A stretch of 55,277 nucleotides of DNA, the filler included, from Jimgerdemannia flammicorona (taxonomy: Eukaryota), in assembly GCA_003990765.1 (NCBI GenBank). It is 3 parts of 3 records of this genome, joined end to end, with 100 filler letters (N's around TTAATTAATTAA, not from the genome) between each part and the next. Parts side by side here need not be neighbours in the genome. Positions count along the whole stretch, not along the records: positions 18,462 to 36,820 come from RBNJ01002228.1; 2 more parts are not named here. One strand, written 5' to 3'. The stretch's first letter is position 1, and the number at the start of each line of letters is the position of its first letter. This document shows positions 1 through 55,277 of this stretch, one piece after another. The position numbers and the translations under genes were made by a program. The notes under the pieces were generated by a model that saw only the letters and a list, made by a program, of their open reading frames with translations, ran no database searches and was not told where the DNA came from.

Positions 1-658
1 AAAAAACAAATCTAAAAGAATCTTAAAAATGAAAAAAAAAAGCTAAAAAAGTAGTTCTTAATAAAGATAACTAATAAAATTCTATAATATTTCAAAGGTT
101 CTATAACTAGTATATATGAAAGTTGATTTAAATTAATAATATGAATTAAGAGAATAGATATTTGATCATAATATTTGAATCTAATTTCCAAATATAGTAT
201 AGCCTTATGAATAGTAGTTATTTTACAAATGTTAAAGTTTTGATAAATATTAACATTTTTACAAATATTAAGATTTTACAGATGTTAAAGATTTAACAGA
301 TATTAAGGATTAATACTTATAAAAAGTAACTTATAGGAAACTAGTCATAACTTAACTATCTTATAGCTAGCAAATATATATAAATATTCTCAGTATCTAG
401 AGTAAATAAACCTCAGATCAAAATAGTTTAAAGAAAAGAAAAAGTAAGAAAACTAGTAAGCCTATGGACAGATATATATACTTTAAACTTACTAACTATA
501 TCCTGAGGACTCTGCAGAGTTAAAGAAGATTAAGTTTTTAAGATATAGAAATCTAATATACTTATACATATATCTACTATATTACAACTTAGTACTTATT
601 AGCTAGTGATTTAAGATAAATCTCTCACTTTCAAGCTGAATAATAAACAACTACTATC

Positions 659-660
<2 letters not shown>

Positions 661-732
<72 letters not shown>

Positions 733-2350
733 GTCTCTTGAACTTCTATATTTATTACCAAATCAATTTATACTATTAATACAATACTCTAATCTCCTAC
801 CTAATCCCTCTAGGAGGTTTCCCCCTTTCTTTCTCTCCTACTCTCTTATATCAAAATACTACCTAACTATTAATAATAGCAACTCTTTCATTACTTTTTA
901 TACAAATCTCCTCTACTAGGTGGTGATGATAACTACTCTAGGGGCCCCACTCTCTATATCAGTCAGATATAATATCTACTATCAGTTTCTCTCACTATAC
1001 TATCTTCTTCTTCAACTCTATCTATCTCCTCTTCTCAAATATATATAGCTAATATCTAGCTAACCCAATCTATACTACTAAAGCCCATCTGATAATAAGT
1101 TACTCATTATTAATACAACATCTTCAAGTTCCTCCAATAATCACCCTCTCTATCCTCTTACCCCTCTATCTCTAAATAGCTATCAATCTTCACTCAGAAG
1201 TCTCTAAGGACCTTATACATATTCACCTAGTCAATGTTCTGATATCTGTATAAAACCTCTCATCTGCCTAATATTATAATACTCTTTATAATCAAAGATT
1301 CTATCAATAACTAAATATCTTAAATAAAAGTTCAATATAATATTTCTCTTCAGTAAATAGGAGGAAGTTACTACTATATCTCAGCATTCTATATCTAGAT
1401 ACTAGTCTAGTTCTACTTCTTACTAATACTAACTATCTGCTAGCTAACTAGCTACAGATCCTGACCTATATTCTATTAGTACTCTAATCTAGTACTAATA
1501 TTAAAGTCTACTAGAGGAGAGCCATTCAGCAGCAACCTATCTTATCTCTATATCACCAGACTCTAGTATATATATCTCTCCTTCAGCACCCCTCTAGTAC
1601 AAATCAATACAATGAGCACCATCTACCATCCTCTATCAGAACCTCTTAAACTATAGATACCTACTATCTATCAGATCAATCATTAATAGCAAATCATTAA
1701 AGAATTCTCTAAGAGAGAACTATATCTTCCAAACTCTCTATATCAAAGATATCTATCTACCTCTGTATAGCTTAGCAGTCCTCTTTAACCACTAAGTCTA
1801 AAGACAATATAATCTCTTCAGAAAGTCCACCAGACTAATATCTTCTCTATTAACTAGAGTTTCCAAGACCTCCCAACTAATCTGACTCCTTTCAGTCCAA
1901 ATCTAATTCTTAGCTACCTTCAACAACCTCTTCACCACTTATGTAAGAAAGTTCAGATAATATGTCAGATATCAGAGCTTTAGCAGCCAGTAGATATTTA
2001 GAATTGATATGTATCTGCTCAGTAAGAGAAATATAGTACCCCTCCTAACTCTGAAGAATGTCCCCCCATTCTTCCACTTTCTGCTCTCACTATACTTTAA
2101 ATAAGACTAAACTATACACTAATAAGAAGATGTCCAGATATATACCTCATAGCCTCCTCTATAGAGATAATAGTTTCAATAATATCTCTATTAACCAAAT
2201 CATTTTCCAGTACTATTGTTTCACACTTATATCAATTGAGTTTTACCCCAGAGTATCTCTCATATCAATTCACCATTGTTCACAATATTCCCACATCAGT
2301 AATAGAGTCAAGTCCAACTACTATATTATTTATAAAGGCCCCAACTTTTC
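661..2350 (-). mobile_element. Heavily decayed 3' part of an L1/Tx1-like LINE with a 69-nt poly(A) tail
   Basis: T-run 661-729 is followed by ATAGTCTCTTGAACT...TTTATTA, matching the LINE 3' ends at 36921 and 40778. The interior is colinear with ORF2 3' regions (TATAAAGGCCCCAACTTT at about 2331 vs GCAAAGGCCCCAACTTT at about 38533) but AT-shifted. Confidence 0.85.
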
Positions 2351-2354
2351 AGAA

Positions 2355-5300
2355 ATATGTCTAAATACTTAACTAATTTTTATAAATTATAATATTTAAG
2401 CTATCTGATTTTTATAGTTCTAAATGTTTTAGTTAGTATAACTCACTATATATAGATATTGATCTGATCATTCTCATATATACTTTCATCCCAGTAACCC
2501 AGACATAGGAGCAGATCTCTTAACTCATCTTTCACCCAGTCACTCATTACTCTGACTTCCAAAACCTCCTTAGCCTCTACATATCCACCTCTATATCATT
2601 GTCCACACCAAATATAGACCCCCAAAGCTCTCTTTTCTATTAGCACCTAGAGCTATAGCTGAATCTAAACTCTGAGCTAGAACAGACTCCTACTGAGAAC
2701 TCTACTAAAGTCCTTACTGAGGCTCATATAGAGGCCCCTGCTGAGAGATACCCATTGAGGTATAGCCCAAGGTCCTAGCAATGAAATTGCCTATATTGTC
2801 TTTCTTGAGTATAATGTCACTAGGCCTGGTATCTCAGAACTCATCTCCCATACTATCTTTAAAACAGATACTAGCAGATATAGAGATAGAACAAGTATAG
2901 ATAAAGGTAGTATCAGAGGTAGATAAAGTAGTTGAGTTTGAGAGATTGGTGGAAATGATGAAGATAGTTGACTTAATTATATACCAGCTTAGGGTATATA
3001 TTGTAGATGAAACTGATAATTGGGGTTTTTTGAATTCTGTTATTTTATATATATATTTGAGTAGTAGAGTGAGAGAGGAGAGAGAAATTAGTAGAGAATA
3101 GAGAACTGGTAATAATAAAGTATATTAATTAATCAATTCTTCCTCTATAAATATAAGCTTCTGCTCACTTTACCTAGTTATTATATTGTGGCTTATGATA
3201 ATCTTATACTTTTTCTATCTATAAGCACCAATATCTCTATAGTATATGCACATATACTACTACTTAGATTTATTTATTGTATGACTAAAAATGAATAATA
3301 TGTGAATAAGGAGAAGGAATTTTAGTCACTATACTCACCTCTGGTAGTATATTGCTATGAGGATATTTAAGCTGAAGAAAGAATATGAGTATGTTTTCAA
3401 TTATGTCATTGAGCATAGAGTTTTTATAGAGAGAAGATGTTGAATATAAGTAAATTAGGGCTTGATAAAGTAGAAAAAGTGGGAGCAAAGTAATCACAAT
3501 GCCTACAATAAATAATTCTATATCAACTTACTAATATTAACATTCTGCTACTTTTTTTCTCATCATTCTCAGTAGTTAGAGAATATTTGGTTGAAGTTCT
3601 TATTCTTAAGAAAATCTTGCTAATTCTCTATACTATCTCTAGTGAGAACACAGCGGCTCCTTTCTCCACTACCTTACTGGTCACAAGGTTTGGTAGGTGA
3701 CCTTCCGAGTCCTCTTTCCCCTAATATTACCCCCTCTACCTCGAGTTGGTTTGCTGTGCCTACAGGGGCATAGTGGGAGGAGGGCAATGGTGCTGAGTTG
3801 CCCCTTTATCGGTGTCGGATCGGTGCTTCCACCACTTTTTCACGGATTCTGGTACCTTCAGCTATGTCTGGGGTATACTCATTTTGGTGCGGCGCCTTCT
3901 TCCTTTTGCCGTCACCAACAAAGAGTTGTCTCGGTGTGTCTCAGACTACGTAGGGAGTCAGCTGACCTTGGGCATCAAGTGCTCAGTGTAGGTTACCTGC
4001 AGGTCCTTGGTGCCTGTGGTGGGGCCCTCTGGCTTTGGCGAGCTTCCCAGCGAGCACGGTTCTGGCTTAGGTGACTGCTTTTTGGGTGTTGTCAGGATGG
4101 GAGGGGAGATGGCCATCACAGATAGGTGGAAGGGCGATTACGGTAAACCAGTAGGGTGCCAGGCTGGGGGCAGTTGTCGGGGCTGGGGCAGGTGCTGCTT
4201 TGGTGGGGCCTTTTGATTGGTGTGGCATGGTTAGGTGGTAGGTGTCACTCTCAGCTTCTTTTGGCGGGTAGCGGGGTGAGGCCCCAGTCATCAGGGGGGG
4301 TCGGGGGGCCTGAGGCTACCCATTTCAGGCATCTTGGCTGCACTCAACTGGAACCGGGAGCTGACACGGCAATGTGATCGAGGCCCACAGGCTTGAGTAG
4401 TGGGGTATTGGGGGTTTTCTCCTGCCTCACGTGTAAGTCCTTTACTCACCTCGACTGGGAGAACCAGGCCCTACCCACTGTATTGTGCTTTGATGAGGGT
4501 TTTTTCTTTGCCTGTCATTCTCTTTGGGGTGGCAGGGGCTATTCTATTTGGCTTGGGCGTGGCCTTATACATACATTGGGTTCTCAGGCATGCGCTTTCG
4601 GTCATTGGTGTATGGTTGGGTTTTCCCCTGGTGGTAGGGAGAGCATGGTGTGCAGAATGAGGTGCGGGCTTATTAGCCCTGCTGCACCTGGCATGGTCGA
4701 GCTGCTGGACAATAGCTAGCCTAGGTTAATGGGGGGGCAGTGCTTGGTGAGTGGTGGGGGAGGGTTTTGGCCTATATAGTCTAGGTTCCCTTCCAATAAA
4801 AATCTGCGGGACATGAGTCCGTTAAACAAAAAATCTCTAGTGAGAACAAGACTACTTGGCTCAAGACTGCTTAAGACCTCAGCATTTCCCACAGAGTGCT
4901 GTTACACAGTCTCTACTCTTGCAATTACCTGCATAGAGCAGAAGTAGCCCAGCTACTATGACAATTGAGTTCTCTACTATAATGGCTATATTGATTAAGA
5001 TAATCAAGACAACTGTACCAGTAGTGCAGAAATTACTAACTGTGATAGACCTAAATATAGATATATTGGTTGTAGTCATAGAGATTGCCATAATGACTAA
5101 TAGAGAAGTCAGAGTCAATGAAGTAGCTGATAATACTGAACCTCAAAAATAGGTATCAGTAGTTAGTATAAGGAAGCAGTAGCAGATTTGCTGATAACTA
5201 GTCTACTCTAAATTTAGCTATAAGTGACTTTATAATTACACTTATATACTAAATTTATTATATTGTTTTTATATATATAATTTAAAAAAATATAACAAAA

Positions 5301-7435
5301 AAACACTTTACTATAGAATATAATTCACTATAATACTATAAATTTGCTAAATAATATCTTTAAGAACTTTAACCTCAATGGTCTTATTTCACTATCTACC
5401 CTCAACCTCAAACTAATGCTTCCAGACTTATTCCATTACTATATATATAAAATTCCATCTGTTGCTTCTTTGCTTCTACCTACTATAGATCCTCTTGTAT
5501 TTCTATCTGCTCACATATGTAACTCACATAAACATCTATTCTAAACTCATTAAATATATTCTGAAAGGCTTGCCAATGATTATCTATCAAGAAATTACTA
5601 AAGAGATTATAGTAAAAGAGATGTCAATATAGTAGTATATATTTGTAGAAAAACTGGCAATTACATTCTATTACTTGGTATTTAGAAATCAGTTTCCTCT
5701 TAATAATATATTCATAGAATGCATAAATCTCTCCAATAAGAAAAAGTTGAATTAGATATAGAAATCTAATAATAAATAGATATATTGATATCTTTAATAT
5801 TGACTTCATATAAAATTCTTATTCTGTAATTTGTATATGATTAAAATATCCATCATTCATCTCATGAACTATTCTGCATACATCAATTAATCCAAAGCTT
5901 ACATTTCCTTTTTATTTTATATTAGTATAATAGAATTTAACTAGGTTCATCAAAGTTATTTACAATAAGAGGAGAGAATACTGTCAGCTTCACATACTCT
6001 ATTTCTCTATATTGTTATATCAGTATCAATAAATATAAGTCTTCTTATTATCAAGTAGTGCTTTCTCAATAGCCTTATCAATTAAGTTCTCACATCCTAT
6101 GCATGTAGTCTTATATATCATCTGAAGCATTAGATTATATATCTTACTATAACTTGAAAGTTGTCATTCTAAGGTCTGCTGACAATGTCAGGTATAGTAA
6201 TATATATTTATATTTTATTCACTAGCTATTATTCTAGAAAAAGTATTTTTGATAGCATTTTCTTCAATAGCAGACTGGTTAATAAGAAAATATCATAGTT
6301 TCTAAGTATTTGTCTAGTATTTGAAAATTTGAAGACCTTGGGCAATAATTCTATATTCTTTACCACTGACAAAAAAAATATCTACCAGATAGCTAAAAAC
6401 TAAATATATTATATATCAATAAGGTATAGAGTTTTTATCCATATTTGTTAGTTTTATATATTAAGTCTATGATAATAAGTATACTATTTTTACAAAGAAT
6501 TTAAATATTGATTTTCTTTATAAAAGCAAATCCTTGATATTTAGAGTTGTCAAAATCTTCTGATAGCTATTTGATATGAGCCAATTCAGTACTATCTTTA
6601 AATCTTCAGATATATTCTTATTTCCAATAAAAGGTACATTTAATTCTTTATAAATCTTATATTATATGTTGAGAATTTAGTTCATCATCAAGAATCCAAT
6701 ATTCATCTCTTTTTCTTCAAATTGTTATATTATTACTTTATGAATAGTAGGTATATAGTAGCCTTTAGAGGTCTTGGCTTCAACAAACTTAATAATTATA
6801 CTTAGTGTTTTATTAATATTACTTATACTAAGATTATGAGTATAATTGAGACTACCAGAAGTTGTTTTGTGAACTATAACAATACTATGTTTGAGTATAA
6901 TAGTTATCTGAGCTTAGCAGAGATTTACATTATATTTGCTTGATTTTCTTTTCTTCTCTAATAATAGTTAGAGCTCTTTGAAAGATAATATATAGGAATA
7001 TATATCTTATTGCTTTTTAAATCTGCAGTAGTAGATCTTGGTCTATTCTTAATGATCTTTTTTCAATATTTTGATATTACTTAGCTGAGCTTAGATATTA
7101 TCAACTTTACTCTATTTTTTTTTTTTTTTAAATTCATCTTTAGGAAAACTAAATAGCTTCTCTATTTCAAAGAACTTTTAGCAGTCAATATTTGAGATTG
7201 AAGTATCATTAGAAGGATGAATAGAGGAGAACATAGAGAATATAAAGATAGAGTATAGATGAGAGATAGGTAAAAAGAATATATAAAACTACTTGTAGAT
7301 ATAAAATTACTGATAATTAATTATTAATGGCTATGACTCAGAATAGAGTTATACTAATTAAACTATTTAGAACTGTAAAAATTGGATAGCTTAAATATTA
7401 TGATTTATAAAAATCAGTTGAGTATTTAGACATAT
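2355..7435 (-). mobile_element. Decayed Mutator-like (MULE) DNA transposon with about 90-bp TIRs
   Basis: 2355-2444 and 7346-7435 are reverse complements differing mostly by transitions. The minus-strand relic reads 'IIAQGLQIFKY*TNT*KL*YFLINQSAIEENAIKNTF' (about 6240-6360) and 'LL*ITLMNLVKFYY' (about 5925-5970), which revert by transitions to MULE-like W.P.YFL.D.S..E.NAI and LLQVTSTN..ESYH. TSD not resolved. Confidence 0.7.
3651..4832 (+). mobile_element. 1.2-kb non-autonomous L1-like element, copy 1 (less mutated), inserted in the MULE
   Basis: 16-bp TSD ATCTCTAGTGAGAACA at 3635-3650 and 4833-4848; AATAAA plus A-rich tail at the 3' end. The degenerate peptide 'GFWYL...LSVGYLQVLGACGGALWL...RFWLR' resembles the post-RT part of local LINE ORF2 ('KLWYV...VSWDTLARPVVRGGLGL...AWWLK'). 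Confidence 0.8.
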
Positions 7436-7644
7436 ATATCTCTTTTTTGTAAAAGTAACTACTAATTAATCTTTTGAATTCTTTTCTAACTTCTTGAGTA
7501 TAGATAACTTCTTTATTAAGTATAATAAATATATTGAATACTTCTTAAATAGTTTTATTATTGAGTTTGTTGAATTTCTCTTAGCTGATTATATCTCAGT
7601 TTATTTAGTAATAATTCTATTGACTTCTTTAACTTAGTTCCAGA

Positions 7645-7838
7645 TAGTACTCCTAATGAGTTAATTTAAATCAACTCAAATCTCAATCTAAATCAACTAA
7701 TCAACTTGAATCTTAATTTAAATCATAAGAAAATTATAGAAATTAATTTAAATTAAGTCAAAAGTTAAGTTTAATAAGTTAATTTAAAATAACTTAAACT
7801 GATTATAATTAACTTCTTAAGACTCATTAAGAGTACTA
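7645..7838. mobile_element. hAT-type MITE, short copy (194 bp)
   Basis: TIRs TAGTACTCCTAATGAG...CTCATTAAGAGTACTA. The 8-bp flanks GTTCCAGA/GTTCTGAA differ only by transitions. Same TIR as 16510-17074. Confidence 0.75.
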
Positions 7839-8429
7839 GTTCTGAAAATAGATAGAGTAAAGATATTCTTTAGTTATTACTAATGATATTAGTGATATTA
7901 ACTAAGTTATCTATATTTATAGTAAGATTTTAGAGGAAACTTACTTATAGATAAGAGTAACTTCACTATTATCAAATTATAATAAAACTATATATTGATA
8001 GAATTAATATATTATAGATAATCAAGATGACTATTGGCTCTAAGTTCTGAGTTTTTGTAAGAAAGTACTAAGTTCTAATTACTTTTTATAGTAGTATAGT
8101 CTAAGTATTACTTTTAGATTCTTATACTGATAGTGGAAGTATCAAGCTTATATTCTAAGTTAATTAGGCTCAGAATTATTAATAAGTTAGATCTGATAAT
8201 TCTTTAATAAGAATACTGTTTTATATATTCTTATAGTTAAGAAAAGTGGAGCTAAAATTATAACATATTTAGTATAGAGGATATTTATACAGATTTTAAG
8301 CTATAACTAAATATAGTATACTGGGTATATATATCTATATATAGTTATACTATATTTAATATCTATAACTGCTAGTTGGAATTATTTTAATAATAAATAC
8401 TATATCTATTTTAGTAGTATTTTTTAATT

Positions 8430-9118
8430 TATATTTTAGTAAAATTATATTAGAGGGAATTTTTTAAATCTTAATATTAATTTCTATATCTTCATTATTA
8501 CTGTTCTCTGAGCTGAGGACTCATCTTTCTGATCTTTTTCTTCTTTGACTTATTCTATCTTCTGATAATTAATTTTTTTAATATTGATAGTATATTAATA
8601 ACAGTTATTAATTATAATATATTAGTTTCTATAAAGATATATTTCTTGAGAGATATATCTATTATATAGCAATCTTTTTATATTAGTAATTGATCTAGTC
8701 TATCTTTTTCTTCTTTTGTATAATTGTTATATATATTTCTTTTTTTTATTTACTAACTTCTTTCTTTATTTTAAAGAGTACTCCTTTATTGATATTGATT
8801 GGAATTCACATTTTCTATCTTTGATAGAATATTTGTATCTTCTGAACATTTATATCAATGACTGTTCTGGCTTTATAAAACCACTGATTATCAATAAGGA
8901 TATTATAATTAATTATATTAGTGATAATTATATTTACTAGAATAGTGGCTCCTCTAAACTTGATGGGAATATCTCAGAATTTTCCCAGAGGTGTAGCTTT
9001 TGTTCCATCTGCTGTGATGAACACCAATTTTATTGCTTCTTCAATTTTCCATCCTAGGTGGTCTATAGCCTTCTTATTGAGGAGACATCCTCTGGCTCCA
9101 GTATCAAGGTCAATGTCA
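8430..9118 (-). mobile_element. Relic Ty3/Gypsy protease region, related to the family at 18.7-33.4 kb
   Basis: 'DLDTGARGCLLNKKAIDHLGWKIEEAIKLVFITADGTKATPLGK' aligns with 'IIDTGARGCLMSKKAIDCLGWDIEESTKMVYVTADG..ATPLGK' of the tandem element. It becomes more AT-rich leftwards; left boundary approximate. Confidence 0.85.
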
Positions 9119-9890
9119 ATTGAGGGCAATGAGTGGACTGAAGGATAAATCGGCAAGACGAGACTACTGCCTTGCCCCCCTCCCTCTCTTCCACCCTGAC
9201 CTCTCTCAACGATCGCATTGAGATTGATATCAGCTATGTTAACTCTACAATGCTGAATTCAATGGCGCTGCTGAAGACTCCGATGACGAGAATGATATCG
9301 GGGAATCGAGTCATGGTGAGTCTTCTTTGTGTGATTCCAGCTTCATGCTTTGTTCCCTTTCTTGGCGTACTTTTTGTTGTTGACTTCACACTCTCCCTTA
9401 CCTTCCAACATGATCACATAATCGAAAGTGAGCAAACGACTCTGATGCTGGTCACCAACATGGGTTTTGTTCCTGGCGGCATTCGAAGAGTGAACGAGGC
9501 GAAGACGGTTAGGGGACCCGATCCGGGGGTCGCAAGCGGGTAAAGTTTAGGAGGTCCGTGCTGGCCGTCAAGGCCGCCAAGAGGATGGGGTGGGTTTAAT
9601 AAATGGTTCTGGAGGGTGGTCTCTTTTAACCTTGATCCTCGATTTGTTGGGTAATCGTGTATTTACATCTCACTATCCGCATCCGCAATGCCCAGGCATA
9701 TCCATCTTTCGTCTATTGGATCTTCAAAAATTCATGGGCAAAGATCAAAGGTACGTTCGCCCACCACCCTGTTCCCTCCACTCACATATTCCGATCCCAT
9801 TATCTAAATATATTAATCAACCAACTTTCCTCTTCTTACACCGCAGCATTCAAACCGACCACAGTCGACCGAGCCGTTCGCGTAACATAG
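9119..9890 (+). pseudogene. 3' exons of an unidentified spliced gene, 5' part cut off by the Gypsy relic
   Basis: CpG-rich exon-like blocks with GT-AG sites: 'AEFNGAAEDSDDENDIGESSH|GTGAGT', 'EQTTLMLVTNMGFVPGGIRRVNEAKT|GTTAGG', 'YLHLTIRIRNAQAYPSFVYWIFKNSWAKIK|GTACGT...CAG|AFKPTTVDRAVRVT*' (TAG ends 9890). In-frame TAA codons occur near the TE junction. Confidence 0.45.
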
Positions 9891-10242
9891 GAGTCATGCG
9901 AATGGGATATTTAGAAGGTGTATGTTGTAGGCGGACAGTCTTCGTGTTTTTGAACATTCCGTCGTTTGCATGTTTGCTCGTTAATACTATTTAATATCTG
10001 ATGCTGCAGAGCTCGCAATATATTCATTTTTATTTTCTCATTCGCTCGTGCTGTCGTTTGTAATTCTAATTTCTCCATCATTCACCGCGAATTACTCGCT
10101 CGGAGGGCATGATGTGATCGCACGGTCAATCAATGGCATTTGCAAATGCTCTTAGGCGATGACTTCCTTCCTCAAAACGCTCGTTAGGTTTTACACATGT
10201 TTATATACACGTGCACCGTTACCGCCCCACTATTTCTTCACG

Positions 10243-10696
10243 TCACGCTTCTTCTTCTTCTATGCCCCGAATATACAACACATTGTTGCATCTTATTAGG
10301 ACCTCACCCAGAGTGCCTATGGACAAACCGTCCTTGAACTCTTCTGTGTTGGCGAGCTATTTAAGTGGCGAGAACGTCAAAACGAGTTGTAAATGTGAGG
10401 CGTCATAAAGAGAGCACTATTTTATTTATTTATTTATTTATTATTTATTGTTATTTCAAAACCCCAAGAGATTGAACAGACCTGGAGGTTCATGTACGAG
10501 TCTATGGACATGAGATAACCCTTGTACTCCATGCCCCACTTCAGTTTGACGATGACGGGCTTGCCGGTCAGATCATTTAGGAACGGTTTGGGGTTCACGG
10601 GAACGAACTGAAGGTATAATTTGGACGGCAATAAATAAGCAAACAGGCCAGGGCCACTCCATAAGATCCAAAGCTTGTGATACTTACTGTAGCCAT
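10243..10696 (-). CDS. SMX3: Small nuclear ribonucleoprotein F (SmF), 3 exons, 82 aa
   Basis: Exons 10696-10688, 10607-10482 and 10356-10243 with GT-AG introns give [82 protein letters not shown], with canonical Sm1/Sm2 motifs. Confidence 0.97.
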
Positions 10697-10809
10697 GCCG
10701 TGTTCAGAAATAGACAAAGGACTGTATGTGTTTACCTTCCACAAAATTAATTAAATGGGTGGCGAAATCACAACAGTGACGTCACTTAACCCATCTCTGG
10801 CAACAAAAC
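10697..10809. promoter_or_regulatory. 113-bp bidirectional promoter with a CRE/ATF-type palindrome
   Basis: Head-to-head ATGs at 10696 and 10810; perfect palindrome AGTGACGTCACT at 10775-10786. Confidence 0.7.
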
Positions 10810-11276
10810 ATGGCAGCAACAGCAGTACCCTCGGCAACACTCCAGAGGCTCGCCCAACTCTCGTGCAAGCTCTTCAACAACTTGTACAATCCGACAAACG
10901 CCCGAACAGGCAACAAGGTGTTGCGCGGGCGTCTCCTGGGCCCGGCGCTGACGAGCTACTATCCGCAGAAGCTGCTGCACTTCCGAGATGTGAAGGCCGC
11001 TTATCCGAATCTGGGACTGGTGGATCTGGAGGAGAAGGAACGGTTGGATGAGATTGCGAGGAGGAAGAGAAGAGGAAAAGGGACGCCGAAGAAGGGTATG
11101 TTTTTGGTTACGGGTGGTCGAGTGTCTTGGGGCGTGTGATGTGCAATGGTTCTTGGCTTGGGGCAATGGTTCTTGGGGCAATGGTCCTTGGCGTGTGATA
11201 TACAATGGTTTGACACAATTTTGGCTAATAATTTTATTCAGGCCAAGGCAAACGCGCTTTGATAAAGAGGAAGTAG
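10810..11276 (+). CDS. RSM27: Mitochondrial small-subunit ribosomal protein mS33 (Rsm27), 2 exons
   Basis: 'LSCKLFNNLYNPTNARTGNKVLRGRLLGPALTSYYP...DLEEKERLDEIARRKRRGKGTPKKG'; intron 11096-11241 (GTATGT...CAG); last exon (G)QGKRALIKRK*. Confidence 0.93.
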
Positions 11277-11671
11277 ATCGTTTTCATTCACGAGACGATC
11301 ATATTGTCGCATTGTTGTATTGTTGCGAGAGCACCGCGGTCGGACAGGCCATACCATACCGTCGAATGCTATCCACCAACCCATATAAGAAAGAAGTCAA
11401 GGCAATAGAAAAATAAGCATTAAGCTCACTAATTGCAGATACCTCATATATTGATGCGGCCACTTTTTAAAATGTTACCTCTGGTGGCTTAGTATGACTC
11501 AAAAACAGACTTTTTTTAAAAGTGATCATCTCAATCGAGACACGTGAATTCGTTTCTCGTGGCTTGCGTACTCTCTCGCTACTTGCTACTTGACAAACTG
11601 AGATTAAAAAAGTATTATATATAAATAACTGAAATAACTGCCAAAATTCCCGCACCAAGCAGTAGCAAACC

Positions 11672-12165
11672 ATGAATTCCAGTAAGCTTAGGAAGATTAT
11701 TGTGCTAGTCGCCATTCGCAACCTCCCTAAGCATACCCATTCAATGACCCTCGACTATAGAGAATCTCAGCATCGCCGCCAGCGCCCTGCTCGGCAGCAT
11801 GTACCTCGACTCCAGGTTTCATATCCGTCGCGACCTCCACCAGGTTTACGTATCGGCCCACTATAATTTCATGTAAGCCTCTGCAGATGAGCTCTTGCGT
11901 TTCTTGCTATTTCCTTGATCCACACCACATCAAAATCATTCCGTGCGCAATTTGCGCCATCACGATCCACACCTAATGCCCTTAGTATCTTACATGCTTA
12001 TTCCCACCCAGGCACTGGCGTTTCACGCACGAGGATCGGATGAACCTCTACTTTCGGTTTGCGGACGCCGCCAAGAAGAATCCGGACAAGGTTTCACTCG
12101 TCTTCCAGGGACGCGACTATACGTTTCGCGAGCTGGAGAGGCGTGAGTATTCTTGAGAGAGAGAG

Positions 12166-12196
<31 letters not shown>

Positions 12197-15100
12197 CGTC
12201 GTACTCTCCATGAACCTGATTTATAAACGATTTTTATACAAACGCAATCTGGATCTGGAATTGATCTGGGTGTGAAACAGTGTCTAATAGGCTGGTGAGT
12301 GGGTTTCGAGAGATCGGTTTTACGTTTATGAGAACAGTAGTGGAGTAAGATGCGTCGAATTACCCGATAATCGGCAAAGCAGCGATATCTCAACCTCAAT
12401 ACCTCGTTTCTATTAAATGAATAGGCTCGATGGCTTCAGGCACGCAAAGTGAAAGGCGGAGGTAAATTGTTTAAATTTCAATCGACATTTCCGCATTCCA
12501 ACCATGAGAACCACGTCGATCTTCTCCATCTTCCCGAATTAACCTCCGCAAACACCTCATCCCAGATATCGTCGCCATATACATGCAAAACTCGCCGCAC
12601 TTCATCCTCTCATGGTTGGCGATCATGAAGCTGGGCGCGACCCCAGCCTTCATCAACAACAATTTGACGGACATCCCTCTCCTGCACTCCCTCCGTACCT
12701 CCACCGCGCATCTCCTCCTGCTCGACCCGACCTGCGCCGCCAACGTCGAGCCGCACGCCAACAAGATCAAGGACGATCTCGGAATTGAGATATGGTCGTA
12801 CGGCGCCACCGACGACCCACTACCGTTCTGCGAACCGCTGACGGAGAGGGCGCTCAGGATGTTTGGAGAGGAGAATTTGAGTGAGAAGATGATTAAGGGA
12901 ACGAAGCAGCATGATATTGCGATGTTGATTTACACAAGGTAAGCCTGCGTTTCGTGGGCCTCAATCCTATGTGAAAGGGACGGAGAATAAGGCAGGGGAG
13001 CAACAGGTATCATGTTTATGATACATTGCGAGGAGCGATTTCTAACTTCAAAACCCGCAACTCATGTCCCATAGCGGCACCACCGGCTTGCCCAAGGTAC
13101 AATATTGGCTTTGTATTTCACCCTATGCGTACTCCATCTTTCTTCATCTCACAAGCCCCCGCCACCTCGCGATCGCACGCATACCGATCCCACTCGCCCT
13201 CATGCAATGTTTTCTTTCCACCTACACCAGCCCGCCATAATGCAGCACGCCCGCGCCAACAGTGAGTTTCGTTCACATGCACATGTAACTAAAATTTTTG
13301 CCATCTTCATCGCCTCATCTCACTCATCTCGCCCATATCATAATGTCTCCCGCGCCTTAGTCAGCTCTGACGTGTGGAGGAATATGTACGGCATCCGCTC
13401 CGATGATCGCATCTATTGCGTCCTGCCATTATATCACAGCTCCGCCAGTACGATTTTGCCTCTCTGTGTTTTGCATGTAGCCTTGGGTAATACATGCTTC
13501 GGTTGCTGACCGCGTTGTCTGTGGTTCTGTACTCTTTTACCCCATCCTAGGCATGCTCGGCATTGCTGTGTCCTGGCAAACCGGATGCACCGTTGTCCTC
13601 GGCGAGAAATTCTCCAACTCGCATTTCTGGGACGAGTGCCGGGAGAACGACGTCACTGTCCTCATCGTACGTACAAAAATAAAAATTCTTTGATCCAAAG
13701 CATCGCGACGTGTCACGCCATGGTCTGATCCGGGTTTCTCCTACCCTTCGCAGTACATTGGCGAGATTTGCAGGTACCTCCTTGCGACACCCCCAAGCCC
13801 GCTGGACAAACAGCACAAGGTCCGCCTCGCCTACGGAAACGGTCTGCGGGCGGATATCTGGAACCAGTTCCGTGATCGATTCGGTATCAGGATGATAGGA
13901 GAGTTCTATGCCTCGACTGAGGGTGAGTCTGGGTAGTGTCCCTTTGGCTTCTAGGTACCCAGTTGTAACATATGTGATGGTCACCCTAGTCGGGTGAGCT
14001 CAACTGGTTTCGCTCCAATGGTATTTCAAAACCCGCGACCACCCGTGCTCTTTTCTAGGCACCAACTCACTCTTTAACCCCAACAACGGCGAGTTTGGCT
14101 CCGGCGCCGTCGGTCACCGCGGCTCCCTAATCCGCTCCCTGATTAAGGACGTGTGCATTATCCGCGTCGACCCCATCACCGAGGAACCGATCCGGGCGCC
14201 GAACGGGTTCTGCATCGAGGTGGGTGCGAGAACCGGCCTGTATGGGACGGTTGTTGGTTCGGTTGTGTTTGCTCATTCTCACAATATTTGGACCTCTTTC
14301 TGCGTGTGGGTCTTCGATGGGTGATTGGATTTAGTGCGAGTACAACGAGCCCGGAGAGTTGCTGCTTGTGAACAAGAAGGACGCGCCGCTGGAATTCCAA
14401 GGTTATTACAAAAACTCGGACGCCACTAATAAGAAGATCATCAAGAACGTCTTCAAAAAGGGCGATGTGTGAGTTTGACGGATTCCCTACGTGTCGCAAT
14501 ATGGCATACCTCTCCTTCAAAGTATCTCATCTCACTCCTTAAACGCACCCTTGAAACAGGTATTTCCGCACCGGCGACCTCCTCAAGCTCGACCCGGAGG
14601 GTCACTTCATCTTCGCCGACCGCGTGGGTGACACTTTCCGCTGGAAGTCGGAGAACGTCTCCACGGCTGAAGTCGCCGAGGTCCTCGGCACCTACCCGGC
14701 CATCCAGGAAGCCAACGTATATGGCGTTGAGTTGCCAGGGCACGATGGGCGCGCGGGTGGGTTGCGAATTTCTGGCTCGAGGTTCGGGCTGGGATAATCA
14801 AAGGGTTACATTTTCATTCATATTCGTGTACTGGATGATAATTGTGGTAATTACGCGATTTACAGGTATGGCCGCCATCACAATCAAAGAGGGACAGAAG
14901 ATCGACTTCAAGGAATTGGCGAAGTTCGTGACTGCCAAGCTGCCGCGGTACGCCGTACCGGTCTTCCTGCGCATCTTGCCAGCGTAAGTGTCCTAGCTAT
15001 TGCCATTCGTCCATGATATCTTATATAACCACACGCTCTCTATTCACCCACCGCAATGTCAACCAATTTTCCCCCAAAAAGTATGGAGCTCACTGGCACC

Positions 15101-15253
15101 TTCAAGCAGCGCAAGGTCGAGCTCCGCAATGAAGGTGTCGACCCGGAAAAGATTTCGGAGTCCGATCCCATCTACTGGCTGACCAACGACGGGTACTGCC
15201 CGTTCGGGAGGCAGGAATGGGCGAGCATTGTCGCGGGGAAGGCGAAGCTGTGA
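11672..15253 (+). CDS. FAT1: Very-long-chain acyl-CoA synthetase / fatty acid transport protein (FATP), about 16 exons, C-terminal PTS1-like AKL
   Basis: Spliced motifs [74 protein letters not shown] and [15 protein letters not shown]; all introns GT-AG. Confidence 0.95.
12155..12196. repeat. (GA)n(GT)n microsatellite in a FAT1 intron
   Basis: Directly visible. Confidence 0.95.
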
Positions 15254-15786
15254 GCTTGCAGGTCGAACGAATATGGGGAGGGATGGTAGATTGAAAGCTC
15301 GTGCTGCATCGTATATGGACTCGGTGGAGCGCCGGTTTTTTGTCGTTAATAGATGAATACCAATACTTCTATTGGGCATTAGCTTTTGTCCCCATTTCTT
15401 ACTCTGGCATAAGTAAAGGTATATCCCCACACACGAGCAGGAAGGAATCGGGTGTCCCGTTGGTTTCACAAAGCATGGTGAAGAGCTATTGCAAACCATA
15501 CCCAATGCTATACACTCAATTTTCTCTGGCACACGTTCCCCCCGCTGCTTCGGCCAGTTCGTACGTGTTGTCCGTTCATGGGCATACCGCTATACAGCTG
15601 TCCCTCTGAATGAGAGTTAGTCGAAATTTGTCACAAGTCATGTGATGTGGTTTGGCCGCTCAAAAAATCGTTAAAATCACTTGACCAGTCTTGAATAGTC
15701 CTTTTTCCATAGTGAGAACATAGTACAGACAAAAACAAAATCCACATATATAATAAGTAAGTAAAGAGGTATTCTTCACATTTGTT

Positions 15787-17534
15787 CTTTTTTTGTTTTT
15801 GTTTTATGAATCTGAAGTTTTACAGATTTTATTAGAAGAGAACCTAGACTATAGACTGAAACCTTTCCCCACCATCCACTGAGCACTACACCTCCATTAA
15901 ACCTAGGCTAGCTATTGTCCAGCAGCTTGACCATACCAGGTGCAGCTGGGCAGAATTGTCTACACCTTATTCTATATACTATGCTCTTCCTACTATCAGA
16001 GAGTAATAAATATATACTTTTAGGTATATATCTGAAACTCCAGCATATATATAAGGCCATGTCCAAGTTGAATAGTATAGCCCCCACTACCTCAAGCAGA
16101 GTAACAGGCAAAGAAAAAAAAACTCTCCTCAAAGTACAGAATAGTAGATAGGACTTAGTTCTCTCTAATGAGATAAGTAGAGAACTATATATGAGATAAG
16201 AGGAGACTTTAAATATTTCACTATTTAAGCCTATAGATCTCAATCATATTGCTATATCAGTTTTCAGTTTCAGTTGAGTGTAGTCAAGACATCTGATCCA
16301 GATAGTCTTGGGTCTCTCAACTATCTCTAACAACTGGGACCCAACTCTATGAATTATCAAAAATAGCTAAGAGTAATACCTACTACCTAACTACTCTATA
16401 CCAATCAGAAGGCCCCACTAATGTAGTACCTGCCTCAGCCCTAATGACCACCTCTAGTCTGATACTCTATTGGTCAACTGTAATCACTCTTCCTCTTATC
16501 TGTGATGACTAGTACTCTAAATAAGTCAATCTAGATGGAATTCAGATGAGATTTAAATCTCATCTAGATCAACTTGGATGGGATTCAAATTAATAATTGT
16601 TTTGATTTTCAAATTAGATAATTAAATATTTACATCAATAACTCAATAAATAATTATCCAAATTTAATAATCTTGGTATCATTTGAAACCCCTTAATAAG
16701 GTCTTTCTAATGATACTAAGAACATTAAAATCAAATTATGCATTGCTGAGATATTAAGGAAAACACTCTGTTTGATAAAATTTCCAAAATTAGCAAATTG
16801 AATAATTTTCCAAATTGGCAATTCAGATGTTTTCCTTAATAACTTGGTAATGTATGATCTGATTTCAATATTTTTGATATTATTAGAAAGACCTTATTAA
16901 GGGCTTTTAAATGACACCAAGATTATCAAATTTGGAAATCAAAACAATAGTTGATTTAAATTTATCTAAATGGGATTCAAATTTTATTCAAGTTAATCTA
17001 GATGAAATTCAATCCAAATCAATCCAAATCAATCCAAATTCAATTCAGATTAAATTGACTCATTAGGAGTACTAGTGATGGCCATCTTCTCTTCTATTCT
17101 GATACTACCTAAAAAGCAGTCACCTACACTAGAACTGTACTTGCTGGGAAGCTTACCAAAGCTCAGAGGACCTCACCACAGATATCAGAGACTTGCAGGT
17201 AATCTATATTAGTACTTAATATCTAAGATTGACTAACTCTATATATAGTCTATAATATATCAGATAATATCTTATTGATAATAGTAAAAAAAAGAAAGTA
17301 CTATACTAAATAAGTATACTCTAAATATAGCTAAAGATACCAGAAACTATGAAAATGTATAGAAGATACTAATCAGATACTAATAGAGGAGCAACTTATT
17401 ACTATTGCCTTTCTCCTACTATACTCTTATAGATACAGCAAATTAATTCAAGATAGAGAGAGTAATAATAAGAGAAAGGAGACTTAAAAGATTATCTATC
17501 AAATCTTATAATCAGTAAGATGGCAGAGAAAGGA
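15787..17534 (-). mobile_element. 1.2-kb non-autonomous L1-like element, copy 2 (hypermutated, interrupted by a MITE)
   Basis: Colinear reverse complement of 3651-4832 along its whole length. Decayed TSD GTATTCTTCACATTTGTT (15769-15786) vs GTATTCTTCATATTTATT (17535-17552). Confidence 0.85.
16510..17074. mobile_element. hAT-type foldback MITE (565 bp)
   Basis: TIRs TAGTACTCTAAATAAGTCAAT / ATTGACTCATTAGGAGTACTA; 8-bp TSD GTGATGAC (16502-16509) / GTGATGGC (17075-17082). The empty site is present once in copy 1 of the host element. Confidence 0.85.
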
Positions 17535-18039
17535 GTATTCTTCATATTTATTTCTTTATTATTTAATATAAAAACTTGCTTCTTACTACTACTCAAGTAT
17601 TCTCAAAGCTTAGTATCTCTTTATATACTCTTCATTACTATATATAGTATTATTAAGGCAAAATTACTATATTCTGATTTTAAAGTAATGTTTGACTCTA
17701 TTATATCATTAATATCATGAGATCTAAATAGAAACAAGTTGTCTTCTTCTTCTTTTCTTCTTTCTCTTTTTCTCTTTCTCTTCTTAGATTCTTTAGCAGT
17801 GTTCTATCATTGTTGAGCTCAAAAAACTATATCTATATCTATATCTCAAGTACTAAGTAGAAAGCTAATCTTAAGTATCAAAAGCAACTCCTTTTCAATA
17901 AACACTTTCAATATGAGCTCATCTCAAATATTAAGAGTGAAATCAACTTTAAAAGACCTAGATTATATTCCTTACTAAACTCTTATATATATTATAGACT
18001 GATCAAAGAAGTAAGTAATTTTTTAAATCTTTTAACAAT

Positions 18040-18225
18040 ATAGACAGATATAGAATATAATATAGGTATAAATTCTCTCTAATAATGTGAATTCTCTCCA
18101 ATAATATAGATGATATAAATTCTCTCTAATATTATAGATAGTATGAATTCTCTCTAGCAATACAAGTAGCATAAATCCTCTTCAATAGTTATATGAGCAG
18201 AAATTCTCTCAGCATATAGATATAT
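18040..18225. repeat. Degenerate minisatellite of about 30 bp (core AATTCTCTC)
   Basis: About six recurrences of AATTCTCTCYARYAATA. Confidence 0.6.
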
Positions 18226-18361
18226 ATAATACTTATTTATTATTATATATAGTATTATTTTTCTAATAAAAAATATCAAAAATTTTAACTTACTTTTAGG
18301 ATCATTTTATCTTTTTCTAATATTTTACCAGTTCTTATCTGAAAATCTATTTTTTTTTTTT

Positions 18362-18461
18362 NNNNNNNNNNNNNNNNNNNNNNNNNNNNNNNNNNNNNNN
18401 NNNNNTTAATTAATTAANNNNNNNNNNNNNNNNNNNNNNNNNNNNNNNNNNNNNNNNNNNN
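18362..18461. other. Assembly gap with artificial TTAATTAATTAA linker
   Basis: N-run, linker, N-run; identical layout at 36821-36920. Confidence 0.97.
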
Positions 18462-18742
18462 CTCAACGTGTCCGCAAAGCTCCTCCCCTGCTTCCCTCCA
18501 GCCCCCCCACCAGTGCCACCTCCACTACCCAAGCCGCCCTGCCCACTCGAGCCACCGAAAGACCCCATCCCCAATCCATACCCCCTCCTGACAGTCTGCC
18601 AGTCGAAGGCCCCAGGTCCACCCGACCTAGTACGCGCATCGGCTTGCTTGCTGGTTGACATTGCCTTAGTATCTTTCTCCAATAAATGCTTCGAAAGTAT
18701 GTTGAAAAGTGTGTGTAACGTGAATTGTAGTGGAGAAAGATG
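18462..18742 (-). mobile_element. 5' end and ORF1 start of an L1/Tx1-like LINE abutting the leftmost Gypsy LTR
   Basis: 'RTRSGGPGAFDWQTVRRGYGLGMGSFGGS...SFAD' matches the ORF1 N-terminus at about 48930-49110. The terminus CATCTTTCTCCACTACAATTCACGTTACACA matches the ends at 45362 and 49205. Confidence 0.85.
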
Positions 18743-18745
18743 CTG

Positions 18746-19872
18746 CAGAATACCAGTGCTGGCATTATCCAGTGTTACATAAGAATACTGGTGCTGGCAT
18801 TATCTAGTGTAACAAAGAACTTAGAGCAGAAAGTTCAGGATCATGGGGACTTCATCATCATCATCACTGAAGGAGATGAGATCCACGAATTTGTTGTGTA
18901 GGTCGCACATTTTGCATATGTCATGCGGGATGACATCATCGCCGATGATGTCATCACATTTGACTGTGGCAGGGAAATCAGGAACAAGGTCTGGAGCTCT
19001 CCAGTCTATAAGGTTCTCTTCTATAAAATAAGGAACAAATGTGGGGTCTTGGGGAGATCTAACCCAGATACTTGGGCCTTGGAATACTGAGATCAATCCT
19101 TGTAGGAATTGGTCTGGGTTGTCCTGAAGGATGGGGTGCCAGAAGTCTTCTACTTCTTCACTGTTGAGGGTGATAGCGGACTGGGCTTCTGTAGCCACCC
19201 TGGCTTCTAGTGCTTTGATACGGTGGGATGATAGGTCGAAGTCTGAGACTCTAACATACTCCAAGTTGGGGATCGACCATGGTGCATGCCTGAAGATCTG
19301 ATGAATCTTTTTAGCTATCCTCATTTCACGTATATCCATGGAAGTGGCATCTTGTAGCTCTTGGGTGCTGGCCTGTGGGAACTCCCAGCAGAGGAGGTTT
19401 CCTATTTCATACTCCTGCCACATTTGGAGGCATTCAGTGGCAATGGTGATCCTTGTTTCCATTTCATGGTGGTAGAGGATAAAGTGATAGGGGTCTGCAG
19501 TACCCAGATTGATACTAGGAGTCCTTCTTGAGCAGGTCCTCATGGCTCTTCTGATGTCTTGGAATATCCTTTCTTCAACTGAGATACCTTGGTGGTTCCT
19601 TGACCTTGAGGTTTGGTGGGCAGCAGGCATTTTGTTTGTGGTAAGTCTTTGAGCTATTTTGGAATTGGTGGTTCTTGTTGGTTGCTGCTACTGCAGTTCC
19701 TTGATCCTTCTTTTATATTCTTCAGAATGCTTGTACTGTGGTCACAATAACTCACAGTTGGTCATCATTGCTCATCTCATATACTGTATGATCTTCTTGT
19801 GCTCTGATCTGGTGGCTTGCAAGAAAAGGCTGTCTCCTGTGCTGATGTCATTATTCTGGGGTCACCATTACA
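18746..19872 (-). repeat. Family-1 3' LTR (U3 part only; cut at the LINE 5' end)
   Basis: Starts TGTAAT immediately after PPT AGGAGGAAGA (19873-19882); colinear with the other two LTRs. Confidence 0.9.
18821..19630 (-). CDS. LTR(U3)-encoded ORF, 269 aa, unknown function (copy a)
   Basis: Uninterrupted ATG-to-stop frame inside the LTR; homologous to 32400-33203, 25205-26016 and 51867-52853. Confidence 0.8.
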   Translation of the reverse strand: MPAAHQTSRSRNHQGISVEERIFQDIRRAMRTCSRRTPSINLGTADPYHFILYHHEMETRITIATECLQMWQEYEIGNLLCWEFPQASTQELQDATSMDIREMRIAKKIHQIFRHAPWSIPNLEYVRVSDFDLSSHRIKALEARVATEAQSAITLNSEEVEDFWHPILQDNPDQFLQGLISVFQGPSIWVRSPQDPTFVPYFIEENLIDWRAPDLVPDFPATVKCDDIIGDDVIPHDICKMCDLHNKFVDLISFSDDDDEVPMILNFLL

Positions 19873-20185
19873 TCTTCCTCCTGAATAAGGATCTTCCTGA
19901 GCATCCTTATTCATTAGTCCAGTTCTGAAAAATTTGCTGATCTCATAACCTCTGGCAAGGGATCAAAAAGTGGTGTTTATGGGCTGGTATCTTTCCTTTG
20001 TATTTTGGCATGATGGTGAAGGGTCGCTCCCTTCATATAGAGCAAGAGCCTGATTCTGATCTTGACCAATCAGTTGATGGTTCGAACTCCTCTGACTTCG
20101 AAAGTCTCATGGATGAGTAGTTGCTAGTGCCATATCCCTTAGAGAATGGTCCAGACAGATAGCCTGCTGGTCATGGAACATGCTG

Positions 20186-23100
20186 TTACGATTCGCGGAC
20201 TAGAACCTCATGGGTGGTCATCACATTTTGCTTCTCTTGTATAGGTTCATGGTATTTCTTGAGTCTGTTCCTATGTACCATGGTAGGCAGTATGGTCCCT
20301 GAGATTTTTCTAAGCCAGTAGGTAGTTCCCTTGATATCTTGCATGTAGAAGGGTCCTTCCCATTTGGGCTCCAGTTTTCGCAACCATGAGGCTTCTACCA
20401 TATTTCAATACAGTAGAACCTTTTCTCCAATTCGGATGGGTTCTAGAGCCTTGTGATTCTTTTCCGCATTCTTTCTTATCAGTGCTTGTGACTTGGTGAT
20501 GTAATCTTCAGCCTTCTTCCTGATTTGGTGTAGTCTCTGGATTTCTGCATCAACCTGTCTCCAAGTTAGGTCTAGATTTGTGGCTGAGGTTCCATCAGAA
20601 TCTTCTTCTCCGAAGAGCAGCTCTCTTGGGGTAAAATGTGTGCTCTGTGACCATATGTCTCATAGGACAGAGAGGGCAGTTGGGAGATAGTTATCCCAAT
20701 TCTCATATATCTCTAAGATCTTCGCTAGGATGTTCTTGAGGATCTTGTTGGTTCTTTCTGTCTATCCATTTCCTTGAGGGTGGTATGCGGTGGTCTTGAT
20801 GTGCTGGATCTTATATTTCTGATATATTATCTCATGGAATCCATTGACAAATTCCATTCTGCAGTCTGTTGTGATTTGCTTTGGTGTCTTGTAGCGGCAG
20901 ATGATTTCTTAGTGCAGGAAGTCGGCTATAGAGAGGGCATTGGCTTCTTGTAATGCTCCTGCCTCTATCCATTTGGTAAAGAGGTCTACAATAACTATAA
21001 TATAGCGGTTTCCTGATAGTGTTACTGGTAGTGGTCCAATGATATCTATTGTGATGTGGTGGAAGGGGATAGGCTCAATTCTTGATGACCTGGGTGCCTT
21101 GTCTCACTGATCTTGTTTCTGTTTTTGGCACTTGTCACACCCTTTGACAAATTGGTGCAGGTCTTCTTCCATCTTGGGCCACCACATAGTTCTTCTTGCC
21201 TTGTCATATGTGTTGGTTCCTCCTAAGTGTCCTTCTTCATGTCCTTCCTTCATTACTTGATACTTCTTGTATTCGAGTATTACTAGCTTTCCTCCTTTTC
21301 TGAGTATAGTGTTGTCTAATTCAAACTGTTTCCAAGTCTGGTTGATGATGGTGATTGTCCAGGGTTCGAGGTGGTTGGGCATCTTCCGCTGCTCAAGGTA
21401 GCTGATTAATCCATAGTATAGCTCCTTATTCATATTGAATAGTCTTGATAGGGGTGTTTCGGGGTGTCCTCGAGAGTGCATCAGCATTGGTGTTGGTCTT
21501 TCCTGAGTGGTGCTTGACAGTACAGTCATACTCTTGTAGCCTATAGATCCATCTGGCATATATTCCTTTGGGGTTCAGAGTGTAGAATAGCTAGGTAAGA
21601 GCAGAATGGTCTGTTTGAATGGTGAAGTATTTCCCAGCTAGGTAGTAGTGGAACTTGTCTACTGCCCAGACTACTGCTAAGCATTCAAGCTTGCATGACT
21701 CGTAGTTCTGTTCTGCTCCACGGGTACCTTGGCTTGCATAGGAGATGACATATTCATGTCTGTCTTTCTTCTGAGCTAGGACTGCTCCAAGTCCTATAGC
21801 ACTCACATCTGTCTGCAGGATGAATTCTAGGTTCCAGTCTGGTCTTCTGAGGATGGGTGCTTGGGTCAACCTGGTCTTGAGTTCATTGAAGATTTCTTGG
21901 TGCTCCTTGGTTCATTCAAATTTGGTCTCCTTCTTCAGTAGCTCGTAGATAGGTGCTGCAATGTTGGAGTATCCTTTAATGAATCTTCTGTAGTAGCTGA
22001 CCAGTCCAAGGAAGGCGGACTGCTGTGGTTATTCTGGGTCTCAGGTAGGCTGCAACAGCCTCAATCTTCATGGGGTCTGTGTGGATTCTGGTCTGGTTGA
22101 TGAGGTGTCCTAGGTAGGCGATTTCTTGAGCTGCAAACTTGTATTTCTTGGGCTTGATGTAGAGGTCATGCTCCTTGATTTCGTGGATCAGCATCTGGCC
22201 AATCCTGTCATGCTTCTTGACTTTGAAGGGAGTGGTGTGGTTGTGATTTCTGACTATGAGAAAGATCTCGCCAGTGTAATCAGGGTCAATTACTCCTCCT
22301 TCAACTGAGATTTCGCTTTTGGCCAGACTGCTCTGGGTCTTGATGATTCTGGCATGGTTTTCTGGCAGCTTGACTCCAATTCCGGTGCCAAGTAGGGTTG
22401 TGGTCTGTGGTTCAAGGGTAGCATCTTGAATGCTGGCAAGGTCCATTCCTATGGCTCCTTCAGTCTTGTATTCTGGGATCTTGGCTTCAGGGTGAAACTT
22501 CTTGACCTTGAGGGTGATGTCTGATTCTTGTTCCTCCTCATCATCACTGTCAGCTTGAAGCTCTGGGGGCTGGTCATCTTCTTCAGCTTTCCTTTTTGCT
22601 TCGGTAGCTTCTTGCTCATGTTTCTGTTGGTGGATTTTCCTGACTTCACTGATACAGGACCAGCAGTCATTCAGGTGTTCAGAGCAGTACCTTCTAGTAC
22701 CATGGGGGCATCTTCCTTGAGGGGCATAGCCATTGATGATCTTGTTGTACCACTGCTCATCTGTGAGCTTGGGTGTCTTGTTCTTATTCTTGTTCACCAA
22801 GTGCATGAAGACCTCTGTGTCTTCTTCATCTCCTTCCTCCATGTCTGGTAGGACTCCTTTGTGGATATTAATATTGACTCGTACCTTTCTTCCTCTGTAG
22901 TTGATCTGCATCTTCTGGGCATTGAGGTCAATGATGGCCTTGGCCTTGTGAAGCCATTGGTTGCCAATGAGGATGTCATAGTTAGTGGCGCTTGTAACAA
23001 TCACATCTACTGAGATGGTGGCTCCTCCTATCTTGATGGGGACTTCTCGGATTTTGCCAAGGGGGGTAGCTCGTATACCATCTGCTGTGACATAGACCAT

Positions 23101-24606
23101 CTTGGTGGACTCTTCAATGTCCCAACCTAGGCAGTCAATTGCCTTCTTACTCATGAGGCATTCTCTAGTACCAGTATCAATGATGGCATCAAAGATACAG
23201 TCTTTGATCTGGCAGGGGGTATAGGCTGATGTCTTGTGCTGGTCTTCGGATTCTTCACCTGAGTTCTCGTATTCTTCCTGTGCATTGTGAGCTTCTACAA
23301 TCTTGTACTCTTGATTCTTGGCAGTAGTTGCAAGTCCTACTCTCAACTGCTGTCTGAAGGCAGGGACTTCAGCTAGCTATCCAAAAGTGGCATTGACCTT
23401 CTATTCCTTGAGGTCCTTGTAGATGTCATACTGGTGAATCTTGGTCTTGCGCAGCTTCTATTCCTTCTTGCTTTCGCTTTCTCCTGAGACTGGAGTAGTG
23501 CCTTCTATGATTTGGCAGGCAGCTTCATCTAACTCCATATCTTGATCAATCTCCTCAGGTTGAGTCTTGCTTTGAATAGTGACAGCTGGGGTCTTCTTTG
23601 GTCTTCCAACTAGCTTGCTATTGCTCTTCTTGTCATAGGGCTTGGACCGGGTTCTGGTACCTTCAGTAGCAGGGTAGAATTTGAGCTCTTCATAGTATTC
23701 TTCATCATCAGTGTCACCAATCTCCTCGATGACTACTGCATTGGTTTGTTCTCTGGTTCTGCTAGCATTGCTTGGTTGGGCTTTGCGTCTTGTTTTGGTC
23801 ATGCAACTCTTTGCATAGTAGCCTTCTTCTCCACATCTGAAGCATGTGATATTGCATTCTTCTGTAGCAGCTGCAAATCTCTGCACTGGTCTCCTGTTAG
23901 TGCTTCGGACTTCTCTAACAACATCACCAAGGTGTGCAGTCATCTTGGCGAACTGCTTGGTGAGTTCTTTCACTGGATCAGCTTTGGCTATCTTGGGGGT
24001 AGGTGGGGTTGGTTGTCTGTTTACAACTGTGGCAGATAAGATACTAGTTGGCTTTGATGGCTCCATCTTGATGCCAGTTATTTTCTCCATTGAGTGTTCG
24101 GCAGGGTGTCTAGCAGTCCAATATCTCTGTGCAAAGTCCACTTTCTGATCAAGGGTCAGTGCAGTTGGGGTAGACCAGATTGCTAGGGCAATTTCAGGGT
24201 GAACTCCTTTGAGAAAGGTTGAATCCGCTATTTGTTCCTTGAGGCAGTCATCATAGCCAGCCAAGACAATCTGGCAGCAAATTCAGATATAGAATGAGTT
24301 GAGATCTTCACTAAGTCTCTGGCAGATAGTATTGAGTTGATCCTTGAGAGCTTGCTTGATCTCTTCGGTATAATATATTGTTCTGAGAAAGACCTTCATG
24401 TTGGCAAGTTTGGCTGCACTAGCATCAGCAATGGTGGCTGCATTGAACTTGTCTCTGGCAGGTCCTCTAAGGCTGACTGGTAGAAGGGCCAATTGAGCAT
24501 CCACACCAAGGGCTCATATGGTGGCGAATTGTTCAAAGTCTTCAATGAAGGTCAGGATTGACTCTTCAGTAGTATATCTATAGAATGTGGGGGGACACAT
24601 TTCCAT
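20186..24606 (-). pseudogene. gag-pol polyprotein, unit 1 (stops; 843-bp internal deletion)
   Basis: Gag with degenerate zinc knuckle, PR 'AIIDTG', dUTPase, RT C-terminus, RNase H 'FILQTD.S..GLGAVL', integrase with GPF motif. Gag and PR-dUTPase segments share one frame. Confidence 0.93.
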
Positions 24607-24706
24607 CTTGTCTTGAATTCTTGCAGAGGTGACTCTTGTAGCCAGGGTAGTTATTGTGGAGGTTGTTCATTTTTCAGCTTGAAAGTAAGAGATTCGTCTT
24701 GAATCA

Positions 24707-24723
24707 CCAGCCAATGGGCACCA
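24707..24723 (-). promoter_or_regulatory. Primer-binding site (unit 1); second copy at 31944-31960
   Basis: TGGTGCCCATTGGCTGG starts 3 nt after the LTR end ...CATGACA; TGG is complementary to tRNA CCA. Cognate tRNA not identified. Confidence 0.8.
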
Positions 24724-24726
24724 AGT

Positions 24727-26258
24727 TGTCATGTAGTGGTCGCTGAGTCCTTCAAATACGCCAGATTCTCTTCAAGGTGTATCTCTTAGACTAACTCAAG
24801 TTTGTTATAAGCAAGTTCTTATTGGAGTGCCTTCCCAAGGTCTTATAGTCCTCAAACTTCTTATCTTTAACTGTCTTGTTATCTCTTAGATTGCTTGCAA
24901 GAAAGTGTGTATATTGCACTGAGAAGACTGACTTTATTTCAGAGGAAATAAGAGGGGTATTTATACAAAATATAATTCAATAGTTGCTAAGATATGAAGC
25001 TAAATATAAATTCCAATAACTAAAACTACCAAGTTCTAGGGCTGGCATTGATGGTTGTACAGGTTCAGGATGCTGGCATTATTTAGTATCACATCAAAAT
25101 GCCGGTGCTGGAACAATTTCGTGTCACCTCAGAATACCAGTACTGGCATTATCCAGTGTTATATAAGAATACTGGTGCTGGTATTATCTAGTGTAACAAA
25201 GAACTTAGAGCAGAAAGTTCAGGATCATGGGGGCTTCATCATCATCATCACTGAAGGAGATGAGATCTGCGAATTCGTCATATAGGTCACATGTTTCGCA
25301 TATGTCAATGGGATGACATCATCGCCAATGATGTCATCACATTTGGCTGTGGTGGGGAAATCAGGAACAAGGTCTGGAGCTCTCCAGTCTATGAGGTTCT
25401 CTTCCACAAAATAAGGAACAAATGTGGGGTCTTGGGGAGATCTAACCCAGATGCTTGGGCCTTGGAATACTGAGATCAATCCTTGTAGGAATTGATCTAG
25501 GTTGTCCTGGAGGATAGGGTGCCAGAAGTCTTCTACTTCTTCGCTGTTGAGGGTGATAGTGGACTGGGCTTCTGTAGCCACCCTGGCTTCTAGTGTATTG
25601 ATATGGTGAGATGATAGGTCTCTGAAATCTGAGACTCTAATATACTCCAAGTTGGGGATCAACCATAGTACATACCTCAAGATCTGATGAATCTTCTTAG
25701 CTGTCCTTGTTTTGCATATATCCATGGGAGTGGCATCTTGTAGCTCTTGGGTACTGGCCTGTGGAAACTCCTGGCAGAGAAGGTTTCCTATTTCATACTC
25801 CTGCCACATTTGGAGGCATTTGGTAGCAATGGTGATCCTTGTTTCCATTTCACGGCGGTAGAGGATAAAGTAATAAGAGTCTGCAGTACCCAGGTTGACA
25901 CTAGGAGTCCTTCTTGAGCAGGTCCTCATGGCTCTTCTGATGTCTTGGAACATCCTTTCCTCGACCAAGATACCTTGGTAATTCCTTGACCTTGAGGTTT
26001 GGCAGACAGCAGGTATTTTGTTTGTGGTAAGTCTTTGAGCTATTTTGGGATTGATGGTTCTTGTTGGTTGCTGCTACTGTGGCTCCTTGATCCTTCTTTT
26101 ATATTCTTCAGGATGCTTATGCTGTGGTCACAATGACTCACAGTTGGTCATCATTGCTCATCTTATATGCTGTATGATCTTTTTGTACTCTGATCTGGTG
26201 ACTTGTAAGGAAAGGCTGTCTCCTGTGCTGATGTCATCATTCTGGGGTCACTGTTACA
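24727..26258 (-). repeat. Family-1 shared central LTR (1532 bp)
   Basis: TGTAAC...ATGACA termini; PPT at 26259-26268 and PBS at 24707-24723. TATA-like GTATAAATA at 24958-24966, AATAAA at 24933-24938, GCTGGCATT repeats at about 25040-25195. Confidence 0.93.
25205..26016 (-). pseudogene. LTR(U3)-encoded ORF copy b (ATG>ATA; frameshift near 25305)
   Basis: ORF-track 25225-25968 matches copies a and c until 'DDVIP', then shifts frame. Confidence 0.8.
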
Positions 26259-26571
26259 TCTTCCTCCTGAATAAGGGTCTTCCTGAGCATCCTTATTCAT
26301 TGGTCCAGTCCTGAAAAATTTGCTGATCCCATAACCTTGGGCAAGGGGTTGAAAACTGGTGTTTATGGGCTGGTGTCTTCCCTTTGCATTTTGGTGTGAT
26401 GGTGAAGGGTCACTCCCTTCATATAGAGCAAGGGCCTGATTCTGATCTTGACCAATCAGTGGATGGTTCAAACTCCTCTGACTGTGAAAGTCTCACGGAT
26501 GAGTAGTTGCCAGTGCTGTATCCCTTAGAGAATGGTCCAGACAGATAGCCTGCTGGTCACAGGACATGCTG

Positions 26572-29500
26572 TTATGATTCATAGACTAGAACCTCATGGG
26601 TGGTCATCACGTTTTGCTTCTCTTATATAGGTTTATAGTACTTCTTGAGTCTGTTCCTATGTACCGTGGTAGGCAGTATGGTCCCTGAGATTTTTCTAAG
26701 CCAGAAGGTAGTTCCCTTGATATCTTGCACATAGAAGGGTCCTTCTCATTTGGGCTCCAGTTTTCGTGACCATGAGGCTTCTACCATGTTTCAATACAGT
26801 AGAACCTTTTCTCCAAATCGAATGGGTTCTAGGGCCTTGTGATTCTTTTCCACATTCTTCCTTGTCAGTACTTGTAACTTGGTGATGTAATCTTCAGCCT
26901 TCTTTCTGATTTGGTATAGTCTCTGGATTTCTGCATCAACCTGTCTCCAAGTTAGGTCTAGATTTGTGACTGAGGTTTCATTAGAATCTTCTTCTCTGAA
27001 GAGCAGCTCTCTTGGGGTAAAATGTGTGCTCTGTGACTATATATCTCGTAGAACAGAGAGGGCAGTTGGGAGATAGTTATCCCAATTCTCATATGTCTCT
27101 GAGATCTTCGCTAGGATGTTCTTGAGGGTGTTGTTGGTTCTCTCTGTCTGTCCATTTCCTTGAGGGTGGTATGCAGTGGTCTTGATGTGCTGGATCTTGT
27201 ATTTCTGGTATATTATCTCGTGGAATCTATTGACAAATTCTGTGCCGCAGTCTGTTGTTATTTGCTTTGGTGTCTTGTAGCGGCAGATGATTTCTCAGTG
27301 TAGGAAATTAGCTATAGAGAGGGCATTGGCTTCTTGTAATACTCCTGCCTCTATCCATTTGGTGAAGAGGTCTACAATAACTATAATATAGTAGTTTCCT
27401 GATAGTGTTACTGGTAGTGGTCCAATGATATCTATTGCGATGTGGTGGAAGGGGATAGGCTCAATTCTTGATGATCCGGGTGCCTGGTCTTGCTGATCTT
27501 GTTTCTGTTTTTGGCACTTGTCACACCCTTTGACAAATTGGTACAGGTCTTCTTCTATCTTGGGCCACCACATAGTTCTTCTTGCCTTATTGTATGTGTT
27601 GGTTCCTCCTAAGTATCCTTGCTTGCATACTTCCTTCATTACTTGATACTTCTTGTGTTCAGGTATTACTAGCTTTTCTCCTTTTCTAAGTATAGTGTTG
27701 TCTAATTCAAACTGTTTCCAAGTCTGGTTGATGATGGTGATTGTCCAGGGTTCAAGGTGGTTGGGCATCTTCTGCTGCCCAAGGTAGCTGATTAATCCAT
27801 AGTATAGCTCCTTATTCATATTGAATAGTCTTGATGGGGATGTTTTGGGGTGTCCTTGAGAGTGCATCGGCATTGGTGTTGGTCTTTCCTGAGCAGTGCT
27901 TGACAGTACAGTCATACTCTTGCAGCCTGTAGATCCATCTGGTATATATTCCTTTGGAGTTCAGAGTGTGGAATAGCCAGGCAAGAGTGGAATGGTCTGT
28001 TTGAATGGTGAAGTGTTTTCCAGCTAGGTAGTAGTGGAACTTGTCTACTGCCCAAACTACTGCTAAGCATTTAAGATTACATGACTCATAGTTCTGTTCC
28101 GCTCTGTGGGTACCTCAGCTTGCATAGAAGATGAAATATTCATGTCCATCTTTCTTCTGAGCTAGGACCACTCCAAGTCCTATAGTACTCGCGTCTGTCT
28201 GCAGGATGAATTCTAGGTTCCAGTCTGGTCTTCTGAGGATGAGTGCTTGGGTCAACCTGATCTTGAGTTCATTGAAGGTTTCTTGGTACTCCTTGGTCCA
28301 TTTGAATTTGGTCTCCTTCTTCAGTAGCTCATAGATAGGTGCTGCAATGTTGGAGTATCCTTTGGTGAATCTTCTGTAGTAGCTGGACATTCCAAGGAAG
28401 GCATGGACTTCTGTAGTTATTCTGGGTCTTGGGTAGGCTGCAACAGCCTCGATCTTCATGGGGTCTGTATGGATTCCGGTCTGGTTGATGAGGTGTCCTA
28501 GGTAGGCGATTTCTTGAGCTGCAAACTTGCATTTCTTGGGCTTGATGTAGAGGCCATGCTCCTTGAGCCTCTTGAGGGCTAGCTGTATATGATTGACATG
28601 TTCCCATGCAGTGTTGCTGAAGATGATCACATCATCAATATAGACAAAGAGCCATTTTCCAATCTCGTTTCTGAAGACTCTGTTCATCATTCACTGGAAA
28701 CTTGCTAGGGTATTGCACATTCCAAATGGCATTCGCAGATAGATATAGGTGGCATCAGGTGTGATGAAGGCTGATCTCTCACTAGCATCTTGAGTGAGAC
28801 CAATCTGATGGAAGTCTGAGAACAGATCCAAGGTGGTGTAGTATTTGGCTTCGCTTCCAAGAGTGATAAGGATTTCTTGAATATTTGGCAAGGGCTGCCT
28901 ATCCTTCTTGGTGATGGCATTGAGTTTCCTGTAGTCAATGCAGAGTCTTGGTGCAAACTCTCCAGGCTTGCTTCCTTTCTTTGGGGCAAGGACAATGGGT
29001 GAGACCCAGGAGCTGATAGCTTGCTTGATGATTCCAGCTTCTTCTATTTCCTTGAGTTCGGCTCGCAGCTACTCTCTGTAGACAGGTGGTATGGGTCTGG
29101 CTTTCTGGTAGATAGGCTTGGTATCACCAGTGTCAACTTCGTGGTAGTACTTGGGTTCTTGATTATGGATATCCCTAAAGTCTGTAGCAAGTACTCCTTC
29201 ATTCTGGTACAGGATCTTGAGAAGTTGTTCCTCCAGGGGAAAGTTTTCTCCAATGGTATATGTGTGCTTGTTCTGATCCTTATCTTTCTTGTGCTCAAGT
29301 TCAGTAATCTTAGTGGTAGCATAGGCTCCTCTTCCAGTAGATCCAAAGCCTTGTTCTCCTCTCTTGATCTTGATAAGTTCAGTGGCCTCTATGATCTTGG
29401 GCTTCTTGATTTCGTGGATCAGCATCTGGCCAATCCTGTCATGCTTCTTAACTTCGAAGAGAGTGGTGTGGTTGTGATTTCTGACTATGAGAAAAATCTC

Positions 29501-31843
29501 ACCAGTGTAATCAGAGTCAATTAATCCTCCTTCAACTGAGATTTCACTTTTGGCCAGACTGCTCCTGGTCTTGATAATTCCAGCATGGTTTTCTGGCAAC
29601 TTGACTCCAATTCCAGTGCCAAGTAGGGTGGTGGTCTGTGGTTCGAGGGTAGTATCTTGGATGCTGGCAAGGTCCATTCCTATGGCTCCTTCAGTCTTGT
29701 ATTCTGGGATCTTGGCTTCAGGGTGAAACTTCTTGACCTTGAGGGTGATGTCTGATTCTTGTTCCTCCTCATTGTGACTGTCAGCTTGAAGCTCTGGGGG
29801 CTGGTCATCTTCTTCAGCTTTCTTTTTTGCTTCGGCAGCTTCTTGCTCATGTTTCTGTTGGTGGATTTTCCTGACTTCGCTGATACAGGACCAGCAGTCA
29901 TTCAGGTGTTCAGAGCAGTACATTCTAGCACCATGGGGGCATCTTCCTTGAGGGGCATATCCATCAATAATCTTGTTATACCACTGCTCATCTGTGAGCT
30001 TGGGTGTCTTATTCTTGTTCTTGTTCTTGTTCACCGAGTACATGAAGACCTCTGTGTCTTCTTCATCTCCTTCCTCCATGTCTGGCAGAACTCCTTTGTG
30101 GACATTGATAGAAACTTGTACCTTTCTTCCTCTGTAGTTGATCTGCATCTTCTGGGCATTGAGGTCAATGATGGCCTTGGTCTTGTGAAGCCATTGGTTG
30201 CCAATGAGGATATCATAGTTGGTGGCACTTGTAACAATCACATCTACTGGGATGGTAGCTCCTCCTATCTTGATGGGGACTTCTTGGATTTTGCCAAGGG
30301 GGGTAGCTCATGTACCGTCTGCTGTAACATAGACCATCTTGGTGGACTCTTCAATGTCCCAATCTAGGCAGTCAATTGCCTTCTTGCTCATGAGGCATCC
30401 TCTGGCACCAGTATCAATGATGGCATCAAAGATACAGTCTTCAATCTGGCAGGGGGTATAGGCTGATTTCTGGCACTAGTCTTTGGATTCTTTACCTGAG
30501 TTCTCAGATTCTACTTGTGTATTGTGAGCTTCTACAATCTTGTACTCTTGATTCTTGACAGTAGTTGCAAGTCCTACTCTCAACTGCTGTCTAAAGGCAG
30601 GGACTTCAGCTAGCTGCCCAAAAGTGGCATTGACCTTCTGCTCCTTGAGTTCCTTGTAGATGTCATACTGGTAGATCTTCATCTTACGCAGCTTCTGTTC
30701 CTTCTTACTCTCACTTTCTCCTGAGACTGGAGTAGTGCCTTTGATAATTTGGCAGACAGCTTCATCTAACTCCATGTCTTGATCAATCTCCTTGTGTTGG
30801 GTCTTGCTTTGAATAGTGACAGCTGGAGTCTTTTTTGGTCTTCCAACTGGCTTGCTGTTGCCCTTCTTGTCATAGGGCTTGGACTGGGTTCTGGTACCTT
30901 CAGTAGCAGGGTAGAATTCGAGCTCCTCATAGTATTCTTCATCATCAGTGTCACCGATCTCCTCAATGACTACTGCATTGGTTTATTCTCTGATTCTGCT
31001 AGCATTGCTTGGTTGGGCTTTGCATCTTGTTTCGGTCATGCAGCTCTTTGCATAGTGGCCTTCTTCTCCACATCTGAAGCATGTGATATTGCATTCTTCT
31101 GTAGCAGCTACAAATATCTGCACTGGTCTCCTGTTGGTGCTTCGGACTTCTCTAACAACATCACCAAGGTGTGCAGTCATCTCGGTGAACTGCTTGGCAA
31201 GTTCTTCCACTGAGTCAGCTTTGGCTATCTTGGGGGTAGGTGGGGTTGGTTGTCTGTTTACAACTGTGGCAGGTAAGATACTAGTTGGCTTTGATGGCTC
31301 CATCTTTATGCCAGTTATTTTCTCCATTGAGTGTTCAGCAGGGTGTCTGGCAGTCCAATATCTCTGTGCAAAGACCACTTTCTGATCAAGGGTCAGTACA
31401 GCTGGGGTAGACTGAATTGCTAGGACAATTTCAGAGTGAACTCCTTTGAGGAAGGTTGAATCTGCTATTTGTTCCTTGAGGGCATCATCATAGCCAGCCA
31501 AGACAATCTGGTAATAGATTTGGGTATAGAATGAGTTGGAATCTTCATTAAGTCCCTGGCAGATAGTATTGAGTTGATCCTTGAGAGCTTGCTTGATCTC
31601 TTCAGTATAATATGTTGTTCTGAGGAAGGTCTTCATATTGGCAAGTTTGACTGCATCTGCACCAGCAATAGTGGCTACATTAAACTTATTTCTGGCAGGT
31701 CCTCTGAGGCAGACTGGTAGAAGGTCCAATTGAGCATCCACACCAAGGGCTCGTATGGCAGCGAATTGTTCAAAGTCTTCAATGAAGGTCAGGATTGACT
31801 CTTCAGTAGTATATCCATAGAATGTGGGGGGATGCATTTCCAT
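26572..31843 (-). pseudogene. gag-pol polyprotein, unit 2 (full domain set, disrupted)
   Basis: CFRCGEEGHYAKSC zinc knuckle, PR, dUTPase, RT (LCIDYRKLN, MPFG, YIDD), RNase H (LQTDAS), IN (H-H-CxxC, IAIDIIGPLP, GPF). Confidence 0.95.
29328..29749 (-). other. Trimeric dUTPase domain within pol, between protease and RT (truncated second copy 22174-22518)
   Basis: Motifs GAIGMDL, TRSSLA, GGLIDSDYTGEI, DRIGQML and RGEQGFGSTG. Confidence 0.95.
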
Positions 31844-31963
31844 CTTATCTTGAATTCTTGCAGGGGTGACTCTTGTAGTCAGGGTAGTTGTTGTGGGGGT
31901 TGTTCATTTTTCAGCTTAAAAGTGAGAGATTCATCTTGAATCACCAGCCAATGAGCACCAAGT

Positions 31964-33445
31964 TGTCATGTAGTGGTCACTGAGTTCTTCAAATATGCCA
32001 GATTCTCTTCAAGGTGTATCTCTTAGACTAACTCAAGTTTGTTATAAGCAAGTTCTTATTGGAGTACCTTCCCAAGGTCTTATAGTCCTCAAACTTCTTA
32101 TCTTTAACTGTCTTGTTATCTCTTAGATTGCTTGTAAGGAAGTGTGTGTATTGTACTGAGAAGACTGACTTTATTTCAGAAGAAATAAGAGGGATATTTA
32201 TACAAAATATAATTCAATGGTTGCTAAGATACAAAGCTAAATATAAATTCCAATAGCTAAAACTACTAAGTTCCAAGGCTGGCATTATTTAGTGTCACAT
32301 CAAAATACCAATTTCGCATTACCTCAGAATGCTGGTGCTGGCATTATTCAGTATTATATAAGAATACCAGTGCTGGCATTATCTAGTGTAACAAAGAACT
32401 TAGAGCAGAAAGTTCAGGATTATGGGGGCTTCATCATCATCATCACTGAAGGAGATGAGATCCACGAATTTGTCGTTTTTGCGTGCTTTGATGTCACGTG
32501 GGATGACATCATCAATGATGTCATCACATTCGGCTGTGGCAGGAAAATTGGAGACAAGGTCTGGATCTCTCCAGTCTATGAGGTTCTCTTCCACAAAATA
32601 AGGAACAAATGTGGGGTCTTGGGGAGATCTAATCTGGATGCTTGGGCCTTGGAATACTGAGATCAATTCTTGCAGAAATTGATCTGGGTTGTCCTGGAGG
32701 ATAGGGTGCCAGAAGTCTTCTACTTCTTCACTGTTGAGGGTGATAGTGGACTGGGCTTCTGTAGCCACCCTGGCTTCTAGTGTATTGATATGGTGGAATG
32801 ATAGGTCTCTGAAATCTGAGACTCTAATATACTCCAAGTTGGGGATCGACCATGGTGTATGCCTGAAGATCTGATGAATCTTCTTAGCTGTCCTTGTTTC
32901 GCATATATCCATGGGAGTGGCATCTTGTAGCTCTTGGGTGCTGGCCTGTGGGAACTCCCGGTAGAGGAGATTTCCTATTTCATACTTCTGCCACATTTGG
33001 AGGCATTCGGTAGCAATGGTGATCCTTGTTTCCATTTCACGGTGGTAGAGGATAAAGTGATAAGGGTCTGCAGTACCCAGGTTGACACTAGGAGTCCTTC
33101 TTGAGTGGGTCCTCATGGCTCTTCTGATGTCTGGGAACATCCTTTCCTCGACTGAGATACCTTGGTGATTCCTTGACCTTGAGGTTTGGCAGGCAGCAGG
33201 CATTTTGTTTGTGGTAAGTCTTTGAGCTATTTTGGGATTGGTGGTTCTTATTGGTTGCTACTACTACAGTTCCTTGATCCTTCTTTTATATTCTTCAGGA
33301 TGCTTGTGCTGTGGTCACAATGACTCACAGTTGGTCATCATTGCTCATCTCATATACCATATGATCTTTTTGTACTCCAATCTGGTGGCTTATAAGGAAA
33401 GGCTATCTCCTGTGCTGATGTCATCATTCTGGGGTCACCATTACA
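31964..33445 (-). repeat. Family-1 5' LTR (1482 bp)
   Basis: Homology with the other units ends exactly at 33445 (...CCATTACA), the base that abuts the PPT in the other copies. GTATAAATA at 32195-32203; AATAAA at 32170-32175. Confidence 0.93.
32400..33203 (-). CDS. LTR(U3)-encoded ORF, 267 aa, unknown function (copy c)
   Basis: Uninterrupted frame inside the 5' LTR. Confidence 0.8.
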   Translation of the reverse strand: MPAACQTSRSRNHQGISVEERMFPDIRRAMRTHSRRTPSVNLGTADPYHFILYHREMETRITIATECLQMWQKYEIGNLLYREFPQASTQELQDATPMDICETRTAKKIHQIFRHTPWSIPNLEYIRVSDFRDLSFHHINTLEARVATEAQSTITLNSEEVEDFWHPILQDNPDQFLQELISVFQGPSIQIRSPQDPTFVPYFVEENLIDWRDPDLVSNFPATAECDDIIDDVIPRDIKARKNDKFVDLISFSDDDDEAPIILNFLL

Positions 33446-36400
33446 ATATATATACATATATCTCTTTGTTACTATAGACTATAATATTTTTATGAAAAAG
33501 AGATTCTTGCCTATATTTAGAGTATATAGTTTATATATTTAAAATATATAACAGTGGGCTTTATAATATTTCTATAGAGATATATCTCTACATTTTCTTT
33601 TCTTAAGTATATAATATATTATTATTATCTAGTTTGATAGATATAAGATATTCAAAAAACTTATATAGAGAGAATTATTTTCTATATACTGTTATAGACT
33701 ATATAGCTCTTGAATCTATGAGCTAGACTTTATTATTATCAGCTATATTGGTATATTTGATGAGCATAAGGTAGATATTACTACTTTTTATTAATTCAAA
33801 AGTTTTTTGCTAACTAGTTATAGATATCAGATTAGTGATAGAACTAATTGTAGATCTTGTGCTTGCAGAACTAGTAGAGCTTACAATAGATGACAGATTG
33901 GTGGATTTGATAGTAAACTATTATATATATATATTGCTTAAATAAACAATATATTAATATTATTGTCAGTTTCAATAGTATTTATATTATTATACTTCTT
34001 TTTGTCATATCTATACTGGCCTTCTATATTTGATTTTATCTTCTCTTTTCTTTGATAGTAATTATTCTATATATATCCATACTTACTATAGTAATGATAA
34101 TTACTATCAAACTTAGCTAAATTATAATTTTGTCTTTACCAATTTTATTCTTACTAGTATTTCTTACAATATTTGTACAATCTGTAGAATGGTCTTTTGT
34201 TATCATCAGAAATATTTCCTTAGTATATTTTTTCATTAATGAGACTCATTATTATATAAGCATAGTTTATAAGCTTGTCACCCTCATATATAGCTATAAT
34301 GATAACATTATATACTTCTGAGAGACCTCTTATAAATACTGCAATTTTGTCTTTATCTTTTGTGTAATCTATGAATATACTATAAGAATTCTCCTAATTC
34401 ACTAAATTATTGATACAATCAGTATATATACTTACAGATATTCTTCTTATTATTAGGCTTTATTTGTAGATTAAATAACTGAGATTTTAGATAAAATTAA
34501 TTTAATATAGATACTTATATATAATGATTAAATATATCTTCTCATTCCATATGAGCTATTATAGTATACATTATATGCTTTATTTATAAGTTTGACAATA
34601 TATATATAATCTTATGTAATACTAAGTTATTTTTTGTAGTATTATAATCTAGAATTTATACTTATAGTTTCATATACTCTATTAAGCTATATTTATCAAA
34701 AAGATTCATTATATGGAATATCTAAATAGTATAATCTTTTCTATCAAAGATTGGGATAGATCTCTTAGCTGAACTTATAAAATAGAAACTGTGTTTTCTA
34801 TTATAATATCTATATCAGTAGCTATATTATATATTGTAATATACTGGCTCAATAGAGACAAATTAAAAGATTGAGAGTTAATATAATTTGGGTAAAGCCC
34901 CTAGTTACTTTATTAAAAAGCAATAAAATATTCTAAAATTCCTGGTATCCTTATTGGTATTTAGTAGTATAATGGTCAAGTCTAGATATAATGGTTAAAT
35001 TCCTTATTAGAAATGGTTCTTAGATATGAGTAGTAATTTATATGATTTTCTTCTTGAGTAGCAGATAATCTTGATATAATATGGTGAATTTGGTGAGATT
35101 TCTTAATAAGTAGATTGGTTGATAACTTGGTTTGGCACTAATTCTTTTATGTTAGTAGACTTCTCAAATAATTTAGATAATAGATAACTTGATAACTTAG
35201 ATATAGATAACTCAATAACTTGGATAGTACAGATTTTCCTAGCAAAGTTACATTAAAGACTGGCTTTATTTGTATGAGGTCATGTTATGGGGTAAGCGTC
35301 ACTATGAAGTTGCATTAGATAGACTAGCTTTATATTGGAGAATATAGGTGGGCTTTTTCTAAATAGCAGGGATTTTTGAGCAAAGTTGCATCAAAGACTA
35401 ACTTTATTTGTATAAACTATATTCACTATAAGGTTGTATTGAATAGACTGACTTTTGGCAAGATAGACTTTACTTGAAAATAGTAACTTTTTTCTTAAGT
35501 AGTGGATCACTCAAATTATAGTAAAGTTCTTTACTCAAACTTAGTAGATTTCGTAGGAAAATATATGACAGATTTCTCTTCTAAATTAGTCTGGCAAGTT
35601 TACCAATCAATCTTTAAATTGAAAAGTAGACTGAAGCCAAAAATGTGTTTGGAATTTTAGACTGTGATTTATTCACTCTTGTCTCTAGAATATTTTATAT
35701 AAGTTAGTTGCTATATAGTTACTGTATAGCTAACTATAGAATGTTATTTATAGCAGGTGTTCAGTGTTCTGGTCTAATACAGTATATTGGTCTGGTACAG
35801 TATACTTGTTCAGTACATATGCTGATCTAGTATAGATAAATATACCCTATCTAGTATTTCTGACTAATTATATAAGTTAGTATAGTAAAGCAGTCTTGAT
35901 TGTCTAGTATACTTATTATGATATATAGCTATTTTATAATTCAGATACTATGATATCTACTGCTCATTATATCAGCCTCTACTAAAGAATGTTCAGCTCT
36001 GGACTATCCTTTAGTCATCATTTCAATATTTATAAGTATTTTTAGTATTAATATCTGAACTATTATCTTTATTTATATCTAAGTCACTTTATTCTATAAG
36101 CTCTTCTTCTTCTGGGAACAGGATTTTGATATAATTAATAATTCTTAAGTAGGTGACTAGACTTATTTCTTATATATTATATTTATAAAGAGAACTGTGT
36201 CTGCATTAATGCTGTAATATTTTATTTATAAAGTATATATAATCAGTCTGCAGCAATGGGGTTTTTCTGTCAGGTCCATGGTGATTCTAATATAGATCTA
36301 CTTGGGAGCTGAGAGCTTCTACAACTATTTATCAATTACATTGTAGACTATAGTTAGTAGACTTATAGAAAGTTTCTGGTCAAGATGATATTCTATTAAT

Positions 36401-36820
36401 AAATTTGAATTTACAGACAGGAGTTTCCATTGGCTTGGCAGAATTGAGATAGAGAAACTGGGAGTGATTGGAATGAACTAACAACAAGGGTCTGGAGACA
36501 TTGGCCAATCCTTTGGTTTATATTATAGAAAGAGATATAGTTTCAGTCAATTAATATATACTAGAGTCCTCAGAGAATATCAATATATACTTCTTATATA
36601 GATGCTTATTCTTTAGATATTGTATACAAGATAAGATCCTTCTCATTTGGGTTTCAGTTTAGTGGCAAGTTATTTCAATTATACTTCTCTAAACTAGTAC
36701 TTGATCTCCAATCTTGATCTTCTGATCTATCTGTTTCTAATTATAGTACTTCTTTTAACTATCTTGGGCCTTGATGATCTGGGCTTAGGCTTGATTATAT
36801 TTTTTTTTTTTTTTTTTTTT

Positions 36821-36920
36821 NNNNNNNNNNNNNNNNNNNNNNNNNNNNNNNNNNNNNNNNNNNNTTAATTAATTAANNNNNNNNNNNNNNNNNNNNNNNN
36901 NNNNNNNNNNNNNNNNNNNN
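36821..36920. other. Assembly gap with artificial linker, poly-T on both sides
   Basis: N-runs around TTAATTAATTAA. Confidence 0.97.
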
Positions 36921-39900
36921 TTTTTTTATAGTCACTTGGACTCCGCCTTTATTACCAGTCTATGAATAAGTATACAACATTACCACCCCCTATCCAATCC
37001 CCATAGGGGGGCCCCTCTCCACCTCCTTCCGAATAAAAACCACCCTTTCACCAACTACTCTAACTCTCCCCCCACTCTGCCCACAAATTTTCTCCACTAA
37101 GTGGCACCTCCGACCACCCTGCAGCCCCCAACCCAGCCACCAGCCTGTTAAGGTGTCTTCCATAAGCCTATGCTACTGCAACAACCAGTCTCCCAAGCTC
37201 TGTCTCCTCCCATCCTCAAAAACAAATAGCCAATGACTGGCCAGCCCCACCCAAATAGCCAAAGCCCAACCCAAAGTAAGCCACTCCTTCCCTATCCCTC
37301 CTACCAATCTATCCCTCAAGTCCTCCCACCTCTCCTGTACTTCATCTCTCCGATGCTGTACCCCCAAACATTCCCCAATTGCCCACCAAAAATCCCCCAA
37401 CACCTCACACTCTCCTAGCCAATATTCAGGTGTCTGTACAAAACCCCCCTCCTGCTCTACATTATGGCACTCCTCACAGTTAAAGCAACCCCCTATGACA
37501 AGGTGCCCCAAGCGAAAGTTGAGCATAACATTTCTCTGCAGCATGTGCCACCAGACCACCCAGTACTTTGGTGGCATCCACTTTCTTACTGCAGCACTCT
37601 AGGTCCAAACACTATACCAATTCCACTCTTCACCAATTCCAACACCTTGCCACCCACTAGGCCACAGATCCTGGCCTGGTCCCCTTTGGCATTCCATTCC
37701 ATCTCCAATGTCGAACTCAATTAAAGGGGCACCACCCAGCAGTATATGATCCCATCTCCACATAGCCGGGTCCTAGTCCTCCTCTCCTTCATTCCCCTGC
37801 CAATGAATACCAATACGGTGTACCCCTTCTGCAATCCCCCACCAAAATCCTTTATATCACAGTTGTTCAGTGTTCTGAAGTCCAACCAATGAGAGGAGAT
37901 CACCAGTTGAGCCCCTTGGTGATAACTGCCTCTCCCAGATCTTCTGTAGCAGAGGAACCCACCCACCTCCTCTCAATTCCACTGCCCTCTTTAGCCACCA
38001 TGCTCTCAAGCAGTGTAACCATTTAGGAAAATCAACCAGCCCAAGACCACCTTGTGCCACTGATAGGGACAAGGTCTCTCAGCCAATCTGACTCCGCCTG
38101 CCAGCCCAAATCCATCCCTTTGCCGACTTCATCAATCTCTTCACCACCCAAGCTGGGAAGTCCAGATGATATGCCAGGTACCATAGCTTTGGCAGCCAAT
38201 GGACATTCAAAATCGAGACCTGCTCTGCCAGAGAAAATTGTCTTTCCCCCCAACTCTGCAGGGCCTCCTCCCAGATTCCAATCCTCTGCTCTCACCAAAG
38301 CCTAGGCAGAACTGACCCATATACTGACAAATATATGCCTAAATACCACACTGCTTCACCAGTAGGGACGATTGTTCCTATCACTTCCCCTCCTACCAGA
38401 CCATTGCCTAGCATTATTATTTCACACTTATGCCAATTCAGCTTAGCTTCAGAGTTCTCCTCATACCACTTGACAGTCTTCTTGAGCTCTTCCACATCAG
38501 CAATCGACCCCAAACCCACCACCATGTCATCTGCAAAGGCCCCAACTTTCCATCCAATGCCAAAGACAGAGAGCCCCGCTATCCTCCTGAATTCTGTCCA
38601 TCAGAGGTTCCAGGGAGAGAGCATACAAAATAGGGGACAGTGGATCCCCCTGGGGCACCCCCCTTCCCAGGGGGAACACTACCCCTCTATGTCCATTACA
38701 CATGAGTGCAGCCCTACTCCCTTCCAGTAGGCTGACCATTGCTGACCGGAATTGGTGTGGAACCCCCATTCTATCCAAAACCTTCACCAGCCAGACTCTT
38801 CACACCCAGTTGTATACCTTCTCCTGGTCCAAGAATACTAGATGCCCATCCAGTCCACAGACCCTTGCCCCTTCGATAATGCCATGTACCCAGGCAGTAC
38901 CATCCCTGATGAGCCAACCACCCACAAATCCCCTCTGCTCAACACCCACGACTTGCTGGGCCACCTTCTGTAGTCATGCCACCACCACCTTAGTCACCAA
39001 CTTCCTGTCCATATCTAGCAACATTATCGGCCGCCAGTTCTTCCAATCCTCCTGCCTTCCTTTGTTTTTATAAAGCAGCATCACCAGCCCAAGGTCCTGC
39101 TCCCCCACCCACCTCCCTGTCTGTAGAATCAGGTCACACAATGCCATCATCTCTCCCATTACCCCTGGGACTCCAACCATTCACTTCCAAAAATCCCAGG
39201 GCAGACCATCCTCCCTAGGTGCCATACCTGATGTTGTTGCAGCAAGAACCTAGTGGATCTCATCCTCCTGAACAGGCATCACCAGGTCACCTAGCCCCTT
39301 GACTTGTGGTGGGTGCCAATCCTCCAATGTTTGTTCAATGGTAGTGGTATCTGCCCCACCCTCTTCCTCACTCCACAATCCACTCTATCTCTCCTTCAGC
39401 AATCCAAGAATGTCCTGCACCCCATGCACCAGTCTACCATCTGAGTCCAGCACCCCTTCCCATCATTGCTGTACCTGCCTCACCCTAAGGGCCCTTATAA
39501 GGTACTTGGAAGGCCTCTCTCCTTCCTCTAGATCCTGCCAGCGAAGCTGTGCTGCCAAGCTCTGGACCCTTGCCTCTTCCTCTTCCCACAGCACCTGTTG
39601 AAGTTCTCCAACCTCCATTTTCACCCTCATTAACCTCTAATCGCCTTCTTCCTCCAACATCTTCAGCCTTGCCCACTCCTCCAGGAGCCACATCAATCTA
39701 GTAGAGGCCCACCACACTCTTCGCCTTCACTGCTTCCCTGCCTCCTTGCCTGCCTCACTCCAGTAAATCTTGGCCATCTCCTTCATCCTCATCCACCGAG
39801 TCCCAACTGAGGCCCCTTCTTGCCACTAGTTCTCCACCCTCAGCTGAATGTCTTTAGTCCACTCATCCCACTGGGTCTTGTCATCTAATAAAGAGGAATT

Positions 39901-42900
39901 GAGGCACCAATGTCCAGGCCCATCCCCACTTCTCCCAAAGCACCCCTGTCCCAAAAGCCCCCAGTGATCCGACCATGAACACCATTCTACCTCCAATGAC
40001 TTCCAAACATCAAGGCCCCAGCAGCTGGCCATCAAAACCCAGTCGATTCTTGTCCCCAGACCCCCCTGCCCAATGTGTATAAACCCTTCTATTCCCCCAG
40101 CACTCCCTGCCAGCATCTACTAGTGCACTCAGTTATTCTACTTCTTCCCATGCCACCAGTCCTCCACTCCTGCTCTCAGCACCTCATCCTCCATCTGTCC
40201 TATCCAACAGTATGTCCCAAACCATATTGAAATCTCTCCCAAGTATATCTACTCCTGCCTCCACAAGTATCCCACTCTCTTGTAAGCCTTTCACCCAATC
40301 TACTCTCTCACCCTGTACCACAGGGTAATAGCAGGAGCCAACTGTAACTGGCTCCCAGCCTGCCCGAATCCACTCACCCCAGACCAGCCTCTCCTCCCAG
40401 CTCCTCACCTCCTGTATCTCTCCTCTACCTTTCCGAACCAAAATCCCAATCTTGCCCTTCCAAATCACTACACCTCCCCATTCCTTTGTCCATTCCATCC
40501 TATCAGAATCATCTTCACACTGGACATCCTGCAAGAGGAAGAGATCAGCCTCCAATCCCTTCATCCAAGTAAAAATGTTCCTATGTCGAGTAGCGCTCCG
40601 TAACCCATTTACATTTAAAGAAAAAATGTTGGTTGTACTGTTCATATTGGAAGATGTTATGTTGTCAATCAATCTCTACTGCTCCATGCTCATCCCCTCC
40701 TGCGCTGTGTCCAGATTATGTTCCACAGCCACCTCCTCCTCTTCTGCCCTCTGAGCCTCTAATCCAGCCAACAGTTCTTTTTTTTTTTTTTATAGTCACT
40801 TGGACTCCCTTCCTTTATTAATATCCATCTATCCCATATAATTACAATGATCCCACCCCCTATCTAATCCCCTGAGGGGGCCCCCCTCCCCCTACCCTTT
40901 CCCTGTGAAAGACCACTTTGTCGAACACAATCCCCACCCTCCCACCACTCTGCTCACAGATCTTCATCACCAAACCATGACGTCGTCCTCCCTGAGGACC
41001 CCAACCCACCCACCATCTGGTCAGCAGATCCCCCACCAGCTCCTCCCACCTTGACACCTTCTCATACAGCCCCAACCGCTGCCCCTCCTCAAATACAAAA
41101 AGCCAATGGCCCACCAGTCCCACCCATACTGCTAACACCCATCCTACAGTGAGCCAACTATCCCCCACCCCACCTACAAGCCGGGATCTTAAGTCCTCCC
41201 AGCAACCCCCCTCCTCTACCTGCTGATGCCCCACACCCAGTCTATCTCCTACCTCAGCCCAAAATTCCCCCAGGACCTCACACTCTCCCAGCCAATGTTC
41301 TGGTATCTGTACATGACCCCCAGCCTGCCCAACATCATAACACTCCTTGCAGTCAAATTGTCCACCCTCTACTAAATGCCCCGAGTGGAAATTCAGCATG
41401 ACATTCCTCCACAACATTCGCCACCATACCACCCAGAGCTTGGGAGGAAGCCACCTCCATACCTCAGCACTCCAAGACCAGATGCCTGCCTAGTCCCACT
41501 CCTCACCAATTCCAACCGCCTGCCAGCTACTTGGCCAAAGGTCCTGGCCAAGCCCCCACTGACACTCCACTCCCTCCCCAATATCAAATGCAGCCAGTGG
41601 AGCACCCCCCAGGAGCAGTCCATCCCAATGCCACATATTAGGCCCCCACGCTGCCTCCCCCTCATTACTCTGCCATCGCAGGCCAATTCGGTGTGCTCCA
41701 TCAGCCACTCCCCACCAAAAGCCCTTGAACTGCAGCCTCTGAACTCCATTCAGCCCCACCAAAGAGAGCAGATCTCCAGAGGACCCTCAGGGGGATGTTT
41801 GCATCTCTCATACCTTCTGCAGCAGAGGCACCCAATCTCTGCCCTGCAATTCCACAGCTCTCTTCAACCACCAGGCTCTCAAGCAGTGCAGCCTCTTAGG
41901 GAAATCCACCAGGCCAAGACCTCCCCTGACTACCGGCCTTGCAAGAGTATCCCAACTGACCTGGGACCTCCTCCCCACCCAAATCCAATTCCTAGCCACC
42001 TTTGTCAGCTTCTTCACCACCCACGCTGGGAAGTCAAGGTGATATGCTACATACCACAGCTTTGGGAACCAATATACATTCAGGATTGACACCTGCCCTG
42101 CTAGAGAGATATGGCGGCCTCCCCATCCTCGAAGGGCCTCCCCCCAACTATTCACCTTGCCCTCCCACTACACTCGTGGTAAGACAGAACCATATACAGA
42201 GAGGAAGATGTCCAGATACCGCACCACCTCACCAGTAGGGACAATTGTTCCAATGACATCCCCACCCACTAGCCCATTCTCTAGCACCATTGTCTCACAC
42301 TTATGCCAGTTGAGTTTTGCCCCTGAGTGAGCCTCATACCATTCCACAGTCTCCTGAAGTGCCACTACATCTGCTACAGACCTAAGTCCCACTACCATAT
42401 TATCAGCAAAGGCCCTCACCTTCCACACTATACCATATATAGAGAGCTCTGCTACCTTCCGACGAATCCTATCTATCAACAGCTCCAGTGACAGGGCATA
42501 GAGAATCAGAGATAGAGGGTCCCCCTGAGGTACTCCTCTTCCTAAGGGAAATGCCCTCCTGCAGTGACCATTACACATCAGAGCTGCCTGACTACTTTCC
42601 AGCAGACTCAACATAGAGGCCCTAAATGTTGGGGGAACACCAATCCGGTCCAACACCTTTCCCAGCCACACTCACCATACATGGTCATAGGCCTTCTCTT
42701 GGTCCAGAAAGACCAACCTTCCATCCAGTCCACAGGCCCAGGCCCCTTCAATAACACCATGAACTCATGCAGTCCCATCTCTTATTAGCCTGCCCCCAAC
42801 AAAGCCCCTCTGCTCCTCCCCCAGCACCTGTTGGGCAACCTTCTGCAGCCTTGCAACAATCACCTTAGTCACCATCTTCCTGTCCATATCCAGAAGCATG

Positions 42901-45362
42901 ATCAGCCGCCAGTTCTTCCAGTCCTCCCTCCTTCCCTTGTCTTTGTACAGTAAGGCCACCAGCCCCAGGTCCTGCTCTCCAACCCACTCACTACTCCAAA
43001 GGACATGGTCACAAAGATCAGCCATCTCGCCCAACACTCCGGGGACATTTACCATCTTCTTCCAGAAGTCCCAAGGCAATCCATCCTCCCCTGGCACCAT
43101 CCCAAGCTTAGTTGCTGCCAGGACACTCCGGATCTCCTCCCCCTGCACCGGTAAGATCAAGTCCCCCAGTCTAGCAACCTGCGGTGGCCCCCACTCATCT
43201 AGTATATTCACAATCTCTGCCTCATCTGTACCTCCTTCTCCCTCACTCCACAAACCCTGCCATCTCTCCTTCAAGACCCCCAGGATTTGTTGTGTGCTAT
43301 GAACCATGTCTCCATCAGCATCCAGGACCCCATCCCTCCAGCCAACAGTTCATTCATCTCTCTATCGGCCTTCTCCTCGAACTCCTCTCAGTACTCTATG
43401 CAGGCCTCCTGCCAGAGTTGCAGTTCATGATGCTTGTTCCAGAAGTATTCAGCCCTTTCTCCAGCAACGACTGCCATCTCTGCCTCCCTTTCCTTATCCA
43501 CCTCATACCCTTCCTCCTCCAGGTACACTGCAAGAATTTCTGCCTTCAGTGCCTTCATTACTTCATCCCCCTGCAGTATCCCTGCCCAATGCTCATCACT
43601 CATCACTTGCAAGTCCACCTCCCCCAGCTCTTCCGCCACCAGGTTGTTCATCATCTGGTACATCCAAAGTAAGTTCCCCACCTCTTTCCCTCCTGGAGTC
43701 ACCAGCCTCCCTCCATCCAACATTGTGGTGTCAGCTCCAGTGCTTGCAGTCTCATCCCATACCTCTAGGACATCCACCAGTTCCTCCTCGCCAGCCTCCA
43801 CCACCTGTCCTCCATATGCCACCTCTGGAACTCCAAATTGTACCCTCTGGGCCCCTTGCATTGGCACATCTTCTACCACCCTGTTTCAGGAAGCTGGGCT
43901 ATGTTGGACAAGAGGGGTAGGGGTAGGAGAGCCCTCCCAGTCCTCCTCCCAAACCTCCAGCATACCATCAGCATATAGGTCCTTACTATGCTTTGCCTTA
44001 TCCTCCCCTGCCTCCTTCTTGTCCTTCTCCTCCCCTTCGTCAGTCCAGACACTTGCTTTGGCTCTCCCTATGCCCTTCATCTTGCTCGCATCTTCCAGTG
44101 GCCTGTTATCCAACTTGGCCAGCAGCTCCTTCTGTCTCTTACACCCTTGAGCCCTTTCCCACTGCTCCTTAGTCACTCGAATCCACTTTCCATCCACTAC
44201 CTCCAAATGCATCGCCTCCACAAATACCTCCCAAGCCTTCGCTCGCCTCTCTACAGCACTACTCAGCTCTTCTAGTGCTTCCAATAGATCCTCCTCCTCC
44301 TCCTCACTACCCTTCACCCTTGTCACCTTGCACAGAATCACTCCCCAGACCATTACTGAAGGCCAGTCCCTCACCTTCCCAGTAGCTTCCTTCCCAGCCA
44401 GCCAAATCCTCACATCTATGTTGCCCATCCTGAGTGAGGTCCCTTCCCAGATCCTGAATCTGATATCCACTACCTCTCCATACTCTGCTATGAAATCCTC
44501 AACTCTCTTTCTCATCTCCAATGCCATCACCATCGGCACTCCTTTCACTAGCAGCTGGACCACCCTGGGATCCCACTTCAGGCAATGCGCCATCGGAATA
44601 CACACCTCCCCAACCACCAATCCAACCTTCAGTACCTCCTCCAGTGGCGCCACCTCCTCAAAACCAACCTCCACTCCCTCCAGTCCCTTCAAGAACTTCA
44701 CAGATGCAGCTCCTGCCACCTGCTTAGCGATGAGCCCCAGTACCATTTTTACCGTCACCACTAAACCCTGGAAACACATAGTGACTGCAAATTCCGAGAT
44801 CAACTTCTTGAGTAACGGCACCACTGCCAGTCCTGTTACACTATCTGCCAGGTCCCCAGGCCTTGTGCCCTTCCCACTGCTTGGCTCACCATCAGCAGTC
44901 CCATCTAGATTTTTTTCCAGATTGCCCATCACACCTCCATCAGCAGTCCCTGCCCCAGCTGCTACCCCCCTAGCTCCACCCCTATGGCCCTCCAGAGAGG
45001 CCCCCCCATGAGGTTGCTGCCTAGATGCCCTCACTGGCACCTTCCCCTCCCTCAGCCAGCTCTCCAGTCCAGCCCCCTGCTGATCCCCCTTCACCTTCTC
45101 CGCAAAGCTCACTCTGCTGGTTCCTTGACCCCCAGCTCTGCCCCCTCCTCCACCACATCCACCCACCAGCAGGTCTCTCATGCTTCCTTCCAAGCCAGGG
45201 CCTCTCCCCACTTGTTGTCATTTGAATGCTCCAGGGCCACCCTGCCCAGTACGCACCTCAGGATGCTCATTGGTTGCTATGAAACTAGTAGATTGTCTCC
45301 AGAAACTGTGTCAAAAGTGTTGCCAAAGGATTGTGTAACCTGAATGTTACCAGAGAAAGATG
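36921..45362 (-). mobile_element. Full-length degenerate L1/Tx1-like LINE 'A' (ORF1 about 45220-43352 plus 40777-40676; ORF2 about 40645-36990)
   Basis: APE endonuclease 'IFSLNVNGL...FLLQD...DFN...RIDWVL...SDH', RT 'WRPIMLL...GVPQGDPLSP', C-terminal 'C..C...TPE.W.GEC', AATAAA plus poly(A), conserved 5' terminus. Confidence 0.92.
40778..43336 (-). mobile_element. 5'-truncated LINE 'B' nested in ORF1 of LINE A
   Basis: Poly-T at 40778-40791; perfect 15-bp TSD TCCAGCCAACAGTTC at 40763-40777 and 43337-43351; RT 'GVPQGDPLS...AFADN'. Confidence 0.93.
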
Positions 45363-45373
45363 CTCTTGAGGAT

Positions 45374-48300
45374 GAACCTTCTGTAGTCTCACAACAATCA
45401 CCTTAGTCACCAACTTTCTGTCCATATCCAGAAGCATGATCAGCCTCTAGTTCTTCCAGTTCTCCCTCCTCCCCTTATTTTTGTATAATAAGGCCACCAG
45501 CCCCAAGTTCTGCTCGCTAACCCACTCGCCATTCAAAAGAACATGGTCATAGAGGGCAGCCATCTCTCCTAACACTCCAGGAACCTTTGCCATCTTCTTC
45601 CAGAAGTCCCAAGGTAACCCATCCTCTCCTGGCACTGCCCCTAGCTTAGTTGCCACAAGGACTCTCTGGATCTCCTCCTCTTGGACTGGTAAGATCAAAT
45701 CACCTAGTTCTTCTACTTGCAGTAGCTCCCACTCCTCCAGTGTATCTTCAATTGCCTCCTCATCAGCCCCCTCTTCCTCCTTACTCTACAAACCCCTTCA
45801 TTTCTCCTTCAGTACACCCAAGATCTACTGCATGCTATGTACTATATCTCCCTCAGCATCCAAGACCCTATCCCATCGGTGGTGCACCCTCCTAGTTTAG
45901 AGGAGCCTTGACAGGTACCTAGTGGGCCACTCTCTCTCCTCAAGCCCCTGCCACTGTAGTCTGGTAGCCATTCCTTTCATATGAATCTCCTCCTCTACTT
46001 GCAATAATTGTTACAGCTCTATCACCTCTAATTTCACCTGCTCCAACCTCTAATCCTCCACCTCTTCAGAATGAAGCAACTCGGCCCACTCCATCTGCAA
46101 TCTAATCAGCCTATTAGAAGCACACCATACTTACTTCCTTCTCAGCCTCCCAGCCTCCCTACTAGCTCCTCCTCAATAAATCCTCACAGCCTCCTTCAAC
46201 CTCATCCACTGGATATCCACAGAAGATCCCTCATATATCCAGGTGGTAATCTTCACTTGGACATCCTCTATCCATGGGTCCCACAACCCCTTCTCAGCCA
46301 GCAGGGAGGAGTTAAGGTGCTAATGTCCAGGTCTATCTCCACTCCCCCCAAACTGTCTCTACCCCAATAGCTCCCAGTGATTGGACCAAGGGCACCACTC
46401 CACCTTTCAAGTCCTCCAAATATCAGCACCCCAACATTTGGCCATCAGAATCCAGTCAATCCTTGTATCCAGTCCATTTACCCAGTGTGTATAGACCCTT
46501 CTGTCACCCCACTGTGTTCTGCCCATATCTCCTAAGGAGCTAAGGTTCTCCATCTTCTCCAACTTATCCAGTCCACTACTCCTCCCACCTGCACTCCTTC
46601 CTCCATCAGTTCTATCCAGCTGTGGATCCCACATCATATTAAAGTTACCTCCCAGAACATTGACACCTTCCTCCAAGAAGATACCCTCCTCCAACAGATC
46701 CCTAATCTACTCAATCTGCTCACCCCTAACTGCAGGGCAGTAGCATGAGCCAACTCTCACCAATTCCCACCCAGGTTGGTGCCATTCTCCCCAGACCAAA
46801 CAGTCCCCCCAGCTCTGAATTCTGCCCAAGTCCCCTCTACCCTTCCTCACCAGAATTGCCACTTTGCCATTTCAAGCAGTAGCCCCTCCCCATTCTCTAG
46901 TCCACTCCACCTGATCTTTCTCATCCTCACACCATATATCCTACAGTAAGAAGAGATCAGCCTCCAATCCCTTAAGCTAAGTAAAAATGTTCCTACACTG
47001 CCCCAATCCCCATAACCCATTCACATTTAGAGAAAAAATGTTAGTTGTACTATTCATAAGGAATAATGTTGTTTATCAATCATGCCCTCTACAAATCTGC
47101 ATTCAGCTCCTCCCATGCCAAGTCCAAGTTATGTTCTGCAGCTAGTGCCTTCTCTTCAGTCACCCATGCCTCCAACCCAGCCAGAAGTTCCACCATTGCT
47201 CCATCTTTCTTTTCCTCAAAGTCTTTCCAGTATTCCAGATATGCCTCCTGCCAGAGTTGTAACCCATGATGCTCTGCCCAACAATAGGCAGCCTGCTTAT
47301 CAGCAACAGTTGCCAACTCAGCCTCCCTCACCTCATCCACTATATATCCCTCCTCCTCCTTGAAAATCACAAGTATCTCTGCCTTCAATGCCTCTACCAC
47401 TCCATCCCCATGCAGAATCTATACCCAATGCTCCTCTGGCATCACACGTAGGTCAACTTCTCTCAACTCCTCAGCTACAAGGTTATCCATCATCTTGCTC
47501 ATCCACAGCAGGATCCCTACCTCCTTCCCTCCAGGAATCCCTGGCTGCCCTGCATCCAGCATCATGGTATCAGCTCCCACACTAGCAGCCTCATCCCACT
47601 CCTCCTCTGGGACATCCACCAGCTCATCCTCACCAACTACCACTATCTGGCCCCCTTTGGTCACATCTGGGACCCCAAAGTGAACTTGCTGGGCCCCCTG
47701 CATCAGCACATCCTCCACTTCCCCTCTCTTTCCAACTGGGCCATTTCTGATGAGGGGGGGGGGGGGGGGGGGGTGCTATCCAAATCCTCCTCCCAAACTT
47801 CAAATGTACCATCAGCATAGGAATCCTTACCCAGCACCATCCCAGCCCCTTTCTTGTTCGCCTCCACCTCCTCTCCTCCTTTGCTAGTCCAGACACTGGC
47901 TTCAACACCTCCAGACTCCTCAGCCCCAATCAATTTCTTCTTCACTCCTCCTTTCATACTTACCAAAAGCTCCCTCTGCCTCTTGTACCCCTGGGCCTGC
48001 TCCCACTGCCTCCTGTCAGTACAGATACATTTCCCATCTACAACCTCCAGATGCATCGACTCTTTATACAGCTTCCAGGCTTTTGCCCTCCTCTCCACAG
48101 TACCACTCAACTCCTCCAGAGTCTCCAACAGATCCTCCTCCTCCTCTTCACTCCCTTTTACCCTCGACATCTTATAGACAAAAGCCCCCCACATCAGTAC
48201 TGAGGGCCAGTCACTTATCTTCTCAGTGGCCTCTCTCCTCACCAGCTGCATCCTGACATTGATATCACCTATTCTGAATGTTATCCCCTCCCACATCTGG

Positions 48301-49205
48301 AAGCCAATGTCTACCACATCACCATACTCTACCATCACCTTCTCCACCCTCCTCCTAGTCTCCTCCTTTGTCACCATAGGCATCCCTCTCACCAGAAGCT
48401 GCACCACCCTGGGGTCCCACCTCAAGTACCACACTATGGGGACCACCATTTCCCCAACCACTACTCCAGTCCTCAGGGCCTCATCCAGTGGGCCCGCCTC
48501 CTCAAAGCCCACCTCAACCCCCTCCAGACTCTTCAGGGACTTCACTGAGGCTGCCCTAGCCACCTGCTTCAAAATAAGCCCCAGGATCATCCTCACCATC
48601 ACCACCAAGCCCCAAAAGCACAAGGTAGCTACAAACTCCAAGATCGACTTCTTGAGCAATGGGGCCACTGCTAGCCCCATTACACTATCTGCCAGGTCCC
48701 CCTTCTGTATTGAGAACCCCTGCCCCATCTGGCCATCAGCCATCACATCTCTTTTTTTTTCCTAATTCCCCATCACACTCCCATCAACAGTCACACCCCC
48801 AGCTACAGCTTCTCCAGCCTCTATGCTCACATCTCCCACCTGAGGGCCACTCCTCCTTCTGACACTAGCCTTGCCCTTCCCCTCAGCAGCACCAACCCTG
48901 GTTCCAGCAGGCCATCCACTTACCTTCACCTTGTCAGCAAAGCTGGAGAGACCAGGCCTTCCCTCAGATCCACCTAACACTGGTCCTCCTCCAGAGCCTT
49001 TGCCACCCTTCGACCCTCCAAAAGCCCCCATCTCTAATCTATAACCTCTCCCTATATGCTGCCAGCCAAAAGCCCTAGGTCCACCTGACCCAGTACGCCC
49101 TTCAGAACTCTTGCTCGATGATATTTTTATAGTACCTTTTCTCCGAGTTGTATTGAAAACTGTTGCTTGAAGTTTGTATAATGTGAATTGTACAGGAGAA
49201 AGGTG
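45374..49205 (-). mobile_element. LINE 'C': 5' end, ORF1, endonuclease and RT start, cut at the 5' end of LINE A
   Basis: ORF1 (about 49120-47089) aligns with LINE A ORF1. Also 'GGNFN...TRIDWIL' and 'PGEDGLPWDFWKK...WKN'. Confidence 0.9.
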
Positions 49206-50967
49206 GACTGAGCAAAGATCTACTTGATATTTTATTATTAACTATTTTATAGAAAATATGACCTATATAGTAAGTAATACTTACAATAGCTCTGAAGAAT
49301 AAGAAGTAAACTGAAGAAATATGACAACTCTCTAAAGTAAATTATAAACTTACTTAAAATATTTACAATCATATATCAGAGTTAACAATAGTTACAGATC
49401 AATTGCACAATAGTCTTATTAGTTTAAAAACATTATCTGATAAGATGACAAATAATACAAAGTAGAGATATGATCATATAGTACTTTTATACTATATAAA
49501 TGATAATTATTATTACTTTGAAGGTATTTATATATTGAGTTAATTGATAAATTTAGTTAATATATATATAATATATTTAAATTATTAATTTATATAATAT
49601 TTAATAATAAGTACTAATAAAGTTATCAAAATAATAATCCTGATATATATTATTTACCTAGTAAATACAATGTGGTCAAGATGTATATACTATATATATA
49701 TAGTAGATATTGCCTATCTTATCTGGAGGATAATACATGAAAATGTACATATTCAATCTACTATTATATTGATATATATATATTTAGATATCTGTAAAGC
49801 AGTAATTACCTATATATTATCAGTATATAGATGTTATAGGTTTATTTATCTTTATTATTATCTTAGTAATATATTATATTAGAATATTTATTTTCACCAT
49901 CATGAGGCAACTATTGAAGCTTGGCTTTGAAGCTGGTCTAATGATGATATCTGAAGATAACTATCTGAATAGGGTTCAGAAGCTAGTCTATGAGATTTAT
50001 CTCAATAGTTTTTACTATATATTTATAATATCTATTATATTTCTGTTAGCAAATAAATAATCAGTGATAATGGAATATAATATTATATTAGATTAATAAA
50101 TTATATATTTGAGCTCTATAATATTATATATTAGATATCTTTTTAAAATAAGTATAGAGCTAAATATGATCAGAATACTTTAATTTTGCTTCTATATATT
50201 TAGAATATAAAATTATCAATATTTTATATAAATTTCAAATTTTGGCTAGCTCAAAATTGTCATTCATTGTAATGGTAATTCAGCTTTGTAGAAAGTCCCT
50301 TTTAGCTAATATCTTTACTATTAAGTAGCAATTACAAATTATGGCTCTATATATTATATTTCAAATATCTCTCTACATAATTACAGAGCTGCATTGTATG
50401 AGGTACAAATAATATCTGTATATATTATATATCAGATAGATCTCTTCAATTTTACTATTTATATATTGTGGTGTTGGGTTTGTATCCCTAGTTGCTTCTG
50501 GCATGGCTCAATGTGCCACTTGGTGGAGCACATGGTATATGACTGAGTGCATTTGCGATGGTTATGGGTCGATGGTCACGTGATCGGTTTGTCTAATTCA
50601 TATGATAATTGATAGCAGGAGTTTGATTGTTCGTTGGCTCAGGACGTCGATGGCTCAATTGTTTAGTGGAAAAGGGTGGTGAAAAACTTAGCAGCAACGG
50701 TCTTGATGGTCTTGCTCTTTATGCGGTCAATTAAAGTGGTCTGTGGCACAGTAGGTCAGGGAAAACAGAGGTTGATGGCTTGCTCATCTATCTTGGTTAA
50801 CTTGAAAGGTTCCTGGCAGTCATTCGGGTCTTTGGCAGTGGTCTTGTATCCTTTGGCTGGGTAACTTGAATTCCTTGAGTTCTTTAGCTATGTTGCCAGG
50901 GTCTTGAATCTCGAATGGCAGTCTCAAATAGCAGCGGTTGGTGGTTGGGTAATGTTTTCTTTATTTC

Positions 50968-51435
50968 TGTGGCAAGAGAAATTCTTTAACTCAAACCTTG
51001 AGTGATCCGTTACTCTAGTTATTTTGTTCTTGGAATTCTGTTCTCTTAGAGGCAGTGTGTTTTCTCTGTAAAACTGTCTGACTTGCAGGTGGTCTGGGGT
51101 CTTGAATCCTTTTCATGGTGGCAAAACTTAAAATTCGGGCAGCAAGAGAAATTCCTTAACTCAAACTTCTGAGCGATCTGTTGCTCTAGGTTGTTATCTT
51201 GTTCTCAGAATTTTCCGGTCTCTTGGAGGCAGTGGTTTCTTTGTAAACTAGAACTGACTTGCGGGCAGTCTGTGGTCTTGAATCCTTTTCGTGGTGGCAA
51301 AACTTGAAATTCAGGTGGCAAGAGAAATTCCTTAACTCAAACTTCTGAGCAATCCATTGCTCTAGGTTGTTATCTTGTTCTCAGAATTTTCTGGTCTCTT
51401 GGAGGCAGTGGTTTCTTTGTAAACTAGAACTGACT
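50968..51435. repeat. About 2.7 tandem copies of a 170-176-bp unit downstream of the family-2 TATA box
   Basis: GCAAGAGAAATTCYTTAACTCAAAC recurs at about 50972, 51142 and 51318. Confidence 0.9.
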
Positions 51436-51614
51436 GACTGAGGTTTTATTCACTCTAAGATATAGGGTTATTTATACAAATTTGCTAGCTATAGGGGGGG
51501 GCTAAGGTATACTATGTTGTGGTGGACTTCACTATGCTATTGGCTTGCACAATATGAAGGGCTGACTTGCTGACACAGATGGATATGGATATGACGATTG
51601 TTGCCAGAAATGGT

Positions 51615-51830
51615 TGTGGAGGGTAGCAATGCTGGATTCAGACTTACTGACAAAATGCTGAAAATGGTAGCACTGGATAGCAACACTGGAAACAGTTATA
51701 CTGGGTAGCAATGCTGGATTCAGACTTGCTGACAAAACGCTGAAAACGGTGGCACTGGATAGCAATGCTGGAAATGGTTGTGCTGAGTAGCAATACTGGA
51801 TTCAGACTTACTGACAAAACGTTGAAATGA
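51615..51830. repeat. 82-bp tandem repeats with GCTGG subrepeats between the U3 ORF and the TATA box
   Basis: GCAATRCTGGATTCAGACTTRCTGACAAAA at about 51626, 51708 and 51790. Confidence 0.9.
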
Positions 51831-51866
51831 AGGCTGCACAATTCTCACAGCTGACGGGTGGTACTT

Positions 51867-52853
51867 CTAGAGGGAATAGTACCCTTCATCCATGGCAGGC
51901 AAATCTTGCTGGGTTAAGATTTCTTCTTCATCATACCTCTCCTCAAAAGGAGAAAGCACCGGCCAAGAGGTGAGGGGGTAGAAAAGTGACCAGTCATCTT
52001 CAACAACATTCTCCAACCCTTGAACAGCTTGAATGCAGACAGAGGACTGGTAGACTCTCTGTTGCTCCTCTTCTTCTTCTGAAGACTTGTCAGTTTCAGT
52101 GTCAGAGGGGGTTTCTTTAGGGGCAGAGTCTTGGAGTTCTTGGGCTTCCTCTTCAAAGACAGGGACCTCTTGGGCTTCTTCTTGGTTCGGTTCCCAAATG
52201 ATGAGATGTGAATTGTGGCTGGCAGGGTGGTGGGTGGTTGGGGTAGCTCTAATGGGTGCTTCTATGGTAATGGGCAGTCCTTCAAATATCTCCATAAGAC
52301 TCATTAGGTGACCTTGATAGTTGTCTCGGAGTGGGGTGATGTAGAAACCTGGCTGAGTAGGTTCAGTTTGTTGGCTTCCTATGGTGATGCAGTTGCTGCC
52401 AATAGAGTTGGCTACTTCAGATTCTATCCAGTCAGCATCTTCAGTTGAAAGGTGGAAGAGGCTGCCAGCCATTACTCCTTGCAAGTGTGCTATGGCCCAG
52501 GAGATGTGGCAGAATATCTGATGAACGTGGAGAGCTCTCTTGATCAGCTGGCTGGTGGTTATCAATTCAGTAATAAGGTCTTCCTGGTCATCTTTTTGAG
52601 TCTCATTGCAAAGGTGGTGTCCGATTTCATAGTCATACCAGAGGGTCATTTGTTCAGTAGTGTCTTTGAGCTGTTGGATCATTATATACCGGTAGTTGAT
52701 GAAGTGTCCAAGGTCCTTGGTGTAGAAGTTCAAGCATTCAGAAGTATCTGGGCACCAGATGGCCTTCTTGATAGCTTCAAAGATCAGGGTCTTTGGGCCA
52801 GGCAAAGGGGTAGAGCAGCGGGAGGTCTGGTTGGATCAGTAAATGAGAGGCAT
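51867..52853 (-). CDS. Family-2 LTR(U3)-encoded ORF, about 328 codons, homologous to the family-1 LTR ORF
   Basis: Open from 52835 to 51867. One TGA (52836-52838, plausibly CGA>TGA) separates this from an ATG at 52853, giving 'MPLIY*SNQTSR', comparable to family-1 'MPAAHQTSR'. Confidence 0.75.
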
Positions 52854-53385
52854 TGTGTGGTAGGTACTTGGTTCTTTGGTGCCGATCCCTGAGGTGGAGT
52901 ATGGTTCCTTAAATAATGTGGTCTTCATTTTGGCTCGGATCATCTTGTCTTCTTTTGGGATGATCATCTAATGGGTCAGGCTGTCTATTTGATTGTCACG
53001 CCATTATGTCATCTGATCTTAGCAGTCACCAGTACTCCGTTGTCAATTGCATTCATCACATCTGCCTCTTGCAAAATTAGAGCCATCCTCAGCAGTAAAA
53101 ATTACACAGAGTTGGGTAGTCTTAACTCCAGAGACAAGCAGAATGTCAGCGCATTTGTGAGGACTGGCCATCCTTGTCTAGGGCGAGGGCTCCCATAGTC
53201 ACAGCTAGGGGTTCAAACCTATCAGAAATACTATTTCTTGTAATCTGAGGCAATTTCTTAGTAATAATGTCTGTCATGTGGATGGGCTTGAGTCTGGTTC
53301 CAACATTGTTAGCTTTCTTGAGTTCCGAGTGAAATGTCTGTTGTATCTCCAATGGAGATGATACAGACAGAGTGAACAGGATTGT

Positions 53386-55277
53386 TCAAATGCATTTTAC
53401 TTCTCTTGAGTAGTAGAGTCTTATGCGGTTGCGGTGTATCTTGGTCTTGAGTATAACTCCATCCAAGATCTTGAGTTGATAAGTGTGGTTCGGGAATACT
53501 TGGTGTATGAGATAGGGGCCTTCCCATTTTGGTTCAAGCTTGGCACTCCAATTTCCTTCTATGATGGTACGGTACACCAGAACCTTTTGTCCAATAAGTA
53601 GGGGTTCGAGGTCAGCTTTGCAGTTGTAGTACCTCTTTTGTCATTCTTATGCCTTGGCAATAAATTCTCGTGCTTGCTGGCATATATCGTGTAACCGGGT
53701 AATCTCTTCTGTGACTTGTTTTGACAGATCTAGCTGGACTGGTTCAGTAGGATCATGTGCTTCTCAGCCATATACCAAATAGAAGGGGGTCTGTTGGGTA
53801 GCGGTTGCCTTAGAGGTACAGATGCTGAACAGAATTGCCAGTAGATAGATATCCCAGTTTAGTTGATCTCTGGTTCTACTGAGACCTCGCTTGATGGTCT
53901 GGTTCATTCGTTCAGTGAGTCTATTTGCCTGTGGGTGGTAGGCTGTTGTTGGTCATAGCTTGATCTTGAAGTTGCTCGCAAAGGTCTTCATGGCTTAGTT
54001 GATGAATTCTCGGCCTTGGTCTGTAATAATTTCCTTGGGCACACCATGGTGGCTGAAAATTTCATCATACAGGATCCCAATAATTGTCTGGGCATCGGCA
54101 GTCTCAATGGCAAAGACTTCAGGCCATTTTGTCAGATGGTCTTCGATAGTGAGGATGTAGTGTCTTCCTTGGCTAGTTACTGGTAGGGGTCCAATAATGT
54201 CTATTCCCAGTCTTTGAAAGGCTCCAGCTGGTGCTGCAATTGGTATTAATGGTGCTCTGTCAGTAGGCTTTTGTTAGTATCTTTGGCAGGTATCACATTG
54301 TTGAATGTACATTGAAATTTGTTTTCTTATCTTAGGCCACCAGTATCACTTCTTGATTCTTGCAATTGTGGTGCCAATTCCTCGGTGTGCATTTTGGTCA
54401 TAATTTGTTATCAGGATCTTCAATATTTCTTCTTCTCTTGGAACTCAGGTGTACTGCTCTCCTTCTACTCTCCAAAGTTCACCATTGCCTTCTTGGAATT
54501 TCTTGAAATTCCTTTGGATAAACAACTTGTGGGCTGGTTGAATTCCTTTCTTAAAGCTTCTATGGTGCAGACTCCAGGTGAGGGCGAGGCGCAATTCTTG
54601 GTTCATTTGGGTGAGCAGGAAGCAGCCTTCTCTTGTGGGGGCTCCTTCCCTTCTTGTTGGTTTTACGGGATTCTTGACAGAGTATCAACATTGGAATTTT
54701 TAGCACCTTTCTTGTAGACAATAGTGAACTGATATTCTTACAGAGACATGATCCATCTAGCAAAGATTCCTGAGGGCTCTGGCTTGTTGAACAACCATTG
54801 TAGAGCTTGATGGTCAGTGATGAGAGCAAATCTCTTTCCCAAGAGATAGTATCAGAAGTGGTCCACAGCCCAAACTACTGCTAGACATTCTAACTTAGTG
54901 GCTCCATAGTTCGCTTGAGTTTCATTTGTGGCCTTGCTAGCATATTCGATTACATGCTCCCTCTTCCAATCATCTTGCTGAGACAGAATTGATCCAAGTT
55001 CTAAGGCTGAGGCATTAGTTGCCAGGATGAATGGTTTGCCAAAGTCTGGTCACACCAGAACAGGGGCTTCGGTAAGGGCCTTCTTGAGTAGGTCAAATGA
55101 CTTTTGTTGTCCTTCTTTCCAGTAGAATGGTTGGTCCTTCTTGGAGATATCTCAGAGAGGTGCTGCCTTATCTGAAAACCTTGGGATGAATCGTTGATAG
55201 TAGGATACCAGCATAAGGAAAGATAGGGTCTCCTTTGCTGAGGTCGGGGTTGGGTAGTTCTTGACTTTCTCCACCTT
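53386..55277 (-). pseudogene. Family-2 pol remnant (RT end, RNase H, integrase)
   Basis: Many stops; ALTEAPVL, NYGATKLECLAVVWAV, GIDIIGPLP and GPY motifs remain readable. Confidence 0.9.

Follow-up and report, generated by a model that had tools for sequence, protein, structure and literature searches.

A conserved gene within the long terminal repeats of a dUTPase-bearing Ty3/Gypsy retrotransposon lineage, probably located in U3

We propose that a dUTPase-bearing Ty3/Gypsy retrotransposon lineage has an accessory gene, probably resident in U3 and perhaps encoding a nuclear regulator, inside unusually long terminal repeats (LTRs) of 1.5-2.6 kb, and we would give this reading a probability of about 0.6. 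The LTRs of retrotransposons are usually regarded as non-coding regulatory DNA. The host of the lineage is probably a soil fungus. The Atlas clusters closest to an mS33 ORF belong to Ascomycota, Chordata and Ascomycota (0.96-0.97), which gives no more than a lead on the host taxon. The DNA that was analyzed, called the window here, is a stretch of 55,277 nt from the Jimgerdemannia flammicorona assembly GCA_003990765.1; it is made up of three contigs separated by linkers of the form N44-TTAATTAATTAA-N44 (N runs at 18362-18461 and 36821-36920).

The middle contig contains, on the minus strand, an array of a Gypsy element, e1, with the order LTR-internal-LTR-internal-LTR, the last LTR being truncated. 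The repeats were mapped with a blastn search of positions 17001-35000 against the whole window and with a three-way alignment, and together these reveal one block in three minus-strand copies (33445->31964, 26258->24727 and 19872->18746). The 5' LTR of copy B (31964..33445, minus strand) is 1482 nt long and reads TGTAAT...ATGACA, and the middle LTR, which is common to copies B and A (24727..26258, minus strand), is 1532 nt long and reads TGTAAC...ATGACA. The third LTR (18746..19872, minus strand) ends at LTR position 1127, where it is interrupted by another repeat, and past 18746 it is replaced by unrelated sequence up to the end of the contig, which leaves no target-site duplication to read there. 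The internal region of copy B (26259..31963, minus strand) encodes gag (CCHC), PR, dUTPase, RT, RNase H and IN and has at least 14 stops or frameshifts; that of copy A (19873..24726, minus strand) has at least 15 and is missing 834 nt of RT (the equivalent of 28567-29400).

The Pfam domain order on the minus strand is zf-CCHC, RVP_2/Asp_protease, dUTPase, RVT_1, RT_RNaseH_2, Integrase_H2C2 and rve; by this order and its CCHC gag, e1 is a Ty3/Gypsy (Metaviridae) LTR retrotransposon. The dUTPase domain (PF00692) lies between RVP_2 and RVT_1 with an E value of 6.5e-29 in copy B and is also present in copy A; a 91% identical relative, P0024, has both PF00692 and PF00078. No chromodomain was found in the ORFs scanned for domains. 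In most bins, metagenome contig depth appears 2-3 times as high across 31759-33408 as it is in the internal region, although contig depth gives no ranking of the parts, and there is almost no metagenome contig cover past 33683.

The LTR gene starts with an ATG at position 243 of the 1482-nt e1 LTR, and its stop codon ends at position 1046. Thus, the 267-269 aa ORF reported by an earlier, sequence-only reading does lie wholly inside the LTR and in sense orientation. The frame is present both in the array-opening LTR and in the LTR copies that follow a polypurine tract (PPT). There are two intact copies, P0001 (32400..33203, minus strand, 267 aa) and P0002 (18821..19630, minus strand, 269 aa); the copy in the middle LTR (within 24727..26258, minus strand) has ATA in place of the ATG (26016-26014) and lacks 1 nt near the C-terminus, and it is the only one so damaged, which agrees with the earlier statement that two of the three copies keep an open frame. 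None of the three copies has a stop within the frame, and all four gaps between the two intact e1 frames are 3 nt long; within this array, gag-pol requires at least 14 disabling events in one copy and at least 15 in the other. Because an open frame of 267 codons is much longer than chance would allow and the frame has homologues, we consider the frame to be a genuine gene, i.e., judging from its sequence, a conserved coding sequence contained entirely within the LTR in sense orientation.

The boundaries of the LTR are important for this conclusion. The terminal repeats of the e1 LTR begin with TGTAAT or TGTAAC and finish with ATGACA (TG...CA type). The three-way alignment shows the PPT AGGAGGAAGA directly before two of the LTR copies (at 26259-26268 for copy B), so the LTR starts proposed at 19872 and 26258 (PPT|TGTAA) are upheld. 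The array-opening copy is preceded by AT-rich flank instead, and the homology does break at exactly 33445, as had been noticed before. Soil-metagenome contigs connect 33445 to 26259, i.e., they contain the PPT|LTR joint, in four of four runs, and the flank break together with these joints confirms the LTR start. The same joints bear on the concern that other copies might have short LTRs excluding the ORF, since the PPT was joined to the same LTR start in all four runs.

The right-hand LTR end had been placed at 31964 and 24727 (...TGACA|PBS); the coordinates stand, and their support proved to be motif-based, consisting of a terminal inverted repeat that matches at five of six positions and, just past the LTR end, a PBS-like stretch (ACT TGGTGCTCATTGG..., 31940..31963, minus strand) in which a TGG begins 3 nt beyond that end. 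There are no tRNA genes within the window, and a test for Tf1-like self-priming gave a 9-mer as the only complement in the e1 LTR. Everything is repeated in an LTR-int-LTR-int-LTR array, and so, the right-hand end cannot be read from the repeats alone. This would leave room for an LTR of less than 240 nt, with the frame as an internal 'ORF0' before gag in a head-to-tail array of three elements, and ORF0-type genes upstream of gag do exist in plants, as described in the available part of one report (PMC3485330). However, the block has no AATAAA until position 1271, no PBS-like TGG stretch was seen ahead of the frame, and the PBS-like stretch and gag begin only beyond position 1482. Furthermore, the homologue in a second element follows the integrase and is itself followed by an end that matches the inverted repeat and by flank, with no gag. 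We consider the short LTR to be very unlikely.

This second, diverged element, e2, is in the same window, and its pol is 42-50% identical to that of e1. The 3' part of the e2 pol (RNase H and integrase; 53400..55277, minus strand) extends beyond the window, where the 5' end of the element also lies, and its frame, read by eye, stops soon after the integrase. A putative 3' LTR of 2594 nt (50467..53060, minus strand), also read by eye, is colinear with e1; its ends are AAGAGGCAGA|TGTGATG ... CACCACA|AT-rich flank, with a terminal inverted repeat that matches by eye at six of seven positions. The homologue of the LTR gene (51867..52835, minus strand) has 322 codons from stop to stop and is recognized by hhalign with a probability of 100 and an E value of 1e-43. 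It occupies the same place as in e1; its ATG is at 52853-52851, and codon 6 is a TGA where the relatives have Arg.

Homologue searches identified about a dozen relatives of the LTR gene with 27-88% identity, all of them on short metagenome contigs. A first search gave six matches with E<=0.001 among 173 candidates, a search of 1.84 billion representatives gave six matches, of which five were credible (P0013, a repetitive protein of 920 aa, was discarded as spurious), and a further search gave 12 matches among 3970 candidates. The full-length relatives (271-342 aa) have an MP(A/P) start and an LNF end in common. A metagenome scan reduced 15 pattern matches to three loci (L001, L002 and L003), and the last of these was rejected as a spurious, phage-like RecA/helicase region. 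No further copies of the gene were present in seven genome contigs and 24 viral contigs. The family may have been seen only in metagenome gene calls because repeat-masking before gene calling hides LTR-encoded genes.

One of these loci displays a different pattern. On the 1535-nt L002 contig, a PPT-like GGAGGGAGGA followed by TGTAAT is located downstream of the stop codon, which implies that the gene might be internal in the L002 lineage. A 33-nt repeat is on either side of the gene, and when the upstream part was aligned with e1 and e2, its first 50 nt corresponded to the pre-PPT region of e2, with no clear junction.

Both elements of the genome carry the gene even though their pol proteins are only 42-50% identical, and so, the gene family must be old. 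The two LTR genes are themselves 25-35% identical, and dN/dS for two copies of the frame (c5 and c3) against the 61% identical relative L001 is 0.18-0.39 by four methods; therefore, the value near 1 that neutral evolution would give is absent between lineages. As judged from these sequence comparisons, the LTR gene evolves faster than pol and is under purifying selection between lineages. Among the e1 copies of the window the picture is different. Here dN/dS is 0.43-0.88, amino-acid-changing and silent codons occur in a ratio of 38:22 where about 1.9:1 is expected without selection, and the gene (identity 0.916) is no better conserved than the non-coding LTR (0.921-0.929). These near-neutral differences suggest that the e1 gene copies found here are probably dead, and the element copies in the window are probably dead or dying.

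The near-neutral differences would also fit a host gene captured recently, or a relic that is decaying and has no role for the element, as would the disabled state of one of the three e1 copies and of the e2 copy. However, no homologue outside an LTR-like context was found among the 1.84 billion representatives, the low dN/dS between lineages argues against a relic, and any capture of a host gene must have been ancient because elements with such diverged pol proteins have the gene in common. Of the explanations considered, we regard a recent capture or a relic as the least probable, with only a slim chance of being correct.

In the predicted product, the N-terminus is basic, the core (residues about 47-150) is helical, and the tail, which is acidic and disordered, includes two short conserved motifs, one DLISF-like and the other LNF-like. 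It has no signal peptide or transmembrane (TM) segment: the maximum Kyte-Doolittle mean per 19-residue window is 0.62-1.07 in six of six family members, and the gene lies beyond the PPT|LTR junction, which agrees with the view that it is not env-like. No Pfam family was assigned to any of the three e1 gene copies; the sole Pfam name at E<=1, ATG5_HBR (three of 15 members, best E 0.056), was taken as noise. A sequence search of the PDB had no matches at E<=10. The structural models are mediocre (mean pLDDT 59.1, or 61.5 with a 20-row alignment), and with them the best Foldseek E values were 0.62 against the PDB and 0.28 against BFVD, VIA-align against 48,161 chains had a best Z of 4.8 with none at or above 5, and the best score in the ESM Atlas was 0.81, which is under the useful range. 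A gag-like identity was also rejected, as hhalign against the element's own gag gave a probability of 0.2. Hence the ORF matches neither a described LTR-element domain nor a host gene in the Pfam, PDB, fold and homologue searches.

Whether the gene is in U3 or in R depends on how the motifs around it are read. The e1 LTR has TATAAA at positions 156 and 1244 and AATAAA at 1271; with the frame ending at 1046, the ORF is indeed upstream of the repeats, the TATA box and the AATAAA that had been recognized earlier. The box at 156 (TATA1, TATAAAAG; 33283..33290, minus strand) is an additional one, 87 nt upstream of the ATG, and it is a candidate promoter for the LTR gene. In four of four lineages (e1, L001, L002 and e2), the ATG is preceded at 60-87 nt by a TATA-like box, and a C/A-rich leader (TACCACA.A..ATGCC) is likewise kept; bZIP-like sites (TGACATCA, TGAGTCA) are located upstream of TATA1. 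Short repeats with the core AATGCCAGCAC (32290..32399, minus strand) lie between the stop codon and the downstream box, TATA2; their copy number differs among the LTRs, and in the third LTR they have a 35-nt period x2.1. TATA2 (TATAAATA) is followed after 18 nt by AATAAA in a module (32170..32202, minus strand) that L001 and e2 conserve with identical spacing (51445..51476, minus strand, in e2), and all three of the lineages that are readable downstream retain the arrangement TGTATAAATA-(17-18 nt)-(G)AATAAA-..TCAGTC. Tandem repeats are directly upstream of this module in both e1 and e2; those of e2 (51621..51827, minus strand; 82 nt x 2.5) are also between the stop codon of the gene and TATA2.

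If the TATA2 module combines a core promoter with a poly(A) signal, the LTR gene would be in U3; if it is instead a poly(A) signal of the two-part fungal type, the gene would be in R and transcribed from TATA1. Poly(A) signals of yeasts and other fungi consist of two parts, a UA-rich and an A-rich one, and TATAAATA followed by AATAAA presumably fits this pattern. With the gene in R, TATA1 would be the sole promoter, both ends of the genomic RNA would contain the gene, which would also be the first ORF, ahead of gag, and transcripts would either end at the LTR poly(A) signal, giving a gene mRNA of about 1.1 kb, or read through. The conservation of the TATA1-type box in all four lineages is consistent with this, and TATA1 and the bZIP-like sites, all within 160 nt of the LTR start, together resemble a complete promoter. 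However, if R were 1.1 kb long and its poly(A) signal efficient, most transcripts would stop within the 5' LTR and gag would become a downstream cistron, and the tandem repeats that adjoin TATA2 on its upstream side resemble U3 enhancers in both of the diverged elements. We consider a location in R to be doubtful, and from the motifs the frame is probably in U3.

If the gene is in U3, each LTR would be a small transcription unit that consists of TATA1 (156), ATG (243), stop codon (1046) and AATAAA (1271). TATA2, 27 nt before the AATAAA, would be the promoter of the genomic RNA, which would start at the poly(A) signal or shortly after it; read in this manner, TATA2 leaves the gene in U3, like sag in the LTR of mouse mammary tumor virus (MMTV). 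Since the gene is between the LTR start and PBS/gag, a copy is present in every LTR. The least certain step is the function of the product, which we predict to be a nuclear regulator or adaptor that acts in trans for the element family, either activating the downstream LTR promoter via the repeats or countering host silencing.

A bolder version of this proposal, which we offer tentatively, is that every LTR, including solo LTRs, is a self-contained gene that encodes a fast-evolving, trans-acting factor with a new fold in a two-promoter circuit like that of foamy viruses. The promoter would be at the 5' edge of the LTR and the poly(A) signal would be borrowed from the LTR, while the factor would turn on the genomic-RNA promoter through the U3 repeats or block host silencing. 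Each insertion would double the gene, the gene would outlast the loss of gag-pol, and dead elements and solo LTRs would continue to supply the factor to live elements.

A conserved gene that resides in the LTR alters the annotation of such elements and would make solo LTRs potential genes. Fungal or invertebrate Gypsy elements would gain a feature of 'complex retroviruses', and two TATA boxes, repeats and one small protein would be a compact system for self-regulation of a retrotransposon or evasion of genome defence. If the product is an antagonist of silencing or an activator, the motifs conserved in its tail hint at a partner in the host.

A literature search of papers outside subscription access turned up no case of a gene within the LTR among non-vertebrate LTR retrotransposons, consistent with the earlier remark that no equivalent was known in fungal Gypsy elements; the layout has so far been reported mainly for a few vertebrate retroviruses. 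Where PMC12037069 and PMC6673714 use the phrase 'LTR ORF', they refer to the ORFs that LTR elements have rather than to ORFs in LTRs; elsewhere, among the papers listed, the phrase mostly concerns MMTV. The closest cases in plants, according to the available parts of the papers, are ORF0 of rice Retrosat2/RIRE3/RIRE8, with a Ka of 0.26 compared to 0.08 for ORF1 (PMC3485330), and the plant aORFs (PMC7264820). Like the e1 gene, these are lineage-specific extra genes of long-LTR elements that evolve faster than pol. However, they are internal genes that precede gag or follow pol ahead of the 3' LTR, and the accessible part of the aORF review mentions none inside an LTR, whereas the e1 gene is inside the repeated block between the PPT junction and the PBS-like site.

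Other Gypsy-like elements have non-env accessory genes after pol. For example, the available sections of PMC10309623 describe CERV of the C. elegans element Cer1, which is made from a spliced mRNA and is required for export of the genomic RNA, and those of PMC5408684 describe the bdelloid rotifer elements Juno/Vesta/TelKA, which have a dUTPase between PR and RT and no chromodomain. CERV and the rotifer ORF3s differ from the e1 gene in being internal, and the homologue searches showed no sequence similarity to either. Among fungal Gypsy elements, PosPlaTy3-5 (Postia placenta), Phanerochaete elements and Tuber Tmt1 also have a dUTPase between PR and RT, as in e1; in the accessible text (PMC2864245) they are described as chromodomain elements, unlike the ORFs scanned here, and no LTR gene is reported for them.

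The e1 gene most resembles MMTV sag in its layout: both are complete sense ORFs of about 300 codons that lie ahead of the core promoter in a long LTR (>1.2 kb), with a copy in every LTR, although in e1 the position upstream of the promoter is read from motifs. Whereas Sag, from a vertebrate retrovirus, is a type II membrane glycoprotein, the e1 product has no TM segment, no Pfam family and no sequence or fold likeness to anything searched, e1 is a non-enveloped Gypsy element, and its gene appears to have a TATA box of its own. HIV nef and the foamy virus bel genes start in the internal region and only overlap U3, and they have no homology to the e1 gene. Foamy virus Tas/Bel1 has its own internal promoter and activates the LTR promoter, and like the e1 gene it would be an accessory regulator at the 3' end/U3 of the element. 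By this analogy, the most likely mechanism for the e1 gene would be of the foamy type, i.e., a separately promoted regulator that activates the LTR promoter.

A complete coding frame of 267-269 codons lies inside the LTR of the Ty3/Gypsy element e1, as the sequence-only reading had claimed, and three lines of evidence place it there: the structure of the element array, contigs from metagenome runs and a second element, e2. The array is located in the middle contig (18462-36820), and its layout was obtained from blastn of 17001-35000 against the window and a three-way LTR alignment. On the minus strand, a first LTR (33445->31964) is followed by internal region B (31963->26259), a middle LTR (26258->24727), internal region A (24726->19873) and a third LTR (19872->18746). 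The LTRs are mutually 90.9-92.1% identical (blastn); an AT-rich flank precedes the first and AGGAGGAAGA precedes the other two. They start with TGTAAT or TGTAAC and end with ATGACA, a 5/6 inverted repeat, and TGGTGC(T/C)CATTGG occurs 3 nt past the end. The right-hand LTR end and the primer-binding site (PBS) are putative, motif-based assignments; the window contains no tRNA genes, and no target-site duplication is readable.

Two of the three frames are open, again as claimed: P0001 (267 aa, 33203->32400, minus strand) and P0002 (269 aa, 19630->18821, minus strand). The middle copy has lost its start codon (ATA for ATG) and, near the C-terminus, one nucleotide. In LTR coordinates, TATA1 (TATAAA) lies at 156, the frame extends from its ATG at 243 to the end of the stop codon at 1046, and TATA2 (a second TATAAA) at 1244 precedes the only AATAAA, at 1271. 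Short repeats with the core AATGCCAGCAC, whose copy number varies among the LTRs, lie between the stop codon and TATA2. The frame-containing block opens the array once, with flank to its left; twice it comes after the polypurine tract (PPT), and in every case its left edge falls on the identical base. Furthermore, Logan contigs from all four metagenome runs, aligned to 26259-34500, connect 33445 straight to 26259 (two contigs in X1, one in X2, two in X5 and one in X4, the last with 177 letters on the shorter side). Therefore, the same PPT|LTR junction exists in other family copies. The runs with near-identical pieces are labelled soil metagenome, except X5, which bears a coded organism label; in X1, 1066 pieces reach at least 99% identity.

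The third LTR is interrupted at LTR position 1127, and unrelated sequence continues from there to the contig end; this is probably one end of a different repeat family, one that inserts into e1. By eye and in the opposite orientation, 23 of 27 bases of the interrupting sequence (18462-18745) resemble a loose end abutting 28052 in another e1 copy, in run X5.

The Pfam order on the e1 internal ORFs is zf-CCHC, aspartyl protease, dUTPase (E 6.5e-29), RVT_1, RT_RNaseH_2, Integrase_H2C2 and rve, and judged by these domains, e1 is a Gypsy-type element in which PR and RT are separated by a dUTPase. In copy A, 834 nt of RT are missing at 22170-22178 (28567-29400 in copy B), a junction where the two blastn segments share 9 nt. 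Therefore, the array joins an RT-deleted and a full-length copy via a common LTR.

The second element, e2, in the third contig, carries a 322-codon frame (52835->51867) that has no Pfam match and that aligns with the LTR-gene family profile at an hhalign probability of 100 (E 1e-43). The frame lies downstream of the integrase (rve 53998-54273), between it and the end of the element. The two elements are colinear by tblastx, the RNase H and IN segments being 42-50% identical and the gene segments 30-35%, and the distance from the pol end to the gene is similar (656 nt in e2, 715 nt in e1). Read by eye on the minus strand, the e2 LTR starts at 53060 (AAGAGGCAGA|TGTGATG) and has a TATTTAA box some 60 nt upstream of the ATG (52853-52851); the gene has TGA at codon 6, where its relatives have Arg. 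Tandem repeats of 82 nt x 2.5 follow the stop codon, and after them come the module TTTGTATAAATAACCCT-(17 nt)-GAATAAAACCTCAGTCAG, tandem repeats of 176 nt x 2.7 (50972-51435) in a putative U5 part of the LTR, and an end, ...CACCACA, at 50467 that adjoins AT-rich DNA. The ends match as inverted repeats (6/7 bases), so the e1 layout recurs in a putative 2.6-kb 3' LTR of e2, the 5' LTR being outside the window. Each 176-nt unit also holds a GGATTCAAGACC-like stretch, which recalls the sequence just past the e1 PBS-like site.

A word-indexed protein search found six proteins at E<=0.001 among 173 candidates, phmmer over 1.84 billion representatives gave six matches, and a profile search found 12 family members among 3970 candidates. 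One of the phmmer matches, a 920-aa repetitive protein, was dropped as spurious. The homologues all stem from gene calls in JGI or ENA metagenomes, made on contigs 540-4848 nt long and named 'hypothetical protein' at most, and their identity to P0001 ranges from 88% down to 27%. Full-length members (271-342 aa) keep an MP(A/P) start, a basic N-terminus and blocks such as W.EYEIGH, AKK.HQ.F.H.PW.IP.L.Y and W.P.L.DNPDQ.L..L...F.GP.I; their acidic tail, likewise kept, contains DLISF-like and LNF-like motifs. Two relatives have DNA, L001 (61% identical) and L002 (39%). Compared with L001, the two intact window copies have a dN/dS of 0.18-0.39 (NG86, LWL85, YN00 and ML), not the value of about 1 that would have counted against the gene, and it is 0.43-0.88 between the two copies themselves; dS against L002 is saturated. 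The LTR gene is old and constrained between lineages, and there is good support for reading it as a conserved accessory gene that resides in the LTR.

Singleton differences among the three e1 LTRs consist of 130 transitions and 4 transversions (97% transitions), with C>T mostly at CpA (27), CpC (19) and CpG (7) and G>A at TpG (21). The same bias is present in the four runs; in X1, for example, transitions occur at 634 places and transversions at 45. Under this spectrum, stops would arise from 5.3-6.1% of the mutations in the frame, and amino-acid-changing mutations would outnumber silent ones by about 1.9 to 1. The 72 differences between the two intact copies change the amino acid in 38 codons and are silent in 22; none makes a stop, versus about 4 expected (Poisson P about 0.02). 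All four gaps between them are 3 nt long; they lie in a GAT-rich stretch, which may favour 3-nt slips. Identity is no higher in the frame (0.916) than in the non-coding LTR (0.921-0.929). The least-cost frame path through gag-pol meets 12 stops and 2 frameshifts in copy B (14 disabling events) and 10 stops and 5 frameshifts in copy A (15 events), counts that take in the natural gag end and the stretch after pol. At that density, about 5-7 events would be expected in 2.4 kb versus the one frameshift observed (P about 0.02-0.05). Near-neutral substitutions and scarce stops thus indicate that amino-acid change is nearly free and that the frame is better kept than that of pol. Three explanations are possible: much of the difference dates from active lineages, residual selection acts, or chance preserved the frame.

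The window composition displays a related pattern. CpG is close to expectation in the gene-bearing stretch 9500-15500 (observed/expected 1.05) and depleted in the three retroelement stretches (0.13-0.26) and the AT-rich blocks (0-0.19), where TpA/ApT is >1; this suggests that cytosine methylation or deamination targets the elements. The host is probably a fungus, to which both this composition and the transition bias point. Element e1 has a GC content of about 0.44 versus 0.22-0.32 in its flanks. The three contigs are joined by 100-nt artificial linkers, N44-TTAATTAATTAA-N44, at 18362-18461 and 36821-36920, which have stops in all six frames and across which features are not readable. Host genes in the first contig include a mitochondrial ribosomal protein mS33 ORF (10780-11136, plus strand, PF08293, E 5e-29), whose nearest Atlas clusters, mostly Ascomycota, are only a lead to the host, and an exon-like piece of an AMP-binding enzyme (12508-12939, plus strand, PF00501, E 3.6e-13). 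Two degraded features lie in or edge AT-rich blocks: a protease-like relic (8926-9258) 74% identical to e1 22999-23180, and an AT-rich inverted repeat pair (3657-4119 versus 17075-17535, 71% identical). A LINE-like non-LTR element at 37000-49000 (minus strand; Exo_endo_phos 40187-40675, RVT_1 42171-43349) has an extreme strand bias, with a GC skew of -0.35 to -0.51 over 12 kb and a CpG observed/expected of 0.13.

All four lineages (e1, e2, L001 and L002) have a TATA-like box 60-87 nt before the ATG and a C/A-rich leader (…TACCACA.A..ATGCC). The module TGTATAAATA-(17-18 nt)-(G)AATAAA-..TCAGTC is present in e1, e2 and L001, the three lineages readable there; the L002 sequence stops 284 nt past the stop codon and was left out of this count. 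That short non-coding signals are kept at 25-60% protein identity argues that they work. In L002, a PPT-like GGAGGGAGGA and then TGTAAT (1252-1270) lie directly 3' of the stop codon, and a 33-nt motif, 82% identical, flanks the gene on both sides (170-202 and 1481-1513); the LTR boundary may be elsewhere in that lineage.

We favour the following model of these signals. TATA1 would drive a monocistronic LTR-gene mRNA of about 1.1 kb ending at the LTR poly(A) signal, and TATA2, fed by the repeats just upstream, would drive a genomic RNA starting at or just after AATAAA. With such a start, the poly(A) signal would be active in the 3' LTR only, and TATA2 as the genomic promoter would place the gene in U3. 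In the resulting MMTV-like layout, a long U3 (roughly 1270 nt) would be followed by a short R and then by roughly 190 nt of U5. Alternatively, TATAAATA and AATAAA may together form a two-part fungal poly(A) signal; TATA1 would then be the sole promoter and the gene would lie in a 1.1-kb R.

The product has no transmembrane segment, in agreement with the sequence-only reading (maximum hydropathy 0.62-1.07 in all six members tested). It is acidic overall: the first 50 residues are basic in five of six members (P0010, another family member, has a net charge of 0), and the last 55 carry -5 to -14 in the six. In the AlphaFold model, residues 47-150 form a helical core (pLDDT 70-94) and the tail is disordered. 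Profile and structure comparisons matched no described domain or fold: Pfam and a PDB sequence search gave no match with the family, and the best scores were E 0.62 for Foldseek against PDB, Z 4.8 for VIA-align over 48,161 chains and E 0.28 in BFVD. The gag of e1 itself did not resemble it either (hhalign probability 0.2). On account of how charge is distributed along the protein, of the motifs in its tail and of the repeats beside TATA2, we tentatively favour a predicted nuclear regulator or adaptor, which would activate the LTR promoter or antagonize silencing.

In its dUTPase between PR and RT, e1 resembles basidiomycete and Tuber elements (PMC2864245) and bdelloid rotifer families (PMC5408684), as described in the accessible portions of those papers, so the domain fits either kind of host. 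In the openly searchable full-text literature, no non-vertebrate LTR retrotransposon with a gene within its LTR turned up, and an older description is possible; the accessible part of a plant aORF review (PMC7264820) mentions no ORF inside an LTR. In excerpts, ORF0 of rice Retrosat2 is upstream of gag (PMC3485330) and the spliced CERV of Cer1 is at the env position (PMC10309623), whereas the e1/e2 gene is inside the LTR. Papers using the phrase 'LTR ORF' mainly concern MMTV sag, in the literature as far as it was accessible.

Follow-up and report, generated by a model that had tools for sequence, protein, structure and literature searches.

What is the long open frame that lies on the minus strand beside the ruined pol of a Gypsy-type element near the right end of the window, and did it serve the element as a gene? 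The window is the whole stretch of DNA that was analysed, 55,277 nt in length with filler included. Two families of elements within it, here called family 1 and family 2, carry such a frame, and the one in question belongs to family 2. The features at its locus are as follows:

51867..52853, minus strand: family-2 ORF, putatively LTR-borne; 329 codons including the stop, TAG at 51869-51867
53146..53385, minus strand: post-integrase stretch, whose end (..LALDKDGQSSQMR and stop) is conserved at the beginning (nt 1-87) of L001, a contig of family 3
53386..55277, minus strand: remnant of the family-2 pol (RNase H and integrase); 13 premature stops, at least one frameshift, runs off the window edge

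The ORF starts with an in-frame ATG (52853-52851) and is located downstream of the integrase on the same strand; the element continues past the right edge of the window. Codon 6 (52838-52836) is a premature TGA, after which 322 codons are open. P0007, an intact family-2 relative that is 74% identical and has the N-terminus MPPTRRSNQTSR, shows an Arg where the window copy has the TGA. Strictly, the window ORF is a pseudogene with a single nonsense change. Over 630 codons, the adjacent pol has acquired 13 premature stops and one or more frameshifts, whereas the 328 codons of the ORF contain a single stop. Of the codons that are one transition away from a stop, 13 had been hit in pol and 58 had not; for the ORF these numbers are 1 and 32 (Fisher p = 0.035). 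The lower number of stops in the ORF is a real contrast, suggestive and modestly significant (Fisher p 0.035-0.043). This agrees with the initial annotation, which had described a frame open for more than 310 codons beside a pol full of stops. The post-integrase stretch also matches L001 at the DNA level (41 nt, 80% identity, E 2e-5). L001 opens with the tail that follows the integrase, which links family 3 to Gypsy elements.

Comparison of the family-1 and family-2 ORF proteins by BLASTP gave 54 identities in 178 positions (30%), 51% positives and 7 gaps, with an E value of 8e-21. Six peptide pairs had originally been quoted as evidence for this relationship; all of them were found in the translations of 51867-52835 (minus strand) and 18821-19687 (minus strand), within one colinear BLASTP alignment. 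A pairwise alignment with a shuffle test, as had been proposed, yielded a Smith-Waterman score of 201, compared to 35.5 +/- 5.6 (maximum 65) for the shuffled sequences; none of 1000 shuffles reached 201 (z about 30). The LTR DNA had been called otherwise dissimilar, and blastn (word size 7, E<=1) indeed found a sole match between the two inferred LTRs, 17 nt long and located at the second TATA box. Between the families pS was 0.71-0.77, i.e., saturated, and pN was 0.42-0.53. About half of the identical residues are encoded by different codons (34 of 72, 60 of 109, and 45 of 84).

In order to find further members, a profile of the window copies was run against a collection of 5.8 billion clusters and matched 7 proteins; an exhaustive read of a library of 1.84 billion gave 8 representatives. 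After addition of cluster members and of matches to a broader profile, 24 relatives (P0005-P0028) were obtained, all of them from metagenome-type contigs (JGI/IMG or ENA). No homologue from UniRef/NCBI sources or from any named genome was among the database matches. Pattern matching in metagenome_contigs resulted in 176 matches with one relative (L001), and in viral_contigs in 47 matches with none. Longer or fused forms were absent among 7847 candidates, which is weak evidence. With some 24 sequences against 5.8 billion clusters, the family is tiny. It comprises about five subfamilies: family 1, family 2, P0012/P0024/L001 (family 3), P0013, and P0025/P0016. Every full-length relative begins with MP, and the full-length members have the blocks LN..T.DLGHF, W.EYEIG, HQIFRH.P, LS...LE..VA, L.DN, and F.GPPI in common. 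The frame had been interpreted as an accessory gene that has long belonged to a Gypsy clade. Considering homologous ORFs in Gypsy-type elements, a protein kept at DNA saturation, and further subfamilies, this is a fair reading.

A further piece of a related element is present at the left end of the window:

1..660, plus strand: relic of the 3' part of a related LTR (with repeats, TATA, and AATAAA), continuing into a leader, a PBS-like site, and the beginning of gag; order of features as in the LTRs of families 1 and 2; heavily mutated by C>T and G>A changes

The pair of TATAAATA and AATAAA recurs in this relic at 362-416, and a weak alignment of the relic extends as far as the final ORF codons. 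Its TpA/ApT ratio is 1.27 and its (CpA+TpG)/(ApC+GpT) ratio is 0.69, versus 0.5-0.8 and 1.4-1.7, respectively, in intact elements. In the two stretches where it aligns best, CpA or TpG sites account for 14 of the 21 C>T and G>A changes. A bias of C>T and G>A changes to CpA and TpG is the pattern produced by RIP. From this decay the host would appear to be a RIP-competent fungus. It had been suggested to look for homologues in Mucoromycota first; the RIP-like decay of the copy at 1-660 would argue against this choice.

What can be said about the protein itself? The products are 250-340 aa long. Their N-terminal 40 residues have a net charge of +1 to +8, and their tails one of −12 to −26; Asp+Glu make up 20-33% of the tail residues, and F, L, I, and W are scattered among them. 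The acidic tails that had been noticed in both families carry net charges of −14 (P0006, family 1) and −26 (P0007, family 2). Two AlphaFold models, calculated for a family-2 and a family-1 query, agree in seven helices between residues ~18 and ~150, with the remainder disordered (mean pLDDT 52.9 and 63.7; 60-96 in the core). The predicted architecture is a mildly basic N-terminus, a helical core of about 150-200 aa, and a disordered, strongly acidic tail. A membrane segment was not detected: the maximal 19-residue Kyte-Doolittle average was 0.50-1.09 in six full-length members. An Env-like ORF3, which would have a signal peptide and a transmembrane anchor, was rejected because no such hydrophobic stretch was seen (maximal hydropathy 1.09). 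A Sag-like protein was rejected as well (no hydrophobic segment, no Pfam or PDB sequence match).

Searches for known domains and folds gave no relative. No Pfam-A family matched at E 0.01 in any of the 22 aligned members (best E 0.044, in 2 members), a sequence profile had 0 matches in the PDB at E<=1, and Foldseek against the PDB (twice) and BFVD found nothing at E<=0.001. VIA-align against 48,161 chains, run twice, reached best Z values of 3.3 and 3.8 and none >=5, as is typical for the noise among helical proteins. Helix-turn-helix proteins (DNA-binding domains of the ParB/VirB/KorB, TetR, and MarR type) scored Z 2.9-3.7, which is the noise level. The best feature score in the ESM Atlas was 0.83 with TM <=0.33, which is uninformative. 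Scans for bacterial promoters and terminators and for tRNAs were irrelevant or empty.

With regard to function, a transcriptional regulator had been proposed in the initial annotation because of the helical core and the acidic tail. A nuclear regulator is also our guess, a tentative one with circumstantial support from the acidic, hydrophobic tail and from the tandem repeats before the second TATA box; a silencing antagonist or a replication accessory factor would be nearly as likely. The protein could thus act not as an activator but in counter-defence (against RNAi, DNA methylation, or a RIP-type process) or in replication, as a partner of Gag or integrase or in nuclear entry or targeting. 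This is a possible explanation, and we consider it somewhat doubtful. The fast evolution of the protein, at 30% identity versus 30-53% for pol segments of the same families, fits a conflict with the host, and the RIP-like destruction of a related copy in the surrounding genome points in the same direction. The motifs DLISF/DLIIF/DLINF/DLITF and VLNF recur in the tails of three families, and the former might mediate docking instead of forming an activation domain. However, similarity to known suppressors was not found, and hhalign against the Gag of the element itself returned a probability of 0.2%.

The position of the ORF relative to the LTR can best be seen in family 1, which spans 18746-33445 (minus strand) in the order LTR-internal-LTR-internal-LTR. 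By blastn, repeat copies of family 1 were detected at 18746-19872, 25130-26258, and 32325-33445; they are 91-92% identical, and each carries a frame of ~270 codons. Extended to the LTR ends, the features of family 1 are:

31964..33445, minus strand: LTR copy C (5' LTR, 1482 nt), start TGTAATGG at 33445, end ..CATGACA at 31964
33290-33283, minus strand: upstream box TATAAAAG of copy C, 87 nt before the ATG
33203-32400, minus strand: ORF of copy C, intact, 267 codons
32393-32271, minus strand: 35-nt repeats of copy C
32202-32195 and 32175-32170, minus strand: TATAAATA and AATAAA of copy C
24727..26258, minus strand: LTR copy B, common to both tandem elements; ORF at ~26016-25225
18746..19872, minus strand: LTR copy A (3' LTR); ORF at 19630-18821 intact, 269 codons

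On the minus strand, pol of family 1 has the order aspartyl protease, dUTPase, RVT_1, RT_RNaseH, Integrase_H2C2, and rve. This is the order of Ty3/Gypsy elements (Metaviridae); family 2 shows only RT_RNaseH followed by rve in the window. The gag-pol region of family 1 is broken into several pieces, and the ORF frame is intact in two of the three LTR copies. The ORF of copy B has lost its ATG (ATA), and its last ~25 residues depart from copies A and C. The similarity of the three copies ends at 18746, 25130, and 32325, respectively. These positions lie inside the 35-nt repeat array, which continues in copies B and C, and do not mark the end of the LTR. Copy A breaks off within the array, at 18746, where a LINE-like, GC-rich element begins with its 5' end; this element is followed by an assembly gap.

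In copy C, about 200 nt separate AATAAA from the ..CATGACA end at 31964, behind which the PBS-like TTGGTGCTCATTGG and a gag ATG near 31907 are found. A TGG-type PBS-like site follows copies B and C. The purine run AGGAGGAAGA precedes copies A and B, and copy C adjoins an AT-rich flank; PPT and subsequent LTR start of family 1 read CAGGAGGAAGA-TGTAATGG. Family 1 therefore has direct repeats, TGTAATGG..CATGACA (TG..CA) termini, a PPT, and a PBS-like site, as expected of LTRs. The contigs of a sequencing run (X1) part from the window sequence at 31963 and at 33438/33454, near the ends of copy C, which gives weak support to these boundaries. The run, of guessed library type, contained 0.07 of the sampled words, and its contigs covered parts of 31869-33500 with a likeness of 85-99% and hardly any of gag-pol. 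The family-1 ORF is unambiguously located wholly inside the LTR, at LTR positions 243-1046, upstream of TATAAATA (1244) and AATAAA (1271).

For family 2, one LTR is present in the window, and the following elements were assigned to it:

50467..53060, minus strand: inferred 3' LTR, ~2.59 kb; starts with TGTGATG and ends with ..CACCACA next to an AT-rich flank
52909..52915, minus strand: TATTTAA, a TATA-like box that precedes the ATG by 62 nt
51607..51827, minus strand: 82-nt tandem unit, ~2.7 copies; matches itself when shifted by 82 and 164 nt, with 89% identity
51445..51476, minus strand: TATAAATA (51476-51469) followed by AATAAA (51450-51445)
50969..51429, minus strand: 176-nt tandem unit, ~2.6 copies, in the R/U5-side part of the LTR

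The 5' boundary of this LTR was inferred from the purine run AAGAGGCAGA (53070-53061), which directly precedes TGTGATG at 53060, and from the matching TG..CA termini: TGTGATG and TGTGGTG form an inverted repeat. The 82-nt repeats between the stop codon of the ORF and the second TATA box are candidate enhancer repeats, and TATAAATA and AATAAA are candidates for the promoter of the genomic RNA and a shared poly(A) signal. The layout follows that of family 1. LTR positions in family 1 and family 2, respectively, are 156 and 146 for the first TATA box, 243 and 208 for the ATG, 1046 and 1194 for the stop, 1244 and 1585 for the second TATA box, and 1271 and 1611 for AATAAA. Since the ORF precedes the tandem repeats, the TATAAATA box, and AATAAA, it is placed in the region that corresponds to U3, demonstrably in family 1 and presumably in family 2. 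The initial annotation had located the ORF in U3 without distinction. This holds for family 1, where the ORF lies inside the repeat in three copies and before TATAAATA/AATAAA; in family 2 the boundary derives from motifs, and in family 3 the ORF is perhaps internal.

Sequences upstream of the ORF point to a promoter of its own. Families 1 and 3 have the 10-mer TATAAAAGAA at corresponding positions, ~80 nt before the ATG in L001. The TATAAAAG boxes, 87 nt upstream of the ATG in family 1 and ~80 nt in family 3, match the position of the family-2 TATTTAA, and this TATA-like box may act as the promoter of the ORF. An exact match of 20 nt (AAAGACTTACCACAAACAAA, E 3e-6) abuts the ATG in families 1 and 3, and the family-2 5'UTR, which ends in ..GTACCTACCACACA-ATG-CCT, is closely similar to it. 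Because these 20 nt are identical while the third codon positions of the same genes are just 37% identical, the sequence points to a constrained 5'UTR.

Family 3, as represented by L001 (one contig of 1535 nt, in which a 28-nt repeat flanks the ORF at either side), may have another arrangement. Directly behind its stop codon comes AAGGAGGGAGGAT-TGTAATAAG, similar to PPT and LTR start of family 1, and the PPT-like run leads into TGTAAT. If this PPT-like site marks the start of the LTR, the family-3 ORF may be internal rather than in the LTR, and its inclusion in the LTR of family 1 would result from a shift of the priming site. Extending this to all families, the ancestral and usual position could be that of an internal third ORF between pol and PPT, as for env and other ORF3s, with only family 1 having it in the LTR through a priming site that moved upstream, and with the family-2 ORF outside the LTR. 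The likeness of AAGGAGGGAGGAT-TGTAATAAG in L001 to CAGGAGGAAGA-TGTAATGG in family 1 is in favour of this view, as is the single family-2 LTR in the window, whose start is placed by motifs. Family 2, however, shows no purine run with TG after the stop codon of the ORF, its TGTGATG at 53060 behind AAGAGGCAGA forms the inverted repeat with ..CACCACA at 50467, and its layout is colinear with the family-1 LTR. Furthermore, the relic at 1-660, which represents a 5' LTR with leader and gag start, reaches by its weak alignment into the last ORF codons. We therefore regard a general internal position as unlikely.

Was the frame under selection as a protein? We compared the window copy of family 2 to a consensus of six family-2 proteins. 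Among the columns conserved family-wide, 4 of 50 differ, versus 39 of 153 other columns (Fisher p = 0.009). At conserved columns, the four differences consist of two R>C changes, one P>S, and one P>L; like the CGA>TGA nonsense change, they have the appearance of C>T damage at a late stage. For the three LTR copies of family 1, dN/dS is 0.42-0.81 and the codon-position bias is not significant, so no selection is visible after insertion. Constraint acted during the history of the family. Homology and protein-level constraint of the LTR ORF are solid.

Constraint might also have been imposed by the host, if the ORF were a cellular gene that was captured by the elements, or domesticated from them, and kept for the host. 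Such an origin could explain one stop in 328 codons versus 13 in 630 in pol (p ~0.04), and the two intact family-1 copies out of three next to a split gag-pol. It is nevertheless very improbable: UniRef/NCBI sources contain no homologue and the relatives are all on JGI/IMG or ENA contigs, longer or fused forms did not appear, every copy with visible context (window, L001) is in a Gypsy element, and the window copy is interrupted by a nonsense change at codon 6. That a frame within LTR DNA is open by chance and yields no protein, for which the absence of a known domain might be quoted, is hardly conceivable in view of significant protein similarity across families at saturated synonymous sites, intact frames in five subfamilies, and changes that avoid conserved columns.

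We conclude that 51867-52853 is probably a slightly damaged copy of a real accessory gene, selected and self-promoted, in the LTR of a small fungal-type Ty3/Gypsy clade. A TATA-like box 60-90 nt before the ATG and the conserved 5'UTR suggest that each LTR, be it 5', 3', or solo, would be a self-contained transcription unit. A monocistronic mRNA initiated at the first TATA box would end at the poly(A) signal of the LTR, and the genomic RNA would start at the second TATA box just behind the ORF. If the product is a nuclear regulator, as we tentatively guess, its acidic tail would activate transcription, or shield it from silencing, via the downstream repeats and the second TATA box of the same LTR, comparable to Tax or Tas on the U3 repeats of complex retroviruses. 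In its most far-reaching form, for which we see a rather low likelihood, each LTR would be an autonomous cassette of promoter, ORF, and poly(A) signal that encodes an element-specific nuclear factor, which activates the element's own downstream promoter or protects it from silencing. The difference between family 3, with a PPT-like site behind the ORF, and family 1, with the PPT ahead of it, would then document the uptake of an internal accessory gene into the LTR as the plus-strand priming site moved.

Genes within an LTR are textbook rarities, seldom found outside complex retroviruses, and accessory genes are what separates complex retroviruses from simple retrotransposons. The best-known case is sag, the "LTR ORF" in U3 of mouse mammary tumor virus (MMTV), a vertebrate betaretrovirus; Sag is a type II membrane glycoprotein. 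Like the family-1 ORF, sag is an accessory ORF of about 300 codons inside U3, in an LTR of more than 1 kb, present at both ends of the element, and expressible apart from gag-pol. In contrast to Sag, the protein described here has neither a hydrophobic segment nor sequence or fold similarity to any entry of the databases searched, and its carrier is a fungal-type Ty3/Gypsy retrotransposon. Tax of HTLV, which acts on 21-bp repeats, and Tas/Bel1 of foamy viruses are further proteins that act on U3 repeats; their genes lie outside the LTR and are expressed by splicing. Common features are an accessory gene 3' of pol and repeats before the TATA box of the LTR (35 nt in family 1, 82 nt in family 2); the tail of the present protein is acidic and hydrophobic, as are activation domains. 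The present protein differs from Tax and Tas in that there is no homology, the ORF has a TATA-like box of its own, and activator function is hypothetical.

Extra frames are also carried by other Gypsy elements. Athila and the errantiviruses have an env-like ORF3. For LTR elements of bdelloid rotifers captured ORFs were described (PMC5408684), and maps of fungal and plant chromoviruses show an "add. ORF" of unknown function (PMC2864245). The additional ORF of such elements (Athila, errantiviruses, rotifer elements, chromoviruses) is likewise found downstream of pol. In the available parts of the sources it is described beside gag and pol and in no case placed in the LTR, whereas the family-1 ORF is wholly within the LTR. 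Fungal Gypsy elements that contain a dUTPase are Postia PosPlaTy3, a Phanerochaete element, and Tuber Tmt1 (PMC2864245, as far as its text was available). The family-1 dUTPase between protease and RT has one of the positions given for these elements in the same part of the text; compared by description only, they are mentioned there without an LTR-borne ORF (PMC2864245).

A sequence relationship of the ORF to a named family was not found. Literature matches to "LTR ORF" referred to MMTV sag or to polyprotein ORFs in Talaromyces, and the literature searched, to which subscription papers (e.g., Riccioni et al. 2008 on Tmt1) and supplements did not belong, described no fungal Gypsy element with an ORF inside its LTR. 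A U3 ORF as such (MMTV sag) and extra ORFs behind pol in several Gypsy lineages are thus known already; what would be new is a retrotransposon whose LTR carries an orphan gene that is selected and, as it seems, driven by its own promoter.

LTRs are usually masked as non-coding in annotation, which may explain why relatives were found only among metagenome calls. The system would offer an experimental handle on transcription control or escape from defence, with one small protein, a promoter of its own, and candidate target repeats at a distance of 100-400 nt. If each LTR is indeed an autonomous cassette, the gene would be duplicated at every insertion and kept in solo LTRs, so that the dose of the factor would track the history of the family in the genome. 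If the ORF is the accessory gene that we take it for, microbial retrotransposons would also evolve regulatory or counter-defence genes.

The Ty3/Gypsy elements of family 1 (window 18746–33445, minus strand) are arranged as LTR-internal-LTR-internal-LTR, with the middle LTR common to two elements. Measured between the three-copy repeat blocks, the internal regions are ~5.3 and ~6.1 kb long, and both are broken into several ORF pieces. Pfam matches place the domains of family-1 pol in the order protease, dUTPase, RT; a dUTPase between protease and RT has also been described in some fungal Gypsy elements (PMC2864245).

Features of the window
29072–30307 and 21979–23376, minus strand: stretches of family-1 pol with the dUTPase domain (Pfam E 6.5e-29 and 1.7e-20)
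37000–49241, minus strand: array of two to three tandem copies, diverged from one another, of a non-LTR retrotransposon that has an APE endonuclease and an RT
1–729, plus strand: remnant of a related LTR, leader and beginning of gag, bearing mutations of the RIP type
50969–51429, minus strand: 176-nt tandem repeat, 2.6 copies, 86–93% identical, downstream of the family-2 AATAAA

Contigs of X1, a sequencing run for which RNA and DNA are both possible, match the LTR and leader of family 1 (window 31869–33500) with 85–99% likeness. The gag-pol region is nearly without X1 contig coverage; what this pattern means would depend on which of the two X1 is.

In the stretch 18350–18745 (minus strand), a GC-rich, LINE-like element cuts off LTR copy A of family 1 with its 5′ end, at 18746. 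The start of the element's ORF1 is similar to window 48762–49241, and the element is followed by an N gap with a 'ttaattaattaa' spacer inside. The copies of the non-LTR array are 70–85% identical and spaced at ~3.85 kb. Their G+C content of ~52% contrasts with 22–30% in the surrounding background, and the GC skew of the array is very strong (−0.35 to −0.51).

The LTR relic at the window start has 21% G+C and a TpA/ApT ratio of 1.27, and is cut short by a poly-T run of 69 nt (661–729). RIP indices were borderline in other AT-rich blocks (5001–9000 and 33500–37000).

In family 2, the diverged Gypsy element, the ..GTCAGTTCTAGTTTACAAAG.. segment found after the poly(A) signal has a copy inside the 176-nt repeat. 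In L001, the metagenome contig bearing the family-3 relative of the LTR ORF, the ORF stop is directly followed by a PPT-like run and then TGTAAT, and a 28-nt motif (86% identical) flanks the ORF on either side (L001 1252–1535 and 170–197 for these features). The PPT-like run and the flanking motif may indicate that the LTR boundary differs here, or that regulatory sites are shared.
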